64,000 nt of DNA from Naegleria gruberi. Taxonomy: Eukaryota. The notes beneath the pieces were generated by a model. The model did not search any database and had not been told where the DNA came from. It saw only the letters and a program-made list of their open reading frames with translations. Of this stretch, positions 1 to 64,000 are shown one piece after another. How positions within the stretch are numbered: position 1 is the first letter of the stretch; the number at the start of each line of letters is the position of its first letter. The translations under genes were made by a program, and so were the position numbers. Location: the NCBI GenBank assembly GCA_000004985.1, contig GG738856.1; one strand, given 5' to 3'.

Positions 1-1042
1 CACTTCACAGAAATCAATTCTTCAACCTGGTGAATGGATCAAGGCAATTCCCTTTCCTCCAAGTAAAAGTTGGATGCGACATTTAACAGAGGATTTATTT
101 GTTGGAGGTGATGGTAATGAGTCGGTGATTTTCCGATTGGATATCGATGGCTTGATAGACAAGGAGAAATCTCTAGGATACTGTGATAATGTTGTTGAGG
201 TTGTTAGTGAGCTGAAAGGAAGTTTTTATTCTCTGATTTCGGATTATTACCTTGTAACGTCCCGTGCAAATAAGGATGGGAAACGAGAGGATCATTATGT
301 GTATGATTGGAGAAGTGGGAGGATGGTTTTTAATTTGATTGGATTTCCTGCAGGTAGAATTCTTTCGTTTGTTGCAATTTATAAGAATGGCTATTGTGTG
401 GCGATGAGTTCAGATCAAACAGATGGTGGTAATTGTAAAATACACTTGATTAACATGATGGAAAAGAAGAAGGAAAGGATTTATATTCAATACTCAATCA
501 AACATTCAGCTAGGGAAGGCTTTATGTGTCTAACAACTTTTGAAGCTACTGGAAATAGAATAGTTATGATACTATCAGAAAAACCACATGTTTTCAAATG
601 GGATTTGAAGGCAGGAAAATTGAGGGAGGAATATGTGATTGAGGATCTTCCTTTTTGTTTTACAGGATGTATGATTGATAAGGATATTGCTGTGTTTCAA
701 GGCAGCAACACTTTAGTTTACAATTTAGAAACAAAACAATTACTGAAAAATATTCCAAATGTTGTACGTACTGATATTCAACATGTTGGATTGGATTCAT
801 TATGGTTAGTTAGATCTAATTTTTTAAATTATAAAAGTGGAGAAATAGTAGAGATGCCCTATAAGAGTGCAGACTATAGCTCACTTTTCCAATACAAAGA
901 TAAACTATTGGTATTAGGTCATAAGAAATTCGGTGTTGTTACTGAAGTGACTAAGGTTCTTAAAGAAGTTCACTCCATACAGGAGTTCAATAAGAAGGCA
1001 CTTGCCATATTTTCAGATATTAGAGTAATAAATCAAAATTGA
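1..1042 (+). CDS. hypothetical protein. The frame is open to the window start and the first ATG is at 74. A beta-rich, WD/beta-propeller-like character is guessed from composition only.
   Basis: 322-aa ORF at 74..1042. The in-frame upstream sequence has no stop back to nt 2. No recognisable motif. Confidence 0.45.
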   Translation, partial: TSQKSILQPGEWIKAIPFPPSKSWMRHLTEDLFVGGDGNESVIFRLDIDGLIDKEKSLGYCDNVVEVVSELKGSFYSLISDYYLVTSRANKDGKREDHYVYDWRSGRMVFNLIGFPAGRILSFVAIYKNGYCVAMSSDQTDGGNCKIHLINMMEKKKERIYIQYSIKHSAREGFMCLTTFEATGNRIVMILSEKPHVFKWDLKAGKLREEYVIEDLPFCFTGCMIDKDIAVFQGSNTLVYNLETKQLLKNIPNVVRTDIQHVGLDSLWLVRSNFLNYKSGEIVEMPYKSADYSSLFQYKDKLLVLGHKKFGVVTEVTKVLKEVHSIQEFNKKALAIFSDIRVINQN

Positions 1043-1161
1043 AATAGTTATTGTGGCAAGATAGATTTCTTCTTTGTAAAAACAAGGGTAGAAGTTGGAT
1101 TTTTGTGATCAAGTAACAATTAGATCTCTCGGCAATTTTCTTCTTTCAATGTAGAATTCAA

Positions 1162-2283
1162 TTAATATCTTCTTGGATTCTTGGATTTTTTAAAGTACTT
1201 TTTAACATGATTTCTGGAGATCAAGTCGGCTTGGTAAATTGGTTCAGGAATACTCTTCAAAGAGCAACGTTTAACAATGCTAACTGCTGTATCCAAACAA
1301 ACCCTATGCCCTGGACTAATATATACATTTGTGATATTATCTGTTTTCAAGATACATCCAATTCTCTTCTCTGAATCAATATCTATATCAATACATTCTC
1401 CCTTCCTGGTCAATTGTTGCTCCAACCCATCAATATATTCATCGGTCAATCCCTTTACCATTAAAATCTTCTTTGCTACTCCAATTGTTGGAATATTCTC
1501 GACCACTCCTAGGTGACATGCAGATCCGAAACCTCTTTGGTGCAAATGGCCATTACCATCAACGAGAATAACTTGTGGCATCATGTGTGGAACCTTGTTT
1601 CTTACATTCTCTATTAATCGTTGAATATGTGGAACTTCTCTAAAAGCTAAATATCCAGCAATGTAAGGCAATGTCATTTCAACTTGTTCGCTTTCTTCGT
1701 GAACTATTTTCAAATCAGGAAATGAAAGAACAATCAAAGTAGCAATAGCTCTATTACTATTCCCATTTTCAAAACTAATATCTACTCCTCCAATTAATTT
1801 CAATGTCTTGTCTAGATTCTTTGGATCAAAGGTCAAGTTGTGATCACGTAAAATCATTTGCCTCTTCAAGTTGTATTGTTCTGTTTTCCAGCCACTGTAG
1901 TCAAAGCCATTATTGTGATTGCTTTTACCATCATTGCTGGCTCTCATTTTGTTGCTACTGGATGAAACTGAACTGGTAGATGATGAATTGGACTCGTGTG
2001 ACACTTTTTGTCCCATAAAGTTTCTCTTTTTAACTGTGTCAATTGACTCGGTTGATGGAGTTGTCTTTGAGGATTGATTGGAACTAACAACTGATGACGA
2101 TTTTGCCAAAGGTTTCTTATTAACATTGCTACTTTGATTTGATGATGAATTTGCTTGCACGGATTTAAACGAATATTTGCTACTTCCATTATTATTATTA
2201 ATATTATTATTAGGAGAAGTATTATTTGATGGTGCTGATGAAGTAGAATTGCCATTGGCAACGATAGAAACCCAAGAAGACAT
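1162..2283 (-). CDS. Endonuclease V (nfi/ENDOV family) with a long N-terminal S/N-rich low-complexity extension
   Basis: The C-terminal 230 aa carry EndoV signatures: LIGGVDISF, YIAGYLAFREVP, ILVDGNGHLHQRGFGSACHLGV, PTIGVAKK. True ATG at 2283. Confidence 0.8.
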   Translation of the reverse strand: MSSWVSIVANGNSTSSAPSNNTSPNNNINNNNGSSKYSFKSVQANSSSNQSSNVNKKPLAKSSSVVSSNQSSKTTPSTESIDTVKKRNFMGQKVSHESNSSSTSSVSSSSNKMRASNDGKSNHNNGFDYSGWKTEQYNLKRQMILRDHNLTFDPKNLDKTLKLIGGVDISFENGNSNRAIATLIVLSFPDLKIVHEESEQVEMTLPYIAGYLAFREVPHIQRLIENVRNKVPHMMPQVILVDGNGHLHQRGFGSACHLGVVENIPTIGVAKKILMVKGLTDEYIDGLEQQLTRKGECIDIDIDSEKRIGCILKTDNITNVYISPGHRVCLDTAVSIVKRCSLKSIPEPIYQADLISRNHVKKYFKKSKNPRRY

Positions 2284-2841
2284 TTTTTTAAAGTTTGAAC
2301 TCGAAGGAAATTACTTCCGATTTCTTTCCTTTCATCACTTGTAAATGTGAATAGTACTAATAAAAATTGTAATTAAATAATATCATAGTATTCCTTGGCT
2401 TAAACTCATCATAGTGATAAGTCGTGAAAGAAGGGTTGAATTGGAATCCAATATAAGCGGACTATTACTCATACTCCTCAAACGGACAATAAGGATGCTC
2501 TATTATTCTACTGCAAGTAAGTCTTAGCCAGCAGCAATATTGAGGTGATGATCATTTGGTATTTTTTTCAGCAAGAAAAGAGCAGAACGTTATCGTGCGC
2601 ATCAAAGAAAAACAGAGTTTCAACTTTTTGATAGTGAGAAGCGATTCATCTTCTTGATTATCATTGCGTTTTTCTAATTTGTTAGGGTCGCATTGTGAGA
2701 CTTTGTGTGATTTTTATATATACAAAATTTAATATATATTATTATTATTTATTTAAATACATATTTTACGTAGTAGAATAGTGGAAATAATTATTATTAT
2801 TATTGGTAGCAGTAGGAATTGTATTATTAATTTATTAAAAC

Positions 2842-5800
2842 ATGTTGACTGAAAATAATAATTATCAATCATCGGCAGCAGTTAGTTCTTCCTCTTCATC
2901 ATCAAAGAGACATCAACATCATGATGATGACGACAATGATTATGATGATAAATTTAAAAAGTTTTCTGATCCGACAGAGGCTGCCAAACACACTTTCAGA
3001 TCACTTGATCGAGTTCCAGGATCATCATTCACAATCAGATCTAATAACAATAATACCACTTCTGATAATAATAACAATGAAAATAATCCAATTGATAGTG
3101 GCTTTGGACAGAATCAAAGGAAATTCCCAGAAAAACCATCAGCACACAGAACACCACTACAACAAGTGGGTGACTTTTTCAATAGTTTGATATTCAGTTT
3201 ACTCTATGTTACTGCTGACACAAAGAAGAGATTTTATAGTTTCCTTGTTGGTCTGATTACTATTGCTATTGTTGTGTTTGTTGTCAGTATATTGTACAAT
3301 TCAATTCTGAAAGCAAATTTAATCTTCTTGAAATTATCTGAGGACAATGTTGGAGATGCTGATATAATGTTTACACCAAAATTCACAAATTTAACAACTA
3401 TACCTTTTATTAACAATACCGAGATTAGTGAAAAATTAGCTAATAGTCCTTATATTACTGGCACAACCCCTCGTTGGATTATATTTGCCAATCTACAGAA
3501 TAGAGATCAACCTCAAAAGAATATTAGTGGACTTCTCTTGATTTTGGATACTGAGAGAGAAGAACAATTGGGAATTGGTAGAATATGGCCATACAGACCT
3601 CTTGGAGAAGGAGAAATTCATGTGAGAGATTCTATATTGCGAGCCATTGATGTGAAGCCAAATAGAGGGCAGAGAACTAATCTTGTAATTGATTTTGCCA
3701 GTTTGGCCAGTGCATTCTCTGGAAGTACTGAAGCCATACAGAATGGTGTGGATCCAACTCAACAAAATTTCGATCAAGCTCAATTATTGAGATCTCTTTT
3801 CATTTAAACTTAAAAGTGAAGGGTGAATCTTCTGTTGTTGATTCTATCACCTCCAATTATGCCAAATATCCAAGTGCTCTTGGTAACGTAATGATTATTG
3901 ACAGTCACTATGTAGGTCAAATAATTGAAGAGTCACTATTTGCCTCGCCCTCTACGCAGTTACTTTTGGAAATTACAGGAAATACTCAAAAAATCAAAAA
4001 CTTTTTCAAAACTTTCCCAATAGAACAGTACAGTTTAACTCTAGCAGGTCGACTGAAAGACAGATTCCCAACCTATCTCAAGAGTGATAATGAAAGAAAA
4101 CAAGCAGTTATTGGCATTACCAATGGTATGATGGATAGTATTGGAGTTGCTTATCCAGTCACTTACACTCTTCCACTTTTGAGTGCTTTAGATGGTACCA
4201 AATTTATTTCATTATTTATTGATCAAATCTTTATTGGAGTTGTTGTCATGTTAGCCATTTTGGGTATCATTTTGATTTTTGCCCTCCTTTTGGCCAATGT
4301 TGAGGAGAAAACCTATGAATATGGTATGTTGAGAGCCCTAGGTCTTCGTCAGTATTCTCTTATTCAGGTCATTTTGGCTCAATCCATGTACTTTGCCATA
4401 CCTGCCATCATTATTGCCATGGTACTTGCCTTCTTGGTAAATATTTTGGTTGAGTATGTATTACAAGTTGTTATCAGCACTCCAAGCTTGAATTTGTACT
4501 TCTTCTGGGCTGCAGTTGTAGTTCCAATTGCTCTTGGTTTTGGTATTCCTATTATTGCTAACGTTATTCCAATTAGACATGCTATGAGCAGAACTTTGAG
4601 AGATTCACTTGACATTGCCCATCAAACTTTCAATGAAACCACTGTCAAAATGATCAAACTTGAAGAATTAGGATTGGAACCATGGCAAACTGGTGTATCT
4701 ATTTTATTGGTTATTATTGGTTTTGTAGTTTACTATATGATTCCATATTCATTTATTTTCACTGATCTCCCACTCTTCTTCTTTATTTTGAATGCTATTC
4801 TATTGGGTATGCTTGTTGGATTGTGTATTATTGCTGTCGTATTAGAACCATTCTTTGAGAAGATTATATTGAATTTAATCTTGTGTGGACCTGAAAGAAA
4901 ATTGAAGACTTTAATTTCCAAGAATTTGGCTGGTCACCGTAAACGTAGTAGAAAGACCTTCCTCATGTTTACACTCTCAGTTGCCTTTATTGTTTTTGCT
5001 GGTGTTGTCTTTTCATTGCAATCAGCTAATATTCGTGCAAATGTTGAGGCTTTCCTTGGTGCAGATATTGTTGTCATTTCAACCAATTCACGTTATTCAC
5101 TTCCTAAAGACAAACTCAATGAAGCTATTGCACTCCAAAACAGTAGAAACAAAACGATAGAAGCACCAGTTAAGGGACATGCCTACCAATCATTCAGTAT
5201 TGCTAATATTCCGTTCTTTACTGGTTCTAGATTCTCCTCACTTGCCTATTTCCCTAACAGAAGAGTTGTTTATAATGCAGTGGACAGAAACTTTTTGAGT
5301 GTTGTCAAGAGCAAGTACTTCCTCTACACATACATTGATTCAAGTTTCACGTACAATATCACAGATGAGAAACCAGATGTTTTCCAAAGTTTGTACGATA
5401 ATGCAGGACAAGCTCTTGTTGATGGAGAAAAGGTTGGATTCGCACCAAGTATTGTATACAGTGGTGTAAAACTCAATTTCGAAGACAATTATACCTTAAC
5501 CTTTGATCCAGCCTCTCAATACTCACAATACATTGATATTGTAGCTTCTGAAGCTATGAGACCATCTGTTGGTATTGGAATTAAGACTCCAACCGATTTG
5601 AGATTCTCTGGCATCAATAGTAAGACAGGAACTCAAAATTATGTAGATTTTATTGGCAAGTCAAGATGCCTTGCCTATAAGGTCCCTGGTTTCTTCTATT
5701 CTTCATATGAACTTACTGCTTCTGGTTCTCCTGTTATTATTACTATGGATGCATACAAGAAAATTGCAAGATCAGTCGCTAAATCAGTTGGTCTCACTAC

Positions 5801-6377
5801 TTATAATGATGAAGTTTACTATCAAAAGCTCTTTATCAAGCTCAAAGATGAAATTACAACCTTTGAAGTACAAGACGTTTTCAATGCCTTACAAGCTTCT
5901 GTTAGTTCTGATTTCACAAGTATTCAAAATGTCAGAGATTTGGTTGGTAGTACAGAGACTGCTACACTTGTCCTTATGGCTTTCTTCAACATTGTTGCTG
6001 CTATTGCCATCATTTTGTGCTTCTTCATGTTGGCTGTTTCATTCACTGCTAACGTTAGAGATAACTCTTGGGAATTTGGTGTGTTGAGATCTATTGGTTT
6101 GTCTGTCAATGCACTCATTCGTGCCTATATTTATGAAGCTCTTTGCTTGGTCATTTCGGCCTTTATTTCTGGTACTGTGATTGGTTGTGTAATTGCCTTG
6201 ACATTAACAGCTCAGTTCAACTTGTTCTTGGAGATGCCGTTCCAATTCGATTTCCCATACTACCTCTTCTTCTCTATTCTTATCATGGCTCTCATTTGTG
6301 CCATTCTGGGTAGTTACTTGCCTGCTAGAAATTTGAGAAAGAAGGAAATTGCTCTCGTCATTCGTGGAGCTGAATAA
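2842..6377 (+). CDS. FtsX-like permease family (DUF214/MacB-like) membrane protein with two FtsX domains. ORFs 2842..3807 and 3816..6377 are joined by an apparent +/-1 frameshift near 3732-3815.
   Basis: N-terminal TM (FYSFLVGLITIAIVVFVVSILY) plus an extracellular region in ORF1. ORF2 has two FtsX 4-TM modules (GMLRALGLRQYSLIQVILAQS... and NSWEFGVLRSIGLSVNALIRAYIYEALCLV...PARNLRKKEIALVIRG). No GT...AG candidate lies between the two frames, so this is a frameshift rather than an intron. Confidence 0.75.
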
Positions 6378-6378
6378 A

Positions 6379-8134
6379 TCAATCTTCATAAAAGGTACTA
6401 TATGTATTGTCCAAAAGATCATTCCCCTTAATTATCGAAAAACATTGGTTCGACAAATTAACACAATCCAACATGGGAAAAATTGCATTCTCATATCTAC
6501 ATACAACCTTGCACAAACAAGATAACCATTTAGGAAATCCCATATCTCTTGCCTCTTGATAAACATCAGTATCCTTATCTGCAGAATAACAACAGCAACA
6601 AGTTCCACACCAACACAACGCTATTAGGCAACCATTGCAAAGACCACACAATCTAGATGTACAACATATTTTTGAGTAGCACTTGTCAACAGATCCAGAT
6701 ACAGTCCAAATTTTCAGCTTTACACATTTTTTTTCAATAGCTTGTGACACTTTCATACTAGGAATTGTTGGAAAGTAATAGTGGTGAGAAATGATTACAG
6801 ATTTTTCTCTCTTGAAGATAATCCTCTCAAATTGAATTTCAATCTTATCTTCACTGGTAGAGGTGGAGAATGTTTCATTCTTCTTTTCAATGTTACATTG
6901 TTCTTTTAGCATTTCTTTTGCATAATCACTCATTTCTAGTCCAGAATTGTAAATGTGTCTAAAGAATAGTTCTAAGAGTTTGATTCTTTGGCTATTATTT
7001 AAGGTTTCAAGGGAGACCAATGTGAGAAATTCAGGAAGAATATGAGCCTTAACATTCATGCCAAAGTGGTTATCTTTGAATGACAACTCTGCACTTGTCA
7101 AGCCTTGTTGAGGATGATTTCTCAAAACAATAGGTTTGGTCATATTCTTGATAAATCTTTCCATAATAAAATGATATTTCCTCTCTTGGTTTTGGATTTA
7201 AAAACACATAATGACGTCTGTTTTCTGTGCAAACAATGGAAGTTTCACAGCTAATTTTATCTTTGATAGAGTGATGTAAAGCATAATGTTTAAACTGAAA
7301 GTGTAGAATGGTCTTTCGACAAAGTCGAAACGGATTCATTTTCATATTCTTATCAATGAGCGGTTTTTGCATCCACTCTCCATACAGATCCCTCAACCCT
7401 ATGTGATTCGATACATCTGCTAATAGTTCTTTCCCCTTATTATAATAAAATAATTTGGGAGATGTTGTTGCCAGCTCACTATTCAAAGGTTGACAGTCAT
7501 CAATCGATTTTCCTGACATTATACTTTCCAAATCATCTAACAGATTGTTATCATTAAAATTAAACTCGTACTCTATTTCATCCTCAGATAGTCTTCTGCA
7601 TTGGCTGCCCAAAATTTTTTCCATTATTTCTATAAAACTGTTGGTACTCGTTTCAATATTTTCAGAATTATTTCTATTCTCTTTACCTGGAATGAATATT
7701 TGAAAATAAAGCCTAGGTAAGTAAACACTCTCAATTCTTTCCAACAACTTTTGACTTCTTATTGCTTCCTTAACTGATGCAGCAATTGATTCTTCTTTCG
7801 TTTGAATTCCAATGCTCAAAGATGATGATGACAATGAGGAATTTCCTCTAAATACATTATTAAATAATCGGCATGTTATTCTTAATGATTGAATTTCATA
7901 GGAGCCTCTATTAGGACAATAGGAAAGAATTGAATCGAGTGAATCATGATCCAACTCTATAATATTACATCTTTTCATTGTGTATACACGATTATCATCC
8001 GAAAAAGATTGATACAGAGGAAGATCGTGATTATGTCTACTATTCTCTATAATTGTTGTTACTATCAGCTTATTTTCTTCATCTTCATCAAAAGGAAGAA
8101 TGGGAAGAATTCTATTCTCGGGACATGAAATCAT
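6379..8134 (-). CDS. hypothetical protein with a C-terminal Cys-rich cluster (CCTSRLCGLCNGCLIALCWCGTCCCCY). Two overlapping ORFs (7070..8134 and 6379..7164) are linked by a frameshift or a tiny intron.
   Basis: ATG at 8134. The two frames overlap by 95 nt. A possible 25-nt GT..AG element at about 7105-7130 (non-consensus donor GTTTTG) would join them. No family recognised. Confidence 0.45.
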
Positions 8135-8357
8135 TTTTTTCTAAAAAGATTTAAATGTCTCCTATAAATTTTTTGTAAAGCAACATAAATATTTAATAAA
8201 TCTCCTACCCTTTCAATATCAAAGAGAGGCGCTCTTATTTTCGCCGTCGTTCAAAATTAAAAAGCTTTCGCCTGTTTTTTTTGACCTTAAAAAGACTATA
8301 AATAGCCTCAATAGAACCTCTCTGCTTCTCAATAATCAATTAAGAAAAAAACAAACA

Positions 8358-8613
8358 ATGTGTTACGAAACAACTTGTAATAAGTGTGGAAAGAAGACCT
8401 GGGGCGGTGAGTTATCAAGATAGACTAGATAATATTGATGATTTTGATATGTAATTTAATATTAGGATGTGGAATGCACAAGGAAGCTGTATGTTTATTT
8501 AAATTAAATTTTCTTATATATGCTATTAATATTTTTGTAATTGCTGATTATTTTCGGAATAGGTCATGAGAAATATTAAGCCAGAAGACAAATGTACCTG
8601 CCCAAGAAATTAA
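8358..8613 (+). CDS. small conserved Cys-rich protein of 40 aa (MCYETTCNKCGKKTWGGCGMHKEAVMRNIKPEDKCTCPRN). Three exons: 8358..8406, 8466..8488, 8563..8613.
   Basis: Intron 1 is 8407..8465 (GTGAGT...TTAG). Intron 2 is 8489..8562 (GTATGT...ATAG). Phases are consistent. CxxC...GCG...CxC zinc-ribbon-like pattern. Missed by the ORF track because every exon is under 60 aa. Confidence 0.55.
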
Positions 8614-8831
8614 CATCTATAGAAGAAAAGAGAACAATTAAACCCAAATAAAACACTTAAAATTAAAAGAAATACTTCCAACATGCAAGGTTCACCATCA
8701 TCATCATTTCATCCTTAGGAAAATTCATAAGAACTCTTTATTGTAAAGTGTAATTGAGAAGTAGTATCAATTTACATATTTGAATACTATTACTTCTCAA
8801 TAGTTGCGGAAAATAAAATTCATAAAAAAAA

Positions 8832-9755
8832 ATGTATCCACATCATCAACCACCACCACATCATCGTGATGAAGATCCTAGAATGATGATGAATTTTGGA
8901 GGTAAACCTTCCTCTTCCTCTTCAGGATCATTGGAAGAAAAAACACAATTTATGAAACAAACTGTATTGATGGAATGGCATGATGTGTGTATGTTGATTG
9001 GAGTGCATGATAGAACCAATATTGAAAAGTGGTGGCTGATTATTCAACAAGCCTATGATGGAACTGGAGTTTATGATCATGAGGAAGTAAAGAAGAATTT
9101 GGAAAATTCGGAAGAGGTGAAACATGACAGATTCTATCATACAACCATGCACTTGTTTCACTTGTTGATTCAATTTAGAGATTTGTGTCAACAGGATAAG
9201 TGGATGAGTGTTAGTAGATCCGATTCTGCTGTGGTGAGGTTGGCTATTTTCTTCCACGATATTGTCTATGATGTGAAGAGAAAAGACAATGAATCAAGAA
9301 GTGCCAAATTATTTGCAGAAGCTTTTATTAATGATGTTAAACCAAGAAGTTTGAGTGAGGGGGAGATTAAAAGAGTGGTGTTTTTCATTGAATGTACAGC
9401 AAGTCACTTGTCACATCAAGACAAGGACGACAAGATGTTAAAATACTTTTTAGATTTTGATTTGGCTGTATTGGCCTATAATACACCAAAGGAGGACGAT
9501 CAATACTTTAAAGATTTCTTTATTCAGTGGAATAACAAGGAAGAATTGTTACAAAGTCACTATGTCAAGAGTTATGTAGATAATGTCAGAAAGGAATATT
9601 CTTGTTATAGTGATGAAGAGTTTGCTAAGGGAAGATCTGGATTTTTGAAGAAAATGCTTTCATATGAACACATTTTCTATTCACCAGCATTGAGAGAACG
9701 TTACGAAAAGCAAGCTATGGAAAATATGAAATGGGAATTGACTCTTTATGAATAA
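8832..9755 (+). CDS. hypothetical protein, possibly an HD-domain metal-dependent phosphohydrolase
   Basis: 307-aa ORF with ATG at 8832. H...HD-like spacing (HTTMHLFHLL ... LAIFFHDIVYD). The assignment is tentative. Confidence 0.45.
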   Translation: MYPHHQPPPHHRDEDPRMMMNFGGKPSSSSSGSLEEKTQFMKQTVLMEWHDVCMLIGVHDRTNIEKWWLIIQQAYDGTGVYDHEEVKKNLENSEEVKHDRFYHTTMHLFHLLIQFRDLCQQDKWMSVSRSDSAVVRLAIFFHDIVYDVKRKDNESRSAKLFAEAFINDVKPRSLSEGEIKRVVFFIECTASHLSHQDKDDKMLKYFLDFDLAVLAYNTPKEDDQYFKDFFIQWNNKEELLQSHYVKSYVDNVRKEYSCYSDEEFAKGRSGFLKKMLSYEHIFYSPALRERYEKQAMENMKWELTLYE

Positions 9756-9892
9756 TTTGTATATATATTATATTATTTGTTAGATTACTTGTAATATTAA
9801 TGTAATTAATTTATTTCGATATTTATTAGCTATTTATTATTAATAATATGAAAATTTAGAATTATTTCAATATAATTATTTATTAAATATTA

Positions 9893-11626
9893 TTATTTCT
9901 TTGAAGTTTGATTCGTGGTGGTTGTTGGTGAAACAGAAATTCCCCTCTTTTGTTGAGATTTCTTTGTGCCAATGTCTTTAATCTTTTTAATTCTCATCTC
10001 TTTCAAGAATTCCATCGATTGCTTGAATCTCATGTGAGTATCTAACATGACAATGGAAATTTCCTTCTCCAAGTAATCGAACAAGTCTTCAGATAAGGAA
10101 TGAATTTGATGATTGGAATAAGCATCCAGTTCCATCTTGACCGATTCAATAGAGCTAGTGTTGACATTCACAGCTTTAGCACCAGTGACATCAAGGAAGG
10201 TTAAGTAAATCTCAGAGGCCAATTGGGACTTTTTAACTTCAATAGTATCCAATTCATTTTCCATTTCTGAAATTGTCTTTGGTGGTCCAGTTTTCTTCTT
10301 CTTTTCAGAGCTTGTTGTCTTGTCATTGCTTGACTTACTTCTGGAGCTTTGTTCGTTCATTTCAATGTTGGAATTGCTGTGATTCTCTGAACCATGAGCA
10401 CCAGACAATGAGGAAGGAACCGATGAGTTGGTAATTGAGGAGGCAGAACTTTCACCATCACTGAGCATTTGAACAAGTTCAATTTGATGCTCACACATTC
10501 TTCTATAAATTTGTACATGTTCCAAGAATTCAAAATTCTCACTATTGAACTCCTTCTTACAATGCTTTTGAAACAAAATTCTGAGCTTGTCATTATTCAT
10601 CACATCCATCAACTCCATAGCTTGAGCTCGTTTCAAATTACGATTATTGATAGCATCCTTCTTAATGGCAAATCCAAACACGAAGAGAATAATAGGCAAT
10701 GTCACCACAACTGCCACAGAAATAATCACCAACGAAGTAGTGGAAGCAACAAAGGCCAAGTAATTATTTCTCGTCTGTGTATCAGTCACATAGGTCATCA
10801 ACTTGTCTTGCTCAACTCTGAAAACATCTCTTGCATTGGTAAATTCGAAACTCTTGTACAATTCAATTGCTTTGGCGAAATTTCCATTTTCCATCATAAC
10901 TGCAGCATTGGAATTGTATTCTTTCATCTTGGCATACATGATTGCACCATTATTAATATATTCATTTCTGACATTTTGGTCTGATATCTGACTCAATAGA
11001 TTACTTGTCAAGGAATCCACTTGATTCGTATACTTGTAATAATAAGAAAGGTAGGAAGTATTCTGTGAATAGGCAGCTACCATCGAATAGGCATTAATCC
11101 AAGCAGCATACAAGTAGATATTTCCTCTCAATGCCAAAACATCCACATTGGTTGAAGTTTGAGCTTGCTGATTGAAAATGATTAGTCCCAAAAGTATCAG
11201 AAAGGTCAGAGTATTCACAATCATTGCAATAATCGCAAAAATTCTCACCCAACTCAAATCTAACAATCCAATATTACAACATGATAAATCCATGCGAAGT
11301 GCACCCTTGGAAACGGAGATTTTCTTGACTGTTTTGGAAGAACTTGAACTGGTTGAACTTTTGTTATCTTCATGTGCTTTATCGTGGTGTGTATGATGAT
11401 GTTGATGATGAGAATTTGAGAAGGTTGTTGATTTTTTCTTATTGGAATCGGTTGCTGGAGTTGGACTGGTTGAATTCGAATAGTTTTCATGAGGAATGGC
11501 AATGGTAAGAGTGTTAACTTCTGGGAGACTATTTGGTGTTATGGCTGCTGTGGTGGAGTATTGACTTGTTGGAAGGGTTGCAATGTCTAAAGAAGACGAA
11601 AGTTGTACAGTGTGTCCTTTCTCCAT
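9893..11626 (-). CDS. transmembrane RGS-domain protein (regulator of G-protein signalling)
   Basis: RGS core LRILFQKHCKKEFNSENFEFLEHVQIYRRM. Two hydrophobic TM segments (IFAIIAMIVNTLTFLILLGLIIF; LVIISVAVVVTLPIILFVFGFAI). His/Ser-rich N-terminus. ATG at 11626. Confidence 0.8.
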   Translation of the reverse strand: MEKGHTVQLSSSLDIATLPTSQYSTTAAITPNSLPEVNTLTIAIPHENYSNSTSPTPATDSNKKKSTTFSNSHHQHHHTHHDKAHEDNKSSTSSSSSKTVKKISVSKGALRMDLSCCNIGLLDLSWVRIFAIIAMIVNTLTFLILLGLIIFNQQAQTSTNVDVLALRGNIYLYAAWINAYSMVAAYSQNTSYLSYYYKYTNQVDSLTSNLLSQISDQNVRNEYINNGAIMYAKMKEYNSNAAVMMENGNFAKAIELYKSFEFTNARDVFRVEQDKLMTYVTDTQTRNNYLAFVASTTSLVIISVAVVVTLPIILFVFGFAIKKDAINNRNLKRAQAMELMDVMNNDKLRILFQKHCKKEFNSENFEFLEHVQIYRRMCEHQIELVQMLSDGESSASSITNSSVPSSLSGAHGSENHSNSNIEMNEQSSRSKSSNDKTTSSEKKKKTGPPKTISEMENELDTIEVKKSQLASEIYLTFLDVTGAKAVNVNTSSIESVKMELDAYSNHQIHSLSEDLFDYLEKEISIVMLDTHMRFKQSMEFLKEMRIKKIKDIGTKKSQQKRGISVSPTTTTNQTSKK

Positions 11627-12597
11627 TCTAATTGTTTCGAATAAAAGTTTGTATGTGAAAAAGTTGAGTTGTGTTGTATGTTAATAGTCTATGTAAACGA
11701 ATGCAGTTGAGCCTACGAGTATCGTTTTATGTTTTTTTTGAATATTTGCTTTGTGTTTACACTTCTCTGTGTTTCAACTAATTTCGTCTAGTTTAATTAG
11801 GCAATTAGAGCAGGTTGACCAATCCATAAAAGTAATATTTAACGACAAAGCACAATTTGTAATAAATGTTGTAGGGCTTCCGAAATATAATTGTACATAC
11901 AAAACTGCATTAGGTTTCGAATAATCAAAATAAATTATTAGAAATGGTTCCGCGTACTTAGATACGCTTGGATACTCTCTTGTTTTGCCCAAATTTAAAC
12001 TAATTCAAAACATTGTAACAATCCTATCTTCAAATACTATTATCAAGTATTGGTATTCGTATAGTTTCCGATAAAAATCAAAGACTATTCTAATTGATTG
12101 AATTCACAGTTTCATGGTAAATTTTATTGTAAATTTATTAGAAGATTCAGTTACATTATTTAATAAATGAATAGTTTAAGGAAATTAATGATTTCCAAAT
12201 ATGTTTCGAATATTTGGCAGATTGAAATTGAACAACGAACCACATGTGAAATTTACTTTATTTTGGATGTGAAATTAAACACATTGCAAATTGGTTGTCA
12301 TGACTTCCATTTTCAGATGTTTGGCCCAAATAAAAACCTTCATGAATAACTTTCCTAATACATTCGTGCATCCCATTCATGGAATTCCACTCATTGTATT
12401 TCTCATAATATCAGGTTTTGAAAGTTCTATCAATGTGAACGCAAGCTATTCGAAAGAATAAATACAAGTTTCTCTACTGAGATCTTCTGTTAAAAGTTTA
12501 TCTAAACTACCTCCCTCATAAAATTTCATTAATGTGTTCCGTTTCCATGGAATTCATTGAAAGGTCAGTATGGTTTTATTTTCATTATTTTGAAATT

Positions 12598-13183
12598 TTA
12601 AAGACCACGAAGAAAGCAAAACTTTTCAACTTCTTTAAAGAAACTTCCAATATTTGAATGAGAATAAGCAAATAGAGTTGTTTTGAGCTGTGCCTTTTCA
12701 AACTTGTTTTCTTTGTGTTCAATTTTCTTTCTATTCAACAAGCCAACTCCCCAACACTCCACCAGAATAATTTCATCACCTTCCCTTCTCAAATTATATT
12801 GACTCATAGTAACATGACTCATTATAGTTCCAAAGACCCACTTATCCAAATCAGCCAAATCTATAGTCGGATAACTTTCCTGATGACCTTGAAAATTGGT
12901 ACAGGTAATTTTGGAGTGAGCAGGATTCAATTCAAAAACATAATTGTATTCATCCTGAATAATTACCTCAACCCTCATTGGATATTGACTCGGAACTGAA
13001 TAGGCTTGATACATTGGAGTTGGAATTTGATAAGCTATTGCATATTTGCTACCCTTGAATGAGCCATCTTAATGGATGAATATATTACCAGATTAATGAT
13101 CTTCACCAATCTATATATATTTGATAATACCTACCTTCCTCCCAGACGCTTGTCCATAATCCATCAGATGATGTATTGCCCAT
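12598..13183 (-). CDS. small protein with an N-myristoylation consensus (MGNTSSDG...). Two exons: 13135..13183 and 12598..13067.
   Basis: ATG at 13183. A 67-nt intron at 13068..13134 (GTAGGT...TTAAG) joins it in phase to the 138-aa ORF. Spliced product is about 173 aa. No family recognised. Confidence 0.5.
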
Positions 13184-13353
13184 CTTTCTTGTTTTTTTTT
13201 ATGAAAGGAATTTACGATTAATGATGATGAACTTGAGGAACAATTTAGTGACCAAATTGGGGTGCAACTAAGGCATCAATGAAATTGATCTTCCTTAGTG
13301 ATAATTCTATTGAAGATTTAATTGAGATCTATTTGAGAATAACTGAATGGATT

Positions 13354-14466
13354 TTAGAAACACTTTCTATGAACGATTGATGCTCCAAACTCTTCATATT
13401 CTTCTTTTAATATCCAGGGCAGTGAATCGAAAGATTCTGACGATGCCAAAATTGATCCGCCAATCCATGATGAATATCTTCTATCTGGTAAAGCATGAAC
13501 ATTAATATTGATTGAGGATGGAGCCAAATTAGTTAGCTCCTTATTTAGTCTCTCACTAAAACCCTTAAACAAGGTATTTCCACCTCCTAATCCAATATTA
13601 TTGTATAGTTCTTTTCGAATATCAATTTCACAATATCCTATTGATCGATAAATAATTTCATGAATTCCATTACATTCCATGCCAATCAATGATGGCTGGA
13701 ACATTATTTCAGTACACTGAAATCTTTCACTTGGCCCAATATCAATTTGCGTTCCATCAGGTAATTCAAATTTAGTTTTCTCGTCACTATTCATCTCTAA
13801 TTCAAAATTTAAAGCAACTTCACAGGCATTCTCCTTAATATTATTAATAATTATTTCTTCAGTAATTGAATGTCCACTCTCCATCAATATCTTTTCCAAA
13901 TATTTGCTCACATCTCCACCAGCCAAATCCAGTTCAATCACGGCATTCCTCAGTACATACCCTTCGTAAACAGGAACCACAATTGAGATTCCACCTCCAG
14001 ATTCTAACATCACACCACTCACTTGATTCATACTACACAGTGATAAGACCGCATTAACAGCAATGCAAAATGCAGGAATATTAAACGTTTCAAACAATGT
14101 CTCAGTCATCTTCTCTCTATTCACCTTTGAATTCATTGCCGATTCACTTATCAGCATTGGATGTTCCTCTGGAGAAATTTGCAATTCATTGTAAAGTGAA
14201 TGGTGCAACAACTTTTCAAATCCATCCCAGTCAATAATGATGCTTCTACTAATAGGAAACTTTGGTAATTGATTTCGGAGCCTCCAACTCTCAGGCTCCT
14301 CTCCGACATAAAGATCATGAGTTCCTGGTGTTATTGGAACATTCTTTTCATTGGGTTTTCCAATTATTGAAGGGAAAACAGCTCTCGGAGCATCATCACC
14401 TGCGAAACCAACTTTCATGAAGGAAGATCCATAGTCAATGACGATGGCTTGCACATCTAGTGACAT
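13354..14466 (-). CDS. actin-related protein (actin-family ATPase fold)
   Basis: MSLDVQAIVIDYGSSFMKVGFAGDDAPRAVFPSIIGKP closely resembles the actin N-terminus. C-terminal WIGGSILASS...IVHRKCF is also actin-like. True ATG at 14466; the ORF-track start at 14493 is a TTG. Confidence 0.85.
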   Translation of the reverse strand: MSLDVQAIVIDYGSSFMKVGFAGDDAPRAVFPSIIGKPNEKNVPITPGTHDLYVGEEPESWRLRNQLPKFPISRSIIIDWDGFEKLLHHSLYNELQISPEEHPMLISESAMNSKVNREKMTETLFETFNIPAFCIAVNAVLSLCSMNQVSGVMLESGGGISIVVPVYEGYVLRNAVIELDLAGGDVSKYLEKILMESGHSITEEIIINNIKENACEVALNFELEMNSDEKTKFELPDGTQIDIGPSERFQCTEIMFQPSLIGMECNGIHEIIYRSIGYCEIDIRKELYNNIGLGGGNTLFKGFSERLNKELTNLAPSSININVHALPDRRYSSWIGGSILASSESFDSLPWILKEEYEEFGASIVHRKCF

Positions 14467-14507
14467 TTTTTTCAAGTTCACCAAACTTTGCAAAAAGAAA
14501 ATTATAT

Positions 14508-14579
14508 GCTGACGGACGGGATCGAACCGGCGACCAATGGCTTATTAGACCAACGCTCTACCGACTGAGCTACGCCAGC
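14508..14579 (-). tRNA. tRNA-Ile (anticodon AAT)
   Basis: 72-nt cloverleaf: GCTGGCG acceptor, TAGCTCAGTCGGTAGAGC D-arm, anticodon loop CTAATAA, GGTTCGATCC T-arm, T-run terminator downstream. It lies 42 nt upstream of the Arp ATG on the same strand. Confidence 0.9.
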
Positions 14580-14769
14580 TTCACATTCACACTAAATGTA
14601 TTATTGATAAATGCATAAACGACCATTGTATTCATATCAAAGCTTCAATAATTATTAACCATCATAATATTTCTTATTTTGAAATTTACAAAAAAGGTTT
14701 GTTACAGAACAAGCTTCCTTTTTAGCACTTTAAAAACCCAAAATGTTTCTTTTTAAAACTTAAAAAAAA

Positions 14770-16203
14770 ATGTACAAACACCAACTCTACCTCATCAAGA
14801 AGTCAACAACAACACTTCATCACAACAAAACTCTCGGAACTCTCAGTAATCAAGTGAGAAATGTATCAAACTTTACAACACCACAACTTGTTAAACATTT
14901 AAAAAGACATCATCAACACAGAGGATCGATTGTATTTAATTATGATCAAATTGTGAGTGGAGAACCAAAATACAAACTCTCTCATTCATCAATGGAACCA
15001 CTCTTGGAATATATCTTGTCTAAGAATGGTGCGGATGGACATGTAAATCATCAAGCCTTGTTTTTGGAAATTTCACCAGTCTCTCAAAGTTTATTCGGAT
15101 GTTTTATTCATAATACTAATAGAGGACTTGCTCAGGGTAATGTAGATTTGTGGCATTATCCAAATGCTTCAGAATTTGTGAGTGATGGTTTAAAACAAAG
15201 TGAATATGCTGCTAGAAAGATGGCTTTGACAAATCAATTCTGGGGAGGTGGAAAAGGAATTATTCAAACCAATCCAGATTTGGATTATTCAAATTATGAA
15301 GTTAGAAGAACTGTCATGAACGAGTTTGGAAGTTTTGTGTCATCTTTGAGAGGTGTTTTCTATGCTCAGGAAGGTTTTGGAATTCAACCAAATGATATGG
15401 CTCACATCTTTGAAAAGACTCGTTTCACTACCAGTATTCCTAAAAAGTTTGGAGGTAATGGAAATATTTCTCCATCGTTTTCAAGCAAGATTGTAATTAA
15501 TACAATGGAATCTGCCTTGTCACATGTAAATTTGGGAAATTTGTCTGGTAAAATTGTTGCCATTCAAGGATTTAATAAGGAAACTGAAGGCATCATTTCG
15601 AGCCTCTTGAGAGAAAAACATTCCCTTAAAGTTATTCTCACAGAAACTGATCCACTCAAAATTAAGACTGTCAAGGGTTTGTTTGCTGAGGAAGTTAACG
15701 ATCAAAGATTGGATGTGAGATTGGTCTTTGAAGATCAAGATTCAATTCTCAATTTGGACGTAGACATTTTATATCCTTCATCTGGAACTATCTTTAATTC
15801 TTCCAACATTCCTCTCGTTAATGCAAAGATTATTTGTGGAGTTTCTCAATCTCAATTTGAAGATGCTTCTAATGAAAGACAATTGAGAGAAAATGGTGTC
15901 ATTCTCATTCCTTCTCTCCTAACCAAAACCTCAAACTTTTCAGCAGTGAATGAAATTTATGGTATCATTCCAAACAATGATCCAGAAATTACCAAAATGT
16001 TTTCCAAAGATTATGAATATTCCATTTACAATACTGTCAAGAAAGTTATCGAATTATCAGAGCAAAACAAAATCTCCACCCAAAATGCTGCTTTCGAATT
16101 GGCTGATAAGAAAATTAATGAACCCCATCCATTCATTCCACTCAGAGGTTCTCAAATCATTCACTCACTTGTTTCTGATGAATGGCATTTGCAATTACAA
16201 TAA
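14770..16203 (+). CDS. Glu/Leu/Phe/Val dehydrogenase family protein (divergent, with N-terminal extension)
   Basis: MALTNQFWGGGKGIIQTNPDLDYSNYEVRR matches the ELFV-dehydrogenase catalytic region (NALTGLPFGGGKGG...DP...E.RR). A Rossmann-like GKIVAIQGFN lies downstream. Confidence 0.6.
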   Translation: MYKHQLYLIKKSTTTLHHNKTLGTLSNQVRNVSNFTTPQLVKHLKRHHQHRGSIVFNYDQIVSGEPKYKLSHSSMEPLLEYILSKNGADGHVNHQALFLEISPVSQSLFGCFIHNTNRGLAQGNVDLWHYPNASEFVSDGLKQSEYAARKMALTNQFWGGGKGIIQTNPDLDYSNYEVRRTVMNEFGSFVSSLRGVFYAQEGFGIQPNDMAHIFEKTRFTTSIPKKFGGNGNISPSFSSKIVINTMESALSHVNLGNLSGKIVAIQGFNKETEGIISSLLREKHSLKVILTETDPLKIKTVKGLFAEEVNDQRLDVRLVFEDQDSILNLDVDILYPSSGTIFNSSNIPLVNAKIICGVSQSQFEDASNERQLRENGVILIPSLLTKTSNFSAVNEIYGIIPNNDPEITKMFSKDYEYSIYNTVKKVIELSEQNKISTQNAAFELADKKINEPHPFIPLRGSQIIHSLVSDEWHLQLQ

Positions 16204-16255
16204 TTCTGTTCCATCCATCCACAATAAAAACTTGTATTGAGAATTGTTAGATGAT

Positions 16256-16906
16256 ATGATTACATGCAAGTGGTGGTTACAAAGTTCATCCTCATTAAAA
16301 TTCCAAAAAAAAATGATAATTCCACATCCCGAAAGTCAACCTGATGAGATTATTGAAAATATTCTTAATTTTCTTCCTCCAGAAAGTTTATTGAAAGTTT
16401 CGTCTACTTGCAAACAATTTAGAAGAATTTGGAAAGAAACTCCTAACGGAATTGTGTATAATATGATCATTGAATTGAACTATTCCTTTAAGAAACTATC
16501 CTATTCTATGAAAGAGCAACTAGATGTTACAAAATTTGCAAAAGAAACTATTTGTAGAATATCAGAAAATCTAGAAAACAAACACAAAGAAACACGACAC
16601 TATGAATTTATTTCTAAATTTGGAGAAATGGATCTGTCAGAAAATTTAAAAAGTGCCATTTCAAAAATTGACAGAGTTGATTATGGAGAAGAGTCAAAAT
16701 ATTATGATTGGAGAAATGGAATGACACATGCAATGGAAATATCCTTTGGTCAACTAGGAATTGTGAGATATTGGGAATGGGAATACCAACAAGGTTGTCA
16801 TTGGGACTCGAACGAATCAAGTGTCATGAATAACAAGTTGAAAGATTTGAATTTAACAAATGATGACTACTTTATTCGAATATATTACAAAATATTGCAA
16901 TGCTAA
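16256..16906 (+). CDS. F-box domain protein
   Basis: IIENILNFLPPESLLKVSSTCKQFRRIW is F-box-like. First in-frame ATG at 16256. Confidence 0.55.
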   Translation: MITCKWWLQSSSSLKFQKKMIIPHPESQPDEIIENILNFLPPESLLKVSSTCKQFRRIWKETPNGIVYNMIIELNYSFKKLSYSMKEQLDVTKFAKETICRISENLENKHKETRHYEFISKFGEMDLSENLKSAISKIDRVDYGEESKYYDWRNGMTHAMEISFGQLGIVRYWEWEYQQGCHWDSNESSVMNNKLKDLNLTNDDYFIRIYYKILQC

Positions 16907-17315
16907 AACATGTAGTCTTGAAATTTCTAGATTTGAAATTTTGGGAGGAGGTGGAATCTCTGTTTTACAATCATGAATTGGTCTTTAATTTTAGTGATAT
17001 TTTGTAAATTTAGTTTTCTGAAATATTCGAATAGGATGTTTCTTCTTAATTTTTCCCAATTTCGTCTTTTATTGGAACAGTTGACGACAAGTATTTAACT
17101 CTCATTTCCAATAAAACAAATATTCAAATCAGTCAAGTGTTTCATTTCGCTAACGTGTTTAGCTCCTTCACTTCCACCAATATCAAGCAGAACTCATTTC
17201 ACTCAAATATTTAACTCCTTATAGAGCAGTCTGCAAAGACCTCGAGATTGGTAGAGGAAACTCATATTAAATTATGGAATATAAAAGTATATTATGTTAA
17301 TATTACTATGAGAGA

Positions 17316-18433
17316 TTAAATATAGAATTCATTAAGTGATGTTAATAATTTTGCTTCATCACTAATTCGATTGGCATAAACATAGAGTGATGTTAATTGT
17401 TTCATTCCACTTATGAACTTGGCTCCTTCATCACCAATTTCATTGTAACATATATCAAGTGATGTTAATTGTTTCATTTCACTTATCAATTTGGCTCCTT
17501 CATCAAGAATTATATTGTTAGAAATATTAAGTGATGTTAATTGTTTCATTCCACTGATGAATTCGGCTCCTTCATCATAAATTAGATTGTTAGAAATATC
17601 AAGTGATGTTAATTGTTTCATTTCACTTATGAATTTGGCTCCTTCAACACCCATTGGATTGCTAGAAATATCAAGTGATGTTAATTGTTTAATCTCGCTT
17701 AGATATTTGGCTCCTTTATCATCAATTCCACTCTTATAAATAGTAAGTGATGTTAATTGTTTCATTTCACTTATCAATTTGGCTCCTTCATCACTAATTT
17801 CATTCTTAGAAATATTAAGTGATGTTAATTGTTTCATTCCACTTATGAGTTTGGCTCCTTCAACACCAATTTCATTCTTAGAAATATCAAGTGATGTTAA
17901 TTGTTTCATTTCACTTATAGATTTGACTCCTTCATCATAAATTAGATTTCCAGAAATATCAAGTGATGTTAATTGTTTCATTTCACTTATTAATTTGGCT
18001 CCTTCAACACCAATTCCATTCTTAAAAATATTAAGTGATGTTAATTGTTTCATTTCACTTATTAATTTGGCTCCTTCTACACCAATTTGATTGTCAGAAA
18101 TATCAAGTGATGTCAATTGTTTAATCTCACTTATGAATTTGCCTCCTTCTACACCAATTTCATTGACACCAATACTAAGTGATGTTAATTGTTTCATTTC
18201 ACTTATGTATTTGGCTCCTTCCACACCAATTTCATTGTAATATATATAAAGTGATGTTAATTGTTTCATTTCACTTATGTATTTGGATCCTTCTACACCA
18301 ATTCGATTATTACATATATTAAGTGATGTTAATTGTTTCATTTCACTTATGGGTTTGGCTCCTTCATCACCAATTCGATTGTTAGAAATATCAAGTGATG
18401 TTAATTGTTTCATTTCACTTATGAATTTAGCTC
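17316..18433 (-). CDS. RNI-type leucine-rich-repeat protein (24-aa repeat ISEMKQLTSLDISNNRIGDEGAK). 5' partial, running into the assembly gap.
   Basis: At least 15 tandem 72-nt/24-aa LRR units. The ORF continues into the N run at 18434. Confidence 0.75.
17330..18433. repeat. tandem 72-nt coding repeat (LRR units)
   Basis: The motif agtgatgttaattgtttcat recurs with period 72 nt. Confidence 0.8.
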
Positions 18434-19088
18434 NNNNNNNNNNNNNNNNNNNNNNNNNNNNNNNNNNNNNNNNNNNNNNNNNNNNNNNNNNNNNNNNNNN
18501 NNNNNNNNNNNNNNNNNNNNNNNNNNNNNNNNNNNNNNNNNNNNNNNNNNNNNNNNNNNNNNNNNNNNNNNNNNNNNNNNNNNNNNNNNNNNNNNNNNNN
18601 NNNNNNNNNNNNNNNNNNNNNNNNNNNNNNNNNNNNNNNNNNNNNNNNNNNNNNNNNNNNNNNNNNNNNNNNNNNNNNNNNNNNNNNNNNNNNNNNNNNN
18701 NNNNNNNNNNNNNNNNNNNNNNNNNNNNNNNNNNNNNNNNNNNNNNNNNNNNNNNNNNNNNNNNNNNNNNNNNNNNNNNNNNNNNNNNNNNNNNNNNNNN
18801 NNNNNNNNNNNNNNNNNNNNNNNNNNNNNNNNNNNNNNNNNNNNNNNNNNNNNNNNNNNNNNNNNNNNNNNNNNNNNNNNNNNNNNNNNNNNNNNNNNNN
18901 NNNNNNNNNNNNNNNNNNNNNNNNNNNNNNNNNNNNNNNNNNNNNNNNNNNNNNNNNNNNNNNNNNNNNNNNNNNNNNNNNNNNNNNNNNNNNNNNNNNN
19001 NNNNNNNNNNNNNNNNNNNNNNNNNNNNNNNNNNNNNNNNNNNNNNNNNNNNNNNNNNNNNNNNNNNNNNNNNNNNNNNNNNNNNNNN
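18434..19088. other. assembly gap (655 N)
   Basis: Run of n. Confidence 1.
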
Positions 19089-19148
19089 AGGCTTTGGAAA
19101 ATAACAAGGAATTTTAGTGAAATCAAATGAAAATACAGAATTGGAGTT

Positions 19149-20486
19149 TTAACAAAAGTAGAAATTTATCAAATCTGGAAGTTTTGAAAGCAATTCCAAT
19201 GAATCATCATTCACTGGATTGTTACAAATATCCAATTGAGTTAATTGATGCATTTGAGCAAGTGATTCAGCTCCATCATTTCCAACTCTATTGTCATTTA
19301 TCAAAAGTTCAGTCAATTTGGACATTCCAATAATTAAACCCGTTCCAATATCACCAATTTCATTCTCTCCAATGTCAAGATATAATAATTGGTCCAATTT
19401 ACTTATTGACTTCATTCCCTCATCGCCAATTTCATTGGTATTGATATCTAATTTTGTGAGTTGACTCAATTTGCTTAATGACTTGGCACCTTCTCCGCTA
19501 ATTCGATTATGAGAAATGTCAAGTTCAGTCAATTGTTCCATTATTCCAATATAGTGAGCTCCTTCGTTGCCAAGTACATTGTATCGAATATTAAGTTTAG
19601 TCAATTGATACATTTCACTAATAGCTTTGGATCCATAAGAGCCAATTTCATTATGACTAATTTCTAAGGTGGTCAATTGCTTCATCTCACTAATCAACCT
19701 TGCTCCTTCATCTCCAATTTTACAAGAGCTGATATTAAGGCAAATTAAATTATTGATGTGAAAAAGTGATTTAATGCCCTCAACTCCAATGTGATTTTCA
19801 GAAATTGAAAGATTGGTCAATTTGGTCATCCCACCAATATAACTGGCACCTTCATTGCCTATAAAATTGTTACTGATGTCGAGATCAGTTAATTGAGTCA
19901 TTTCACATATTGATTTGGTTCCTCCTGCATTGATATTGTTTCTGCTAATATTTAGTTTGGTCAATTGAGTCATTTCTCTAATAATTTTTGAACCTCTTTC
20001 AAGTAATTGATTATTGCTGATATCAAGGTCGGCCAAATGAGCGAGATTGCTTATCATATTGGCTCCCTCTGCATTTACCAACCATGAACTAACATCAAGT
20101 TTAGTTAATTTTCCACACATTCGAATAAAATTGCACAACTTTACAGTATCGCTAACTAATGTACCTATTCCAATTTTCATACTCGAAAAACATTCCAAGA
20201 ATTGACTCTTTCTCATCAAGTCAAACATTTCATCATTCCAATGATCCTTGTCAATGTAGTACTGAAATTCAATTGACAGTTTGGCATGCCGTTTAATACC
20301 TGCCATCCACTGCTTGGAAATTAGTACACAACTAGAGAGTATAAATTTCCAATCTCCGTTCAAATAGTTAATTATTTCATAGCAAATGTCATCAGAGAAT
20401 ATTTGATGGCTATCGGAAGGAATTTCAATCTCATAAAACATCTGATGTTTATCAAAAGCAAAATCTTCGGCTGGTAATTGATACAT
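19149..20486 (-). CDS. F-box/LRR (RNI-type) protein
   Basis: N-terminal F-box-like IFSDDICYEIINYL...LISKQW followed by about 12 LRRs with the GxEGAK motif. ATG at 20486. Confidence 0.8.
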   Translation of the reverse strand: MYQLPAEDFAFDKHQMFYEIEIPSDSHQIFSDDICYEIINYLNGDWKFILSSCVLISKQWMAGIKRHAKLSIEFQYYIDKDHWNDEMFDLMRKSQFLECFSSMKIGIGTLVSDTVKLCNFIRMCGKLTKLDVSSWLVNAEGANMISNLAHLADLDISNNQLLERGSKIIREMTQLTKLNISRNNINAGGTKSICEMTQLTDLDISNNFIGNEGASYIGGMTKLTNLSISENHIGVEGIKSLFHINNLICLNISSCKIGDEGARLISEMKQLTTLEISHNEIGSYGSKAISEMYQLTKLNIRYNVLGNEGAHYIGIMEQLTELDISHNRISGEGAKSLSKLSQLTKLDINTNEIGDEGMKSISKLDQLLYLDIGENEIGDIGTGLIIGMSKLTELLINDNRVGNDGAESLAQMHQLTQLDICNNPVNDDSLELLSKLPDLINFYFC

Positions 20487-20530
20487 TTTTTTGAATCTCT
20501 AACAATATTTGTAAAGTAGCACAAATCATT

Positions 20531-21738
20531 CTAGTATTTATTTGAAAAGTAAGAAGAATTGGTGACATCACTTGGTTTTGGTCTATCTTCAGGATTCTTC
20601 TTTAACATTTGCATGACCATATCTACCAATTCAATGGAACAATTTGGAGAGCACTTGATAATATTTTCTCTGACAAGATTTTCTACATCCTTTTCGCTGG
20701 ACATGAGATTGAGATTGAGTTGACGTCTTTGGTGTTCCTTCAAATAGAGTTGAGTAATGCAAGTTTGTCTATCACCAGTCAGGCATTGATAGGCAGTTAC
20801 ACCAAGAGCGAAAATGTCTGTTTGGAAACAATTCTTACCTTGAACAATTGCTTCCCAACTCATGTAGATTGGTGTTCCAGCAAAGCCCATTTGAGTACTG
20901 AGTAGAGTATTTGCATCTCCTGTGACCAATGCTTGACTCAAATTAATATCACTACTGTCTGAAACTCTGGAAATGTTTGCATTATTACTAGTTGCTCCAC
21001 TAGTGGAATTTCTACCTTTCTTTGCCAAACCAAAATCACCCAATACAATATGAATCTGAGAACGGTGATAGTCAAAACTCTTGATAAATATGTTGGAAGG
21101 CTTAATATCTCTGTGAATCATATTGTACTCAGTGTTCATATAATCCAAAGCACTGCAAATTTGATAAATTAAGTGTGAGACGAGTGTTTCTGATAAAACG
21201 GTTTGGCCCAAGTAGCACTGATTGTTCATAAATTGTTCAAAATCTCCCAACTCGTAATAATCCATCTCCATACAAAGCATGTGTTGATTTGCATCAATAA
21301 AAACATCATTCACTCGTACAATATGTGGGTGTACCATTCTTAAAAGGTGTGTGGCTTCTCTGAGAGTTTGGTTAAGTTCATTCAAATCAGAGAAACGAAT
21401 AAGTTTGATGGCTTTCCATTGGAAGTTTTGCTTGGTATCTTGACCCTTGAAAACCAAACCAAATGAACCCTCACCAATTTTCATCAAATTAACAAATCTA
21501 TCAATGAGCATGGATTCACTTCCATTTAGTCTATTTTGAGAAGCATTACTGCTTAATTGAAGATTATTACCTGAAGAATCGTCCATCATACTCTTAGTTA
21601 GAGTCATGGCAGTTGAAACTTGAGAAATATTGAGGAAAGTTCTGATATTACCAGATCTATTAGAATATGGATCACTGCCACTCACAGGAGTTCCAACAAG
21701 ATTCAACTCAAAATTTTTATCCACAGAAAGAGTAAGAN
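20531..21738 (-). CDS. Ser/Thr protein kinase (5' end lost in the gap)
   Basis: GEGSFGLVFKG, AIK, HRDIKPSNIFI, GDFGLAKK and a SWEA-type activation segment. The N-terminus runs into the N gap. Confidence 0.85.
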
Positions 21739-21787
21739 NNNNNNNNNNNNNNNNNNNNNNNNNNNNNNNNNNNNNNNNNNNNNNNNN
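21739..21787. other. assembly gap (49 N)
   Basis: Run of n. Confidence 1.
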
Positions 21788-24700
21788 GTAAAACAAGCAC
21801 AGGTATCAACACCTACGCATAATCCACTACCACTGCAAGCTGATGGATCATTGGCAGATAGTCCAAAACATGAAAAATATTGACAATTTTCACCTGTATA
21901 GCCAGCATTACACATACACAAGTCATTGGCAACACAAGTTCCATTTGCACTACATACTGATGAGTAGCTCCTATCAAGTCCACTACATTTAACTGATGGG
22001 CAAACATTTGGGATGTATGGCGAAGTGAGAACTACGCTGTGGAAAGCTCCTGCTGCAATAGATATGGCAATTCTTGGAGAGTTGTTACTTCCAAACTTGA
22101 ATTCTGCAGATGTAGCTGTCTTGTCGAGTGAAAATCCCAATTGACCATAGTCATTGTTGCCGTAAGCATAAACCATTCCTGTTGAAGTTAATATGACAGT
22201 ATGGAAAGCTCCAGATTGAATATCAGCAATACCTCCGTATGCGTATGGAAAGTTTACAGCAGTCGGAATGGTTACAATAGAACCACCACCATAGAGTGGA
22301 CCCAGTTGTTGGTAATCATTTCTTCCAAAAGCAAGTAACGTTCCATTCCTAGTTAAAATATGTGAATGATAAAAGCCTGCATAAACAGCAACTGGATTAT
22401 CAATTGGAATTTTGATAGGAGACGATGATTTGTCAATACCACTAACACCCAATTGACCATATGTGTTATCGCCAAAAGCAAAAGCTCCCTTTTCTGTTAG
22501 TACTAAAGAATGCTTTGCGCCACAAGAGGTTTGAAAAATCTTACCATTGGCTTGTGAGTTCCAGTTGACCTTTACAAGTTCTGGAGAATTTACCTCATTG
22601 CCAACTCCCAATTGACCATTACCGTTAAATCCAGCTGCATAGAGATTGTTGTTATCATCAGTTACAAGAATATGGTAAGCTCCACAAGTTACATTGGCAA
22701 TAACAACCCCTTTTGGTATTCCATATGGAGGATTTTGGGTAATATAACCACTTGTACCGAGCATGATGAGCTCACTGGTAGAATCTCTAATAGTGAACGC
22801 ATTTTGTAAAGTTGCACAAATCATTCTAGAAGGACTCCTCAATAACTCAATATTAGTTGGGCTGTAGAGCTTCTCTGGTGCGCCATCAATTCCGAACATG
22901 TTGTTGTAATTTAGACCAGAAACAAATGTTCCATTCAAAGATGCAATAAATGTTTGATATGCACCAGTACTAATACTATAATTCATACTACTGCCAAAGT
23001 CCACAACTGCAAATGCGTCTTGAGCCAAATCTGTCGTATATCTAAGGGATCTAGATGATGAGGCGCTTGTAACACCCAATTGACCCATATTGTTCATACC
23101 AAATGCATAAAGCTTGGACTGATTAGCAATAAGGAACGTTGTAAAGTCTGCTGCCTCAATATCTGATACATCACCTCTTACAAAGTTCAATTTTGAAGAA
23201 TATGAAACACCCCTCAAACCAAGTTGGCCGTAGTAATTTGAACCAACAGTATAGGTAGTATTGTCTTGCATGAGAACAACCAAGTGTCTTCTACCACAAA
23301 CCATCTTTAAAACTTGCTTTTGGATAAGAATAGGATCGATTAAAAGTCCAATACCATTAACTCCTCTAAAAGTATTATCAGAAATCCAAATAGTATTATT
23401 GTTCAAAAGAACCGCAAAGAACTTGTCACAAGCCAAAATCTTTGTAATACCGCTGGAAAAATAAAATCTGTCAAGATAATAAGCAGATACAGTGGCCTCA
23501 AACTTTGGGTCTGGCTTTTGGATGCTAAAGCTATCCTTGAAACCTCCAATGGCACTGGTTGATAAATTGACACCAGAAAATGAAATAACCTCTAAAAAGT
23601 TGGAATTTCTAATAATATTTGGATATTTAAAAGCACTCTCTAACTGGCCAAAGAAAATCAAAGAACCTTCATCAGTTAGCATTATAGTAAAGTATCTGGA
23701 TGCTTGAACAGAAATAATGTTTGGCTTCTTTTGTTTTCCCGCAGGACCTTCAATATATCCATTTCTCAAATCAAACTGCAATGGAACGGCTGTTTTGGAA
23801 ACAGGTATAGTTTGAGATGTTCCCAATAACCTTAAAGTGATATTTCCCATTTGTACATTAGCGTTTGATCCAAAGAATGTGAAAAAGTAATTATTGTGAA
23901 CAACAACTGTGTGGTCAGCTCCAGTATCAATAAGAGAAATATTCTTGAGTGGTAATTGATTCCAAGTACCAGCCTTTGTATCTAAACCAAGTTGATATTT
24001 GTTGTTTCTACCGCATGTATAAAGTTGTTTTTCGTTTTTAGTCACTACAACTGTGAACCCGTCACCAGTTAACACATTTCCAATGTTGTCAAAACTTGGT
24101 GCTTGTGCTGTTTGTGGAATTTTGTTTGGTTTCTTTCTAATATCCTTTTTGGTTAGTTCTGGAACTGTCGAAGTGGAACTCTTATCCAAGTCAATAATGT
24201 CGTTATCACTTGGGTCAACCATCACACTTTGATTCAATTCGGTTGATAAACCTAACGAATTATCGTCGTTTAACCCAAATCCAAACAAGTACTTTGTATC
24301 CTTTTCTTCATCACCAATAACAACTGTGTGAGTATAAGAAGTGGCTACCTTCCTCACTCTAATAGTATAATCATCATCACTGATCAGTGCTCTTGGTGGT
24401 TCTTGTGGCTTTCCATTGTTTCCATTGCCATTTCCGTTGCCATTTCCATTGTTTCCATTACCATTTCCATCAGCTATTGTTGTTCTTCCTTTGGATCTTG
24501 TTGTCAGTGAAGGAAAGATAACTAGCCAAGGTTCCAGCACAATATAATTGGCAAAAGTACTAGTGGTTGGTAGTGTAACAACAGTGCCATTACCCAATGC
24601 ACCTGATGTTGGTAAACCAGCTGATAGTATTTGAAAAGTTTGGATAGCTGGATATGGACTACAAGTTACAGGATATGAAGAAAATAATGGTCGTGGCATT

Positions 24701-25323
24701 CCTCTCCTAGCTATTGTAAATAAATCCTGTTCTGCATTCACTATAAAGTAGGAATGAAGATGTTGTTGATTGGTATTGTTATTATTGTTCATGTAGCTAT
24801 CTGTTAATATATTGATATTGAAAATAGTCGATACGAGTAGATAGTAAATACATATTAAATAGGTAAAAATTAGAATAGTTCGTCCTATGAGTGAATATTT
24901 TCCAATAATTGTTGTTGTTGTTGTTGGTGATGATAAATTATATTTTGGTGGTGATTGTTCATCTACTTCTTTAGAATGATGGTGATGAAGGTAGTTTACA
25001 AAATTTTCTTGTTTCCTCAGGGAAACATTCTCGCAACAATTGTAGCAAATAGTATTGCTATTATTATAAAAGCTCGTATTCTTATTCATATTATTCATAT
25101 TATTATTATTGATGGTAGCAGTATTATTAAAACTAGTTATTGATGAAAAATCCGAGCGGATACATTCATGATCATCAAGTTTGGGACGTCCACTCAATGG
25201 ACAGATTTTTATACTCTTGTNCAAACTCAACGACTCTACCTCTATCTTCTCCTTCTCCTCCTGTACTCTTGTTTTGTTCTTGATTAAAAAAGTTGGCGCC
25301 ATTTCTTGTTCCGGTTTCTTCAA
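21788..25323 (-). CDS. type-II membrane protein with an RCC1-repeat beta-propeller and C-terminal EGF-like modules. The C-terminus is truncated by the gap. An upstream Q/N/H-rich ORF at 25320..25661 in another frame may be an N-terminal extension.
   Basis: One TM (IGRTILIFTYLICIYYLLVSTIF). Multiple RCC1 repeats (YxxGxNxxGQLG). EGF-like Cys patterns CSGLDRSYSSVCSANGTCV...CMCNAGYTGENC. A GNGNGNNG run. Confidence 0.7.
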
Positions 25324-27312
25324 TTCTTCTTTAGCTTGCTGCTACCGCTAGTTGTATTATTATTATTTGGTGGTAACAACAACAATGATGATGTTGAATA
25401 GTGTTGTTGTTGTTGTTGTTGTTGGTTATTATGTAAATTCATGATTGCGGAAGAATTAATTACATGATGATGATGGTTAATATTGTGGAAGGAGTTTAAA
25501 TTATTTAATGTTGAAGAATTTGCAGAGAAACAATTAATGTGATTGTTCTCCATTCTCATGGTTAGATGTTGTTGTTGTTTATCGTTGGGTGATGAATATG
25601 CTTGATGTTCATCCGTGTTGTTGTTCTCATGAGAATGACATTGCCCAACGCCAGCCGTCATTTTATTTTTAATTAATTTGAAAGGAAGAACATTCCATTT
25701 TGTGCCAAGATCTTCTGAGATTCAACGTCTCGTTCAAGGTTGGTTGGACAGTTGGTAAGGCATAATAGTGTTTACAAATTTTGAATGTGTTTCTATTGGT
25801 TGAATGCTATTAACTATTATATTATATTATCTAGATTGTTAAATATTATTATTTTTGGAATGAGGTTTGCAAATTGTGACCTATTCGTGCGATTAATTCG
25901 ATGAATGAAACAGTTGGGTCAACCTAATGAGAGTTTACAATATTCATCCTTAACTATTTTTCAAATTTGGAAATATGACATTTGTAACCAATAATATTAT
26001 TTTCATTATTATTAAGAAAATGCAAAAAAATTACTCACAATCTACAGTTTCAAACTAAACTGTAGATTTACATATTCATTTCCAGTACAATCACCCAAGA
26101 TAATAACCCTCAAACAAGATAACAATTGGAAATTTAGTCTAATCACTACTTGAAATGAATCACCGAGAATTTGATATTTCAAAATTGGCAGCCCCAAATT
26201 ATTGTCCTTACTTTTCTAAATTTTGAAGGAGGATTCCCAATTCCATTGAAATAGAGGCGAATAGCAATTTGAGGAAATTATATCAATCCAAATCTAATGT
26301 TTTCAATTGTTCCAACCATTAATTGATGACAAAACATTACAAAATTGATAAACACATCACGACTGGTTGTTTCCTATTGAATGCATGAATCACTCTTACA
26401 ATGGGAGGTTTTCTTTCCTTTAGGAAGATTGGATAACAAATACTATCATGGTATTCAAGACGAATTGAGACGTTTTTAATTTTGGAAGTTGATTGTTTAA
26501 GAAATCTTTTACTAGAATGGATGTCAGATAGCACTGTTTCTTCTAAATTGTTTTTGAGACATGATGTAATCGCAAGAATGTAAAAAACTTACTCCGTTCC
26601 ATTCGAATTGAGTAGGGTAACCCCACTTGCCTCTGTTACATTGCATCTTTAAATAATTTATTTAACAGTATTATTTAAACGTTGGATACTACAACATGAA
26701 TAATACAATGCTAACATTAGCATCAAGAATTGCTCAATATAGATATTAGCCAAAAAAACATGGTTTATTATCTATTGCACCTGAAGATGATCGTAACTGA
26801 ACTTTTTCATGTCAGAGCGAAGGGGTTTAAAATGTGAGTTGCATTCACATAGAATTGACTTTATTGAGGTGCATCTGGCGGTAAACAGTTCGATATCGAC
26901 TGGACCAATTCATCTTTTTTGGATAGTTTAATTGTGTACAACCTTATTATTCAGCAAAAACTAGCCCTACGTAGGAAATTTGCTTAGTCCTCAACATGCG
27001 AACATGCTTCTGTACTTGACAGATGTTATTTTTAATTCACTAAATCTGCAATCCTTCATCAAATTAGACAGTCATGGATTGTGTTGGGATCACAGATTAG
27101 ACCAGGCACTTGTGCGCATGTGTCAGGTTTTTGGCTTTTGTGGCTCAAACAAGTTTTAAATATTGTGTGGGAAAAACTCTCAGAGGAGAAAAACAATTTC
27201 AAAACAAATTGCATCACAGCAATCTTCTCTTGTAAACAACAGCGTTTCGAATAGTGGAAAAGAGATAACAACAACGACAATAGTAATACAGTTCTTGTTA
27301 CAATTCAGTATT

Positions 27313-28293
27313 ATGGCATTCCTACTTTGTGATACAAACAACTTGTTCGATTTCTTACAAGTGCGCAATTCTTCCAATTCTATTGAAGCCAATGGACAAC
27401 CAATACATCATACAAACATTGACTTAATAGATGACACAAACATGTTTGACGATTGGTTCCATTGTGAAGATGAAAATCAACTGAATTCATCTCAACTCGA
27501 GTCTTCACAACATTCCTCTCCACCAAATGCCAAACCAACGAGCTCAAAAACGGCACATGCCAAACCAAAACAAATGAATACAGACTATCTGTATGGAGTC
27601 ATTGATCATGTGCTGCAAGATACCAAGTCAGAAATTGGGTTGAAATGGAGCATGTTGGAATGCTCTTCACAACTGGTCGACAGCTCTATTCAATCACCAC
27701 TCTCCGATTCGACACTAAGTATAAACAATGTCACTCCTAAAGAGAATTATGGAAGAAGTAGGTCAGGTTCAAGTAATACTACCAATACCACCACATGTAA
27801 CACTATCAATAGTAATCAATCCCAAGATATTGAATCGACGCAAACTACTACATTTAACAATATTTCAGAGTTTAATAATACTGTTGGTGATCATTTCATG
27901 CAGAATATGACAACATGTTTTGACAAGAATAATTATGTAAGCTATACTCAACCAACATGTATGCAACAACGAAAGATTAAAAAGAGCCAAAAGAAAAGGT
28001 CGAAAAGCATACAGTTTATTAGTGAGGAGGGAAATTCGTATCCACTTCAACTTGAATCATTTAATTGTTCACTAAGTAACTCTCCACTCAATAGAAATAA
28101 TCTCTCTGTTAAAAGTAACAAACGAAAGTCAATGTTCAATCAACCTTTCCAAAAGACAACCAAAGAGGAAAACCCAAATTCTTACAAGATTCGATTTTCA
28201 CACAATGTTTTTGAAGAGATCACCTTTAAAAACACAAATCCCTCTCAAAAATTCTACAAATTCAATGGAATTGGAGAAGATAAAATAAATTAA
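27313..28293 (+). CDS. hypothetical S/N/T-rich protein. Member of a two-copy family; the paralog is at 56046..57125.
   Basis: Shared blocks: YGVIDHVLQDTKSEIGLKWSM vs YQLIDEALKDTQSSLGLIWSKF, and C-terminal YKIRFSHNVFEEITFKN vs YKVRFGPNMFDEISIKKN. Confidence 0.5.
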   Translation: MAFLLCDTNNLFDFLQVRNSSNSIEANGQPIHHTNIDLIDDTNMFDDWFHCEDENQLNSSQLESSQHSSPPNAKPTSSKTAHAKPKQMNTDYLYGVIDHVLQDTKSEIGLKWSMLECSSQLVDSSIQSPLSDSTLSINNVTPKENYGRSRSGSSNTTNTTTCNTINSNQSQDIESTQTTTFNNISEFNNTVGDHFMQNMTTCFDKNNYVSYTQPTCMQQRKIKKSQKKRSKSIQFISEEGNSYPLQLESFNCSLSNSPLNRNNLSVKSNKRKSMFNQPFQKTTKEENPNSYKIRFSHNVFEEITFKNTNPSQKFYKFNGIGEDKIN

Positions 28294-28937
28294 TTCATTT
28301 CAGATTTTAAAATCGAATAGAGAAGTACATTATGAAATTTTCCATGATAGAATTCATCCTGCCTCAACAAGCCCTCCTTTACACATCCAATTCTCTCACA
28401 AATTTTAATGCTTTTCAAATTATCCTCTGCAACTCTGAATGTAATCTTATTGAGAGGAGATTTAATGGGTGAATTATCCAATTTTTGAAAGAGTTCTTTA
28501 CAAAAACATTGAACAGATCTTGTGGCAATTCCCTTTCCTTGAAATTCTTCACCAATCCAATAACCAATTTCACAATTACAATTCGACTTGTCAAAATTTT
28601 GAACTGCAATCACACCTGCTAATTGATTTTTATACCAAATACCACTTGTTAATACTGTTCGTTCATCTCCAATTAAATATCTAGAATTACTTCCATCAAT
28701 AAACATTTTCACTCCGAATGATGAAGAGATGGACGAAATGCTTGGAATAAACTCGAGAAGAAAGTCAAAGTTTTTCATTATTAATTGTTCAAGAGTTAAA
28801 AGATCAGCCTGTGTCAGGTTTTTCAATGTGATCTCTTCGTCCACTGTGCGACAGTAATAGATTGAAGACATTTGTTTTTGACATGAAAAACAATTACACG
28901 TCAAAACAAAATTGCAAGAAGTAAGAAATGGATTCAT
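28290..28937 (-). CDS. GNAT-family N-acetyltransferase (RimJ/RimL-like)
   Basis: GYWIGEEFQGKGIATRSV is GNAT motif A. The C-terminal ...KSIKICERIGCVKEGLLRQDEFYHGKFHNVLLYSIL is typical of RimL-type enzymes. Alternative ATGs at 28937 and 28871. Confidence 0.75.
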   Translation of the reverse strand: MNPFLTSCNFVLTCNCFSCQKQMSSIYYCRTVDEEITLKNLTQADLLTLEQLIMKNFDFLLEFIPSISSISSSFGVKMFIDGSNSRYLIGDERTVLTSGIWYKNQLAGVIAVQNFDKSNCNCEIGYWIGEEFQGKGIATRSVQCFCKELFQKLDNSPIKSPLNKITFRVAEDNLKSIKICERIGCVKEGLLRQDEFYHGKFHNVLLYSILKSEMN

Positions 28938-28975
28938 TGAATTATTGTTTATTTGATAAAGTTGGTGAAGCAACA

Positions 28976-29049
28976 GCCTTCCTAGCTCAGTTGGCAGTAG
29001 CGCTGTCCTAGTAAGACAGAGGTCTTGGGTTCGATTCCCAAGGGAGGCA
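28976..29049 (+). tRNA. tRNA-Thr (anticodon AGT), copy 1
   Basis: Acceptor GCCTTCC/GGGAGGC, TAGCTCAGTTGG D-loop, anticodon loop CTAGTAA, GGTTCGATTCC T-arm, TTCTTTT terminator. Identical to the copy at 33310. Confidence 0.9.
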
Positions 29050-29074
29050 TTCTTTTACTTAATTTTGAATTATA

Positions 29075-29182
29075 GAAACGTTCTCCGAGTGCTTTGAGAA
29101 CGATCTTCTTGCTGCTTTCCTTACATGAAAATGTTGTGAAATCATGAAAATGTTGTGAAATCTCATTGCTCACTTTGCTCAA
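29075..29182 (-). pseudogene. diverged duplicate of the 3' coding end of gene 33441..35072 (IVLKALGERFYNS vs AILKALRERFYQNS)
   Basis: Together with the tRNA-Thr, this forms a duplicated block. The sequence aacgttctccgagtgctttgagaacg here matches aacgttctctaagtgctttgagaatg at 33463..33492. Confidence 0.5.
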
Positions 29183-29203
29183 TTGAAAATTGTAAAACTG
29201 GTG

Positions 29204-31375
29204 TTAGTTTATTTCAACTAAATTTTCTAGAATCCAACAAACAACGCTTTCTGCCAAAACTTTGTCCATATATTTGTTCTTTTCAAGCACTCCTTCCACT
29301 AGTTCGTTGAATTTTGGGTTATTCGTGATTATTCGACGAACAATGTTGTCTATTTCACGTTTGGTGATTGAGAACATTTCATGCTCATTACTATCTAAAC
29401 AAAGCACTTTCTCAAGTAATTTAATTAGGTCAGAATGTTGCCATTGTAAAAGGTTTGATTTGTCCAAAAGAGTGTTATCAACATGGAAGTATCCCTTTGA
29501 TCTAATAAAAGAAGTTGATTTGGGAATTTTAAAGGTGTGTTTCTTTTGCGGAGATTCAATTGTTAAGATACGATTATTATCCATAGATATTCTCATATTG
29601 TCTATGTATTTCTCATTGTTCGGTTCGAGAATTGGAACGGTGTGGCTTTCCACATATCTGGTAGTACTGTCAAAATTAATACCAAGGTTCACAAAAGTTT
29701 TCCCTGTACCTTGAAACTTCTGTTGATACTGTCTATCTTCTATTTGTTGCAAAGTTATTGGTGCAGTACTATACAGTTTTATCTCGACTACCCATACAAA
29801 GGTCTCTTCCTCAATGACAAGATCAATAGTTCCAGTATTGATAGGGTGTTCGCAGGAAACTTTATACCCCATAAGAGACATTAGCTTTATAAAGGCATGT
29901 ATGATAATAAGCCTCAAACTTGACAATTCTCCAAGTGTGTGCATAGGGCAAACATGTAAAAAATGATTTTAGCTGATCTGCAAAACCATCACTGTCATTT
30001 GATCTAATATATTCTTGACAAACCCTGGCATGTTCTAACATCAGGTGTTCTTTGTTTTTTTCTACAAGGGCTTCAATAAAGGTAGACTTGACTTCCATGT
30101 TTGGGAAATCTAAATAATATCCATTTCCTTTTTTGCAAATAGTAAGAAGTCCAAGTTGTACTAGAAATGGTCCTGGAATAAATGTATTGGATGAAATAGA
30201 TACTGGTTCAAACCTGTCAAAGTTAGTTTCTGATATGGATGTATCTTTCCAACTTGCAATATCTACGCATTCTGCCCATGGCTTCTCACCAATGTATGTT
30301 GGTCTTCCATGCCTTATCCAGTAGGGTTTAAATTGGGTGCTTTGCTCCTTCAATAATTCGTTGATGTCAAATGGATTGAGTACTGTTGCATCAGAGCTAA
30401 ACGAAAAGCAATATCCATTATAGTATTCCACAATATCATCAATTAATTTTGATACAGATTGACCCTTTTTACAAGCTAGTGCTTCCAGATAATCACTAAA
30501 GTAGGTTTTCAAATCCTCTCTTGTATATCCATAAAGTGTGGAGGTTAGTGGCAGACTGGATACATCTTTTAAATGGTTTGCAGCTGAGAAGTGTAAGGTC
30601 TTGGTAAATTTGGCTACACCGGTGACAATGAATTTTGAAACGTTTCTATTATTCTTTACCTCATTGAAAAATTGTGACAACAGTTCAGAATTGTTTTTGA
30701 TTTGAAGCAATTCCTCCTCAGTGTGATCTTTCTCAATATACTTTACAATTGGAATGTCATACTCATCAACTAACACTGCAATTTTGCATCCTTGATTTGT
30801 TAGAGTGTTTACAACACGATTAAATTCCAATAACACAGTTTTCAGCTTGAAAGATTCGTTCATCTGTTCCACAGTTATTCCATATTTGTTGCAAACATCT
30901 TCAATGCCAAGAATTAAGTGTACAACAACGTCCCCAGCATTTTGAGCAAAGTTAAACCTAAATACAGCATGCTTGGTCCACTCTCTTTCTCTGTTCGTAC
31001 AAATCTTCAATCCCTCAAACAAATGTTTGGATCCCTCAAGAACTAGAGAGTAAATAATTGTAATTAAAACCTACTATGTAACATTATTTCCAAGATTAAT
31101 GACTTTCCAAACTTTCTAGGTCTTGCAATGAATATAGAGGAGGAAAATTCCAACATATCATGAATAACATCTGTTTTATCAACATATACCATCTTTTTGT
31201 TAATGATATCTAAAAAATTCTCAGAAGATACAGGAATCTTGTTTACATCAATGGTCGGTGCTGATGATTTCATCTCCTGATCGGTGGCTGGGGTTTCTTC
31301 AAGCTTTCGTCTTTTAGGTTGCACAATAACTCGCCTAACCTTCCCTGACCGAACGGGACCTTTTTGCTCAAGCAT
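29204..31375 (-). CDS. prokaryote-type predicted AAA-ATPase (PF09820-like N-terminal domain) fused to a PD-(D/E)XK nuclease domain (PF08011/DUF1703-like). Three ORFs are joined by one 32-nt intron (31043..31074) and one apparent 1-nt frameshift near 29900.
   Basis: YVDKTDVIHDML, FIARPRKFGKSLILEIML (Walker A) and LFEGLKICTNREREWTKHAVFRFNFA. The mid-domain has AVLVDEYDIPI. C-terminal YYH(A/T)FIKLMSLMGYKVSCEHPINTGTIDLVIEEETFVWVVEIK is the DUF1703 core. A basic extension SGKVRRVIVQPKRRKLEE lies at the N-terminus. The intron gtaggtttta...ctctag restores frame exactly. Confidence 0.7.
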
Positions 31376-31574
31376 TTTTTTTAAAATAATTTTAATTAAG
31401 GTTAAAACTAATGGCGGGAAAATGTGTCCATCAATGATTATTTCTTCTTGAAAAAATACTTCCTACCTGTTTAATATTAACAGTTTCAGATTTTTCAGTT
31501 TTAAATATAGTGGAACTTTCCAATGTTTCAAATATATTTAATAAATTAAATATTATTAAAATATTATTAAAAAA

Positions 31575-32579
31575 ATGAGCAAACGAATCAGACAAGATTT
31601 TGAAAATCATCAATTCATTAATTCGGAGGAAATATTCACTAATGATAATAATAATAATACGGAAGAGAAAGTAAAAAAGGTTGTGAAATTCGAACAAGAA
31701 ATATTTTCAGATGACATTTGTTTTGAAATAATTTCCATGATTGATAATTCGTGGTTTATTTTAAATAATTGTACTTTAATTTCAAAACAATTCTTTAATG
31801 TGATCAAGGAACGTTCAAAACTTTTTATTCAATTTAATAAGAAATTAACAAAGAAACAATTTCAATTATTTTTGAAAAGTCAATTTATGAATTGTATTGT
31901 TAATGTTACATTTTCTAGTTGGTTGCTTCACTCTTTGGAAGAAGCCAAATTCATAAGTGAAATGAAACAGTTGATATCACTTAATATTTCTGGCAATGAA
32001 TTTGGTGATGAAGAAGCCAAATTGATAAGTGAAATGAAACAATTAACATCACTTGATATTTCTGGCAATCGAATTGGTGATGAAGGAGCCAAATATCTAA
32101 GTGAAATGAAACAGTTGATATCACTCAATATTGGTGAAAATGAAATTGGTGATGAAGGAGCCAAATTGATAAGTGAAACCAGACAATTAGCATCACTTAA
32201 TATTTGTTTCACTCAAATTGGTATAGAAGAAGCCAAATTGATAAGTGAAATGAGACAATTAACATCACTTAATATTTCTGACAATCGAATTTGTGTAGAA
32301 GGAGCCAAATGGATAAGTGAAATGAGACAATTAACATCACTTGATATTTCTGGTAATCGAATTGGTGATGAAGGAGCCAAAACCATAAGTGAAATGAAAC
32401 AATTAACATCACTTGATATTTCTTACAATCGAATTGGTGATGAAGGAGCCAAATTCATAAGTGAAATGAAACAGTTGATATCACTCAATATTCGTGGCAA
32501 TCGAATTGGTGATGAAGGAGTCAAATATATAAGTGAAATGAAACAATTAACATCACTTACATATAAGGGATTAAATTGA
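31575..32579 (+). CDS. F-box/LRR (RNI-type) protein; the C-terminal end is possibly truncated or frameshifted
   Basis: IFSDDICFEIISMI...LISKQFF F-box-like, then about 9 repeats of ISEMKQLTSLDISGNRIGDEGAK. Confidence 0.75.
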   Translation: MSKRIRQDFENHQFINSEEIFTNDNNNNTEEKVKKVVKFEQEIFSDDICFEIISMIDNSWFILNNCTLISKQFFNVIKERSKLFIQFNKKLTKKQFQLFLKSQFMNCIVNVTFSSWLLHSLEEAKFISEMKQLISLNISGNEFGDEEAKLISEMKQLTSLDISGNRIGDEGAKYLSEMKQLISLNIGENEIGDEGAKLISETRQLASLNICFTQIGIEEAKLISEMRQLTSLNISDNRICVEGAKWISEMRQLTSLDISGNRIGDEGAKTISEMKQLTSLDISYNRIGDEGAKFISEMKQLISLNIRGNRIGDEGVKYISEMKQLTSLTYKGLN

Positions 32580-33309
32580 GTGAAGGTTAAGCTTTCCAGA
32601 TCCCCAGTTTGAAATTTTTTTCTCATCCCTTAGTAACACTTTGATAAGTTATGGAATAATGTTTCATTTCTTCAAACAACACGGATCAATCTTCAGTATT
32701 GAGATTGCAAGTATGAAAGAATGACTGTTGAAAATGTCGATTCCTATCCTCCTCCATTATTATTCCATCCAAGCAAGATTTGAACAGGGCAATACATGAG
32801 GGCAGAGGGAGGTAAAAACATGGGGTGTGTAATTTTTATGACTTCCCTTATTGAATGATTGGAAGAATGTTTCACGTATTGTTTCGGTTTCCTTGAGTTT
32901 AATCTAGTAAGGAAATTTCTGCTTCCTAAGATAAAAATAATATTCCGTATGAGCGTGAAAAATTTTAAAGCAAAATCAACAACAAACTATTCCAAGACAA
33001 TTTTCTTATCCAAATTGGAGAGAAACTTCATTCAATGATTATCAATATCCAACATTTTGAAATACTGTTAAAAAAATTCCACTTTTGATTTCTCATTTCT
33101 CCACAATCAAAATTTATGTTTTTGATTGAATAGTGCTTCAAACGTTTTGAGATTTGAAATTGATTCTAATCATAAGAGAAGGATATTTTCCAAACCCTAA
33201 ACACGCTAAAAGCAATCAACTCATTGAGTAATGAAAGAAACCAATTCAGTGCTGTACATTAATATTTGTTTGTTGAAATTTCAGTGAGAGCTCAAAAGGC
33301 GAAGCAACA

Positions 33310-33383
33310 GCCTTCCTAGCTCAGTTGGCAGTAGCGCTGTCCTAGTAAGACAGAGGTCTTGGGTTCGATTCCCAAGGGAGGCA
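33310..33383 (+). tRNA. tRNA-Thr (anticodon AGT), copy 2
   Basis: Identical 74-nt sequence to 28976..29049, including 10 nt of 5' flank. Confidence 0.9.
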
Positions 33384-33440
33384 TTCTTTTACGGTGAAAT
33401 CCTCTACATTGTTTTGCATTTTTTTTTATCAATTCTTCTT

Positions 33441-35072
33441 TCAATTATTTGAGTTTTGATAAAAACGTTCTCTAAGTGCTTTGAGAATGGCTTCAGCTCC
33501 TTCATGTAGAATTTCTTTAGAAATTTCGTCTCCATTTTCCCACTTACATTTATCCAAACCAAAAAAGGAAACATTAATCAATTCACAATACTCAACTGGA
33601 ATATTCTCCAAACATGGATTTTCAGCAATATTTAACATTCTTAAATATTTGAGTTTTGACAATTCTTTTGGAAGGTATTTGACATTATTTCTATAAAGAG
33701 AAATTGAAGCCAATTCACTAATTTCGGATAATTCCATTGGAAGGGTTTCGATTTGATTTTTATCAAACCAAAGAGCTCCCATTTGTTTACAATGACTCAA
33801 TTCAGGCGGAACTTGTGTTAACTTATTATTCATGATGAATAATTCATTCAAATTAAGTAAGGAGCAAATTTCTATTGGAAATTCAGATATTTGATTATTG
33901 TTCAAGTTGAGTCGAGTAAGTTTTTTCAAAATTGATAATCCATTGACATGTGTCAGTAAGTTATTGTCAAGATTTAAACTGGATATGAATGTAAAATCCA
34001 AAGTTTGAGTCAATTCTTTTGGAATTTCCAATAATTGTAAACTTTTCAATTCAATAGTGGAACCTCCTTCATTCAAAATCTTTTCCACTTTCATTTCCAT
34101 CCAATTTCCGTCATTATTCAGACTATTATCGTAAAGATTCTCCCATTGATTATTATCTTCCTGATATCGTTCTCCTTTAAATGCTCTTCCACGATCGTGA
34201 GAGCCACGACTTTCCCAAAACCCTTTTTCATTTTCCTTTGAAAATTTGAGTCCACATAAGAATTTACATCCTTTCCAGCCAAATAGTTGAGGAATCATGA
34301 GACGAATGTAACCATGCTCTTTGGAAATGAATTCTTCATTATATTTGAGAGCTAGAAATGAATCTGGTGTGTCCACGTCCTCTCTGTGGACATTCACAAC
34401 ATAACCATCAATTCCTGTTTGAATGAGAAATTTCCAGTCTGGATCTGGTTTTAGATAATTGATAATGGATTGAAAGGAAAGACCTTCCATGTGCATGTCC
34501 ATAACACTCCATGTGGTTACACAATGTAAATCAATTGTATATTTGGATAATGGGATAGATTCAAGTAATTCTGTGAGTGTGATTGTCTTGATCGGATGAT
34601 CATCTCCAAGGATTATTTCAAGTTCCCATGAGTTAATATCCATTTCTGGATGATACCCCAAATCGAGGACAGGCCACTTTTTAACTATTTTTTGGCCTTT
34701 TGGAAGTTTACTATTATCTTCTTCATCGAAAATTTGATAGTTTCCAGTGGTTTTAAAAGTACTTTGTCTTATTCTTTCAAGCTTTTCAATGTGAGATTCG
34801 TCTAATTTTAATTGTCTTTTTGCTTCGTTTACTGTTTTGATTTCCGAAATATTCTTTTGATCAGTGATTTTCTTTGTTACTTGATTCTTGGGTGACGATA
34901 TTTCTCTAGTTCTGCAAATATAAAAAGCCACCATTGATCCAAATATTATTAATGATGAAAATAATGGATTAGATTCAACTGGCAATATTGCAATGGTAAC
35001 GAAAACAAGACAGGCAAAAAATAGAAAATCAAGAGCTTGTGTGTTCATTGTATTTTTTTGATAAAAGTTCAT
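33441..35072 (-). CDS. membrane-anchored protein combining a sulfite-oxidase-family molybdopterin (Moco) domain (YedY/MsrP-like) with C-terminal leucine-rich repeats
   Basis: N-terminal TM ALDFLFFACLVFVTIAILPV. Moco-domain motifs IDLHCVTTWS, GIDGYVVNV and FLALKYNEEFISKEHGYIRLMIPQLFGWKGCKFLCGLKFS. After that come about 9 classical LRRs (LNLDNNLLTHVNGLSILKKLTRLNLNNNQISEFP...). ATG at 35072. Confidence 0.75.
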   Translation of the reverse strand: MNFYQKNTMNTQALDFLFFACLVFVTIAILPVESNPLFSSLIIFGSMVAFYICRTREISSPKNQVTKKITDQKNISEIKTVNEAKRQLKLDESHIEKLERIRQSTFKTTGNYQIFDEEDNSKLPKGQKIVKKWPVLDLGYHPEMDINSWELEIILGDDHPIKTITLTELLESIPLSKYTIDLHCVTTWSVMDMHMEGLSFQSIINYLKPDPDWKFLIQTGIDGYVVNVHREDVDTPDSFLALKYNEEFISKEHGYIRLMIPQLFGWKGCKFLCGLKFSKENEKGFWESRGSHDRGRAFKGERYQEDNNQWENLYDNSLNNDGNWMEMKVEKILNEGGSTIELKSLQLLEIPKELTQTLDFTFISSLNLDNNLLTHVNGLSILKKLTRLNLNNNQISEFPIEICSLLNLNELFIMNNKLTQVPPELSHCKQMGALWFDKNQIETLPMELSEISELASISLYRNNVKYLPKELSKLKYLRMLNIAENPCLENIPVEYCELINVSFFGLDKCKWENGDEISKEILHEGAEAILKALRERFYQNSNN

Positions 35073-35081
35073 CAATATTTA

Positions 35082-38000
35082 TTACATCATCAATACAGCA
35101 ACCAAGGCCAAAATGAGCATCAAAGCGTTAACAGCAACATTAGAACTTGCATTAACTTTGGTACTCTTCACTGGAGTTACAGTTGAAGGTTTTGGAGTTG
35201 TTGAAGAGCCTGGTGTAACAGTGGTTTGAGAAGTAATGATATAAGTACCAGTGCTTGAAACAGAAGCAGTGATAGTACCGTCGTTGTTCGTAGTTAAGGT
35301 GCATCCAGAGGCAGTTTCATACGTGTTAGTAACAGTATTGAGTACCTTACATGTGTTGACAGTTTCCATCAAAGTTCTTGATTTCTTTGTGAGTTCAAAG
35401 ACCAAATCAGCAATAGAAGAAGAATTAGAAACAGTGACAGCAGTTCCATCAACCAACTTGAAATCAATAGCCTTAGTAATAGTATTATCAACACCAGTAA
35501 CATCAATAACTTTAGCCATAACATTGACAGTCTTGAGAGAAGCAATTTGACTCAATTGAGCAAACTTGGAAGATAACTTGATCTTATTGTTACCAAGAAT
35601 CTTTTCAGAGAGGGAGTTCAAGGTAGCAATGTTAACCTTACGAGTAAGAGTTGTTACACCACCAGCATTAACAATGGTAGATGGCAAGTCAGCAATAGTG
35701 TCCTTAACAGACAAAGTTGCCAAATTGGTATAAACAGTGTTAATGTTTGCAAGGTCAACCTTACTGAAAACTCTCTTTCTTTGTTGACCTTTTTGAATAA
35801 CTTCAAGGAATTTGTCAGCAGATTTCTTTACATTGTCAATCATTTCACTTCCAAGTTCGATGCCGTTAGTGTTAACATTTCCTGTAGTATTTGCGAGACT
35901 GTCAACAACCTTGGCTGTAGTACTATCAGCAACCATTCCAGAAGAAACAGAAGTACTGAATGATGAAGCAAAAGACAGACCATTTTCAGCAGAGCTCTTG
36001 GAAACAGAAATACTATCAGTTTTGGCTTGTTGGTCTAGGAAGGCATCTGCAATAGCAGAAGCAGCTTGCTTGATAGAATCAATTTGTGAAGAGTTCAACT
36101 TGTTAATATCAACACTACCAATAACAGACATGGCAGATGAAGCAGCAGACAATGTGACAGTACCCTTAGAGGTGGCCATTGAAGACAAGGCAGAAACAGA
36201 TTCTTCAGCAGATGGCTTGGTAATAGTAACATCAAAAGTAGCATATGAAGAAGCACCCAAAAAGTCGTACACAACAGCCTTAACAGTCAAAATATTACCA
36301 GATGTTGGTGCTGGGAGTGAGATACTTGCGGATGGTTCTTCAGTTCTGTCAGTAAGAGGGTTCCACTTGTTACCCTTGTTATCGTAGAACATGAATTGAT
36401 AAGTCAATGGTGTTTGAGGATCAGACCAACCATTACCACACTTGATATCGAAAATATCGCTCAAAGCTTTACCAGTGATTGGATAGACATCGAATTGACC
36501 TTGAGTTGGTGGAGAGTTGACAGTGAATGTAACCTTAGCAGAACCTTCCTTGACACCATCAGTGACAGCCAAAGAAACAGTATATGAGTCACCTGGAGAA
36601 AGCAAGCTGGATGGAATCTTCAAATAGCTTGAAGTGGTGGAGGTATTAGTGTTGAGTTCAAAGTTTTCAGCAGACCAAGTAAATGATGGGCTTGATAATT
36701 GAACACCCCATGTAGTATAGGTCAAATACAAGTCCTTAGATGGATCAACAACAGTCAAGTCAACATTTGAAGTAATTGAAACTTTGAGAAGAGTATCCTT
36801 TGCTTGCTCAAGGAGAGTAACAAACAAGTAACGAGTAGCACCTCTTGATCCCTTAGTTACAGTTGCAGTGAATTGGTATGCTCCAGCAGTGAATTGAGTG
36901 CTTGTGAATGAAGAAACATATCCAGGTTGAATGGTACAGTCTTGGCCATTAGTCAAATCATAACAAGTGATGGATACATTTTGGGCATCATTGGTATTAC
37001 TTGGATCAACAACCTTAATATTAAATGAAATTGGATCTTGATTAGATTGAATAACATTGTCAATGGAATAGGAGAGGATCAATGGTTGAGCAATAGCAGT
37101 TACCTTGATTGAGGTTGAGGATGATTCTGCTCCATTAGCTGTGGCAGTGACTGTAAAGTAGTAATCACCTTCTTGATTAATTTCAGTAAATCCCTTACCA
37201 AGGACCAGCATTCCATTCTTTGTTTTTGGTGTAACAATGGATGCAGATTGAGAAGCATCTAAAGTATAACTGTATTGAACTTGACCATTTCCGTTGTAAC
37301 AGGATGGGAATTTGATAATTGGATTAATAGTTGAAACAGAACCAATCATAAACTTGCTTTCAGCACCTTGCTTAATGAACACAGCTGGAACAGCATTGGC
37401 AATAACTGTGAAAGAGAAGGACTTGGTATCCGATTTACCGAAACTACTGGTGACAGTAACAGAAACAATGTAAGTACCAGCAGACAAACCGAGCTCGTTC
37501 AATTTGATTCTCAATCCACCTCGAGTTTCACTCTTGATAGCAGTTGAGAGCTTATCTTCATCTGAACTTGATGGTCCCGAAGCAACAGACCAGGAGAAAG
37601 TTAATGGACGACGATCCAAAGAAACTGAACCATAAGCATTCAAGAACAAATCATCGCATGTTGAAACAACGCTCTTGTCACCAATCAAGGAAACAGTTGG
37701 TGAAGCAGCAATGAATTCACCACTTTGAACTTCTGCATTAGTAGCTTCCTTACTACCTGGATATTTCAATGGTCTAAGAACATCTGAGGTAGTAACAGCA
37801 GCATTAGGTCCCAAAATTACTTCCAAAGTGCTCTTGTCAGTATTGAAAACACATTGAGATCTATCACCAAGCTTTAAAACATCTTGGAAGATTTGATCAC
37901 ATGGAATTGGTCTCTTGAGGGTGGAGTAAACAGTTGCAACAAGTCTGTCACCGTTGGCATTGAACTTGAGAGAGGATGTATCAAATTTATAGTCACAATT

Positions 38001-39864
38001 ATCACCAGCATATTGGTTGAGACAAACACCTGGAGCACATTTAGCAGCTGGGTCAACATTTGGACTATTACAAGTGCAAGAGCCATCATAGGTACAAGTT
38101 CCTCTACCATTGCAAGTGGATGGGTTACAAGAAATTGAACAATTTGCACCAACAAATCCACCAATACACTTTTCACAATATTCACCAGCATAATTTCCAT
38201 CACATTTACATTTCAAACCTTGACATTTACCCTTGCCACCACAAGTACCAGCATCTGTACACACTGGTTCTTTACAATCATCTCCCTTAAATGCAGGACT
38301 ACAACTAGAACAATTACGAGAACCAGTCCAAGCAGAATCACATTGACAAGTATCTGGACCAACACACTTACCGTGTTGAGAACAAGCATATTGACTATTT
38401 CTATCAACACCATGGCATGAGAATGATTGACAAGATGATCCTTCGAAACCAGCCAAGCATTTACAAGCATTTGGACCTTGGCATGAACCCTTACCATTAC
38501 ATACTGATCTATCAGTAGCTGGAGTATTGTAACATATTGGAATTTCACAATTTGCACCAGTGTATCCAGCAATACACTTCAAACAGTAGGTGCTAGGATC
38601 AAAATTACCTCTACATTGACAAACGTCGACATCAGTACATTTACCATTGAAGGAACAACCACCAGCTTGTTCAGTCTTACCATTACAAGTTTTGATATCG
38701 CATTCAATTCCTGAATAACCAGCTTTACAATTACAAGTATTTGGAGCAACACATTTACCTTTGCCACCACAAACTTGAGCCTCATCTTGAGGTTTACCGA
38801 AACAAGTTGNNNNNNNNNNNNNNNNNNNNNNNNNNNNNNNNNNNNNNNNNNNNNNNNNNCAGTTCCATTCACACAGCACCATTCTTACATTGAATATTAG
38901 CACATGGATCAACTGGACCTGGTGGAGGATTTGGATTGCTTCCATTATTATTAGTATTATTATTACCTGGATTTGGATTAGGTGTTGGACTACTTCCATT
39001 ATTATTATTATTATTAGGATTTGGATTTGGGTTGCTTCCATTGTTGTTGGTGTTATTATTACCTGGATTTGGATTAACAACTTGATCACAATGAGGACCA
39101 GTGAAACCTTGTTGACATTCACATGTTCCATTCACACAAGTACCATTACCACAGTGAATATTAGCACATGGATCAACTGGACCTGGTGGAGGATTTGGAT
39201 TGCTTCCATTGTTATTAGTATTATTATTACCTGGATTAGGATTAGGTGTTGGACTACTTTCATTATTGTTATTAGTATTATTATTAGGATTTGGATTTGG
39301 ATTAGGGTTAGGATTTGGGTTGCTTCCATTGTTATTGGTATTATTATTACCTGGATTTGGATTAACAACTTGATCACAATGAGGACCAGTGAAACCTTGT
39401 TGGCATTCACATGTTCCATTCACACAAGTACCATTACCACATTGAACATTGGCACATGGATCAACTGGACCTGGTGGAGGATTTGGATTACTGTTGTTAT
39501 TATTTCCAAGAACTACTTCACAATGAACACCATCAAAACCTTGATTACATTCGCACATACCAGAGGTCATGTTACAAACACCATGACCGCAATCAGAATT
39601 ATTAGAGCACAAAGGTGCACAGAGAGTATCATTATAATAGTAGCTAAGACTTCCATCGCAGCCACATGTGCCATTAAGACACACCAAATTTACACCATTC
39701 ATAGTTTGATTGAGTACATTATCATAGAAAGGATAATTACACTCAGAATCATTTTGGCACCCTTTCACTACAAAGCCATTAAGCAACAGCAGTGTAGAAA
39801 ACAGGGACACCAAAGCAAATACAAAAGTTAGCCTTGTTGTCTGCATATTTTTTCTTGAGGTCAT
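35082..39864 (-). CDS. giant secreted/type-I membrane protein: signal peptide, N/P-rich linker plus EGF-like module x3, tenascin-type EGF array, long Thr/Ser-rich beta-rich (Ig/TIG-like?) region, C-terminal TM. Interrupted by a 50-N gap.
   Basis: Signal peptide MQTTRLTFVFALVSLFSTLLLLNG. Repeated ...DPCANIQCGNGTCVNGTCECQQGFTGPHCDQV. A further EGF array (CNGKGSCQGPNACKCLAGFEGSSC...). C-terminal TM VAVNALMLILALVAVLMM. The frame changes across the gap. Confidence 0.75.
38810..38859. other. assembly gap (50 N)
   Basis: Run of n. Confidence 1.
38880..39520. repeat. three tandem copies of a coding repeat of about 265-277 nt (NPNP-rich linker plus EGF module)
   Basis: cacatggatcaactggacctggtggaggatttggatt recurs at 38903, 39168 and 39445. 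Confidence 0.8.
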
Positions 39865-40373
39865 CTATAAGCAAGGAGCAAAAAATACTTAAAGGCTTTG
39901 GAATGCAGTTGTGACAGTTTGTGTAGACATCATCGCGGCCTTAATATGAGCATGGATTACCTTAACGGGAGCGGTTTTGAGCATTAAGATTATGCGCAAC
40001 CATACAATGAACTTGTGTGTAACGTTGAAATGCACCTCTTGGTTCCTAGTAACGGATCAGCTAATTTAAGTTGTTGATTCTTCTACTTCCTTAATATAAG
40101 CTTCATTCTAATAAGCAATAGATGTAATATATTCATGTAAGTGGACCTTGTTTGACAATGAGAGACTTTTGTCCATGAAAAACGCGGAAAGCTCAAACCT
40201 TGGTGTATAATGCCTCAATTTTTCACTGAGTTGGTCCATCAAAATATTGACATTAAGGAAGATTGAGTTCGAATCCACAATGCAAACAAAGGAAACCAAA
40301 TTAAAGAACTTGGGTTGATCTTTGTAATTATCATCATTGAGCAATCTATTTTTACCAATTCAGAAAAAATACA

Positions 40374-41000
40374 ATGAACGAGAGAAACAAGGGCAGATTT
40401 GGCGTAAAAACCAATCAAACACTCAAGTTTAGTCATCAATTAAATGTAGAAAGAGAGAAGGGATGTATATTTGAATGGCAAGATGTCTCGGGACTCTACG
40501 GAAGACAACATGTAGTCTCTCATTCACTTGATAAACATAGAAGATGGGAATTGGTCCCAGAAGATGGTGATCAAGAAACCTCTTCTTCTTCTTCGCAATT
40601 CGAAGAGAAACAAGAGAGAAAGGAAAAGAACAAGGATGACAAGAGAGAGGACTTTCAGAGAAAGACTGATAAAAGTAAACATACTAAACGTTTGGAGAGA
40701 AAGGAACAAAACAAACAAGCAGCAATTTTGGAAAAGCAAAAGGAATCCCAGGCTCAAACTCAGCCACCAGAACACCAACAAGATGATGAAAAAGTTGTTA
40801 AAATTTACACATCAGGTTCTCAAATTAGAGGTAATTTGACTGCTGACAAGGCTCCGGATTTGAATATTTATGTTCCTGAGAATGAAGGTGTTAGAATGAA
40901 GAAGGGACAAAATAGACATCGTGAAAAGTATATTTACGGTGGAGATGTTGAACCTAGAAGAGAAAAGAAGGAACAATTTGTGAAGAGTATTTTTTTGTAA
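40374..41000 (+). CDS. hypothetical highly charged (K/E/R/Q-rich) protein
   Basis: 208-aa ORF with a genuine ATG at 40374. No domain recognised. Confidence 0.45.
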   Translation: MNERNKGRFGVKTNQTLKFSHQLNVEREKGCIFEWQDVSGLYGRQHVVSHSLDKHRRWELVPEDGDQETSSSSSQFEEKQERKEKNKDDKREDFQRKTDKSKHTKRLERKEQNKQAAILEKQKESQAQTQPPEHQQDDEKVVKIYTSGSQIRGNLTADKAPDLNIYVPENEGVRMKKGQNRHREKYIYGGDVEPRREKKEQFVKSIFL

Positions 41001-41045
41001 TCAATTAATTAGATAATATTACAATAATTATTATAGAGTATTCTA

Positions 41046-41990
41046 CTAGCAAAGAATACACTTTTTATCTTTCTTTCGATGGCTAGTATGAGTTTCAAAG
41101 CTTTTTATAACTTGAACGAGTCTGTGATATCTAATTAGAATACTGAAGGCATTGGAAACTGTTTCATTGTGTGCAGCGGATGCCATGATAATGGGACAAT
41201 ACTTTAGTTTCGGATTTCTTGTGAAAATTTCATAAACATCCTTCAAGTTAAATTGATATGCTGAAGAATCAACATCAACCTTATTCACAACAATGACATA
41301 GGATTTGTACATTTTCTTCTCCTTAAAATTTGATTTTAGAACCTCCTCTAGCTCTGTAAGAGATTGTCTATCATTTATCGAACAAACTAACATGAAACAC
41401 TCTCCAAATTTATATTCCATTCCAAAAGAGAAAGAATCCTCAATAACTAATCTCGTAGGATAATCATCAACAATGGCATTCTTCCATGTAGTTTCCTCAA
41501 TAGTTGGATCTATCTTTACTCCATCAAAATAGTTCATGACATATTGAACTGTCAGAGCTGTCTTTCCAACATTTGCTATTCCACCAACGAATATTTTGAA
41601 ATCAGCTTGTCCGTAATAATTCTTATTATTTGATTCCTTTTCAAGTTGCAAACTCTTATAATTCTCCTTAAACTTGTGCATTAATTGAGCGTATCGACTT
41701 CTGTTACTCATTGTTGATGGCCATGGTATTTCTTCATCTTGTTTTGCCAATACTTCCTCTGTCCATTCCCGATGAGAGAGTCTTGCCCAACCCATCACTA
41801 AATACCTCCAATAACCATCCTGTAAATATTGATCAATTGGAGAGTCTTTCTTGAATGAGAGAGCCATCGAACAAGCTGCCTTACTTCTCATAGTTTCACC
41901 TTCCTTGTATTTAAAATTCAAAGGCTCTTGATTCAGACCACAATAATTCAAAATGATAATAATTAATTCATCGGGCAATCTGTTCGTCAT
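41046..41990 (-). CDS. F-box domain fused to a Ras-superfamily small GTPase-like domain with a degenerate G3 motif
   Basis: LPDELIIIILNYCGL F-box. G1 GGIANVGKTAL. Switch-I DPTIEETT. G3 is replaced by IEDSFSFG (no DxxGQ). G4 VNKVD. G5 ASAAH. Confidence 0.7.
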   Translation of the reverse strand: MTNRLPDELIIIILNYCGLNQEPLNFKYKEGETMRSKAACSMALSFKKDSPIDQYLQDGYWRYLVMGWARLSHREWTEEVLAKQDEEIPWPSTMSNRSRYAQLMHKFKENYKSLQLEKESNNKNYYGQADFKIFVGGIANVGKTALTVQYVMNYFDGVKIDPTIEETTWKNAIVDDYPTRLVIEDSFSFGMEYKFGECFMLVCSINDRQSLTELEEVLKSNFKEKKMYKSYVIVVNKVDVDSSAYQFNLKDVYEIFTRNPKLKYCPIIMASAAHNETVSNAFSILIRYHRLVQVIKSFETHTSHRKKDKKCILC

Positions 41991-42168
41991 ATTGTATCAA
42001 AGTTAATTAAATCCTTATATTTAAATAAATTAATAATAATTATATAATATCAAATTAGACAATTAATAGTTTCATTTTTTAAAGTTCATACAACAACAAA
42101 TGATTTGAGATGTGTATTAATTATCTTGATACATTTAATCTTCAATAATTAATATTACAAAAAACAAC

Positions 42169-43451
42169 ATGAAGAGAAGCAGGTTCGGAATATCTTCTTC
42201 ACCAACTTCACTTTCCGAAGAAGAACAAGAAGAACAAAAACACACCAATCTTGGTAATGATGATGAAGAATTTCAACTAGTAACTTTGTCTTCTCCTTCC
42301 AATGAATATGAATCAAAACAAAAGAAGGCTAAATATGATACCAATGAATTAATTAATATTACTCATGATGATTATAATTATAATAATATTACAAGAGTAA
42401 TTCTAATTGATTTGATGGAAATATTAAATACAAATCATCATCAATTAATTAATAATTCAAATAATTCACAAATGGAAGAAATTAAATTCCTCTTCAACAA
42501 ATTAAGGAGGAAAATGAATGGTGGTGATTTTGTAGAACGTGCCTTCTCAACAAACTTTCATCACTCGAGGACAATTATTGGAATGGAGAATGAAGAAGAG
42601 GAAAAGTTTACATTGTGAAAATTTGTTACAATTCGAAATTGGTATTTGTGAGTGGAACAGATGAATCAAAATTAGTGGTCTATAGTTTGGATGATTACAA
42701 ATTCATTAAAACTATTGAATTGGAAACAATGCCAACTAATTTATGTATTGAAGAATGGGATAAATATTCGAATGATATTATCATTTCTGGAAATAATACT
42801 CATGTTTACAAGTATAGTTTAGAGGAATGTATGAAATCAAAACCGAAACCATTGTGGATTTGTGATAAGATTAATTCACCAAATGGAATAATATCTGTCA
42901 GTGATAGGAATAATTCAAACGAAAATTATAGAAAAGAGACCTCTCTTCTCTATGTTTGTGATATGTTTACTGAATTGATTAGCATTGTCAAATCACAAAC
43001 AGGACAAGTCATTGGAAATATATCTCTGCTAAGTGAAATGATTAATGTATCCTGTCCATGGAGTATTGGAATGAATAATTTGGGACAATTCATAATTAGT
43101 GGTCTACAAAACTCTAGCAAACATATTATTGAAATAATTGAGAGACAATTCGATCAAAAAAAGAATCAATACGAGTGGAAATCTATTAAAGTCATTGAGA
43201 ACGAGGAAGACAAGTTAAAATATCCTTTCGGACTTGTGGTAGATAGTGTATCTTTGAATATCATTGTATGTGATAGTTTGAATCACAGATTAATGGTATT
43301 CAAACAAGATGGAACTCTGTTAAAAGTATTTGGATCGAAAGGAAGGGAAACTTTTCAATTATCAACACCTATGGGTCTCTGTATTAACAAATTGAATGGA
43401 GAATTACTCGTGGCAGATTCAGAAAATCATCGAATATTATGTTACAAATAA
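42169..43451 (+). CDS. NHL-repeat (six-bladed beta-propeller) protein. ORFs 42169..42618 and 42615..43451 are probably joined by a frameshift.
   Basis: C-terminal NHL repeats (VVDSVSLNIIVCDSLNHRLMVFKQDGTLLKVFGSKG...LLVADSENHRILCY). N-terminal acidic region. Confidence 0.6.
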
Positions 43452-43527
43452 GTGATATTTAATGTACATTTTCTGAATTCAGAAAAATAGATTATTAGAA
43501 TAGATAGACTATAGAATAGGCACATAT

Positions 43528-44547
43528 TTAATGTAAGAGACGAGTCAAGTGTTTCATTCCCTTCACATACTTCACTCCTTCTTCCCCTATTCTGTTGAAA
43601 CTAATATCAAGAAGTCTCAATTGTTTCATTTCACTAATAGATTTGGCACCTTCAGGACCAATTCTATTTCCATCAATTCTAAGATCAGTCAAGTTTGGCA
43701 TTTGACTAATAGCCTTTGCTCCCTCATCTCCAATTTCATTATAACAAATATTGAGTGTGGTTAATTTATCTAGTTCACTTATAAAAATTGCTCCTTCTGA
43801 CCTTAGAGAATTAGTATAGGCTTTCAGATAAGTCAATTGCTTCATTTGGCTAATGGATTTTGCACCTTCAGCACCCAAATTATTTCCACAAATGTCAAGT
43901 TTAGTTAAATTTTTCATTTCACTGATACTTTTGATTCCTTCTTGATCTATATTACTGGAACTGATATTGAGGAACGTTAAATGATCCATGCCACTAATTG
44001 ATTTTGCACCTTCTGCGCAGAGATAATTTGCACTAATATCAAGTTCAGTCAATTTAGTCATTCCACTAATTAATTTTGCACCTTCTGTACCAATTTGACT
44101 CGAGTCAATGTATAGACTAGTTAATTGCTTGAATTCACTGACGATCTTTGCTCCTTGCAACCCAATTTCATTTCCGCCAACACAAAGTTTAGTCAAATTT
44201 CGCATTAGGCCAACAAGCTCCAAATACTTAATATCAAACACTTCCTCTACGGAAATAAATTTCAGAGATGTAAAACTCTCCAAAAATTGACTTTTCCTAA
44301 CAGCATTGAATTTGCTATCGGTAATGTTTTTGAATTCAATTGAAAGTTTTGCACGTTCATTGATCACATTTAAAAATTGCTTTGAAATGAGGGAACACTT
44401 GTACAAGATGAATTTTGGATTTTCAATATAGGATATTATTTCAAAGCAAACATCATCAGAAAATATTTCCTTCTTGCCGAGTTCGGTTTGCTGAGACAAA
44501 GGGGTTTCAACAAGTTCACTCATTTTTTTTGAGATGTCAAATTTCAT
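43528..44547 (-). CDS. F-box/LRR (RNI-type) protein
   Basis: IFSDDVCFEIISYI...LISKQF then about 9 LRRs with GxEGAK. Confidence 0.8.
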   Translation of the reverse strand: MKFDISKKMSELVETPLSQQTELGKKEIFSDDVCFEIISYIENPKFILYKCSLISKQFLNVINERAKLSIEFKNITDSKFNAVRKSQFLESFTSLKFISVEEVFDIKYLELVGLMRNLTKLCVGGNEIGLQGAKIVSEFKQLTSLYIDSSQIGTEGAKLISGMTKLTELDISANYLCAEGAKSISGMDHLTFLNISSSNIDQEGIKSISEMKNLTKLDICGNNLGAEGAKSISQMKQLTYLKAYTNSLRSEGAIFISELDKLTTLNICYNEIGDEGAKAISQMPNLTDLRIDGNRIGPEGAKSISEMKQLRLLDISFNRIGEEGVKYVKGMKHLTRLLH

Positions 44548-44718
44548 GGAAGGTCATTTTTCTATAGAAGTATGGTATTGATCCAGAGCTTAATATCTCA
44601 ATGAATACTTGATAAAATCTCACGAAAAAAGAGAATATCGTAGAATAACATGTCGAGATTATGATGTACAAAATTTAAGTAATGGTATTAAAAAATCGTT
44701 TGAATAAAAAATAATTTC

Positions 44719-44789
44719 TGCGTCGACCGGGAATTGAACCCGGGTCACGGCGATGGCAACGCCGTATTCTACCACTAAACCATCGACGC
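44719..44789 (-). tRNA. tRNA-Gly (anticodon GCC)
   Basis: GCGTCGATGGTTTAGTGGTAGAAT..., anticodon stem CGGCG/CGCCG with loop TTGCCAT, T-arm CCGGGTTCAATTCCCGG. Confidence 0.9.
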
Positions 44790-44950
44790 TTCTTATTATG
44801 CATCAATTGTATGTCACTGTGAAAGTATTATTAAAGTTCGGAAATATCTTTTGGGCAATGAATTTGAATTATTTGTGAAATATTCATTTTCGATTAATTT
44901 TAAACAATCCACTTGATATTTCAAAAATTCAATATATTTACTATTTAAAT

Positions 44951-45965
44951 TTAAGCAGTAACATTGAACAAGGCATGAGTTTCAGCCAAAATTCTGCTGT
45001 TTGGATGCTTAGAACCGCATTCACCTTCACAAGCAGCAGCAACAAATTCGTAAGTACCAACTCCCCAAGAGACTAGAATTGAAAATTAATAATTGTCAAA
45101 TATCATAAATACATACTGTTGTTGTTTGGATCATCTTGAGCTTGGATTTGGATTTGAATTTCAAAAGTACCTGGTTGGAAACCTTCAGCAAGCAATTCTC
45201 CACCAGAAATATCACCAGTGACTGGACCATTACTAATATATTTGATTAATTGTAACTGTTAATCAAAATTACTTACACTTCGAAAGCAAGTTCACCAGTA
45301 CCAGTTTGATTGTAGACTCTCAATTGAGAAACAGCAGTGAAAGTAGTACCCTTTGGAGCAGATTGTGGAACAACTCTAGTATTGAAGAATTGAGCACAAG
45401 TTGGGAGCTTGCAGTTGTGAACTGGACAGATACCAACTAATTGACAACCATAGATAGCATCCAAATCAGCCTTCTTGATCAAGTTAATGAATTCTTCAAC
45501 ACCCAAATAATCACAGACCAAGTTACAGGCAGCAATAGTGAGGGAACCAAAGTTGGACAAGTATGAGCACAAGACACCACAACTTCCTATTGTTTTTGTA
45601 TCAAAAAAGATTGTGTGAAAAGAATTGACAATTCTCAGTAAACTGTTCATGTGAAAAAACTTACCAATAACACCAGAGTTCAAGATAACGTTCAACAATT
45701 GGTTAATAGTTTGATCCAACAATTGAATACACATTGGACACAAGGAGAAACCAGCCTTTGGCAAGGTAACCTTGGCACCAGTTTGCTTGACGGAGAAATT
45801 CAACAACTTTTGAGTCAATTGTTCATCCTTCAAAATATTTTCACGGATTTCATTCTTCAATTGTTGGAAAGTAGTTGGTTGGTGATGATTACGAATAGCC
45901 ATACAGAATGGTGTAACGTAAATTGCCAAAATCATGGCAACCAAGAGGATTTGAGTAATCTTCAT
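44951..45965 (-). CDS. secreted saposin-like Cys-rich protein. Three exons: 45277..45965, 45117..45232, 44951..45072.
   Basis: Signal peptide MKITQILLVAMILAIYVTPFCMA. Saposin-type Cys spacing (CPMC...CGVLC...AACNLVC...CQLVGIC). Two 44-nt introns (GTAAGT...TTAG at 45233..45276; GTATGT...CTAG at 45073..45116), both in phase. CDS total is 927 nt. Confidence 0.6.
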
Positions 45966-46825
45966 CTTAGTGTTTTTGTTTTTTTTTTGAATCAAAATTG
46001 TTTTCCTTGCCACAATTCGCTAATCGCCCCGCCATCTCGCTGCGATTTTGCCTCTGCATTACGGTTGGCGTTGATTACGGCCAGTGTTCTGTTGGGTCAT
46101 TTTGGAATCATTGGCTTGTTCTCTTCCTTGTCTTCTTCGACAAAAGCTTTGTTGTGTTTGGTTGGAAGAAGATAGAAAGTGGTGGCACGTTCGATAAATG
46201 GAGATTTTCAGGTTAGATCTATCAACAGAAGAAGAGATGAAAGGAAGAGGATCGTATTTGAGAAGAGAGGTGGACTCTGTGAATGTATGGGTAATTCGGA
46301 GTCTTTGGAAACAATGTTGCAGCAAGGAAGAAGTTACGGAACCATTCACATGTGATTTGATTGGTGGAATATTGAAAGATGACACTTATTCCGGTCAATA
46401 TTTTGTATTCAATAAAAATAATGAATGGCGCCATTGGTTTCTACTGCTTGCCTTTACAGAAATTGCTCCATGACAAAACTCTTGTTCTGAAATATTTGGA
46501 ATTCGCTTGTGTGAATTTGAAATATTTCACATCAGTGATATCCAAGATATTTTCCATATTCAAGGTGGTTTTTAAATATCAGAAATATTTGAATTTATCC
46601 CTTTCCCGCCCTCAACAAAAAATCTTCATCCTTATTTGTGCGTTCAAGAGAAGATTCAAATATATTTGAGTTGATTTTTTTCACACAAAGAAGATGTGAA
46701 AGAGATTTTTTTTCTTCAAGTTTATTGGATTTAAGATGGAGTTTGGTTTTTTGTTTAATATTCGAAAGTGAGGAAGAAAAAGCAGGAATTTCGAATAATA
46801 GAAAAGAAATTCATCACTTTCAAGA

Positions 46826-47285
46826 ATTATTTAAAAAAATGAATTATACACCATAGCCATTCCTCCTCCAATTCCTGCAATGTTCTCTTCTGATGATTTT
46901 GTTATGAAATTCTATCCTATTTCCATGAGGAAAATGATGGAAAATTTATTCTACTGAATTGTTCGTTTATTTCCAAGCAGTGGATGAAGAAATTCGGACA
47001 GATTTCAATTCAATATTTGAAATAGATTCTCTACTTCATTGGCAAGGTGTTAATTTGCAAAAAGTTGAATGTGAAAAAATTCGGAAAGATTTCAATTAAT
47101 ATTCTAGAAAAAATCAATTTTTGGAATGTTTTGGGAAATTTGGAATTTATTTGAAAGATTTTGCAAAGTTTCATGAAATAATTAAAATGATGAAAAATTT
47201 AAAAAGTCTTTCTATTGGAAATGATTCTATTGGAGAGGAGGATTTGAAATTTATTGGAGAAATGAATCATTTAACTGAACTTGTT
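46826..47285 (+). pseudogene. truncated duplicate (about 90 percent identical) of the 5' F-box region of the F-box/LRR gene at 50264..51577
   Basis: Near-identical alignment of 46826-47283 with 50248-50700. The pseudogene copy carries ATG...TAG (a stop after 5 codons). Homology ends abruptly at 47284. Confidence 0.7.
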
Positions 47286-48260
47286 TGACTGACGATAAAG
47301 AATGTTGGACCCAGTTAGCTATGCATGAATTCCGAGTTAGATTGGAGTTAGATGATAAACATCTTCATCTAAAGGACATCTGCATACCATCCATGGAATT
47401 TGGTGCTCTCACTTTGAAAGTATCATGCTTTGTGTTTATATTCATAATGTTTCTAATAACAAATTGAGATATTACAACCGAATGAAGACCTCTTTTACTC
47501 AATATATATTGTTTGGATGTGTTACTATCTACTATAAGGAGCTTATTGGTGGTATTTCTATGGATTTAAAGACAAAGAATTTCGAAACTGTCAATTATCC
47601 CTTTGGATGAATTTACTCACTCATAAAAAATTGAAACCAAGATGGACCTAATGGCTAATTGGTAATATCAATTAAAAGGGTCATATTATCACAACACATA
47701 CTAAACACTATCTAGTGTATGATGTCAAACGTTTTTTTTGATGATTGGGCAGCAATCATGAAAAAGAGCTTGATCAAAATTTGGCAAGCATCCAGAGAAT
47801 ACAAATAATCCTTACACTAATGAATAAATTGCACAACTGATTCAAATGTCACAATTTTTATATTTTACTATGGACCATTTTCCTGAATTCATATTTCGAA
47901 TGCAAAACCCAGGAACTGAACCACCTTATTGGTGAATCTGCATGGAACCTGCAATTGAAGGATACAAATCTTTATTGAATAAAACTCGATAATTCCGAGA
48001 AATTGATTGGTGGTTGGATATGATATAGTGTTTTGTCTCTTCTTTGAGGTTTGTTTCTTGTTAACTCTACTTGAGATTCGAATAACTATTTGAGCATCAC
48101 AAATTTGGAATTGAGGTTGCTTATTAAAGGTATCAGACCATTGATAATTCTTTGTTAATTTACAATCGGAAACAACTCCATTCCTCATAAACATTCAACA
48201 TATTTTAATTTTTATTTCATCAATGGAAAATAAACATATTTCCTTAACAATTCAAAAAAA

Positions 48261-50150
48261 ATGAACAACACTAAGCGTACCCCTCGGTTTGTAAAGCCGT
48301 TAGCTTTGGTTAATAAAATTGAAGATCAAGGCTCCTCCAACAACAAGCGTTCCTTTGAAAACCCTGTAGGCGAAATGTATTCGGAGGCGACACTATTTGA
48401 TTGTGAATCAACAGACTTATTTTCATGTGTTTCATTGCCACCTAAAAGACGGTTGGTAGAATCGTCATTGCTTAATACTTTTGAAGATACAGATTCTTTT
48501 GACAGACCTATTATTGAGAAATCGTTAGAAATAGTACCTAATACCTCCATTGAAATTAAATGTAATATAGGAAACATACCATCTCTGGACATGAACAGAA
48601 CAGTCGATCTACTTTCTGATAAAACAATAACAAATGATGATACAAGTGCAAGCAACTTGAGAATAGATATAATATCAAAAATCAGTTTGGATACTGTTAT
48701 TTACCGTGATAATATGAATAATAGAAAAAATGTGTTGAATAATTACACTCAGCTCCTTCAGTTCGTTAATGATTGCCCTAATCTTAATGTTCTTGGAAAT
48801 ACGAAAGCTGCCTTTCACATTCAAGTAGAAGGGTATGCCAGAACTGGAAAGACAACTCTTTCATCAGTAGTTCTTCCTTATTTACTATCAAAATACAAAT
48901 ACAATACCTATTCGAAATATAGAACAATACTAATCAATACCAGAAATTTTGAAAGGACTTGTTTATTTGGTGATTACATTCTACAAACCTTGCAATTCGA
49001 ACTGAAGGTTCCACCACCACAATTAAAACCTTTCACACAGGCTTACTCATTTTGGCCTAATTGGTTAGCAAAACATTTAGATCCTCAAACTTTTTATTTT
49101 TTTTGCTTAGATGATATTCAATTATTGAACGAAAATGAAATGCATGAAGCAAAATGCTTTTTCAAATCAGGTTTTAATCCTGAGAATATGGTTGCCATTG
49201 TTACTGGTTCTTCACAGTCAATGTTCTTGAAGAGAATTGCTTCTGTGAGGTCGAATGGTTTTTCCTTAAATGAATGTGTTAGCAAATATGTTATTCCGAA
49301 AGAGATCACATTCAATGAAATTCAAGAAACAGTAACAGCTTTAAAATCAATTAATCAAAATGGATCCCTTACCGTTGATCATATCAAGCAATTGAAAATT
49401 GTTTTTCGAGAAATTCTTCCATCTCATCTATCAATACTTCATCATGAAAAGGAGTATTCAGTAGAAAAATTGGTTAAGGAATACCAAGGAATTTACTTGA
49501 AGGATTTTCCATTTCTGAAAAGTTATGAATTAACTGAATCTGACAAACGAATAATCAAATTTCTACTAAAGGGAGATTTTTCACATTTGGAAGGAAATCA
49601 AAGAATTGCTCCTGAGGGACTTTTTTTCTATATCGAGAAAAAAGAAGATGGCGAGTACAGATTAAGGGATCTAGTGTTGGACAAGATGTTACACTTTTGT
49701 TTCCAAATAGATCCCACATTCGGTAAGGTTATAAGAAAGGATAATCTATCTGAAACTTTTTATTATGATTTCTTTCTTTTACTTCCTGTCTCAGAATTTG
49801 GCAAAACACTTTCTAAAAATATATTCTTTCTTAATAGGTTGACTTATCCATCCTTCACTCCAAATACTAAGCAAATCAGTAGAATGCGTAATGCTTTACT
49901 AAAAGAAGCAAAATATCATTTCACAATTGACAAAACATTCCATTCAATTATTATTGGAGTGAGAAATCATGTGCTAAACAACATTCCCAATTCATCAGTT
50001 GTTTGCAACTTGTTTTTGACTCATTGGTTCAATAATTCCATTTCACAATTTCATTCATTTCTGGAAGACCTCATAGAAGTCAATTCAATCAACCTTAAAG
50101 CTTGTAAAGCACAAAAAAACAAATCAAAAAAAAATAGGAAATGGAAATGA
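48261..50150 (+). CDS. novel P-loop NTPase (STAND/AAA+-like; Walker A, Walker B, sensor-1 arrangement)
   Basis: Walker A HIQVEGYARTGKTTL. Walker B FYFFCLDDIQLL. Sensor-1-like MVAIVTGSSQSMF. N-terminal basic region; Lys-rich C-terminal tail. Confidence 0.65.
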   Translation: MNNTKRTPRFVKPLALVNKIEDQGSSNNKRSFENPVGEMYSEATLFDCESTDLFSCVSLPPKRRLVESSLLNTFEDTDSFDRPIIEKSLEIVPNTSIEIKCNIGNIPSLDMNRTVDLLSDKTITNDDTSASNLRIDIISKISLDTVIYRDNMNNRKNVLNNYTQLLQFVNDCPNLNVLGNTKAAFHIQVEGYARTGKTTLSSVVLPYLLSKYKYNTYSKYRTILINTRNFERTCLFGDYILQTLQFELKVPPPQLKPFTQAYSFWPNWLAKHLDPQTFYFFCLDDIQLLNENEMHEAKCFFKSGFNPENMVAIVTGSSQSMFLKRIASVRSNGFSLNECVSKYVIPKEITFNEIQETVTALKSINQNGSLTVDHIKQLKIVFREILPSHLSILHHEKEYSVEKLVKEYQGIYLKDFPFLKSYELTESDKRIIKFLLKGDFSHLEGNQRIAPEGLFFYIEKKEDGEYRLRDLVLDKMLHFCFQIDPTFGKVIRKDNLSETFYYDFFLLLPVSEFGKTLSKNIFFLNRLTYPSFTPNTKQISRMRNALLKEAKYHFTIDKTFHSIIIGVRNHVLNNIPNSSVVCNLFLTHWFNNSISQFHSFLEDLIEVNSINLKACKAQKNKSKKNRKWK

Positions 50151-50263
50151 TAATATTCAGGTAGATGAGAATGCGATGGGCTATTGTTTCAGTATGGTTC
50201 AATAAATGACATTTCAACTTGTTGATACCTTTCGAATATTCATTTTAGAAATTATTTAAAAAA

Positions 50264-51577
50264 AATAATCAAATACGAATCACCATTCGCCTCCAATTCC
50301 ACCAATTCCACAATATTCTCTGATGATATTTGTTATGAAATTCTATCCTATTTCCATGAGGAAAATGATGGAAAATTTATTCTACTAAATTGTTCGTTAA
50401 TTTGCAAGCAGTGGATGATGAGTGTGAAGAAATTCGGAAAGATTTCAATTAATATTAGAAATAGACTTTCGGATTCATTGATAGAAACAATCAAGAGAAA
50501 TCAATTTTTGGACTGTTTTGTGAAATTTGGAATTTATTCGAAAGATTTTGTAAAGTTTCATGAAATAATTACAATGATGAAGAATTTAAAAAGTCTTTGT
50601 ATTGGAAATGATTCTATTGGAGAGGAGGATTTAAAATTTATTGGAGAAATGAATCATTTAACTGAACTTGAATTGTGTGAATGTTTGACCGGAGATAAAG
50701 ATATTAGACCAATTAGTAGAATGTCTCAATTGACTAGATTAAATATTAGTAAGAATGTAAAGTATCATTTAAGCGATATCATTGAATTGAAGCAATTAAA
50801 AATACTAGAAATTGGAGAAAATTTCATAGGAGATGAACAAGTTGAACTACTTTCCAATCAATTGAAACAATTGACCATTTTACGAATTAATAATAACTTG
50901 ATTCATTCGCAAGGGGCTGAACATTTGAGTAAATCGGATCAATTGACTGAATTAGATTTAAGTGGAAATGCTTTAAATTATACAATTGGCTATGAAATTG
51001 CAAAAATTGAACAATTGAAAACTCTTCACCTTAGCAAACTTTCAATATATCAAATGGGATCAAGACGTCCAGTTGGATCAAGATTGAGTTCACAATTTGG
51101 ACAATTATTTCAATTGACCAGTCTTAGTATAAGTAATACTAATATTGGAGATGAGGGAGCCAAAGAAATTAGTAATTTAACACAATTGACTGAACTATAT
51201 GTACATGGAGCTGGAATTGGAAATACAGGAGCCAGATCATTAAGTGTTTTACATCAATTGGCCAAACTAGATATCAGTACTAATCAAATTGGAGATGAGG
51301 GAGTTAGATTATTCAAACAATTATCAAAATTAACAGAACTTGTTGTGTTTAATAATAGAATAGGAGATGTTGGAGCACAACTAATAAGTGAAATTCCTCA
51401 ATTGACCAATCTTGATGTTAATAACAATCAAATTGGAAATGAAGGGGCAAAATCAATGGAAATCAAATTGATGATCAAGGAGCTAAATTATTATGTGAAA
51501 TGAATCAAAGAAAAATTGAACTTTATGGAAATAATATTAGTAATGATTTCAATTATTTAATTGAATTATTGAGCTGA
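50264..51577 (+). CDS. F-box/LRR protein. It has no in-frame ATG upstream of the F-box (ATA sits at the position where the pseudogene copy has ATG). A frameshift near 51460 lies before the last LRRs.
   Basis: IFSDDICYEILSYF...LICKQWM F-box-like, then LRRs. The +1 frame continues GNQIDDQGAKLLCEMNQRKIELYGNNI...* to 51577. Confidence 0.6.
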
Positions 51578-51717
51578 TTTTAGGAATTTGTGATAACTCC
51601 AGCAGTCAGTCTGGCTCCTTAACCCTATTTAATTCTTGTTAGAGGAAAGGGCTGGAGCTATTCTTTTGATAATAGTTTAAATTGTCAAGATCTTTTAAAC
51701 TTTGAAACTTTGAAAAA

Positions 51718-52743
51718 TCATTGAATGAAACATTTTCCAATGGATGATGATTCCAAATCAATATCTGAATCTGGATTTCTAAATGCTATTGATTTGATAA
51801 GTAGTTCTAAAATTTTATCAAAATCATATCCTCTCACTGTTGATGATTCCATATAAGAAATTGCTCCAATTTTCTTTGCAAAATCAATGCCGTCCTTTGG
51901 CGAGACAGTTAGTGTATTTCTATTTCTATAATTCCTCAAATCAGTCATACATCCCATTACTACATATGGAGTTTGAGGAGAGAAGTGAGAAATTAAAGGT
52001 AAAATCTCCTTTTCAATTGTAATAAAATCAGGACACTGATCAATGGTTGGAATATTGATTTGTTGTTGATCATCAAAATTATGAAATGTGCTAAAACACA
52101 AACAATACAGATCCACATCCAATAATGCATTATCTACTTCTGAATTGTTATCTTCACCGGGAAATCTGCTATATTCACATAATTTAACAGTTGCAATTTT
52201 AAGATTATTCAATTTTGATGAGTATTGAAATTGATATTCAGAATTGGAATCCCACGTGTTATGAATTAATGGAATAGTCAACAAATTCTTTTGAATTATA
52301 CTTGATTTCCCACAAGATTTTGATCCAATAAACGTCACTTTAAAAATTGGCAATTTTCTTCTAATTTTCTTCATATTCAACACATCCTGATCCGAAACAT
52401 TCTTTCTAATAAACTCCTCCGATCTAAAACATGATAAATTCGATGAAAATTTCATTTCTGAAATTAAATATTCAAATTTCTTCCTTTCTGAACTAAAATT
52501 TTTCTTCCCAACTTGATCGCACAATAATGAATATTTCATCATGGTTAATAAATTAATTTTCCTCTCATTCATCAATTGTAAATTCTGCTCCGAAAGAAAT
52601 CTTTCATTGACACATTGTGTTAGGACAAAATTCGAATTAATTATTCGGAAGGACAAGATTTCTTCAAAGGGAAGAAAATTCAAAATAGAAAAAATAATTT
52701 CAGAGGGAAGAGATGAAAGGTGGCTTGTTAGGTTTTGTTGCAT
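51718..52743 (-). CDS. F-box domain fused to a Rho/Ras-like small GTPase-like domain (degenerate switch II)
   Basis: LPSEIIFSILNFLPFEEIL F-box. G1 FIGSKSCGKSSI. VVMGCMTDLRN resembles Rho LVGTKLDLRD. The C-terminal AISYMESSTVRGYDFDKILELLIKS is Rho-like. Confidence 0.7.
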   Translation of the reverse strand: MQQNLTSHLSSLPSEIIFSILNFLPFEEILSFRIINSNFVLTQCVNERFLSEQNLQLMNERKINLLTMMKYSLLCDQVGKKNFSSERKKFEYLISEMKFSSNLSCFRSEEFIRKNVSDQDVLNMKKIRRKLPIFKVTFIGSKSCGKSSIIQKNLLTIPLIHNTWDSNSEYQFQYSSKLNNLKIATVKLCEYSRFPGEDNNSEVDNALLDVDLYCLCFSTFHNFDDQQQINIPTIDQCPDFITIEKEILPLISHFSPQTPYVVMGCMTDLRNYRNRNTLTVSPKDGIDFAKKIGAISYMESSTVRGYDFDKILELLIKSIAFRNPDSDIDLESSSIGKCFIQ

Positions 52744-52814
52744 TTTTTTTTGAGAGTTTTTTTTACTTTAAAGTGCTTTACAATAGGTTTTACAATGAAT
52801 GTGACGAATAAGGA

Positions 52815-52887
52815 GAGACTGTAGCTCAGATGGGAGAGTATTCGTTAACCCAACGAATGGTCTTAGGTTCAAATCCTAACTGTTTCT
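52815..52887 (+). tRNA. tRNA-like gene with a Val(AAC)-like body but an aberrant anticodon loop (TAACCCA, A at position 33)
   Basis: Acceptor GAGACTG/CTGTTTC (one U-U mismatch), TAGCTCAGATGGGAGAGT D-arm, anticodon stem TTCGT/ACGAA, T-arm TTAGGTTCAAATCCTAA, T6 terminator. The loop lacks U33. Confidence 0.55.
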
Positions 52888-53268
52888 CTTTTTTAGGATT
52901 TCTTAATTTCGAAAGCAAGAAACCATACCACTACAAATCCATTAACACAATTTACAAATATACCAGCAACCCTTTCCAACCATACGTAAAGGGTGCACCA
53001 CATTACAAAGATATCAAATGTAGAATTTATTATTGTCATTCAATTCAAAATTGAAATTGACACATCGCTCTCTATCAATAAAATTCTAACGTAGCTCTTT
53101 CAATAAACGTTGCTATAATTAATTTATTTATTTACAATTTTCATTCCAGTTTTTCTTTTAGTTTTATTGAATGTGTATCAATTTCAATTTTGAATTGAAC
53201 GAGACATTAATAACGCAACGTTCTTTGCTTTTTTAAAGTATGATTAAGGGATTAATCCTTGGATATAA

Positions 53269-53340
53269 GCTGGCGTAGCTCAGCCGGTAGAGCGTTGGTC
53301 TAATAAGCCATTGGTCGCCGGTTCAATCCCGTCCGTCAGC
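53269..53340 (+). tRNA. tRNA-Ile (anticodon AAT), copy 2
   Basis: Differs from 14508..14579 by 2 nt (D-loop AGTCGG vs AGCCGG; T-loop GATCC vs AATCC). The 3' flank ATAATTTT(G/C) is shared. Confidence 0.9.
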
Positions 53341-53357
53341 AGATAATTTTGCCTTTC

Positions 53358-53888
53358 TTAAAAAAAGTATTGTTTTATTGTAGCCACAAATGTCAATAAA
53401 GTTAAAGGAAATAATATGGTATGCTCCAGAGAGGGAACAATTTCAGATTTCAATTTTGGCAGAATTCTCAAAGCGTCTCCAAACAGCAATTCATATTGTT
53501 TCATCTTCTCCTCAGAAGCATGCCAAATAGTGCGTGCATTCAACAAGTAAGGAAACCACCAATAAACACATTGCATTACCATAAATAATGTCAAATATAA
53601 ACTATAAATGATTTTAAATGTCATTATTTGATTGTTGCTGTCAGAACTCAAATAAATGGCAGCAATTAAGTGAGGAAATGAATTGATCCAACTTGTCAAA
53701 ATATAACCATTATGTGAAACAATTCCTAGTTTAATCCTTTTGAATGATGACAGAAGGGAGGTAATTCCAATTGCCAAACTGCCAACTCGTAGACAAACAG
53801 CAATATTTGAAATAGTTTCGCATACATTCGTATTGTTTTTTTCGAATGGATAAACTAATATTATTTCAACAAAACCATTTAATTTCAT
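53358..53888 (-). CDS. hypothetical multi-pass membrane protein
   Basis: 176-aa ORF with 4-5 hydrophobic segments. ATG at 53888. Confidence 0.45.
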   Translation of the reverse strand: MKLNGFVEIILVYPFEKNNTNVCETISNIAVCLRVGSLAIGITSLLSSFKRIKLGIVSHNGYILTSWINSFPHLIAAIYLSSDSNNQIMTFKIIYSLYLTLFMVMQCVYWWFPYLLNARTIWHASEEKMKQYELLFGDALRILPKLKSEIVPSLEHTILFPLTLLTFVATIKQYFF

Positions 53889-56045
53889 TTTCAATCAAAT
53901 TCAATCAATTTTTGATAAAACACTTTGAAATTAAAAGATTTTGATTTGATACCAATGATATCCGATCTTTTTCATTTTTTAATTCAGGAGTTATTAAAAG
54001 AAAATTGGAAATTTCATATTACCCAACTCCATTGATCAATTTTTACAATGGATAAAATTTCATTTGATTATTGGATTCTTTATCCGCATTGAATTTAATC
54101 GGCTTAAAAAAAAGGGAAAATCTGAAGCTCATCCTCACATCATTGAAATGTTGTTTGTGATGATCATGTAACAAGAGAGAATAATCATCGGGTTAAATGT
54201 GTAGTGAATCTTATTGTTGTTGTTCATATTATTTTGATTGGACGGCTAATTGGAAAATTGATTCTCTAGAATTTAGAAATATATTATTATTATGATGATG
54301 ATGAATTAAATAATTAAGCCTCTGATGATGATGATGATCAAATTAGCCTTTTAGGATATGTTGTCTATTAACTGATAATTTGGCGTCATCAAAATGTTTG
54401 TGTTGTATCATCTACAGTTGGGAAGATCATATGATTTTGTATGAGCCTCTTCTCATCTACAGTAAATACATTGGAACAACAAGAACTACAGTTTCAACAA
54501 CAATAATTCCTCTCTACATTTCCGTAATTAAACAGTCTATCCTTTTAAGATGATGCACTTGCACCTCATCAAAATAATCAAAATATAATTTGGTAATAAT
54601 TTCTAATTAATTATGATGAACAAGGAATACTCAAAGACTGTTTCCACTGTATATGACTAATTCAAAGTCGTTGTATTAGATGATCATCATCTTGTGTATC
54701 ATCATGATTGTAATCTTCTTCATTATATTATTGATGAGAAGAATCGATTCGGAATGATCCGAAGAAAGAAGTTAATGGCGAAACACAATATTAGTGTAAT
54801 CACCGAATGGAAATAATGTTATCAATATTAATTATTGGATAGTTACGATTGTTGCCATTCATAACTGGATGTTACTTCGTTTTTCGGCAAGCACCAACAA
54901 TTTTGGTGAATCATGCTTTAACTAGTAAATGATTGCATTTTGCCAAGTATTTCTGCACTGACATACATAATTAGATAGTGAAACTAACAATTTGAAACAA
55001 TTGGAAATGATTCGTCATGGTTTACAATGTTTTCTCACTGTTTGTCAAACATGGACTGCATACATGACTAGCCAATTCAGAATTTTTATAATAACGACAA
55101 GTATGATCTGGTTTACTGTCATTAATGAAACAAGATCCTCTTCATTCTAGAATAGTCATCTGATATTCGTTGATGGGTCTATTCGAATGGCAACTAGAAA
55201 GAGGAGTTATCAAATAATAATTGAGCAGTGGTAGTAGTTATATAATTCGCTCCATGAAAATGTGATGAGATCATCTCACGTACTTTGTCGTTGCTTTAAC
55301 AATCCTTAATAGGTATTTCATTGAGATTTATAATATTATTTACAAGATTTTTTACAATTTCCTCGCTCGGGTTTCGTAAGCTCACAAAACAACGACTACG
55401 AAGGAAAATATTAAAAGGACGAAACCAATAACTAGAATTGACCAACTTTTGAGGATGTTTGAATAATATATTTATCCATTGCATAAGTGTTGATACAAAC
55501 GGCATTTTACAAAAATAACAGAGCTGCCTTCAATAATCTCAATAATTTGACAACTTTTTCCAGTAACAACCAATAAGGGATGGGCACAACACAACCTGTC
55601 ATAGACGAATCTTCTAATTCAATAGCCCACAATGTGCCTGTCAGGGTTTTTCCAAGCCTTTGGACCTTGTTTGAATTAATCCTCTGTTGTCAATTGTCTA
55701 CAATCTTTAGGCGGTAGTTTCTCAAAGTTAGAAGAAGCGTTGTTTTTGACATCAGCTCTCACCGTTTTTTCTATGGAAAATTCAATATTTATTTCGCGAC
55801 CTTCGTGCATTTTACTTGATTGGAGTTGCAACATTTTGTATCAACACAAGCTTTTGGTGGTGAATGCATTTCGTCTTGTTTCAACAGCTTCCTTTCCACA
55901 GCAAAAGTTTCGAATTACACAATCATGCAAACTTTGCGTTAAATAGCTTGCTGAGAAATGCAGAACTTTATCAAAAAGAAAGCGACCCTCACAAACGCTC
56001 ACAAAAACTCTTAACAAATCACCAGAAACGAAACCCAACTTGAAA

Positions 56046-57125
56046 ATGTTGAATCAACAAGATTGCATTCTTCCACAAGAAACAACAAACTGCTTCTCAA
56101 GAGAATTATTCAGCATTCTCTCCACAAGTGACCACAATGAAATCCTGAATATTTGCATGAATAATGTTGATCCTTCTCTTACTTGCGTTTCGAATAATAC
56201 GTTCCCATTACTATTTGAAAATCAAACAACACAACAACTCTCACCTGTTAACAACAACAACAATATGACGAACAACGCTTCCTCTGTTGCTCTTTCACCT
56301 TCTCTCAATTGTACCAGTGCAATGATTGAACAAACTAATATTTCACACTCATCTGATACTCACTCCTCACCAAATCCTTCGACCAACTTTCAAACAACTG
56401 CTACCAGCAGCAATATTTGCAGTGTTGAATCATCTCCCTTACTGAAATTACTACAACAATCATCTGTGTCTCCTTCCTCCTCACAACCATCCATGTTTGG
56501 TCAAGTCAACAATCAAATTGTTGATTCTTCATCCATGTACACAAATTCGATAACAGAAAGCTGTTATCAATTAATTGATGAAGCTTTGAAAGATACACAA
56601 TCTTCACTTGGTTTGATTTGGAGCAAGTTTGATTCGAATAATACTACGTCGAACTCCAAAGGTATTTGCACAACCAGCAATGTTTCTAATAGAACTGCTG
56701 TTAGCACTTCAACCCTTGAACAAATTTATCAGCAACAACAACCAATTGCTAGTTTTGTTGCTTGTGTTTCTAACCAATCATCACACAACAATGGAATGGA
56801 CATCTTTCCATTTAATCTAGATTCTAATGCTATTAACATGCTAACTAGTGAAAAGAAGAAAAACCTCAAACGAAAACAATCAACCATTGAATCTAATTTA
56901 CCAACCAAGAAACAAACCATCACTTATGAAATTCTGCCAATGTCCCAAACTGCAATCCCAAGGCCTTCACCAATCCAACATCAATCTTCATTCAATAATA
57001 GAATTACCACAACAGATAGAAGAAGAAAATACAAGGTCAGATTTGGTCCAAATATGTTTGATGAAATTTCTATCAAGAAAAATAATGATAAACTTTCAGA
57101 AGTTGTTGCTGATGCCAGAAAATAA
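56046..57125 (+). CDS. hypothetical S/T/N-rich protein, paralog of 27313..28293
   Basis: Shared N-terminal (C..TTN.F..LFSIL), central (YQLIDEALKDTQSSLGLIWSKF) and C-terminal (YKVRFGPNMFDEISIKKN) blocks. Confidence 0.5.
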   Translation: MLNQQDCILPQETTNCFSRELFSILSTSDHNEILNICMNNVDPSLTCVSNNTFPLLFENQTTQQLSPVNNNNNMTNNASSVALSPSLNCTSAMIEQTNISHSSDTHSSPNPSTNFQTTATSSNICSVESSPLLKLLQQSSVSPSSSQPSMFGQVNNQIVDSSSMYTNSITESCYQLIDEALKDTQSSLGLIWSKFDSNNTTSNSKGICTTSNVSNRTAVSTSTLEQIYQQQQPIASFVACVSNQSSHNNGMDIFPFNLDSNAINMLTSEKKKNLKRKQSTIESNLPTKKQTITYEILPMSQTAIPRPSPIQHQSSFNNRITTTDRRRKYKVRFGPNMFDEISIKKNNDKLSEVVADARK

Positions 57126-57662
57126 ATTGTATTTATTATAAAAATTAACATGTTAGGGGACTACTCTCGCTCTCTCACACTAATGTTTTTCATGTGGTGA
57201 TGATTGGTTAGTCTCTCATCAAACTGGTCAACTGTTAACAGTTGGTCAACCAAGTTTTAAATAACATGATATGGGGAAACATTGTCAAAATAGTAAATTT
57301 ATACTCTTGAGAGTATCGAATCGTCTTTCGGAAATGTTATCCTCCCTTACGACATGAAATGCATTTGCGGTCCGAAAATAGTCCTCTCCGAAACTTCATA
57401 CTTGAATATAATACTTAATTGTATATTATTTAGTTTACAATATAGTCTAGGACTAGTAGATGTTGTTGTGGAAGACTCCATAATGATCTACTGTATTTTT
57501 CAATTCTAAAACAAACAAACAACAATTTCATTTGTAAAAGTTGAAATTGAAAATTTTTCATTTTGATCAAAAACAAAAAAATTATCAGCACATCTTCATG
57601 AAGGATTGCACAAAATCAAAATCAAAATATTAATTATATTCACCATCATCATCATCGTCATC

Positions 57663-58418
57663 ATGACCCGATCATTTCTCAAAACAAATGCCAAAGTAGA
57701 TAGTTGTAAAACAAGTCATCGACAAGATCCGTTCAATTTTACCTCAGAAAATTCATTTAATTTGCAATCATTTGAAGATAAAAAGAAGGTGAATAGAAAG
57801 AAGGAACAAAATTCGTATAGAAAATCTTTGAGGAGTACAATGCAATCGTGTGAGAGAATTGAAGAGATTGTTGCTCAGGGATTTGATCAATGCATGTCAA
57901 AGAAAAAGTCATCAAAAGGTTTGGCACCACATCACCATATAAAAGTTGTGGAAGATGATTTGGAATATCTTAACATTTTTACAAATATGTTAGACAGACA
58001 TATTAGAAAGAAGGAACCAATCATGACACACAACTTGCATTTAAAGAGACAATTGAAGGAAAATGTAGATAACAAATTGGAACAATTAAAGCAAGATTTG
58101 GAAGAGAAGCAAGATCAGGAATTCTTAGATAAATATTTGGATAAAAGATCCAAGAAGGCTGCCAACAAGTTGAGGAAGAAAATGGAGAGAGAAGGAGAGG
58201 ATTTCAAGAAGAATATCGTCGAACGTGAGGAATACTTATTGAGGAAAGAAAATGTTACAACTGAGAAAAGAAGTGAAGACTCATTGAACAAATTGAAAGT
58301 GAGCTACATTAACAGTCTGACAATTGAGGAAAAGATTGCACTCAAAGAATTGGAAAAGTTCGAACAAACCCAAAGTCCTCAAGTTTTCAAACATTATAGA
58401 AAGACTAAATCCAAGTAA
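57663..58418 (+). CDS. hypothetical charged coiled-coil protein
   Basis: K/E-rich heptad-like sequence. The ORF-track start at 57606 is a TTG; the first in-frame ATG is at 57663. Confidence 0.4.
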   Translation: MTRSFLKTNAKVDSCKTSHRQDPFNFTSENSFNLQSFEDKKKVNRKKEQNSYRKSLRSTMQSCERIEEIVAQGFDQCMSKKKSSKGLAPHHHIKVVEDDLEYLNIFTNMLDRHIRKKEPIMTHNLHLKRQLKENVDNKLEQLKQDLEEKQDQEFLDKYLDKRSKKAANKLRKKMEREGEDFKKNIVEREEYLLRKENVTTEKRSEDSLNKLKVSYINSLTIEEKIALKELEKFEQTQSPQVFKHYRKTKSK

Positions 58419-58474
58419 TGGGAGACTATGCTGACATATGTCATAAAACCTTAATGTTTCAGATTAGAATGTAA

Positions 58475-58546
58475 GGGACCATGGTCTAGTGGTATGATTC
58501 TCGCTTTGGGTGCGAGAGGCCGTGGGTTCGATTCCCACTGGTCCCC
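58475..58546 (+). tRNA. tRNA-Pro (anticodon TGG)
   Basis: GGGACCATGGTCTAGTGGTATGATTCTCGCTTTGGGTGCGAGAGGCCGTGGGTTCGATTCCCACTGGTCCCC, with anticodon loop TTTGGGT. Confidence 0.9.
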
Positions 58547-58644
58547 TTTCCCATTTTATGTTATGTTTTATTGAGGAATAATTTGTTATGTTTTTTATTA
58601 AATTTAAATAAATTAGATTATTAATTTAGAATAATGTTATTATC

Positions 58645-59640
58645 TTATTTGCCAGGAATGAATAGCATAGTTCCAACCAAATTATAAGCATTAGAAACTT
58701 GGTAGGTCAAAGTTTCAAGATTAATCTTTACAAAGAAAGATTGAGCTTGATGATTTTCATAGAAAACATAATAAAATTGAGAATCAATTGCAACAGCTCC
58801 TAATTGTCTAAAACCAATCTTTGAAAGATCCAAATTTGTGGTTGTCATCTTGCCAGTTTTCAAATCAAGAATTGTAAATACTTCATTGACAGTTCCTACA
58901 AGTCTATTTCCAAATCTATCAAATTGAGCATTATCCAAAGATGATGGAACATTAATTTTTGCTTCCAAATTTCTTTGCATTACATTATAGACATAATATT
59001 GATTAGATCCATTTCTATTCGAAACTGAAACATAATACTTGTGATTGATAGAGTCATAGGCATTTGAATTTCCTTCAATTCCCTCAATTCCATCCAAATA
59101 AATCAAAACACTCTTATTACCACTCTTCAAGTCATAGGTCACAATAGCAAATCTCGAACCTTCACCTGAAAGTGAAACCAATTTACCAGGAAAACTCAAA
59201 TCATATTGAATATCCATTGGTGCATCATTTCCCTCCAAAACAATCTCATGCAACATTGTCAAATCATCGACATTCCACACATCGAGAGTATTCATTCCAT
59301 CTGAAACTCCATACATGTAGGCATGATGAGAAAGTGGATTATAGGCAATGTTATCATACATTTCAATGTAGGAACCGTATTCAGTGGAGGAACGAGTCAA
59401 GTTTCCATCAATTGTGGAGAGGAAAGAGATGGTATCATTTTGTTTGGATGTGAAAGTTGTGGCGAGAATGGAACCTTTTACTGCTGCTTGTTTTCTTGTT
59501 TCGAAAGAATTTTTTAAATTGCTATTCGAAAGTCCAATATTCAAGGCTGCGGAGATTGGATTCAAGAGACATGACACTACACAACATACTGTGAAGAGAG
59601 TGAAGAGTGAGAGCGAGAGGGTCTTTTTAAAATCGTGCAT
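58645..59640 (-). CDS. hypothetical secreted beta-rich protein
   Basis: Signal peptide MHDFKKTLSLSLFTLFTVCCVVSCLLNPISA, with an upstream alternative ATG at 59733. No domain recognised. Confidence 0.45.
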   Translation of the reverse strand: MHDFKKTLSLSLFTLFTVCCVVSCLLNPISAALNIGLSNSNLKNSFETRKQAAVKGSILATTFTSKQNDTISFLSTIDGNLTRSSTEYGSYIEMYDNIAYNPLSHHAYMYGVSDGMNTLDVWNVDDLTMLHEIVLEGNDAPMDIQYDLSFPGKLVSLSGEGSRFAIVTYDLKSGNKSVLIYLDGIEGIEGNSNAYDSINHKYYVSVSNRNGSNQYYVYNVMQRNLEAKINVPSSLDNAQFDRFGNRLVGTVNEVFTILDLKTGKMTTTNLDLSKIGFRQLGAVAIDSQFYYVFYENHQAQSFFVKINLETLTYQVSNAYNLVGTMLFIPGK

Positions 59641-60303
59641 TTTTTTCTTGGAAAAAATCTTTTTTGCTGTGGAATAATTGACTTGAACATTTTTGTAATT
59701 TTCGGAGTTGTTAGCAAGTATTATTCTTAACATGATGATAGTAGTGGTGTTGGAAACAGAATTTTAGTTGTTTTCTTAATTTTCACAAGAACTGTTCCAG
59801 AAACAGTGCAAAAATTGTGAATTTTCATCATGAAATTATTCATCAATAGTATTTGATGTTAATAGCATTAATACAATATCCACAATATCTATCTCTTTAC
59901 ATTCCACATGCTTTCCTTTCAATATTTTCCTTGAAATTTTTCACAGTTATGTCCTCATTGAATTTTCTTTCGATTTTGTGTGAAACAGTAAGGTGGAAAT
60001 CTTGCAAACACGATGGATAAATAATCTAGATGACTGATGATCAAGCAAGATGATCTTTGTTTTCTTTGTTGAAAATTCACACAAATTGTTAAGATTTCCT
60101 TTTTGGGACAATATTAGATCCTCAATTCAATCAAAATGAATCGCTTGAAATCAACTAGACAATCAATTTGATTGTAAACAGACGAAAGATCTCCTTTTTT
60201 GTCCAATTTGGCTATTTGTTGATGTTGAATTTCAACAAGTTTATTATGAAGGAAGAGGAGTTGGTTAATATTCAATTAATTTCATTAAAAAGTTGTCTTG
60301 ATC

Positions 60304-61062
60304 ATGATGCAGTATTCATTCCCACTTGCTCCTCCATCAAACATGAGCAGTTTGTCTAGTGACATGTTACCAATACGAAAGGAAGATAAGTGTAATCTTG
60401 TCGAAAAGAAACGAAAGGTCAGAAGTGGTAAGGAAAGACCACACCAAGATTTTATATTTCACTTAAAGATGGAAAATGAAACAAGGAAGAAGAGAAAGAA
60501 AAATCCTTCAACTTCCAATATCAATTCCACAACAGAAATTATTTCAAATTCTGGAAAATCATCAACCACCTCAACTGTTTCAACAACAAGAACAAATATT
60601 TCAATAACTGATCAAACTAAAGTGACAACTACAACTACCACTACAACCACAACTACCACCTCAACAAGTAATATTCCAATTTCACATAATATTTCATCCA
60701 GTGACACTTCAGTTGTCAAAAAAGACAAAAGTTTGGCATCCATGATCTTTAAAATGTATAATCTACCTCCCAAGAAGGCCTATTCTCTATCCAACACTAA
60801 ATTCTATCAAAATCTGAAAGATTCCACTTCCACTCAATCGAACTCTTTCACATGTCAAGAAATTCCAAAATGCAAAAAAGTCAACCTACCACCAACCACT
60901 ACAAAATCATTACTTCCACTTCCAATCAAAGAAAATTCAATTAAGAGCATGTTACTGCCCAATTTGACAAGTGAAGGGCTGCAAGATGATGAATGGCATG
61001 ATATTCCAATGTTTCACATTCCACATTTTTCATTCATTTCGAATGTGTCAAAAATTAAATAA
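60304..61062 (+). CDS. hypothetical Ser/Thr-rich low-complexity protein
   Basis: Poly-T/S tracts (TTTTTTTTTTTS). Basic N-terminus. Confidence 0.4.
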   Translation: MMQYSFPLAPPSNMSSLSSDMLPIRKEDKCNLVEKKRKVRSGKERPHQDFIFHLKMENETRKKRKKNPSTSNINSTTEIISNSGKSSTTSTVSTTRTNISITDQTKVTTTTTTTTTTTTSTSNIPISHNISSSDTSVVKKDKSLASMIFKMYNLPPKKAYSLSNTKFYQNLKDSTSTQSNSFTCQEIPKCKKVNLPPTTTKSLLPLPIKENSIKSMLLPNLTSEGLQDDEWHDIPMFHIPHFSFISNVSKIK

Positions 61063-61121
61063 TAGAATGTAATATTTTTCATTTATTTACAAAATTTACA
61101 ATACTACTACTACTTACAGAA

Positions 61122-63149
61122 TTACCACTTCTTTTTGGGAACTCTCTTTTCAATGACATTTCTGAAAAATGTTTTTTGAGATCTGAGCAATAATTTCAAA
61201 TTTAACAAGACTGAAATGGCTCCAGATTTGGAAATATTAGATCCATCCACAGTAAATGATTGTAATTCTTGCATGAATTGACTAGTTGCAATGTATCCAA
61301 TTCCTTCATCAGTTATTTGATTGATTTTATAACATCTGAGACTTGTCAAAACGCATCCAATTTGTGAAATTAATTTCAATGAAGTATCGGTGAGAGATGT
61401 GTTTTCTGAAAGTGATAATGCAATTAAATTGACTGGTTGGGAAGAAGCCAAATATTGAATTCCTTCATCTGTTATTTGATTATTAGATAAATGTAAGATT
61501 TTCAATTTGGTAGTCAATGCAGATGATTCGAATCCTTTCATTCCCTTATCTCCAATTTTGTTATTGCTAACATTCAATGATGTCAAATTAACTAAATACG
61601 GACTAGTTAAAATTTCAATAAAATCCTGATCATTCAAATTGCAAAATGAAATATTCAACCGAGTCAAATTTAAAAATGCTGGATTTCTTGTAATTGAGGT
61701 GATTCTTCCATTTAGGTCCATATTATTTTCTTGAGAATACCAAGTAAAAAGTTCTCCTAAACCTAATTGTTTCAAATTGTGAAGGTATGGACTCTCAATG
61801 ACATCCTTTATCAATTCGAAATTACAGGAGAAACAAATACTTGTTAAATTTGACATGGTTGGTTGCGGAATTAATTTAGAGCTCATATCTGGCAATCTAA
61901 CGTACAATCTGTTCCTCTTGGTGAGATTGGTTAACTTGAGGAATGGGCTTTCGAATAGAATATTTAAATTCAATGAGATCCATTCAGCAGTTGGATACAC
62001 CTCCAAATAGGTCAGAGATGCAAAAGTTGGACAATTAGCAATATATCCCAAACATTCATCGTCCAAATTGTTATGACACAGATCCAGTACTTTCAAATTA
62101 GTTAAATAACAAGGCTTCTCAGTGAGAATTTTGAGTTTCTCTGAACCTATTCCAGAACATCCCACATTTAAAATTTCCAAATTACCCAAATATGGACTTG
62201 CAAATATTTGCGCATTTACTCCATTATCATATAAATTCAATATTCTCAATTTTGAAAATACTGGACTATTTGCAATGTGTAAAGATCCTTCCACAGAGAT
62301 ACAATTAAATTGCAAGTTTAAATTTGTTAAATTTGACAAATGTGTGCTCGTGGATAAATGTCTAAGGCCTTCATCTCCGATATAGTTATGCTGCAGATTG
62401 AGTGTTGTTAAATTCCTCATTTCAATATTATTCGAAAGCTCTATTGCGAATGCATTTCCAATATCACAATATCTCAAATTCAAACTTTTCAAATTTTTTA
62501 AATAGGGGCTTTTTACCAATTTCTGATAAGATTCGTCATTTGTTCTATACTCCATCATGAACGCACGTCTAGGACGATTACTAGATGCATTTGTGGAATT
62601 GTACAAATTGAGTTCTGTTAAATTTTTGAAATTTTCACTTTCTGTTAAAACTTCAAAACTTTCCTTTCCCAAATTATTAAATCTCAAATTCAAACTTTTC
62701 AAATTCTTGATAAATTCACTCTTTGAAAGAGCATTAATTCCTTCAAAATTAATTCCATTACTTCTCAAATTCAAATGTTGCAATTGACCAAAATCGGCAC
62801 AATTTGCAAGTAATTTCACTCCCTTATTTCCAATATAATTGAACGAAACATTCAAACTAGTAATATTCCTTCTCCAATTCACTTCAAAATCATCTTCCAT
62901 TGTCTCTGTGAATTCTTCATCATTGGCATTCGAATTGAAAAATAAATTCAACTTGTGTGGATGAATTTTGTGAATAGAAAAATCAAGATTCAATGCAAAT
63001 CTACTTGCTGCTTGTCTCCAATCCTTGGAAACAAGTGAAAATCGTTTGATAATTTGCAAATGATCAATAAATGTCATGATGTGAAAAATCATGTCCAGTG
63101 GAAGAATCACTGTTTGGTCAACAATATTCGGAGGAGGATTCATTTGCAT
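61122..63149 (-). CDS. F-box/LRR protein with classical RNI-like (NLRC-type) repeats
   Basis: N-terminal F-box-like LPLDMIFHIMTFIDHLQIIKRFSLVSKDW. About 18 LRRs (NLRSNGINFEGINAL...NLRFNNLGKESF...). Confidence 0.8.
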   Translation of the reverse strand: MQMNPPPNIVDQTVILPLDMIFHIMTFIDHLQIIKRFSLVSKDWRQAASRFALNLDFSIHKIHPHKLNLFFNSNANDEEFTETMEDDFEVNWRRNITSLNVSFNYIGNKGVKLLANCADFGQLQHLNLRSNGINFEGINALSKSEFIKNLKSLNLRFNNLGKESFEVLTESENFKNLTELNLYNSTNASSNRPRRAFMMEYRTNDESYQKLVKSPYLKNLKSLNLRYCDIGNAFAIELSNNIEMRNLTTLNLQHNYIGDEGLRHLSTSTHLSNLTNLNLQFNCISVEGSLHIANSPVFSKLRILNLYDNGVNAQIFASPYLGNLEILNVGCSGIGSEKLKILTEKPCYLTNLKVLDLCHNNLDDECLGYIANCPTFASLTYLEVYPTAEWISLNLNILFESPFLKLTNLTKRNRLYVRLPDMSSKLIPQPTMSNLTSICFSCNFELIKDVIESPYLHNLKQLGLGELFTWYSQENNMDLNGRITSITRNPAFLNLTRLNISFCNLNDQDFIEILTSPYLVNLTSLNVSNNKIGDKGMKGFESSALTTKLKILHLSNNQITDEGIQYLASSQPVNLIALSLSENTSLTDTSLKLISQIGCVLTSLRCYKINQITDEGIGYIATSQFMQELQSFTVDGSNISKSGAISVLLNLKLLLRSQKTFFRNVIEKRVPKKKW

Positions 63150-63662
63150 GTTGTTTGGTTAATATTAACTGGTTGATTGGGTGGTGTGGGTGGTCGTTAA
63201 AAGAATATTTGGTTTTTTTCAACAACACAAGAAACAAATTGATGACCAAGTTTGAAATTTAAAGCAATTTTCAAAAAGCTTTTTTTAGATCGAAGGAAGG
63301 TTACGTTGGAATTATTACTTTTATCCTACAATCAACTCTAAATTCTAGCTTACTGTATCTATAATTTTTCCTTTTTCTCAAGATTATTCTTATTAATGGA
63401 TTCCGAGCAAAACATCTTTATCATTTTTTTAAATATTAATTGTTTTATTAAGAGTTTGATGTTTTGTATCATGAAAAAATCCACAACAATGAAGTGATTA
63501 AGAATTGTATCCATGATGAAGGAAGGATTCGTCATAACCAAATCATCTAATATTGGCCAATACACCAAGTTCATCCTTTGTTCAAACTCGTCAATACATC
63601 AATTTTAATTCTAATTAATTAGAAAAAAACAACAATTGTTGATAATTTCAGATCCAATCAAT

Positions 63663-64000
63663 ATGGAAACAATCAAGTGTGTACTTGTTGGTGCGAATAA
63701 TGTTGGTAAAACGTGTAGTTTAATTTCCTATACGACCAATTATTTCCCAGAAGATTACGTTCCAACAGTTTTTGATAATTACAGTGCTAATGTTATGGTT
63801 GATGGCAAGCCTTTTTCATTGGGTTTGTGGGATACTGGTATGTATATTGGTTATGATCATGATCATGATCATCTTGAATCGATGATCGGGTGATTATTTA
63901 CAATGAATTTAATTATTTAATTGATGATGATCTTTTAATTGGAAAATAATTTTAGCTGGACAAGATGAATACGACAGATTGAGACCATTAAGTTATCCAC
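63663..64000 (+). CDS. Rac/Rho-family small GTPase, 3' partial. Exon 1 is 63663..63837; a 118-nt intron is at 63838..63955; exon 2 is 63956..>64000.
   Basis: [58 protein letters not shown]|[21 protein letters not shown]...TTTAG intron, in phase. Confidence 0.8.

Follow-up and report, generated by a model that had tools for sequence, protein, structure and literature searches.

A receptor-like Ser/Thr kinase with an RCC1-like and EGF-bearing ectodomain is very probably encoded by a single Naegleria gruberi gene split by an assembly gap

In the stretch of Naegleria gruberi NEG-M DNA analysed here (64,000 nucleotides of contig GG738856.1, referred to as the window) two minus-strand open reading frames meet at a run of Ns, one encoding RCC1-like repeats and EGF modules, the other a Ser/Thr kinase. 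The locus raises the question whether these frames are the two halves of one receptor-like kinase gene or belong to two neighbouring genes. Both were found to adjoin the N run on the minus strand where the original prediction had placed them: the RCC1/EGF frame (21703-25323) reads into it, and the kinase frame (20531-21796) is open right to its other edge. The run itself consists of 50 N and not of the 49 counted earlier. The gene was read on the minus strand between 20531 and 25661, with the following features.

25320-25661, minus strand: coding segment for the low-complexity N-terminus, rich in N/Q/H (first residues MTAGVGQ...)
21788-25323, minus strand: main 5' part of the gene, with the N-region, signal-anchor helix, RCC1-like ectodomain, EGF1 and EGF2 as far as its fifth cysteine
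24808-24882, minus strand: first predicted transmembrane helix (TM1), a signal anchor (RTILIFTYLICIYYLLVSTIFNINI)
22021-24285, minus strand: RCC1-like repeat region, best Pfam stretch 22021-22710
21883-21987, minus strand: EGF1, C-x10-C-x5-C-x5-C-x-C-x8-C
21790-21870, minus strand: first five cysteines of EGF2, spaced as in EGF1, the sixth lying inside the gap
21738-21787, no strand: 50-N placeholder gap, standing for 237 nt (79 codons)
21491-21737, minus strand: predicted cytoplasmic juxtamembrane region
21596-21649, minus strand: orthogroup-conserved juxtamembrane motif NIRTFLNISQVSTAMTLT
20546-21490, minus strand: Ser/Thr protein kinase domain (GEGSFG, AIK, HRDIKPSN, DFG, GTPIYMSWE)
20531-20533, minus strand: stop codon (TAG) of the gene

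The main 5' part has no stop before the gap. Another run in the window, at 38810-38859, is likewise exactly 50 N long, marking a fixed placeholder, and the length of the gap is therefore uninformative about the missing sequence. The gap was closed with an independent ENA contig (L001), which comes from a strain or population 1-1.5% divergent and not from NEG-M. Over 6.5 kb L001 and the window share 98.5-99.0% identity; the contig is collinear with the window including the downstream LRR gene, and its alignment reaches both gap edges. Its fill is 237 nt long, a multiple of three, and gives one open reading frame of 1772 amino acids. The encoded segment comprises the end of EGF2 (...TNATGTRC), a second transmembrane helix (TM2, LALSIALPLSLTFAMLLVLGFIFLAISLALFF), the polybasic motif KKEKKKK and the start of the juxtamembrane region. 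The sixth cysteine of EGF2 is thus supplied by the fill, and the x8 spacing before it equals that of EGF1. The original prediction had named a stop codon and an intergenic region in the gap as what would speak against one gene, and neither is present in the L001 fill; the transmembrane helix that it proposed to look for in the missing segment is there, with a Kyte-Doolittle maximum of 2.81. TM2 is the strongest hydrophobic segment of the protein and is followed by six K/R within 15 residues. The GC content of the fill is 0.39, which is coding-like, versus 0.23 for the true downstream intergenic spacer. The same junction was found in a third contig and in the N. lovaniensis orthologue XP_044552277.1; the contig protein P0080 and this orthologue keep EGF2, the transmembrane helix, KK(D/E)(R/K)..K, SEERETSSGTES and SLD/SVDK across it. 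The region 20531-25661 is thus very probably a single intron-less gene for a receptor-like Ser/Thr kinase of approximately 1770 amino acids, and the idea of one receptor kinase, raised earlier as a possibility, gains the support of an independent contig that closes the gap in frame, in another strain.

The opposite reading assigns the two frames to different genes, one for an RCC1/EGF surface protein with a type-II anchor, which would terminate within the gap, the other for a cytosolic kinase of its own, which would begin there. Across the 50 N the two frames do differ, and a methionine (MTLTKSMMDD) about 20 amino acids before the kinase domain could serve as a start. However, the gap length is only a placeholder, and across the real 237 nt the two parts are in the same frame with no stop, which already refutes two genes for the sister strain. 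Between the gap edge and the kinase domain the protein sequence is conserved in the orthologues and the GC content is coding-like, and all three intact orthologues are single open reading frames or single models. We consider two separate genes extremely improbable.

Since the closing sequence belongs to another strain, NEG-M could have a private disruption behind the gap. An exact 36-nt search with the gap fill in the JGI metagenome contigs gave no match. The NEG-M gene might also be damaged as a whole, a pseudogene or truncated allele in which both the gap and the frameshift at 25323 are real lesions. The low-complexity N-terminal segment is in frame with the main reading frame in the ENA contig and is split off in the window, where one nucleotide is missing at 25323 (TT in place of TTT); compared with L001 the window also has an ambiguous base (n) at 25221, and its 5' low-complexity part contains several indels, all of which would fit such damage. 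With the exception of the one at 25323, however, each indel either has a length divisible by three or, as with the deletions of 1 nt and 5 nt at 25183-25188, adds up to such a length with its neighbour. The two halves stay open (1178 and 401 codons), the synonymous to non-synonymous changes between the two strains are 12:4 for both halves together, and an ATG downstream of the frameshift (25302 or 25098) would still yield the full receptor. A damaged gene is very unlikely on these grounds. The single-gene model would predict the in-frame sequence ...TGTTTTAC-CAATGCTACCGGT...GGAGTCCAA-TCTTACTC... across the NEG-M gap.

As an annotation the fusion of the two halves has a precedent: both are joined in the public model XP_002679892.1, with the transmembrane helix spliced out by means of the following element.

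21707-21816, minus strand: artefactual 110-nt 'intron' of XP_002679892.1, spanning the gap between a cryptic GTAGGT and TTTGAG

If this model were correct, the gap would be part of a genuine intron, and the mature product would consist of RCC1, EGF and kinase parts without the second transmembrane helix. The modelled intron has GT...AG flanks and is in phase 0. In the closed sequence, however, it becomes 297 nt of open, conserved coding sequence; the chance that its 99 codons contain no stop at their base composition is 0.0017, while the other two frames hold 3 and 9 stops. The sequence removed completes EGF2 at the canonical spacing and encodes the transmembrane helix and polybasic motif kept by the orthologues and by nearly all close paralogues, and without it the kinase and the disulphide-bonded EGF modules would stand on the same side of the membrane. 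The splicing of this segment is highly improbable, and the reference protein XP_002679892.1 / D2V8B1 is mis-modelled, its false intron bridging a placeholder gap and removing the last part of EGF2 together with the transmembrane helix and the first juxtamembrane residues. As a consequence of the placeholder and the false intron, the databases show the receptor as a kinase without a membrane-spanning helix.

The ectodomain reading frame gave strong profile matches to the RCC1-like domain PF25390 (2.4e-89), RCC1 (3.9e-49) and RCC1_2 (6.6e-51), all above the curated cutoffs (300.7 bits against 150 for PF25390, 165.4 against 21.7 for PF00415 and 169.3 against 22 for PF13540). By sequence its best solved matches were HERC1, RPGR, UVR8 and RCC1. 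The structure model of the ectodomain was used for the fold class only, since its confidence is moderate at best (mean pLDDT 56.5, only the C-terminal propeller being confident). Foldseek retrieved UVR8, RCC1 and HERC2 with this model (E around 1e-24, target-normalised TM-score 0.64-0.73), and these matches support a predicted RCC1 fold. A blade HMM counted 13-14 blade-like repeats, a number which is consistent with two seven-bladed propellers and does not establish them. The EGF matches of the window fragment alone stayed below the cutoff (EGF_2 20.5 bits, cutoff 22.1), while in the gap-closed protein EGF_2 reached 23.8 bits and EGF_Teneurin 29.7 (cutoff 24.3).

For the RCC1/EGF part the original prediction had proposed a membrane anchor, and a hydrophobic segment suited to this role was found at 24808-24882, whether cleaved or anchoring. 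It is one of only two segments with a Kyte-Doolittle value above 1.6 in the 1772-aa protein, the second being TM2. K/R residues lie on its N-side, and the downstream region, predicted to be outside, contains 16 N-glycosylation sequons and the disulphide-type EGF modules, so that an N-terminal signal peptide or anchor placing the ectodomain outside is predicted from the sequence. The N. lovaniensis orthologue has about 175 amino acids ahead of its first hydrophobic segment and also a methionine directly ahead of it, and the public model of the N. gruberi protein starts at 25098; the N-terminal extension may not be translated. Because of these alternative start positions the protein could, instead of passing the membrane twice, be a type I receptor whose signal peptide is cleaved off.

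Between the ectodomain and the kinase there is a single transmembrane helix, TM2, which is also present in both orthologues and is followed by KKEKKKK. The kinase had been thought to lack its 5' end in this assembly. The upstream segment is indeed absent, but the kinase domain itself is complete, covering positions 3-263 of the 263 of the Pkinase profile (7.6e-40). The catalytic residues (G-loop, K, alphaC Glu, HRD, N and DFG) are invariant in the family alignment, and as judged from these motifs the kinase is predicted to be catalytically competent, with a Ser/Thr-type catalytic loop. Both the single sequence and the family profile found NEK1/2/7, ULK1/2/3, STK24/25 and CDPK as the best solved matches; NEK1 was the top genuine match (3.8e-47) with ULK1 nearly equal (6.6e-46) and ULK2 also scoring close to NEK, and neither plant receptor kinases nor IRAK appeared among the top 60 solved kinase matches. 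A word-index search with the kinase fragment returned mostly bacterial kinases of about 27-32% identity and missed the fragment's own 100% match, therefore the absence of matches in that search is not evidence. The Naegleria relatives described below were found by an exhaustive search.

In plants, CRINKLY4 (CR4) is a receptor kinase with a TNFR-like cysteine-rich domain and a kinase of the RLK/Pelle type. It is the closest known analogue of the Naegleria protein, which is not a member of that family. The published descriptions give CRINKLY4 (CR4/ACR4) a seven-bladed extracellular propeller with a distant relationship to RCC1, followed by a module rich in cysteines, one transmembrane helix and, in the cytoplasm, a Ser/Thr kinase (PMC4617170; bioRxiv 10.1101/2020.08.10.245050); the abstract of the latter (bioRxiv 10.1101/2020.08.10.245050) calls the module only a cysteine-rich domain. 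The two proteins share the overall order of propeller, cysteine-containing module, transmembrane helix and Ser/Thr kinase. In contrast to the one propeller of CR4, built of 'crinkly' repeats with regularly spaced cysteines, the Naegleria protein has approximately 14 canonical RCC1 blades and only 7 irregularly spaced cysteines in a propeller region of about 930 amino acids, and membership was rejected for the lack of crinkly repeats. It was rejected also because the module is of the EGF type and not a CR4-type cysteine-rich domain, and because the kinase matches, the best of them NEK and ULK, are not of the RLK/Pelle type. No CR4 chain occurred among the solved-structure sequence matches of the ectodomain at E<=1e-5. 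The resemblance to CRINKLY4 is one of convergent architecture and not of family membership.

NEK8 and NEK9 are cytosolic proteins with an N-terminal kinase and C-terminal RCC1 repeats. They resemble the Naegleria protein in combining a kinase with NEK-like motifs and RCC1 repeats in one polypeptide, and NEK1 and NEK2 are among its best solved matches. The order is reversed, however: the kinase is C-terminal, after a transmembrane helix, whereas cytosolic NEKs have an N-terminal kinase and a C-terminal regulatory domain. The RCC1 part is predicted to be extracellular, with EGF modules and a helix in between, and a cytosolic NEK8/9-like protein was rejected because of the reversed order and the presence of EGF modules and two transmembrane helices. 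The best non-self matches of the ectodomain were bacterial secreted multi-propeller RCC1-repeat proteins (22-28% identity, up to 68% coverage), their high scores perhaps merely reflecting the number of repeats. In these proteins the repeats stand in an extracellular setting beside other domains (Ig-like or T9SS), without EGF, transmembrane helix or kinase.

The nearest named relatives were found within the genus. The kinase of the N. lovaniensis orthologue (1724 aa) is 67% identical, and paralogues are exemplified by XP_002678153.1 and XP_002672252.1 of N. gruberi, XP_044550582.1 of N. lovaniensis and XP_044565022.1 of N. fowleri; none was present among the other large open reading frames of the window. 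The paralogues have C-terminal kinase domains 37-45% identical to the one studied here, a large beta-propeller ectodomain and one or more EGF modules directly ahead of a strong transmembrane helix. Nearly all of the closest kinase relatives of sufficient length have this helix 60-130 amino acids before the kinase, the exception being the public model of the window's own gene. EGF_2 was detected in 16 of 24 such proteins, NHL in 13 and RCC1 in three, all three belonging to the orthogroup of this gene; no NHL match was obtained in the gap-closed protein or its two orthologues. Thus most paralogues have an NHL-type propeller, and this orthogroup has one of the RCC1 type. Most paralogues have an N-terminal signal peptide (residues 1-20), whereas the RCC1 orthogroup has an internal hydrophobic segment (near residue 262 in the gap-closed N. 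gruberi protein and 174 in that of N. lovaniensis), its own juxtamembrane motif and a long activation segment (about 50 amino acids from DFG to GTP, short in the paralogues). On the basis of domain content and kinase similarity the gene belongs to the RCC1-bearing orthogroup of an unnamed propeller-EGF-TM-kinase family, the named members of which are all from Naegleria. The combination of RCC1 and EGF modules in a receptor kinase had been called unusual; this holds for RCC1 as the odd propeller type of its family but not for the layout as such, which recurs in the family and has an analogue in the CRINKLY4 of plants. In the searchable literature we found no description of Naegleria propeller-EGF receptor kinases with RCC1 or NHL.

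From N- to C-terminus the protein would have a low-complexity cytoplasmic N-terminus, the signal-anchor helix, an extracellular region of about 1000 amino acids with the RCC1-like blades, probably forming two propellers, and two EGF modules, then the second helix with its basic motif, a juxtamembrane segment of about 110 amino acids and the presumably active kinase. As a working model, the propellers would bind an extracellular ligand, and clustering of the receptor would allow the RD-type kinases to trans-phosphorylate the long, Ser/Thr-rich activation segment and to signal inward. A broader scenario, which we regard as possible but rather doubtful, is that this family of receptor Ser/Thr kinases was an independent heterolobosean invention on a NEK/ULK-like scaffold; in this orthogroup an extracellular RCC1 propeller in tandem, possibly acquired from secreted bacterial proteins with RCC1 repeats, would have taken the place of the usual NHL propeller, and the resulting protein, with an unusual two-pass topology and both ends in the cytoplasm, would sense bacterial prey or conspecific signals.

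The main value of the result is the correction of the assembly and annotation together with the exposure of an undescribed receptor-kinase family; it does not bring a new signalling principle. Through the corrected gene, Naegleria is seen to have its own, lineage-specific propeller-EGF receptor Ser/Thr kinases, a family with members also in the pathogen N. fowleri. Such a family would mean that receptor kinases arose independently once more in a lineage other than animals and plants, and its extracellular canonical RCC1 propeller would be a rare case among eukaryotes. As for the surroundings of the gene, the window has a GC content of about 33% with poly-N/Q tracts, and its other large open reading frames encode LRR, F-box/LRR, EGF/REJ, FtsX-like and RGS proteins.

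The minus-strand open reading frames that meet at the assembly gap were delimited by an ORF scan of the window:

21703-25323, minus strand: upstream ORF (RCC1/EGF), entering the N block
21738-21787: N block, 50 bases
20531-21796, minus strand: downstream ORF (Ser/Thr kinase), emerging from the N block

With the Pfam profiles, RCC1 matches were obtained for the upstream ORF (PF25390, 2.4e-89; PF00415, 3.9e-49; PF13540, 6.6e-51) together with a weak EGF score, and a complete protein kinase domain was found in the downstream one (PF00069, 7.6e-40, profile positions 3-263 of 263). The two ORFs abut at the N run as described in the original prediction, but the run consists of 50 N and not 49. Since a second N block (38810-38859) is also exactly 50 bases long, the block is a fixed placeholder, and nothing can therefore be read from its length or from the apparent difference in frame.

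The gap was closed by an ENA metagenome-assembly contig of 6790 bp from a sister strain (L001; ERZ929261, run ERR1078381), in which one unbroken ORF encodes the 1772-aa protein P0067, a member of the same 90% cluster as the public model XP_002679892.1. L001 is collinear with the window, the downstream LRR gene included; its nucleotides 1-3945 align with 25731-21788 (98.5% identity) and 4183-6775 with 21737-19145 (99.0%), and the alignments stop precisely at both gap edges. The 237 unaligned nucleotides (79 codons) bring both window ORFs into a single frame. The fill, ...CACF-TNATGTRCQTSTHTESDLALSIALPLSLTFAMLLVLGFIFLAISLALFFKKEKKKKLEERETSSGTESVNNNHKTDLESN-LTLSVDK..., supplies the sixth EGF2 cysteine with an x8 spacing identical to that of EGF1. 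The TM helix that was to be looked for in the missing segment was also found there: the fill contains the most hydrophobic 19-mer of the entire protein (Kyte-Doolittle 2.81), followed by a polybasic stop-transfer sequence (6 K/R in 15 residues). Only two segments of the 1772 residues exceed a Kyte-Doolittle value of 1.6, this helix (TM2) and the N-proximal anchor (TM1). The proposal of a single receptor kinase gene across the gap is thus supported by an in-frame fill encoding a TM helix, the closing sequence being that of the sister strain.

The ectodomain is 100% identical to that of N. gruberi NEG-M XP_002679892.1 (EFC47148.1, D2V8B1), a protein of 1485 aa named 'serine/threonine protein kinase' in which both halves are already fused. 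Its junction, ...SGSGLC|LNLVGTPV..., means that window 21707-21816 was skipped as a 110-nt phase-0 intron, the edges of which (GTAGGT and TTTGAG) flank the gap by coincidence. In L001 the counterpart is 297 nt long and free of in-frame stops (probability by chance 0.0017 for this base composition), with 3 and 9 stops in the other two frames, and the GC content of the fill is 0.39, as against 0.23 in the real downstream intergenic spacer. Because of the long open frame and the coding-like GC, the modelled intron was rejected and is regarded as exon.

In an exhaustive HMMER search two proteins were 67% identical to the kinase fragment used as query: one from N. lovaniensis (XP_044552277.1, 1724 aa) and one of 1399 aa encoded on another ENA contig. 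Each combines RCC1, EGF and kinase, and they share the junction EGF2, TM, KK(D/E)(R/K)..K, SEERETSSGTES (lovaniensis form), S(L/V)DK(E/N); of the four aligned sequences, only the public NEG-M model has a hole there. The changes between window and L001 are mostly synonymous (12 synonymous, 4 non-synonymous), the ratio being 5:3 for the ectodomain and 7:1 for the juxtamembrane region plus kinase.

The positive charges ahead of TM1 and behind TM2 would place both termini in the cytoplasm, and the RCC1/EGF region, glycosylatable and disulphide-bonded, would then be extracellular. The protein may instead be of type I, with a downstream start and a cleaved signal. The public model starts at 25098, a Met stands immediately ahead of the hydrophobic segment in the lovaniensis sequence, and a 1-nt deletion relative to L001 (TTT to TT, window 25323) severs the first 113 codons, an N-terminal ORF at 25320-25661, from the main ORF. 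This deletion could be a sequencing error or a strain difference, as could the ambiguous base 25221 and the compensating 1+5-nt deletion of the window relative to L001 (25183-25188). The likely action would be that of other single-kinase receptors: a ligand bound by the propellers would cluster the receptors, and the clustered RD kinases would trans-phosphorylate their activation segments.

With the blade HMM, 13-14 repeats per protein were detected in all three orthologues, which suggests two seven-bladed propellers. By sequence, the solved relatives of the ectodomain are HERC1, RPGR, UVR8 and RCC1. The AlphaFold model (18 sequences, mean pLDDT 56.5), of which the C-terminal propeller alone is confident, matched the UVR8, RCC1 and HERC2 folds with E around 1e-24. 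All kinase catalytic residues (GEGSFG, AIK, alphaC Glu, HRDIKPSN, DFG) are present and invariant across the family. The top solved kinase matches were NEK1, NEK2 and NEK7, with ULK1/2 nearly level; no plant receptor kinase or IRAK was among the 60 best listed.

The next-best kinase relatives were 37-47% identical, and all named ones belong to N. gruberi, N. lovaniensis or N. fowleri. In nearly every full-length relative a strong TM helix lies 60-130 aa upstream of the C-terminal kinase, a helix missing from the gap-damaged public model, and most have an N-terminal signal peptide. Of 24 such proteins all contain the kinase, 16 EGF_2, 13 an NHL propeller and only 3 RCC1, the last being this gene and its two orthologues, which makes the gene the RCC1-bearing branch of a family of propeller-EGF-TM-kinases. 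The activation segment of this orthogroup is about 50 aa long, where that of the paralogues is short, and the orthogroup keeps the juxtamembrane motif NIRTF(L/M)N(I/L)SQVSTAxTLT. Our literature search found no paper describing this family of Naegleria. The result is mostly a repair of assembly and annotation, and also a modestly interesting glimpse of a lineage-specific receptor kinase family.

In NEK8/9 a NEK kinase is likewise joined to RCC1, but these proteins are cytosolic and their domain order is the opposite. In plant CRINKLY4 an RCC1-like propeller is combined with a cysteine-rich domain, a TM helix and a Ser/Thr kinase (PMC4617170; bioRxiv 10.1101/2020.08.10.245050), and an 'RCC1-RLK' class appears in a plant receptor classification (PMC9603095). 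CRINKLY4 is the nearest known analogue of the gene. Its defining features, the cysteine-paired crinkly repeats, the CR4 cysteine-rich domain and an RLK/Pelle-type kinase, are, however, all missing from the Naegleria gene, and the likeness is convergent.

A 27-nt direct repeat (26/27 identical, none expected by chance) was also observed. One copy (20508-20534) covers the stop codon of the gene and reaches 23 nt into its 3' flank, the other (22803-22829) lies within the RCC1 coding region (...SRMICATLQN...), and the A at 20518 in the sister-strain contig removes the sole mismatch. Genes with ribonuclease-inhibitor-type leucine-rich repeats (LRR_6), one of them with an F-box, were found at three places:

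19149-20486, minus strand: LRR gene directly downstream of the kinase
17316-18413: LRR gene
61122-63149: LRR gene

The first, with 10 non-synonymous and 6 synonymous changes against the sister strain, is under much weaker constraint than the receptor kinase. Two LRR genes are separated by a 655-N gap (18434-19088), and the mechanical ORF calls spanning it are artefacts of translated N. The 50-N gap at 38810-38859 lies between EGF-rich minus-strand ORFs (35082-39131 and 38869-39864), the downstream one with a REJ domain (6.5e-46); they probably form one large surface-protein gene, again broken up by the assembly. In the minus-strand ORF 33441-35075, leucine-rich repeats occur together with a molybdopterin-binding oxidoreductase domain (1e-20), which is an uncommon pairing.

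Follow-up and report, generated by a model that had tools for sequence, protein, structure and literature searches.

A probable local duplication of a tRNA-Thr(AGT) gene and the tail of its neighbour gene in Naegleria gruberi

Two copies of a short segment that carries a tRNA-Thr(AGT) gene were characterized in a window of 64,000 nt of Naegleria gruberi NEG-M DNA (contig GG738856.1). The copies are collinear, in direct orientation and 4334 nt apart. We consider it likely (probability about 0.7) that they were generated by a lineage-specific local duplication at the DNA level, and that the interior between them is neither a mobile element nor a freshly acquired island. The copied unit would span approximately 230 bp (33298-33524, possibly extending to about 33600) and would contain the tRNA gene, its 12-nt leader, a short spacer and the final codons of a convergently transcribed gene, designated Moco-LRR. 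Copying would have occurred once, from the downstream segment (copy B) to a site 4.3 kb away, which became copy A. An old segmental duplication was among the possibilities raised in an earlier note on this DNA, and the features of the copies agree with it: orientation and order are the same, similarity continues past the tRNA, and one copy is found in an intact context while the other is truncated and contains indels. The locus would then be a further example of tRNA families growing by small local duplications with tRNA genes at the breakpoints, and the impression of a tRNA-targeted island is corrected.

The repeat pair

The cores of the two copies, both on the plus strand, occupy 28964-29058 (copy A) and 33298-33392 (copy B) and are identical at 94 of 95 bases (blastn E = 1.4e-42). 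Each is composed of a 12-nt 5′ leader, a 74-nt tRNA-Thr(AGT) gene and a 9-nt trailer. ARAGORN and Rfam (53.9 bits each) confirmed what had been noted before, that the two tRNA genes, located at 28976-29049 and 33310-33383, are identical. The trailer, TTCTTTTAC, is the same in both copies, and the leaders (GGTGAAGCAACA in copy A and GGCGAAGCAACA in copy B) contain the sole mismatch of the repeat, at position -10, which is T in copy A and C in copy B. A shared 5′ flank of 10 nt had been described earlier; a flank is indeed shared, but the one described took in the first base of the tRNA, and the true match is 11 of 12 nt. Alignment of the flanks revealed no similarity between the copies upstream of position -12.

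An A-box (TAGCTCAGTTGG) and a B-box (GGTTCGATTCC) were found in the tRNA-Thr copies, and a TTTT terminator run is present at +4 to +7 in both. Judged by cloverleaf, internal boxes and T-run, both copies are structurally intact genes at the sequence level. Their mature products are identical, and only pre-tRNA leaders that span position -10 (T/C) distinguish them. The duplication would have provided the cell with a second putative tRNA-Thr gene, and purifying selection probably keeps the two genes identical. A short gene-conversion tract may have contributed, since 20 of the 21 nt that immediately flank the tRNA are identical, compared with a background divergence of 22% (binomial P = 0.04). 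Two tRNA-Ile(AAT) genes within the window have no flanks in common, which shows that shared flanks are not a general feature of tRNA genes in this window. Exact-pattern scans of JGI metagenome contigs with the tRNA-Thr sequence, and with the tRNA plus trailer, gave no match.

Similarity of the copies continues collinearly for approximately 90 nt into a gene tail, and the limitation to the tRNA itself, which the earlier note had named as counting against its own proposal, is not seen. In copy B this tail belongs to the intact Moco-LRR gene (33441-35072, minus strand; Oxidored_molyb and LRR domains by Pfam), an uninterrupted ORF of 543 codons that is contiguous with copy B and has orthologues, including N. 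lovaniensis XP_044541684.1 (53% identity). The fact that copy B runs into an intact gene implies that it is the parent and copy A the secondary copy. The gene is apparently missing from the protein set searched, and the window proteins of the LRR, Moco-LRR and nuclease ORFs had no exact match in the protein collection searched.

The corresponding part of copy A, 29050-29142 (minus strand), can be aligned with 33436-33524 over 86 columns, of which 78% are identical (KKIVLKALGERFYNS vs AEAILKALRERFYQNS), and it derives from the 3′-UTR and the last 28 or so codons of Moco-LRR. The alignment score was 33, compared to 12.1 +/- 2.0 (maximum 23) in 1000 shuffles, and a 29-nt core (29072-29100 vs 33459-33487) reaches 90% identity. 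The stop codon of the fragment has been lost, and a 66-aa ORF located there matched nothing in Pfam. The Moco-LRR fragment in copy A is decayed and functionless; at most, it may now serve as 3′-UTR for the DUF1703 gene that lies next to it.

Several differences mark the edges of this tail. A stretch of 52 nt (33393-33444), with a T9 run inside and TTCTTT microrepeats at its borders, is present in copy B only and has been deleted from copy A. Conversely, only copy A has, at its right edge, an exact 19-nt tandem duplication of CATGAAAATGTTGTGAAAT (two units, 29124-29161). Past 29142, copy A continues with the second tandem unit, after which 29172-29201 resembles 33571-33599 only marginally (p about 0.02, uncorrected), so that the fragment may reach 29201. 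The previous description of a diverged Moco-LRR 3′ end after each tRNA was borne out for 29050-29142, whereas its right limit at 29182 was not, the similarity beyond 29142 being marginal. A palindrome, CGTTCTC...GAGAACG, had also been ascribed to both copies; it is perfect in copy A, but its second arm matches at 6 of 7 positions in copy B (GAGAATG).

Genes between and beside the copies

Two genes occupy the interior, in divergent orientation. The first is a DUF1703 gene (29204-31375, minus strand; XP_002679894.1, NAEGRDRAFT_65093), whose product contains, in N-to-C order, an AAA-ATPase_like domain (PF09820; 54.3 and 51.3 bits, gathering cut-off 26.1) and a PDDEXK_9 nuclease domain (PF08011; 44.2 bits, cut-off 25.5). 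An alignment with five bacterial members showed that Walker A/B and PD-(D/E)XK catalytic residues are conserved, with G90 K91 S92, D193 E194 Y195 D196 and D507 E520 K522 being invariant. The gene has a 32-nt intron with GT..AG borders (31043-31074) and a 1-nt frameshift at a G4 run (29867-29870), which shifts the nuclease domain into another frame in the reference. The annotated protein ends at the frameshift and misses the nuclease half. The 246-codon frame 3′ of this site has remained open (chance about 4e-8), suggesting that the frameshift either arose very recently or is an error of sequencing.

Outside N. gruberi, homologues of the DUF1703 protein were bacterial only (28-32% identity), and all named ones were from Bacteroidota; PADLOC and NCBIfam gave no match for the protein. 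Its base composition is host-like, with GC3 (0.31-0.34) within the range of host genes. Extensions are present at the N-terminus (approximately 45 aa, basic and NLS-like) and at the C-terminus (approximately 150 aa), and the stop codon is located 3-60 nt from the edge of the copy A fragment. The gene is an old bacterial acquisition, long resident in the host. The family is known from Bacteroidota, Cardinium, Simkania and Rickettsia, and a copy of bacterial origin occurs in the Tribolium Medea element (PMC6387759). Like the bacterial proteins, the N. gruberi protein has both domains and is collinear with them over their full length. Features that set it apart from known members are its location in the nuclear genome of a heterolobosean, the intron, the terminal extensions and, in the reference, a nuclease half that is not in frame.

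An AT-rich intergenic region (31376-31574, 19% GC) separates DUF1703 from the second gene, which encodes LRR_6 (RNI-like) repeats (31575-32579, plus strand; Pfam E = 6e-40). It contains 8.7 copies of a 72-nt unit (TRF) and belongs to a native family with six members within the window. Identity is 83-85% with an array at 17354-18433 and about 66% with 43531-44469; the more similar array shows that local duplication is active in this region. The LRR gene is separated from copy B by a unique non-coding spacer of 718 nt (32580-33297, 32% GC) that contains no start-to-stop ORF over 59 aa, has no Rfam match and shows no similarity elsewhere in the window. The block had been said to hold only an ATPase-nuclease gene and an F-box/LRR gene. 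The count of two genes stands, to which the 718 ORF-free nucleotides should be added, but no F-box was detected in the LRR gene by Pfam at E <= 0.01. GC content of the block (0.28-0.36) is within the host range. A low-GC stretch at 18-19 kb of the window was rejected as a feature, as it represents Ns in a gap of the assembly.

Neighbouring copy A on the left is a gene for a GNAT (RimL-like) acetyltransferase (28290-28871, minus strand; Pfam Acetyltransf_3 E = 7e-15), annotated in N. gruberi as the shorter model XP_002679893.1. In NCBIfam, it matched weakly a model for L7/L12-serine acetyltransferase. Leaving aside the N. gruberi protein, its named homologues are bacterial (32-41% identity); closest among the other matches, at up to 44% identity, are metagenomic sequences without a name, and the matches included no protein of N. 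lovaniensis or N. fowleri. Bacterial-type genes are thus located on both sides of copy A. For annotation, the locus points to the missed nuclease half of DUF1703, the apparent absence of Moco-LRR from the protein set and the bacterial-type genes that flank copy A.

Alternative origins of the repeats

Transposable elements and islands that target tRNA genes include bacterial genomic islands and ICEs, and the TRE/DGLT-A retroelements of dictyostelids and Ty3 of yeast. The N. gruberi locus resembles such elements in that tRNA-bearing direct repeats enclose a few kb of DNA with one bacterial-type gene; unlike them, the block has neither a recombinase nor a reverse transcriptase, and its cargo includes a native gene. 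Site-specific integration, either of a prokaryote-type tyrosine-recombinase island with att duplication or of a TRE/DGLT-A or Ty3-type retroelement, could draw only on the link that generally exists between integration and tRNA genes, and on an integrase-domain gene near a tRNA gene in N. lovaniensis. The suggestion that the tRNA marks an insertion or target site is not positively supported by the locus. Pfam searches of all ORFs of the block and its neighbourhood detected no integrase, transposase, reverse transcriptase or gag/pol, and there were no LTRs or terminal inverted repeats above chance at the block ends, no poly(A) at the copy edges and no partial-tRNA att site, both tRNA-Thr genes being complete. 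The repeat comprises a whole tRNA, its leader and a gene tail, instead of a 3′ att core or a target duplication of a few bp. Given the host-like composition of the 4.1-kb interior and the mixture of a long-resident, bacterial-derived gene with a native LRR gene, it does not represent a foreign island, and integration of this kind is very unlikely. Equally improbable is a retro-copy of RNA, derived from Pol III read-through of the tRNA or from the 3′ end of Moco-LRR mRNA. The left boundary at -12 would lie near the expected Pol III start, but the T4 run and then the T9 run that follow the tRNA in copy B, ahead of the gene tail, should halt Pol III, the A9 run after the Moco-LRR stop codon suggests that the mRNA ends before the tRNA, and copy A has neither a poly(A) tract nor a short target duplication.

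The remaining explanations differ in what was moved. Insertion of the 4.1-kb segment into an ancestral GNAT, tRNA-Thr and Moco-LRR arrangement, at a staggered break whose fill-in duplicated a target of about 230 bp, is favoured by direct repeats that flank the segment in the way a target duplication would, by the proximity of the DUF1703 stop codon to the repeat edge, and by the absence of tRNA/Moco-LRR adjacency in both relatives compared. A target duplication of at least 230 bp would be unusual, and no donor or empty site was seen in these relatives, so we regard such an insertion as rather unlikely. In its strongest form, the repeats would be the footprint of an integration by which the bacterial DUF1703 gene, perhaps together with GNAT, arrived at a tRNA gene. 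The exclusively bacterial homologues of DUF1703 outside N. gruberi favour this, and as the same is true of GNAT, whose matches are of bacterial type, the rearrangement may be linked to gene acquisition. Nonetheless, the segment includes a native LRR-family gene, which implies that it was not raw bacterial DNA, and DUF1703 is host-like in composition and has acquired an intron and extensions at both termini; we consider this form improbable. If true, it would be a rare footprint of bacterial DNA integrating into the genome of a free-living protist, in which the duplicated tail gives the newcomer its 3′ end, and an empty site in a close relative could make the locus a documented integration junction of horizontal gene transfer. 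Tandem duplication of a 4.3-kb unit (DUF1703, LRR gene, spacer, tRNA and Moco-LRR tail) followed by deletion of the upstream 4.1-kb interior is also doubtful. Among segmental duplications, the tandem kind is the most common, and the contact between the Moco-LRR tail and the 3′ end of DUF1703, with the 19-nt tandem duplication found there, could be the tandem junction. Yet this scheme requires two events and a deletion that ends precisely 12 nt upstream of the tRNA, and no remnant of a second interior was found upstream of copy A.

Within the favoured local duplication, the mechanism that we tentatively prefer is a short patch, templated from copy B and pasted into a break between GNAT and DUF1703. 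The present sequence is predicted alike by this patch copying, by insertion of the block and by tandem duplication with deletion, here named in falling order of preference. tRNA genes occupied by Pol III are fragile sites and rearrangement breakpoints, and the left breakpoint at -12 would fit such fragility under every version of the mechanism. The presence of a tRNA gene at the breakpoint is shared with other eukaryotic segmental duplications that have tRNA breakpoints. In addition, the locus is similar to small local duplications of parts of genes, in which a short copy, containing a decaying gene piece, keeps the orientation of its source and the two are separated by a few kb of one chromosome; it differs from typical cases in that a complete and identical tRNA gene is kept beside the dead fragment.

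Related loci

The corresponding loci of N. lovaniensis and of a metagenomic relative share the Moco-LRR gene and no other neighbour with N. gruberi, and no tRNA gene was found beside Moco-LRR in either. Closer to N. gruberi is an environmental strain (98.4% identical), in which one contig has the same junction between GNAT and the copy A tRNA, including the copy-A-specific T at -10, suggesting that the duplication predates the split of that strain. This contig ends 18 nt past the tRNA trailer. Precisely where the 95-nt repeat ends, its sequence departs from copy A, and these last 18 nt match nothing in the window; if real, they represent a structural difference that the local-duplication model does not predict. 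A literature search found nothing specific on tRNA-associated elements in Naegleria or on the DUF1703 gene. As a separate observation, a gene with a Phage_integrase domain is located approximately 1.5 kb from a tRNA-Ser gene at the N. lovaniensis locus.

The tRNA-Thr repeat and its parent copy

Two identical 74-nt tRNA-Thr(AGT) genes (copy A, 28976-29049; copy B, 33310-33383) lie within a near-perfect 95-nt repeat (94/95 matches, 28964-29058 versus 33298-33392), composed of the tRNA, a 12-nt leader and the trailer TTCTTTTAC. At leader position -10, copy A has T where copy B has C, and no similarity between the copies was found 5' of position -12. Downstream, the alignment of 29050-29142 and 33436-33524 spans 86 columns with 78% identity and scores 33, versus 12.1 +/- 2.0 (maximum 23) in 1000 shuffles. 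On the minus strand, the aligned region covers the Moco-LRR stop-codon area and the final ~28 codons of that gene. These data confirm the earlier note's description of two tRNA-Thr genes with shared flanks and diverged copies of the Moco-LRR tail. Within the interval between tRNA and stop codon in copy B, a 52-nt stretch bounded by TTCTTT microrepeats is missing from copy A. In addition, an exact 19-nt tandem duplication (29124-29161) marks the right edge of copy A, past which similarity to copy B is only marginal.

The window also contains two tRNA-Ile(AAT) genes; these are not identical (two differing positions) and have no common flanks, indicating that flank sharing is specific to the tRNA-Thr pair. 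The immediate tRNA-Thr flanks are identical at 20 of 21 nt, above the background of ~22% divergence (P = 0.04), which suggests either leader/trailer constraint or a short gene-conversion tract.

Copy B is continuous with an intact 543-codon Moco-LRR gene (33441-35072, minus strand), which contains Oxidored_molyb and LRR domains. Orthologues of this gene were detected in N. lovaniensis (53% identity), the best match in the protein collection, and in an environmental relative (38%). No N. gruberi match was present in the collection, and the NEG-M gene set may lack an annotation for this gene. Because copy A is fragmentary, carries indels and lacks a stop codon, it represents a derived relic. Raw divergence in the non-tRNA part of the repeat is ~22%, and therefore the duplication event is old. 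An old duplication, one of two readings proposed previously, is thus supported by the collinear flank similarity and by copy A being a relic of copy B.

Origin of the duplication

The evidence as a whole is consistent with a single DNA-level event in the N. gruberi lineage that duplicated ~230 bp; the tRNA part would have been kept as a putative working second gene, and the duplicated gene tail has decayed. The Moco-LRR 3' end in N. lovaniensis is followed after 91 nt by a convergent 2OG-Fe(II) oxygenase gene; the 21.7-kb locus contains no tRNA-Thr and shares no genes with the window besides Moco-LRR. The Moco-LRR locus of the environmental relative resembles this arrangement. A contig from a close environmental strain (ENA ERZ929261, contig k127_269994; 98.4% identical to the window) confirms the junction of the GNAT gene, copy-A leader, tRNA and trailer. 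Its final 18 nt (contig positions 1-18) diverge exactly where the 95-nt repeat ends and have no match in either copy or elsewhere in the window. Either an assembly artefact (a contig tip or a mis-join across the repeat) or a genuine difference in structure would account for this end.

Ranking of mechanisms rests mainly on prior frequency. We favor a short templated patch that would have been pasted 4.3 kb away (about 45%). A less probable route is insertion of a 4.1-kb segment, with fill-in of a staggered break duplicating the flank. A further, improbable reading, for which the bacterial type of the two genes next to copy A leaves room, is that the repeats record integration of bacterial gene(s). 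The interior of the repeat pair (29162-33297) has no inverted terminal repeats at its bounds; it also includes 718 nt of unique non-coding DNA and an LRR_6 gene (31575-32579, plus strand) with 72-nt repeats, 83-85% identical to the array at 17354-18433. This gene is native and comes from a locally expanding family. Tandem duplication followed by deletion would also produce two copies, and we consider it rather improbable. An RNA retro-copy is unlikely since T4 and T9 terminators are present within the duplicated unit. The other earlier proposal, that the tRNA served as an integration target, was not supported: for site-specific or retroelement integration, each tested defining feature failed, and no transposase, integrase or reverse transcriptase was found among window genes. 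Overall, the short patch remains our preferred route, and the locus is an ordinary feature holding a modestly interesting, probably horizontally acquired gene.

Bacterial-type genes beside copy A

The DUF1703 gene in the interior (29204-31375, minus strand) contains AAA-ATPase_like and PDDEXK_9 domains, each above the Pfam gathering score. Its ORFs at 29862-31375 are 100% identical to the N. gruberi 'predicted protein' XP_002679894.1 (NAEGRDRAFT_65093, on a 602-kb scaffold). Excision of a 32-nt GT..AG segment (31043-31074) and one G at 29867-29870 yields a 712-aa protein that is collinear with bacterial members along their entire length, with conserved Walker A and B motifs and nuclease residues D507/E520/K522. 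The 32-nt segment falls within the Walker A region and is also an intron in the NCBI model, which stops at the frameshift. This predicted intron is far shorter than the mean of 203 bp published for the N. gruberi genome (41 Mb, 33% GC; PMC8296547), and the segment could alternatively be a disabling insertion. The 1-nt frameshift occurs at a G4 run, where XP_002679894.1 ends (29862-29870), and the database protein therefore lacks the nuclease half; the ORF at 29204-29944 encodes the PDDEXK_9 nuclease domain, including the catalytic D/E/K residues. Because the 246-codon frame past the frameshift remains open (chance ~4e-8), the frameshift probably either arose in sequencing or is a very recent mutation.

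Among the best 120 homologues, all except the N. gruberi protein itself were bacterial (28-32% identity), and all named ones belonged to Bacteroidota (Roseivirga, Prevotella, Bacteroidales and Cardinium). The family, known as DUF1703, is expanded in intracellular symbionts, and the Tribolium Medea element contains a DUF1703 copy of bacterial origin (PMC6387759). GC and GC3 of the Naegleria gene are host-like. The encoded protein is extended at both ends, by a basic N-terminal stretch and by ~150 aa at the C-terminus, neither of which matched anything in searches. We conclude that this gene is probably an old horizontal acquisition, either domesticated or decaying.

All homologues of the RimL-like GNAT gene immediately left of copy A (28290-28871, minus strand; XP_002679893.1) were of bacterial type, at 32-44% identity. 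Its matches included neither an N. lovaniensis nor an N. fowleri orthologue, and no Naegleria orthologue was present in the collection; GNAT is a second candidate horizontal acquisition. The GNAT and DUF1703 genes lie on opposite sides of the duplicated tRNA.

Surroundings and additional observations

The window is eukaryotic, with ~33% GC, and unremarkable eukaryotic genes surround the locus (actin, endonuclease V, RGS, Ras, a kinase, RCC1, REJ/EGF and six members of the LRR_6 family); the ORF at 27163 corresponds to XP_002679757.1. Together with the DUF1703 and GNAT protein identities, this match places the window in N. gruberi NEG-M. An 853-aa ORF (3816-6377) contains an FtsX-like permease domain, which is known mainly from bacterial proteins, and may be another bacterial-derived gene. 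The two LRR arrays with 72-nt units (17354-18433 and 31938-32564) are 14 kb apart in opposite orientation. A 655-N assembly gap (18434-19088) cuts into the first array, and the seemingly low GC of 13% at 18-19 kb is due to this gap; two shorter stretches of N occur at 21738-21787 and 38810-38859.

A tRNA-like gene called Gly(ACC) (52815-52888), 380 nt upstream of a tRNA-Ile(AAT), has A in place of the expected U33 and the lowest Rfam score (46 bits) among the seven tRNAs. The ACC anticodon appears to be unusual among eukaryotic tRNA-Gly genes; either a pseudo-tRNA or a wrong assignment may explain the call. In addition, the N. lovaniensis locus (PYSW02000078.1) contains a non-LTR retrotransposon ORF (Exo_endo_phos and RVT_1) and a Phage_integrase-domain gene ~1.5 kb from a tRNA-Ser(TGA), these features lying at 1659-6072, 19846-19928 and 21405-21722; this is a hint that the genus Naegleria may harbor tyrosine-recombinase elements close to tRNA genes.

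Follow-up and report, generated by a model that had tools for sequence, protein, structure and literature searches.

Within the window, i.e., the whole stretch of 64,000 nucleotides from Naegleria gruberi (contig GG738856.1) that was analyzed, the minus strand carries a gene in which a molybdenum-cofactor (Moco) domain and leucine-rich repeats (LRR) are encoded by one continuous reading frame. The listed open reading frame (33441-35075) comprises 544 amino acids when started at a TTG; the eukaryotic ATG at 35072 gives 543 amino acids, the extent also assigned in a sequence-only reading made earlier. The following features were assigned to the locus:

33441..35072, minus strand: complete coding sequence of the Moco-LRR protein, 543 codons plus a TGA stop (33441-33443), no intron required (open reading frame list and sequence)
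34977..35033, minus strand: hydrophobic helix 1, predicted membrane anchor, aa 14-32, LDFLFFACLVFVTIAILPV; Kyte-Doolittle 19-mer peak 2.54, AF2 helix 2-29
34908..34967, minus strand: hydrophobic helix 2, aa ~36-55, PLFSSLIIFGSMVAFYIC, with the basic stretch RTREISSPKNQVTKK after it; Kyte-Doolittle peak 1.62, AF2 helix 36-58
34713..34907, minus strand: tether between anchor and catalytic domain, aa 56-120, low confidence and partly helical; pLDDT 38-64, length differs among orthologues
34158..34712, minus strand: SUOX-fold molybdenum-cofactor domain, aa ~121-305, from the LPxGQ...KKWPVLDLG motif through RGSHDRGR...ERY
34521..34523, minus strand: codon of Cys184, the predicted Mo ligand, in HCVTTWS; aligned with the Cys of YedY 'RCVEAWS' and invariant in 46/46 family sequences
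34068..34157, minus strand: variable inter-domain linker, aa 306-335; pLDDT <50 at aa 307-314, in-frame length differences among orthologues
33498..34067, minus strand: eight leucine-rich repeats of the SHOC2/RSU1/LRRC8 type, aa 336-525; Pfam, PDB and Foldseek matches, AF2
33444..33497, minus strand: C-terminal cap helix, aa 526-543, AEAILKALRERFYQNSNN; AF2 helix 526-542

A 1.6-kb open reading frame in a genome of 33% GC, with Pfam scores as given below, far exceeds what is expected by chance. Still, the frame could be unexpressed or decaying, could have arisen when two genes were joined in assembly, or could stem from contamination, and thus be no functional fused gene. This would account for the gap in the N. 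gruberi annotation, as a homology search found no N. gruberi protein in the database that matches the gene even though its neighborhood is that of N. gruberi. Assembly gaps are present in the window, and the ATG lies only 9 nt past the stop codon of the upstream gene at 35082-35084, a spacing which we count against our best explanation. However, positions 33441-35072 are free of gaps and frame breaks, the flanking genes are eukaryotic, and the GC3 of 0.26 (0.21-0.38 in neighboring genes) is consistent with a native codon composition. The N. lovaniensis orthologue aligns with the protein end to end at 53-57% identity, and its 53% is the same value as in a control gene pair (53%); the catalytic residues and the LRR consensus are preserved, and the same colinear architecture is present in four independent full-length sequences, one of them an assembled transcript. 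A non-functional origin is, in our view, hardly credible. The locus appears to be a genuine single-exon gene of N. gruberi that is apparently absent from the reference proteome. It seems to be unannotated because the database lacks an N. gruberi protein for it; exact-sequence matches on record are likewise absent for the Moco-LRR frame and for two neighboring open reading frames.

That the Moco and LRR halves belong to one exon and one gene, as proposed from the sequence, is borne out by the contiguous reading frame and by the architecture being whole in four full-length orthologues. Instead of falling on separate transcripts, both halves lie on a single mRNA of Soliformovum irregulare (P0002, a Trinity transcript). 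The metagenomic orthologues P0003 and P0255 are single-exon open reading frames on two eukaryote-like contigs, as is the N. lovaniensis orthologue P0001 in its own genome (L002, 8001-9722). The latter qualifies the earlier impression of an undescribed architecture: the combination is rare and we found no description of it, and the whole text of a published survey of molybdoenzyme domain fusions contains no LRR, but it is not unique to the N. gruberi genome and had already been deposited for N. lovaniensis, named only "hypothetical protein". When 1.84 billion representatives were searched with a full-length profile, four clusters spanned both domains, three of them full-length. The results of this search were flooded by giant LRR proteins.

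The Moco domains of the five full-length fusion proteins were monophyletic in 72/80 NJ bootstraps, suggesting that the fusion occurred once. LRR were absent from all prokaryotic Moco loci in a scan of GTDB genomes (0/38) and from the stand-alone matches as well. In metagenomes, 54/56 loci were Moco-only, the other two being a eukaryote-like contig and a nearly identical second copy of it. A prokaryotic origin of the fusion is ruled against by these 38/38 and 54/56 Moco-only loci. Giant viruses were considered as carriers of the fusion between amoebae and rejected, with no relative in an IMG/VR scan and no structural match in BFVD at E up to 0.001. A tblastn comparison of the N. lovaniensis locus with the N. 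gruberi window revealed no synteny. The distribution is patchy, comprising Heterolobosea, the transcriptome of an amoebozoan and some eukaryotes from soil or water.

The three motifs on which the assignment to the sulfite-oxidase family had been based are all present in the translation (IDLHCVTTWS, aa 180-189; GIDGYVVNV, aa 220-228; HGYIRLMIPQLFGWKGCKFLCGLKFS, aa 253-278). In Pfam, Oxidored_molyb (PF00174) matches aa 142-287 with an E-value of 1e-20 and 74.5 bits (cut-off 24), covering profile positions 4-169 of 169, and the same scan found LRR_4, LRR_8 and LRR_14, so that both expected domain types were recovered. The domain has the SUOX three-dimensional fold. In a profile search of the PDB it matches YedY best (3e-16), the two Cys motifs being in register, and YedY is also the first sulfite-oxidase-family match in Foldseek; in this protein, Mo is coordinated by Cys102 (PMC11194511). 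All 26 residues that are invariant across 46 family members, the Cys among them, are kept in N. gruberi. Judged by its sequence, then, the domain is a member of the sulfite-oxidase (SUOX-fold) family with a Mo-ligand Cys, as originally read, and is predicted to bind Mo and molybdopterin. Heme and dimerization domains had been reported as missing, and indeed Pfam gave no match in the protein to Cyt-b5 or to Mo-co_dimer (PF03404, none at E up to 0.1).

Closest to the Naegleria Moco domain are stand-alone proteins of about 210 aa, annotated as "sulfite oxidase-like oxidoreductase" or "molybdopterin-dependent oxidoreductase", with 36-51% identity over 88-97% of the domain and E-values down to 2e-73. 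They occur in Woesearchaeota/Nanoarchaeia, Desulfurococcales, Nitrospirales, Verrucomicrobia and Rhizobium, and share with the Naegleria domain the motifs LPPGQ...PVLDLG, HCVTTWS, DGY.TN and HG..RL..P.L..WK..KF together with the 26 invariant residues. In an NJ tree, the Moco domains of the fusion proteins are nested among these stand-alone proteins, and we propose on the basis of these sequence comparisons that the Naegleria domain descends from the prokaryotic single-domain family. The prokaryotic members are soluble proteins of a single domain (~200-250 aa), an architecture from which the Naegleria protein departs, being eukaryotic, 543 aa long and equipped with an anchor, a tether and eight LRR. 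The stand-alone clade has been described as cytoplasmic and single-subunit, with no substrate known for any member (PMC7759655). No conserved redox partner was found near its homologues in Rhizobium, a Woesearchaeote, a DPANN-like contig of 797 kb and a possibly eukaryotic contig.

The protein had also been called MsrP-like. This holds for the CVxxWS cysteine motif (RCVEAWS in YedY, HCVTTWS in Naegleria) and for the catalytic part consisting of the Moco domain only, but it does not extend to orthology: with the MsrP equivalog model NF003767 the score is 32 bits (cut-off 207), and identity to MsrP (YedY), which reduces protein methionine sulfoxide in the periplasm of Gram-negative bacteria, is only 18-19%. 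Further, MsrP is Tat-exported to the periplasm, works with the heme-b membrane partner MsrQ and lacks LRR, whereas the Naegleria protein comes from a eukaryote, which has no periplasm, and has a hydrophobic anchor, no twin-arginine motif, LRR and a predicted cytosolic location. Sulfite oxidase, sulfite dehydrogenase and assimilatory nitrate reductase combine PF03404 with a CAGNRR-type motif, and the Naegleria protein has neither. In the structure of chicken sulfite oxidase, CAGNRR reportedly contributes one substrate-binding arginine. We weighed whether the protein might nevertheless detoxify sulfite by oxidation in the manner of plant sulfite oxidase, passing electrons to O2 or a soluble acceptor and using its LRR for localization only. 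The plant enzyme likewise has no heme domain. Yet the dimerization domain of all characterized sulfite oxidases and sulfite dehydrogenases is absent here, HCVTTWS resembles RCVEAWS of YedY and not CAGNRR, and identity to sulfite oxidase is only 16%, which makes sulfite oxidation distinctly improbable.

The N-terminus was examined with regard to membrane association. A hydrophobic helix is present there in 4/4 full-length orthologues (P0001, P0002, P0003 and P0255). Where one transmembrane helix had been proposed earlier, N. gruberi and N. lovaniensis have two hydrophobic helices (aa 14-32 and ~36-55 in N. gruberi), the other orthologues one. Helix 2 is only marginally hydrophobic in N. gruberi and remains under the threshold in N. 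lovaniensis. It is followed in N. gruberi by five basic residues in 15 positions, and orthologues with a single helix carry KKK or KPKK immediately after it. Going by this sequence pattern, helix 2 probably forms a membrane hairpin together with helix 1, which would leave everything downstream in the cytosol. A cytosolic orientation is suggested by the positive-inside rule, by the LRR class, which is that of the cytosolic SHOC2, RSU1 and LRRC8, and by the description of the stand-alone relatives as cytoplasmic single-subunit enzymes (PMC7759655). If helix 2 did not span the membrane, the topology predicted for Naegleria would be reversed.

Downstream of the Moco domain, the linker contains a 7-aa insertion in N. 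gruberi compared to N. lovaniensis and leads into tandem LxxLxLxxNxL repeats which form a solenoid, as in SHOC2 and RSU1. LRR_4 (41.6 bits, cut-off 27), LRR_8 (26.9 bits, borderline at a cut-off of 27) and LRR_14 cover aa ~344-500. The number of repeats had been put at about nine; AF2 gives eight strands (at 339, 365, 387, 410, 433, 456, 479 and 503; pLDDT >90) plus the C-terminal cap helix, whose EG..AIL..L motif is kept in all orthologues. Since the pTM of the whole AF2 model is 0.52, the placement of the Moco domain relative to the LRR is undefined in it. By sequence and Foldseek, the PDB matches of the LRR part include SHOC2 (6.6e-37), RSU1 and LRRC8, all three among the top ones, and Leptospira LRR proteins. 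With cytosolic LRR proteins of the SHOC2/RSU1/LRRC40/LRRC8 type the Naegleria repeats share the class of ~23 residues, but there are only eight of them and they are fused to an enzyme domain. Proteins of the SHOC2/RSU1/LRRC8 type bind their partners with the concave face of the LRR. A per-repeat conservation table revealed six residues (R387, E410, W435, D437, S458 and R478) which never vary among the orthologues although they occupy strand positions outside the repeat consensus; their probable location is the concave face. Because they are invariant despite an overall identity among orthologues of 38-57%, we predict a conserved ligand site.

A scaffold-like LRR part also allows a reading in which the protein is no enzyme, but a redox or ligand sensor combined with a scaffold: Moco or another pterin would serve as sensing cofactor, and its state would set the partners of the LRR at the membrane. 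The nearest relatives of the LRR, SHOC2 and RSU1, are signaling scaffolds, and the protein contains no electron-transfer module of its own. Such a sensor would resemble bacterial PruR regulating DcpA, or SHOC2 assembling MRAS and PP1C. PruR, a periplasmic pterin-binding protein, uses the SUOX fold with a signaling partner and is a precedent for a non-catalytic role of this fold; its Mo-ligand Cys is replaced by Trp and its cleft is truncated (PMC11194511). In contrast, the Naegleria domain has a full-length fold and retains the Mo-ligand Cys along with 26/26 invariant residues of a presumably enzymatic clade. On balance, a purely sensing role seems unlikely to us.

We tentatively favor a cytosol-facing, membrane-tethered Mo reductase which would dock a conserved partner or substrate with its LRR and receive electrons from separate donors. 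The N-terminus would be anchored in an intracellular membrane, by a hairpin in Naegleria and, in the remaining orthologues, by one signal-anchor helix, and everything after the anchor would be exposed to the cytosol. There, the compact SUOX-fold domain is predicted to bind the molybdenum cofactor via Cys184; a literature search on Moco biosynthesis in Naegleria yielded nothing usable. The reaction would most likely be a reduction by oxygen-atom transfer, of the S-oxide or N-oxide type as in YedY/MsrP and mARC. Reduction is preferred over sulfite oxidation because the domain carries CVxxWS and not CAGNRR, the motif that holds part of the arginine pocket of sulfite oxidase. As the stand-alone clade has no known substrate (PMC7759655), this chemistry is extrapolated from the motif. 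Since the protein itself contains neither a heme nor a flavin nor an Fe-S module, separate carriers would be needed, and electrons may be delivered by membrane-bound ones, the nearest analogy being mARC supplied by cytochrome b5 and b5 reductase. The SHOC2/RSU1-like solenoid, with its stripe of invariant residues at variable strand positions, would then serve as the docking site of a conserved protein partner, perhaps a client for reduction or a regulator, e.g., a small GTPase.

For this arrangement, mARC (mitochondrial amidoxime reducing component) may be the best working analogy. Its N-terminal anchor sits in the outer membrane, its orientation is cytosolic, and its partners are CYB5B and NB5R3 (PMC10637980). 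Like the Naegleria protein, it is eukaryotic; its anchored N-terminus, its cytosol-facing catalytic domain and Moco as its sole redox cofactor correspond to what is predicted for Naegleria. However, mARC has a MOSC-domain fold instead of PF00174 and lacks LRR; the resemblance would thus be one of organization, not homology.

Reviews count five molybdenum enzymes in eukaryotes, i.e., SO, NR, XOR, AO and mARC (PMC10637980, PMC10574614). If our interpretation is true, the Moco-LRR family would be a further type beside them. In its boldest form, which we regard as rather doubtful, free-living amoebae would possess a sixth type of eukaryotic Mo enzyme, a prokaryote-derived and membrane-tethered SUOX-fold reductase whose LRR arm selects clients, e.g., for the repair of oxidized methionine, or binds a GTPase regulator. 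Such an enzyme would constitute a protein-redox system that is targeted, depends on Mo and has no counterpart among the five. Independent of its function, the locus points to a gene that the reference annotation of N. gruberi apparently overlooks, and the patchy spread of the fusion is relevant to gene transfer among amoebae. Finally, an "orphan" cytoplasmic branch of the sulfite-oxidase family is here combined with both a membrane anchor and an arm for protein recognition. The LRR fusion partner is among the few functional clues for this branch and suggests that its enzymes act on proteins or are controlled by them.

The Moco-LRR open reading frame (33441-35072, minus strand) is unbroken: an ATG start, 543 codons, then a TGA. 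The three motifs quoted in the sequence-only reading, IDLHCVTTWS, GIDGYVVNV and HGYIRLMIPQLFGWKGCKFLCGLKFS, were recovered from the translation at aa 180-189, 220-228 and 253-278, respectively. The fusion of both domains in a single ORF was confirmed by the reading frame together with a Pfam scan, in which PF00174 and LRR models both matched. As had been proposed, the Moco domain stands without heme or dimerisation domains, since Pfam detected neither a Mo-co dimerisation nor a cytochrome b5 domain. Pfam and an AlphaFold2 model (51-sequence alignment, mean pLDDT 84) gave the following organization:

aa 2-29 and 36-58: N-terminal helices (AlphaFold2)
after the helices: poorly ordered tether (AlphaFold2)
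aa ~125-305: compact α/β domain (AlphaFold2, pLDDT >90)
aa 142-287: Oxidored_molyb, PF00174 (Pfam, E 1e-20, 74.5 bits vs gathering score 24)
aa 307-314: short disordered linker (AlphaFold2)
aa ~344-500: LRR_4, LRR_8 and LRR_14 (Pfam)
aa 339, 365, 387, 410, 433, 456, 479, 503: eight evenly spaced β-strands of the LRR solenoid (AlphaFold2, pLDDT >90)
aa 526-542: C-terminal helix closing the solenoid (AlphaFold2, pLDDT >90)

The modelled strands and a per-repeat comparison correct the number of LRRs, previously estimated at about nine, to eight. A hydrophobic N-terminal anchor is present as expected, but comprises two hydrophobic helices in N. gruberi rather than a single one.

Several properties speak for a native, intact N. 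gruberi gene: GC3 (0.26) and codon usage fit the neighbouring genes, none of the assembly gaps in the window (runs of N at 18434-19088, 21738-21787, 25221 and 38810-38859) falls within it, and its 53% identity with the N. lovaniensis orthologue is the same as for a control gene pair (53%). The control, ORF 14770-16203, shows 53-54% identity with its counterparts in N. lovaniensis and Willaertia magna. Among 5.8 billion clustered proteins, the best match was N. lovaniensis XP_044541684 (“hypothetical protein”, 53% identity, 99% coverage) and no N. gruberi entry was found; the gene therefore seems to be lacking from the N. gruberi protein set, an apparent omission of the reference annotation. 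For the lineage-specific neighbour ORF 14770-16203 the database does contain an N. gruberi match (“predicted protein”, 100% identity), which assigns the window to N. gruberi.

By the domains of the neighbouring ORFs (RGS, RCC1, REJ/EGF and many RI-type LRR domains), the window is eukaryotic DNA. Its relevant features are:

35082-39131, minus strand: upstream REJ/EGF-domain ORF, 1,349 codons, containing one assembly gap
33310-33383, plus strand: tRNA-Thr(AGT), 57 nt past the Moco-LRR stop codon and convergent with the gene
28976-29049, 14507-14579, 53269-53341, 44719-44789, 52815-52888, 58475-58546: other tRNA genes (seven in all, including two tRNA-Thr(AGT) and two tRNA-Ile(AAT))
19149-20486 (minus), 31575-32579 (plus), 61122-63149 (minus): ribonuclease-inhibitor-type LRR genes (LRR_6, “ISEMKQLTSLDISGNRIGDEGAK” units)
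3816-6377, plus strand: ORF with FtsX-like permease C-terminal domain (E 3.5e-29)
29862-31022, minus strand: ORF with “Predicted AAA-ATPase” PF09820 (E 2e-14)

Between the stop codon of the REJ/EGF ORF, which lies on the same strand (TAA, 35082-35084), and the Moco-LRR ATG there is a spacer of just 9 nt, TAAATATTG (spacer and stop codon together: 35073-35084). This is unusually tight for same-strand eukaryotic genes and would therefore imply transcript overlap with the upstream gene, co-transcription, or use of a downstream ATG as start. Met9, a possible alternative start, still precedes the anchor. The N. lovaniensis locus has an upstream spacer of ~300 nt and a different neighbour gene. Derivation of the fusion's LRRs from the neighbouring LRR genes was considered and rejected, as the latter belong to a different (ribonuclease-inhibitor) class. 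The FtsX-like and PF09820 domains are more typical of prokaryotes, and both ORFs were possibly acquired horizontally by N. gruberi. Directly downstream of the N. lovaniensis fusion gene lies a 2OG-Fe(II) oxygenase gene (PF13640, L002 9813-11537); such a gene is also found ≤2 kb away on metagenomic contigs (L003 4434-5264; L014 ~2588-3532), and none was found in the N. gruberi window. The two oxygenase proteins have the domain alone in common (33% identity over 122 aa); the recurrence may be fortuitous or reflect a loose functional connection.

The whole arrangement, in the order anchor, tether, Moco domain, LRRs and cap helix, was found in four further full-length sequences:

L002 8001-9722: N. 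lovaniensis fusion gene, single exon, 1,722 nt
Trinity transcript, EukProt: Soliformovum irregulare (Amoebozoa) fusion P0002, complete ORF
32.8-kb contig with anoctamin, cNMP-binding and MAPEG genes: metagenomic fusion P0003
7.1-kb contig with a split protein-kinase gene: metagenomic fusion P0255

Relatives are 38-57% identical to the N. gruberi protein, with invariant residues in both halves, and the partial metagenomic fragments P0146 and P0152 also cross the Moco/LRR junction. Because the colinear architecture recurs across relatives, this comparative evidence indicates that both halves belong to one gene. That both lie on one mRNA is supported at the RNA level in the S. irregulare homologue, and their suggested contiguity in one exon agrees with the unbroken ORF and the single-exon N. 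lovaniensis counterpart. Recurrent colinear orthologues and intact motifs likewise speak against a non-functional or mis-joined ORF, which we consider highly improbable.

The Moco domain shares just 16-21% sequence identity with YedY, SO, SDH, NR and PruR. In a domain profile search YedY was best (E 3e-16), followed by SO, SDH and NR (1e-13 to 1e-11) and PruR (9e-6); YedY was also the first SO-family match in Foldseek. The domain's cysteine aligns with that of the YedY RCVEAWS motif, where Cys102 serves as Mo ligand (PMC11194511). Thus, the proposed MsrP-like character holds as regards the SO family and the YedY-type Cys motif, but not as regards MsrP membership, as the domain fell below the cut-off of the curated MsrP equivalog model (32 bits vs 207). 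The closest relatives are stand-alone proteins of ~210 aa, 36-51% identical across the whole domain, labelled “sulfite oxidase-like oxidoreductase” or “molybdopterin-dependent oxidoreductase” and originating from Woesearchaeota, Nanoarchaeia, Rhizobium, Bosea and others. The domain is better called a member of the orphan cytoplasmic SO-family clade than MsrP-like. Since it keeps all 26 columns invariant across 46 family members, including the Cys, it looks competent for cofactor binding rather than degenerate. A PruR-like role as sensor or scaffold is improbable: PruR-type proteins have lost the Cys and have a shortened cleft (PMC11194511), whereas the Naegleria domain shows neither change. 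A sulfite oxidase like the plant SO is less probable still: the motifs disagree and the dimerisation domain is missing.

In a neighbour-joining tree of 123 domains (80 bootstraps; a crude method with arbitrary rooting), the five domains of full-length fusion proteins were monophyletic in 72/80 bootstraps, with three stand-alone metagenomic proteins as sisters, and this group falls within a clade to which DPANN archaea contribute many sequences. The simplest reading would be one fusion event, followed by either ancient inheritance and loss or transfer between amoebae. Of the three sisters, P0121 (253 aa; L011 51-812 / L012 60-821), the nearest stand-alone protein in this tree, has a low-complexity, N-myristoylation-like N-terminus beginning MGQLES (Gly2, Ser6) and adjoins an animal-type heme peroxidase gene, so that it may be eukaryotic, and may represent a lipid-anchored stand-alone version of the fusion's Moco domain. 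The nearest prokaryotic homologues (45-49% identical) come from Woesearchaeota, Nanoarchaeia and a DPANN-like 797-kb contig (L007-L009 4001-4633; L010 5001-5642); at each of L007-L009, a 175-aa protein without Pfam match ends 4 nt upstream. DPANN archaea generally have small genomes and limited biosynthetic capacity.

The architecture is rare: when 1.84 billion representatives were searched with a full-length profile, without word index, four of the clusters returned covered both domains, three of them full-length; the remainder of the top 150 matches were giant LRR proteins. Among 56 related loci in a metagenome scan, fusions were confined to one contig and its near-identical copy, and all 38 related loci from GTDB species genomes were Moco-only (hosts including Nitrospirales, Verrucomicrobia, Desulfurococcales and Sulfolobales). 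No relatives were found in IMG/VR viral contigs or BFVD, no solved structure in the PDB spans both domains (Foldseek), and W. magna gave no match although its proteome is represented in the database. Full-text literature searches found no paper on the combination, and a comparative-genomics survey tabulating new molybdoprotein domain fusions does not mention LRR in its text. The supposition of an undescribed architecture is therefore upheld as to rarity and description, but it is also deposited, unnamed, in N. lovaniensis, and occurs in the transcriptome of an amoebozoan and in a few eukaryotes from the environment.

In P0002, P0003 and P0255 the N-terminal hydrophobic helix is followed directly by KKK or KPKK, from which, by the positive-inside rule, we infer an outside N-terminus and a cytosolic protein bulk. 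Both Naegleria proteins have two helices with a 4-6-residue loop between them and RTR...KK after the second; a helix hairpin would give the same orientation, which is the least secure step given the marginal hydrophobicity of the second helix. The best LRR matches are cytosolic scaffolds: SHOC2 (E 6.6e-37), RSU1, LRRC8 and LRRC40-like proteins. R387, E410, W435, D437, S458 and R478 are invariant in 6/6 sequences. Along consecutive LxxLxLxxN strands they fall on the variable “x” sites, which form the concave, ligand-binding face of LRR proteins, a pattern that suggests a single conserved ligand.

Directly obtained were thus one gene, a SUOX-fold domain with intact cofactor site, a membrane anchor and a conserved LRR surface, and the proposed anatomy is very probably correct. 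The protein would reside on the cytosolic face of a membrane and bind Moco through Cys184. Its reaction would be a YedY/mARC-type reduction by oxygen-atom transfer and not the oxidation of sulfite, as it lacks both the arginine motif CAGNRR and the dimerisation domain that SOs carry. Pfam detected no intrinsic electron-transfer module; by analogy, electrons would be supplied by separate membrane-bound carriers, and the LRR would recruit either a protein substrate for the reduction or a regulator. The best organizational analogy is mARC, which is N-terminally anchored, cytosol-facing and fed by CYB5B and NB5R3 (PMC10637980). This mechanism is tentative, and for anatomy and mechanism combined our confidence stays a little below an even balance. 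The sequence-only interpretation was largely right in outline, and the protein is, to judge by its domains, a known kind of enzyme in a new architecture. Canonical eukaryotic Mo enzymes number five (PMC10637980, PMC10574614); if the proposal is true, the predicted Mo enzyme would be a further eukaryotic type beyond these.

Follow-up and report, generated by a model that had tools for sequence, protein, structure and literature searches.

The ATPase gene and the reading frame downstream

The Naegleria gruberi NEG-M locus described here lies in a 64-kb stretch of nuclear DNA from contig GG738856.1 (64,000 nucleotides, analysed as a whole and referred to as the window) and carries a reading frame for a putative ATPase followed, on the same strand, by a reading frame of the F-box/leucine-rich repeat (LRR) type. 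The features of the locus are the following.

46825..47283, + strand: partial, degenerate duplicate of the LRR gene's first ~460 nt, with several indels and, after its fifth codon, a stop
48261..50150, + strand: intact ORF of 629 aa encoding an AAA+-like P-loop ATPase restricted to Heterolobosea; it seems to be absent from the N. gruberi annotation
48831..48857, + strand: Walker A motif GYARTGKTT of the ATPase (residues 191-199)
49098..49121, + strand: Walker B strand FFCLDDIQ of the ATPase (residues 280-287)
49200..49214, + strand: sensor-1-like VTGSS (residues 314-318), the end of a beta strand in the AlphaFold model
49251..50036, + strand: C-terminal half of the ATPase, conserved and mostly helical, without a Pfam match; the family motifs here are SNGF (331-334), IYxxD (411-415), YRLRD (466-470, following a beta-hairpin) and WFNN (589-592)
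50201..50206, + strand: AATAAA, a weak candidate poly(A) signal
50265..51503, + strand: LRR reading frame of the F-box/RNI type in which the start ATG has become ATA; probable pseudogene
51452..51577, + strand: end of the LRR gene (final repeat unit and C-terminus), displaced into another frame

A run of 629 open codons is not expected by chance at the local base composition (P ~8e-21) and, judged by its sequence, the ATPase frame is a genuine gene. The Walker A, Walker B and sensor-1-like motifs reported for it in the first-pass annotation are all present and conserved in the family, in the order typical of the AAA+/STAND class. Residues G196, K197, T198, D284, I286, Q287, T315, G316 and S317 are kept in all relatives covering them. 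Of 52 positions at which the remaining lineages share a residue, the N. gruberi protein keeps 31, among them all those of Walker A, Walker B and sensor-1, and its departures at the rest are conservative for the most part; the catalytic residues are all in place. The protein has no self-match in a protein library that contains other N. gruberi proteins, and the exact N. gruberi NEG-M protein matches to the window are EFC47152.1 and EFC47008.1. It is also conceivable that the missing annotation reflects a gene that is silent or recently inactivated. Two sequence features suggest independent transcription, namely a start context rich in A, which the partial copy shares, and one AATAAA. The latter is situated 51 nt past the stop of the ATPase, with 59 nt between it and the former start of the LRR frame. 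It is the sole such hexamer in the spacer, where roughly 0.1-0.2 would be expected by chance.

The F-box/LRR gene had been placed about 110 nt downstream of the ATPase, and the gap between the ATPase stop (50150) and the ATA at 50265 indeed measures 114 nt. Its lack of an in-frame ATG of its own was likewise verified. The ATA of the LRR frame and the ATG of the partial copy (46839) are found at an equal codon distance from a shared CCATTC, and the first in-frame ATG (50415) lies beyond the F-box. There is also a second lesion. Near 51455 the repeats are spaced 35 nt apart rather than 72 nt, implying a frameshifting deletion of 37 nt, and the end of the gene at 51577 is reached only in the shifted frame. 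With its start codon lost and this deletion, the LRR gene is probably a pseudogene.

The membership of this frame in the F-box/LRR (RNI-type) group is clear from an LRR_6 match (78 bits, cut-off 23.4) and from its F-box region. The F-box-like match there is sub-threshold (17 bits, cut-off 24.3), but the region lines up with the F-boxes of intact paralogues, and one of these scores above the F-box cut-off. The ORF 50265..51577 resembles NAEGRDRAFT_58930 of the Naegleria F-box/RNI-type LRR family (36% identity over 98% of the length), and shares with that family the F-box IFSDDxCxEI and the 24-residue LRR_6 repeats. It differs from the family in lacking an ATG and in carrying the 37-nt deletion, whereas the intact stand-alone paralogues begin with their own Met. 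No self-match of the ORF was found among annotated proteins. The LRR gene is probably a paralogue in decay, derived from a family of F-box/LRR genes that is abundant and whose members stand alone.

Relatives and class of the ATPase

Relatives of the ATPase were sought by an exhaustive HMMER search of 1.84 billion protein representatives, which gave four clusters only, all of them heterolobosean or probably so. These come from N. lovaniensis, N. fowleri, Willaertia magna and one metagenome contig (E-values of 9.5e-21 for N. lovaniensis, 6.9e-17 for the metagenome protein, 3.4e-5 for Willaertia and 3.7e-4 for N. fowleri / N. lovaniensis). Searches for homologues by word index, in which the list of candidates was saturated at 8000, found little or nothing, whether the query was the protein or the family alignment. 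Elsewhere in N. gruberi, paralogues and fused versions can be excluded as far as the annotated proteome reaches. The Naegleria, Willaertia and metagenome-contig relatives have spliceosomal-type introns or frame breaks at differing positions, with GTATGT as the intron donor of the N. lovaniensis relative. A literature search on the relatives' locus tags found no papers, while papers on amoebal NB-ARC-TPR and NBS-LRR proteins treat canonical STAND proteins and not this family. The ATPase belongs to a small uncharacterised family, so far seen only in Heterolobosea (Naegleria, Willaertia).

Six relatives span 427-765 aa. All stop 20-40 residues past a W[FC]N[NG] motif, and as the ATPase does likewise, no C-terminal part of it is missing.

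The first-pass annotation could assign the protein to no family by name, and the database searches bear this out. The sole Pfam match is AAA_14 at a sub-threshold score (E 0.007; 16.8 bits, cut-off 27), PDB sequences gave no AAA+ match with either the single protein or the family profile, and NCBIfam gave only noise. Of two relatives tied to the ATPase at E 1e-17 to 1e-20, P0002 passes AAA_22 (31.4 bits, cut-off 27) and P0001 falls just under the cut-off of AAA_16 (32.1 against 32.6 bits). There is no Pfam NACHT match in the ATPase or its relatives and no STAND-specific profile match for the ATPase, and NB-ARC appears in one relative only (E 0.0089; 15.7 bits, cut-off 23.5). When the C-terminal halves were run against Pfam by themselves, as was the N-terminal region of the protein from N. 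fowleri, no significant match came up. A weak HTH_60 match (E 0.023) coincides with the hairpin region of the Willaertia protein. The protein has the marks of an AAA+ ATPase, these being a Walker A of the form GxxxxGK[TS], a Walker B of the form hhhhD[DE] and a polar sensor-1, each on the next strand in turn, with strands predicted at the right places and an alpha/beta fold.

The AlphaFold model (mean pLDDT 45, against 32 for the single-sequence model) is confident in the nucleotide-binding domain and poor outside it, the C-terminal half staying at pLDDT <50. Foldseek matches of the model include PCH-2, the archaeal Walker ATPase PAB2304, Cdc6/ORC, TnsC, RFC and MuB. In the structural ranking ORC/Cdc6, BrxC and MalT are best, with ORC/Cdc6 above STAND proteins and the NLRs lower. 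The first-pass annotation had named ORC/Cdc6 among the housekeeping families to be set against its reading; no Pfam, NCBIfam or PDB sequence match places the ATPase there, and the likeness is one of fold only.

With ORC/Cdc6 and the Arch_ATPase types (PAB2304, PDB 2qen; SSO1545, PDB 2fna) the ATPase has in common the Walker A, the Walker B (hhhhDD/DE) and the polar sensor-1 ending the strand that follows. Another common feature is that helices come after the nucleotide-binding domain, and these probably include a hairpin of the winged-helix kind. The ATPase matches no ORC/Cdc6 or Arch_ATPase model at the sequence level, and its family is restricted to Heterolobosea rather than universal. Its C-terminal half (~280 residues) is also longer, and at the Box VII position the family has SNGF and no conserved arginine. 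To STAND proteins (AAA_16/MalT-like, NB-ARC, NACHT) and NLRs the ATPase is similar in P-loop class, in motif order and in the size of its conserved region (~475 residues), which is that of a nucleotide-binding oligomerisation module. STAND proteins are characterised by a nucleotide-binding domain, a helical domain and a winged-helix module, with a sensor-1 Arg, a GxP motif and an MHD-like His. The sensor-1 of the ATPase family is an invariant Thr where STAND proteins usually have Arg. The family further differs from STAND proteins and NLRs in having no repeat sensor domain, NB-ARC being at noise level, NACHT absent and the LRR neighbour unrelated. The model points to a generic ORC/Cdc6-like AAA+ fold, and placing the ATPase in either an ORC-like or a STAND-like class would be tentative.

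The ATPase and its LRR neighbour

The first-pass annotation took the two genes to be a split NLR-like receptor, in which a STAND module and a downstream LRR sensor would act as two polypeptides or be joined by read-through or splicing. The genes are co-oriented, 114 nt apart and in phase with each other, no ATG precedes the F-box in the LRR frame, and one relative gives the weak NB-ARC match mentioned above. However, four stop codons separate the frames, which rules out read-through from the ATPase into the LRR gene. Splicing of the one to the other was also ruled out, there being no donor like GTATGT; every in-frame GT..AG pairing has a poor donor, or loses the conserved C-terminus of the ATPase, or cuts the F-box.

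Comparison with the relatives speaks against the pairing too. LRR, TPR and WD40 repeats are absent from all seven family members, the six relatives among them, and at none of the five independent relatives' loci examined does a co-oriented LRR gene follow. Fused NTPase-LRR proteins, which the first-pass annotation had proposed to look for, number 0/6 among the ATPase relatives and 0/37 among the relatives of the LRR protein, the latter carrying LRR domains only. The LRR gene moreover has an F-box, intact stand-alone paralogues and two disabling lesions.

Seven LRR ORFs occur in the window, or about one gene in six, so that the adjacency of the ATPase and an LRR gene is no more than would be expected by chance. 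Other neighbours in the window encode RCC1, REJ/EGF, RGS and F-box domains. A split immune receptor is not supported by these sequence comparisons, since the LRR gene beside the ATPase belongs to a very common type and is a copy in decay. The comparison with relatives largely refutes such a receptor, which we regard as extremely unlikely. What stands of the NLR-like reading is a real P-loop ATPase and an LRR frame without an ATG, and what falls is the pairing between them.

Possible origin and role of the ATPase family

The ATPase gene has a partial copy of the 5′ end of one LRR gene on one side and a full copy on the other, an arrangement that could be taken for an insertion, either of an ATPase of the TniB/TnsC/MuB/IstB kind left by a mobile element or of a giant-virus gene. 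The patchy distribution of the family, its absence from the annotation, a weak TniB match (E 0.039) and the structural matches to TnsC and MuB are in line with this. Nevertheless, no transposase, integrase or capsid gene adjoins the ATPase in the window or its relatives at their loci, and there are no terminal repeats, the lone inverted repeat nearby being a 38-nt one with a 71% match. The introns or frame breaks of the relatives, at differing positions, also argue against such a remnant, and altogether it is very unlikely. A mobile-element origin was rejected on account of the single ATPase copy in the window, with no second copy of its flanks, and the lack of a transposase nearby. A viral origin was rejected as well, as viral contigs contain no relative and a viral structure library gave generic AAA+ matches only.

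A role in conflict with viruses or mobile DNA, as a fast-evolving repeat-less ORC/STAND-like ATPase independent of the LRR gene, would fit a family that is lineage-restricted and so divergent that the copies of two Naegleria species are only 28% identical. Its copy number is variable and its positions are non-syntenic, the window having nothing in common with the relatives' loci except LRR repeats and, in the neighbourhood of the copy in N. fowleri, a gene with NHL repeats. The Willaertia copy is flanked by two RdRP genes, with SocA_Panacea-domain and ADP-ribosylglycohydrolase genes adjoining; rearrangement and fragments of pseudogenes mark the surroundings of the N. gruberi copy, and BrxC (of the BREX system) and MalT rank high among the structural matches. 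Such matches are, however, generic to AAA+ proteins, and the defence-like surroundings are confined to the single Willaertia locus. PADLOC models match at noise level only, and no effector domain is recognisable by Pfam in the ATPase or its relatives. A conflict or defence gene is therefore an unlikely reading of this locus, and that the family as a whole is a previously undescribed, Heterolobosea-specific and repeat-less group of ORC/STAND-like ATPases in genome defence or host-parasite conflict, independent of the LRR gene, seems quite improbable.

We consider it likely that the ATPase is a stand-alone gene of a family found only in Heterolobosea, and that its F-box/LRR neighbour is a separate, decaying gene adjacent to it by coincidence. 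The ATPase begins with a non-conserved and probably disordered N-terminal tail of ~130 residues, followed by an AAA+ domain of the ORC/Cdc6-like kind. The mostly helical C-terminal half probably forms a lid and the winged-helix-like beta-hairpin, with a basic tail ending the protein. Such a protein may act alone, as a switch between ATP-bound and ADP-bound states or as an assembly factor, and the adjacency of the LRR gene would reflect the nature of the region, which is dense in genes, rich in LRR genes and rearranged locally.

If true, a split NLR in an amoeba of the excavate group would have had a bearing on the origin of the nucleotide-binding/LRR immune receptors of eukaryotes. For N. gruberi itself, the annotation apparently lacks one gene and one pseudogene at this locus. 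What is left is a small, lineage-restricted AAA+ family, which could be of interest if its fast and patchy evolution reflects a function in defence.

The ATPase gene and its family

The ORF at 48261..50150 (+) comprises 629 codons; at the composition of the window roughly one codon in 14 should be a stop, and the chance of 629 open codons is about 8e-21. Its product, a P-loop protein (hereafter the ATPase), carries the three nucleotide-binding motifs described in the first-pass annotation, all present as reported:

Residues 191-199, GYARTGKTT, Walker A
Residues 280-287, FFCLDDIQ, Walker B
Residues 314-318, VTGSS, sensor-1-like

That the protein matches no nameable family was borne out. Pfam gave only sub-threshold matches (AAA_14 at E 0.007), PDB sequences gave none, NCBIfam and PADLOC returned noise, and word-index homologue searches were empty. 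HMMER, run exhaustively against 1.84 billion cluster representatives, identified four related clusters.

Clusters related to the ATPase (HMMER)
N. lovaniensis XP_044554674, E 9.5e-21, 28% identity to the ATPase
Metagenome protein, E 6.9e-17
Willaertia magna KAL9653250, E 3.4e-5
N. fowleri XP_044565977 with N. lovaniensis XP_044555736, E 3.7e-4

The library contains other N. gruberi NEG-M proteins and yet no self-match to the ATPase, so the gene is apparently unannotated. A self-match to the LRR ORF downstream (50265-51577) is likewise absent among annotated NEG-M proteins, and both appear to be missing from the published annotation. The AAA+ family to which the ATPase belongs is small, heterolobosean and uncharacterised.

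Invariant in the family alignment are D284, I286, Q287, T315-G316-S317, N332-G333, P346, I411-Y412, D415, R469-D470 and N569, while the Walker A G/K/T are kept in every relative whose sequence covers that region. As the ATPase retains 31 of 52 positions common to the other lineages, with mostly conservative differences, and has lost none of its catalytic residues, it looks functional. Its C-terminal ~280 residues, for which no Pfam family was matched, are predicted to be helical with a conserved beta-hairpin (…ENGxYxLRD…).

The family is tied to AAA+ through the Pfam scores of the relatives, with AAA_22 at 31.4 bits (cut-off 27), AAA_16 at 32.1 bits (cut-off 32.6) and AAA_14 also matched; NB-ARC reached E 0.0089 at best. 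An AlphaFold model built on the six-sequence alignment was poor overall (pLDDT 45; 50-82 in the nucleotide-binding domain). With this model, Foldseek found PCH-2, the archaeal Walker ATPase PAB2304, Cdc6/ORC, TnsC, RFC and MuB at E 1e-4 to 1e-3, and the domain as modelled is therefore ORC/Cdc6-like AAA+ in a broad sense, STAND not being preferred, though the differences are too small on so weak a model to separate the two. STAND proteins usually have Arg at sensor-1, whereas this family has an invariant Thr, which would fit classical AAA+ better. The earlier STAND-like label was only loosely right; the class is better given as AAA+ of the ORC/Cdc6-like kind. A housekeeping ORC/Cdc6 or RFC protein, the alternative raised in the first-pass annotation, is ruled out, as there was no sequence-level match and the family is found only in Heterolobosea.

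The downstream F-box/LRR gene

Downstream of the ATPase gene on the same strand lies an F-box/LRR frame, with a related fragment upstream:

50265..51577 (+), F-box/LRR frame (the LRR gene), beginning with ATA at 50265, 114 nt after the ATPase stop (the gap first put at about 110 nt)
46825-47283, degenerate partial copy of the first ~460 nt of the LRR gene, with ATG at 46839

The frame does lack its own ATG where the copy keeps one: the 46839 ATG and 50265 ATA each lie six codons before a common CCATTC, so the correspondence holds. The first in-frame ATG is at 50415, past the F-box. The final LRR unit, together with the stop at 51577, is out of frame with the preceding sequence, and a repeat spacing of 35 nt near the gene end rather than the usual 72 nt implies a 37-nt deletion. 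Three intact paralogues in the window share the IFSDDxCxEI F-box and each starts with a Met of its own ahead of it, and the best database relative is N. gruberi NAEGRDRAFT_58930 (36% identity over 98% of length); by these likenesses the gene belongs to a stand-alone F-box/LRR family. Given the lost ATG, the frameshifting deletion and no annotated self-match, the simplest reading is a pseudogene; at most it would be a remnant without the F-box, starting at 50415.

The two genes had been proposed to form a split NLR-like pair, perhaps joined by read-through or splicing. LRR, TPR and WD40 repeats were found in none of the six relatives, and the 37 relatives of the LRR protein were all devoid of an NTPase domain. 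An LRR gene directly downstream of a relative was found at none of five independent loci, in agreement with a motif scan.

Downstream neighbours of the relatives
L001, KNTC1-like gene
L002/L003 (counted as one), short ORFs
L004, gene without a Pfam match
L005, gene truncated by the end of the contig (Pfam content not looked up)
L006, large gene without a Pfam match

Near the relatives, LRR genes were confined to L001 and L002/L003, where they lie upstream and on the other strand. All relatives terminate 20-40 residues past a W[FC]N[NG] motif (for the Willaertia and metagenome genes this becomes apparent when the second exon is included), and the ATPase ends likewise with a basic tail; its C-terminus is therefore complete, with nothing missing.

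Joining of the frames was rejected. They are in the same phase with four stop codons between them, and among all enumerated GT..AG pairs joining both in phase, none has a donor like GTATGT, that of the N. lovaniensis relative's intron. Of the acceptors, only TTTTAG at 50248 is good, and its donor would be GTTTTT; the remaining pairs delete the conserved C-terminus or cut the F-box. One AATAAA, 51 nt past the ATPase stop, is a weak sign of separate termination.

Seven LRR-bearing ORFs occur in the 64-kb window, about one gene in six, and a co-oriented downstream LRR neighbour is expected by chance about 1 time in 10. From the relatives, the complete C-terminus, the lack of joining, the decayed LRR gene's own history and this base rate, the genes appear not to be paired, and these findings do not support an NLR-like reading. 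The ATPase gene sits between the partial and full copies of the LRR 5′ end, of which only the ~460-nt piece is duplicated, the flanks being without match. This arrangement points to local duplication and deletion in an LRR gene cluster, not to a functional unit.

Genomic surroundings

The window (33% G+C) comes from the nuclear genome of a heterolobosean amoeba and is rich in genes and tRNA genes. EFC47152.1 and EFC47008.1 (both N. gruberi NEG-M) match exactly the ORFs at 41049-41990 (-) and 74-1039, and other ORFs have eukaryotic domains (RCC1, REJ/EGF, RGS, F-box). Seven tRNA genes are spread over 14507-58546, including pairs of tRNA-Thr(AGT) (28976, 33310) and tRNA-Ile(AAT) (14507, 53269); ARAGORN also called a tRNA-Gly(ACC) at 52815, an anticodon which we take to be unusual. 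Further features are:

3816-6374 (+), 853-aa ORF with a pair of FtsX-like permease domains, bacterial in type although the host is a eukaryote, and perhaps laterally acquired
17319-20498 (-), two neighbouring long LRR_6 ORFs, in a stretch with overlapping long ORFs on both strands and the window's lowest G+C (21%, 18-20 kb)
33444-35075 (-), ORF combining a molybdopterin oxidoreductase domain and LRRs
42615-43448 (+), NHL-repeat ORF ~5 kb upstream of the ATPase gene
45273-46013 (-), Cys-rich ORF without a Pfam match, its hydrophobic N-terminus signal-peptide-like by eye
51721-52743 (-), ORF combining an N-terminal F-box and a Ras-like GTPase domain

The NHL-repeat ORF resembles an NHL gene (L005, 3848-4936) that precedes the N. 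fowleri relative by ~3 kb; the likeness may be a remnant of synteny or just reflect a multi-copy family.

Possible role of the ATPase

In Willaertia magna (L004, JBEGDK010000055.1, 4401-16876), the ATPase relative lies between two RdRP genes, adjoined by SocA_Panacea-domain and ADP-ribosylglycohydrolase genes. A mobile-element or viral origin of the ATPase gene was tested and found unsupported.

A role in conflict or defence would suit a lineage-restricted family with 28% identity between the copies of two Naegleria species, variable copy number, no synteny and a Willaertia copy amid such genes; we consider it unlikely, because the case draws on this single locus and on structural matches of a generic kind. 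What is established is an intact gene with an AAA+ fold and conserved ATP-binding and hydrolysis residues, without repeats or a conserved partner. The ATPase would function by itself, either as a nucleotide-dependent switch or as an assembly factor, with its conserved helical C-terminal half as the putative target-binding part.

Follow-up and report, generated by a model that had tools for sequence, protein, structure and literature searches.

A tRNA-shaped gene of Naegleria gruberi with a disabled anticodon loop, probably a non-decoding variant of Pol III type

A tRNA-like gene of Naegleria gruberi, located at positions 52815-52887 (plus strand) of a 64,000-nucleotide stretch of contig GG738856.1 (assembly GCA_000004985.1; this whole stretch is referred to here as the window), is best explained as a non-decoding tRNA gene variant of Pol III type, in function a pseudogene, a reading to which we assign a probability of about 60%. 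According to this proposal, the locus would be a tRNA-shaped nuclear gene that has lost its decoding ability or never had it, and its transcript would provide a weak, AT-rich tRNA body, possibly processed at its ends and, given the G3-U70 pair, perhaps even charged with alanine. In the anticodon loop, A33 would abolish the U-turn, C37 would replace the usual purine, the anticodon ACC is foreign to eukaryotes, and a U32-A38 pair would close the loop to five nucleotides, so that the RNA should not work as a ribosomal adaptor. The gene would be neither a frameshift suppressor nor a working tRNA-Gly or tRNA-Val; rather, it would represent an irregular copy of the sort expected among the approximately 924 tDNAs of this organism. 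The elements of the gene and its immediate flanks, together with the canonical tRNA genes used for comparison, are the following.

52815-52887, plus strand: the tRNA-like gene, 73 nt corresponding to standard positions 1-73, labelled tRNA-Gly(ACC) by ARAGORN
52797-52804, plus strand: GAATGTGA motif upstream of the tRNA-like gene, a tentative shared upstream element
52810-52814, plus strand: leader AAGGA, which can pair with TCTTT at 52887-52891
52817, plus strand: G3, which pairs with T70 (52884) to give G3-U70, the third acceptor pair, shown as 'g+t' in the ARAGORN drawing
52820, plus strand: T6, mismatched with T67 (52881), the sole unpaired stem position, with 20 of the 21 pairs kept
52822-52833, plus strand: A box (T8-G19), TAGCTCAGATGG, intact, with U8, A14, G18, G19 and A21 all present
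52846-52852, plus strand: anticodon loop TAACCCA, that is, U32 A33 A34 C35 C36 C37 A38
52866-52876, plus strand: B box (G52-C62), GGTTCAAATCC, intact
52887, plus strand: discriminator U73, which is A or C in the other six tRNAs of the window
52889-52894, plus strand: T6 run, resembling a Pol III terminator and starting at the second base after the discriminator
14507-14579 (minus), 28976-29049 (plus), 33310-33383 (plus), 44719-44789 (minus), 53269-53341 (plus) and 58475-58546 (plus): the six canonical tRNA genes

The first line of evidence concerns the tRNA nature of the locus. Divided into its structural segments, the sequence reads GAGACTG-TA-GCTC-AGATGGGA-GAGT-A-TTCGT-TAACCCA-ACGAA in its 5' part and, after ACGAA, TGGTC-TTAGG-TTCAAAT-CCTAA-CTGTTTC-T in its 3' part. 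For 52815-52887(+), ARAGORN returned a cloverleaf identical to this layout, under the name tRNA-Gly(acc), and the Rfam tRNA family RF00005 matched the same positions with 46.1 bits over model positions 1-71 of 71 (E = 1.2e-6 over the 64-kb window and 5.4e-9 locally). This match is far above chance. Infernal-type scoring of this kind had been proposed in an earlier note on this DNA, and the result lies above the gathering score of 29; likewise, the coordinates given there, the seven-nucleotide loop TAACCCA, the A33 and the T6 run all proved correct by sequence, ARAGORN and RF00005. The covariance model aligned all arms with high posterior probability, excepting the anticodon loop, which it skipped by means of a local-end jump of six positions. 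All 11 invariant bases that were checked (U8, A14, G18, G19, A21, G53, T54, T55, C56, A58 and C61) are present, and the bases for the U8-A14, G15-C48, G18/G19-T-loop and T54-A58 contacts are all intact. The gene thus has what the structural tRNA family demands, namely a full cloverleaf scoring above the curated threshold and the bases of the tertiary contacts.

The arms had previously been described as canonical throughout. This holds for the cloverleaf as such and for 20 of its 21 stem pairs, but not for the U6-U67 mismatch, for G3-U70 or for G10-U25, the latter in the D stem; the T stem carries A51-U63. Four points were absent from that description: C37, G3-U70, U73 and the low GC content throughout the body. 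Non-standard stem pairs (U27-U43 and C50-U64) occur even in the canonical tRNA-Ile(AAT) genes of the window, at 14507-14579(-) and 53269-53341(+) and, therefore, one stem mismatch alone is no sign of a dead gene here.

When set beside the six canonical genes, the tRNA-like gene has the lowest Rfam score of the seven (46.1 bits, the others ranging from 53.9 to 66.9), the lowest ARAGORN score (109.0, compared with 113-125) and the lowest GC content (42%, compared with 55-60%). Its stems are built from 9 G-C and 9 A-U pairs, while those of the others contain 11-15 G-C and 3-5 A-U pairs, and its cloverleaf has an energy of -11.8 kcal/mol, to be compared with -16 to -27.5 kcal/mol for the canonical genes; the same sequence reaches an energy 7 kcal/mol lower in its minimum-free-energy fold. 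Neither BLASTN nor Rfam at E up to 10 detected a paralogue or a weak tRNA relic of this gene within the window.

The evidence that carries the non-decoding interpretation lies in the anticodon loop. It has been reported that U is "almost invariant" at position 33 and that position 37 is an "invariable purine" (PMC6103715), and, for eukaryotes, that tRNA-Gly(ACC) is "completely absent" (PMC4928997). Our gene departs from a decoding-competent elongator tRNA in all three respects: it has A33 (52847) in place of the U33 required for the U-turn, C37 (52851) in place of a purine, and an ACC anticodon from outside the eukaryotic repertoire. T33 and a purine at position 37 are found in all six canonical tRNAs of the window, and the tRNA-like gene alone combines A33 with C37; the normal Gly gene of the window is a Gly-GCC gene (44719-44789, minus strand). 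In the minimum-free-energy fold, U32 pairs with A38, leaving a five-nucleotide loop, AACCC, and A26 also pairs with U44, which results in a long stem. We infer that neither of the known types of RNA editing, A-to-I and C-to-U, could restore U33 or a purine at position 37. Outside the loop, the U6-U67 mismatch, U73 and G3-U70 constitute further departures from a working tRNA.

Frameshift-suppressor tRNAs possess an enlarged, eight-nucleotide anticodon loop with a four-base anticodon. The suggestion that the gene is frameshift-suppressor-like did not survive the analysis, because the loop has seven nucleotides, not eight, in both the ARAGORN and the Rfam structures, and five in the minimum-free-energy fold. 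Two alternative registers were judged by eye: a nine-nucleotide loop, TTAACCCAA, placed on a shifted stem of four or five base pairs, which would keep U33 and AAC, and an insertion of 'AA' into a Gly(CCC) loop, TTCCCAA. Both were dropped because additional insertions or deletions would be required, either at position 26 or within the variable loop, and because neither program favours them. A telomerase template was also considered and rejected, since the TAACCC of the loop represents one repeat unit only, within a loop closed by a stem.

In contrast with the loop, the signals for expression are well kept. The A box consensus is TRGCNNAnnnGG, and TAGCTCAGATGG fits it. The B box contains a G57A variant that is also present in the canonical Ile-AAT gene at 53269 and in the Gly-GCC gene of the window, and the other six tRNA genes have T4-T6 runs within about 15 nt downstream. 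Judged by sequence, the prerequisites for transcription by TFIIIC, TFIIIB and Pol III thus appear to be present at 52815-52887. In the primary transcript, pairing of AAGGA with TCTTT would add five pairs, giving an acceptor helix of 12 positions (11 pairs plus U6-U67), and the fold of 52805-52894 has an energy of -25.7 kcal/mol (z -2.56). The motif GAATGTRA occurs no more than 20 nt upstream, on the gene strand, in three of the seven tRNA or tRNA-like genes (14581-14588 on the minus strand, 52797-52804 and 58467-58474 on the plus strand), while the two strands of the 64-kb window together contain it 20 times; in Naegleria it may contribute to Pol III promoters from an upstream position or mark start sites, bearing in mind that the motif was picked post hoc from the same data. 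A bacterial promoter and terminator scan is not meaningful for a eukaryote.

The question of how such a body could arise was approached by simulating neutral, AT-biased substitution from the canonical tRNAs of the window until 42% GC was reached. Under the general decay model, the sequences ended with 8-9 stem mismatches on average, and the combination of at most one mismatch with all 11 invariant bases was found in no more than 1 in 10,000 runs. Under the most lenient model, which allowed GC-to-AT transitions only and the minimum number of changes, such preservation appeared in 0-2.3% of the runs. Neutral decay predicts a loss of stems and invariant bases in step with divergence, and this is not what is observed, a result that is indicative only. 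With 20 of 21 pairs and 11 of 11 invariant bases retained, even though the GC content is down to 42% and identity to the canonical tRNAs of the window does not exceed 58%, the body seems too well kept, which argues against a long-dead gene. The simulations thus point either to selection on the structure or the promoter, or to a parent tRNA that was already AT-rich. Plain neutral decay from a GC-rich tRNA would, on these indicative grounds, explain the body poorly, and no function is thereby established. Transitions of the RIP type (GC to AT) were rejected as the source of the A-U pairs, given that the transition-only simulation rarely keeps the structure.

The genomic setting is nuclear DNA of N. 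gruberi with ordinary Naegleria genes. The window has a GC content of 33%, long, intron-poor ORFs and many F-box/LRR genes, and its six canonical tRNA genes (two Ile-AAT, two Thr-AGT, one Gly-GCC and one Pro-TGG) are of eukaryotic type. Their density, six in 64 kb, is about four times the genome average of one per approximately 44 kb, as calculated from 924 tDNAs in a genome of 41 Mb. The two Thr-AGT genes do not differ from each other, even in the 9 nt adjoining them on either side, and the two Ile-AAT copies differ at two positions, one in the D loop and the other being G57A in the B box. The genome of N. gruberi has been reported to contain 924 tDNAs, of which 41 were flagged as pseudogenes (PMC2888827), so that irregular copies are to be expected. 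The tRNA-like gene adjoins the canonical tRNA-Ile gene at 53269-53341.

Several other features of the window were recorded. Between the tRNA-like gene and tRNA-Ile there is an inverted repeat of 40 bp, 87.5% complementary (53027-53064 and 53174-53213), and the region 53027-53213 could be a small foldback or MITE-like element; a minus-strand transcript of 52895-53215 would form a long hairpin (-75.6 kcal/mol, z -4.6), with no match in Rfam. Runs of N, representing scaffold gaps or masked bases, are found at 18434-19088, 21738-21787, 25221 and 38810-38859, in or beside LRR and EGF-repeat genes, and none of them is near 52815-52887. At least six paralogous leucine-rich-repeat genes, with repeats of the type '...ISEMKQLTSLDISxNxIGDEGAK...', belong to a large family dispersed over the region, and some of them seem, by eye, to carry an N-terminal F-box-like segment.

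17316-18413, 19149-20486, 31575-32579, 43528-44547, 50415-51503 and 61122-63149: the leucine-rich-repeat paralogues

On the other side of the tRNA-like gene, ORF 51718-52743, on the minus strand, is divergent from it and starts 71 nt away. It encodes 341 amino acids with an N-terminal F-box (residues 9-39, Pfam E 1.6e-4) and a Ras-family domain, and it is this N-terminal F-box that places the translation start at 52743. The N. gruberi protein found in the databases is 100% identical and has 245 amino acids, beginning at residue 97 and without the F-box. The public gene model is, therefore, probably truncated at its 5' end.

The preservation of the body and the proximity of this ORF bear on the main rival interpretation, which we regard as rather unlikely yet worth keeping in sight: selection would have maintained a tRNA-like element that does not decode, acting as a boundary or promoter bound by TFIIIC and Pol III or giving rise to a stable tRNA-like RNA. 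Neutral decay, as just described, explains the preservation of the body poorly, and the A and B boxes are intact, as is the terminator. Leishmania, a fellow member of Discoba, depends for transcription of its U2 snRNA on a tRNA-like sequence that is itself transcribed and whose A and B boxes are conserved (PMC4950102). By analogy with this trypanosomatid model, the locus might serve the divergent F-box/Ras gene, whose translation start lies only 71 nt away, or an undetected small RNA, and a boundary or promoter role for the F-box/Ras gene is conceivable. Against this, no snRNA, 7SL or other known small RNA was found adjacent to the locus in Rfam searches at E up to 10, and for a promoter role the A and B boxes would suffice, with no need for an intact acceptor stem or anticodon stem.

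The question of origin was addressed by scoring positional identity between the gene and a set of references: four N. gruberi tRNAs, the human Val-AAC-1-1 and Ala-AGC-2-1 tRNAs (sequences taken from PMC4928997) and a phage tRNA-Ala. The values ranged from 45 to 59%, and they did not exceed 58% for the four distinct canonical sequences of the window. A body resembling tRNA-Val(AAC) had been claimed, and part of the claim stands: the anticodon stem agrees with that of human Val-AAC-1-1 at 8 of 10 positions (four of five on either side). The D stem, however, agrees at only one of eight, and the overall identity of 50%, obtained with a reference from a distant species, is no better than that to unrelated tRNAs; with C35 instead of A35, U73 instead of A73 and no Val-type body, the gene does not qualify as a tRNA-Val(AAC). 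Nor does it qualify as a eukaryotic cytosolic tRNA-Gly: C35 and C36 are present, but so are U73, A2-U71 and G3-U70, and the identity to the Gly-GCC gene of the window is 45%. Besides C35 and C36, eukaryotic Gly identity reportedly relies on A73 and on G/C pairs at acceptor positions 1-3 (Giege et al. 1998, cited in PMC4928997).

The G3-U70 pair is the alanine identity pair and the main determinant for AlaRS. It is present in our gene, but together with U73 and without an NGC anticodon, and the identity to the Ala references is 51% for human Ala-AGC and 59% for the phage tRNA-Ala. The 20-mer of the D arm, TGTAGCTCAGATGGGAGAGT, yielded one exact match in IMG/VR, located in a phage tRNA-Ala(GGC). 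This match and G3-U70, both pointing towards Ala, should be taken as a lead only, because G3-U70 may derive from G3-C70 by a single C-to-T change and because U73 is not Ala-like.

Such observations also touch on the notion, improbable in our view, of a relic of an AT-rich foreign or organellar tRNA (from a mitochondrial insertion, a giant virus or an endosymbiont) that is decaying in the nucleus. Well-paired, AT-rich tRNAs are normal in such sources, and a gene with 42% GC and 9 A-U pairs, instead of the 3-5 found in the canonical genes, is atypical among the nuclear tRNAs of the window. The D arm is bacterial-like, as indicated by the occurrence of its 20-mer in the phage tRNA-Ala(GGC), and U73 is what bacterial Gly tRNAs carry as discriminator. 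When the 19-nt anticodon arm was used in exact scans, however, there was no hit in viral contigs and there were six in contigs from metagenomes and prokaryotic genomes, none of the six within a tRNA, so that this arm occurs in no tRNA of the viral, prokaryotic-genome or metagenome collections and the six hits are attributable to chance. A structured pattern made of the D arm and the TAACCCA loop gave no match in viral contigs, and the 22-mer of the T arm gave a single one, outside any tRNA called by ARAGORN and sharing no sequence upstream of the T arm. The presence of ordinary Naegleria genes around the locus, with a canonical tRNA-Ile next to it, speaks against a foreign origin as well, and so do the Pol III-style T6 terminator and an upstream motif common to two other nuclear tRNA genes.

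Even less credit can be given to a working, non-canonical decoder, be it a Gly(ACC) tRNA reading GGU, an Ala-charged mistranslator of Gly or Val codons, or a tRNA that reads quadruplets or in a shifted register. In its favour, the core of the L-shape is kept, glycine identity includes C35 and C36, AlaRS recognises G3-U70 as a determinant, and a human tRNA-Gly engineered to carry ACC is still charged by GlyRS (PMC4928997). In spite of this, A33 and C37 would remove the U-turn and the 3' stacking purine, the loop has seven nucleotides, not eight or nine, and tends to close to five, and ACC is missing from eukaryotic tRNA sets (PMC4928997). Moreover, U73 and A2-U71 are at odds with eukaryotic Gly identity, and an Ala-charged reader of Gly or Val codons would be harmful. 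Among the classes offered in the earlier note, the pseudo-tRNA or tRNA-derived RNA stays the likeliest, given a broken loop within a sound body with promoter and terminator, while A33, C37, U73 and ACC make the non-canonical decoder unlikely.

A more speculative variant, to which we grant only a slim chance, would be a eukaryotic non-proteinogenic tRNA-like RNA: transcribed by Pol III, selected for its shape, possibly charged with alanine or glycine, and acting off the ribosome, whether by donating aminoacyl groups, as a decoy or as a chromatin element bound by TFIIIC. If this were true, alanine could be attached by virtue of G3-U70 or glycine by virtue of C35/C36, the closed loop with A33 and C37 and the weak A51-U63 pair of the T stem would bar ribosomal use, and the RNA might act as a decoy for a synthetase or another enzyme. 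In Staphylococcus, C37 and A51-U63 are among the features that keep a non-proteinogenic tRNA-Gly off the ribosome (PMC6103715). Finally, it is hardly credible that this is an otherwise normal tRNA gene whose anticodon loop was misread or misassembled: nothing direct favours such an error beyond the existence of scaffold gaps elsewhere in the window, none of which is near the locus, any canonical eukaryotic loop would take at least two separate changes, either at both 33 and 37 or as two indels, in addition to a different anticodon, and the rest of the gene is atypical as well (low GC, U73, G3-U70 and U6-U67).

If the gene is indeed a crippled, non-decoding copy, its practical consequence is one of caution in annotation, since software reports it as tRNA-Gly(ACC), which is not expected in eukaryotes, and it should be excluded from the decoding repertoire of Naegleria and from estimates of codon adaptation. 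Its wider interest resides only in the contrast between a well-kept, AT-rich body with Pol III signals and a disabled anticodon loop. Should orthologues display the same design, the locus could be counted as a candidate tRNA-like RNA or tDNA element kept by selection for something other than decoding, in a free-living organism of the Discoba, the group whose trypanosomatids already have known tRNA-like promoter elements.

Several known systems offer points of comparison. In the mouse, loci named 'tRNA-Gly-ACC-1-1' are regarded as annotation artefacts of mutated Val genes that are, nevertheless, transcribed by Pol III (PMC13169703). These are likewise eukaryotic loci for which software calls the forbidden Gly(ACC); they have a Val body, a normal loop with U33 and R37, and a point change in the anticodon, whereas in the N. 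gruberi gene positions 33 and 37 are broken and the body is not Val-like beyond the anticodon stem. The tRNA-like extragenic promoters of Pol III snRNA genes in trypanosomatids (Leishmania U2; PMC4950102), which also belong to Discoba, are degenerate tRNA-like sequences that keep the A and B boxes and are transcribed. The N. gruberi gene, in contrast, keeps the full cloverleaf and not the boxes alone, and in its flanks no snRNA, 7SL or other Rfam family of the kind that accompanies such promoters was found at E up to 10.

Frameshift suppressors of the sufD/SUF16 type, derived from tRNA-Gly, share with our gene a C-rich ACCC anticodon region in a Gly-like loop. Theirs, however, is a loop of eight nucleotides that retains U33, while that of the N. 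gruberi gene has seven and contains neither U33 nor a purine at position 37. The non-proteinogenic tRNA-Gly of Staphylococcus has a Gly-type anticodon, C37 and A51-U63 in common with our gene; these tRNAs, in contrast, keep U33 and serve peptidoglycan bridge synthesis, and the likeness is confined to two positions in an unrelated setting. To our knowledge, Naegleria has no peptidoglycan-bridge pathway. With tRNA-Ala, the gene has the G3-U70 pair in common, and its D arm is the same as in the phage tRNA-Ala(GGC); its discriminator, however, is U73 in place of A73, and its anticodon is not of the NGC type. The low-scoring and pseudogene tDNAs that tRNAscan-SE reports in eukaryotes (PMC2888827) resemble the gene in being detected by a covariance model with a lower score and in having a defective loop and an acceptor mismatch. 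The gene differs from them in having no recognisable parent among the tRNAs compared, and in keeping its stems, tertiary bases, A and B boxes and terminator unusually well.
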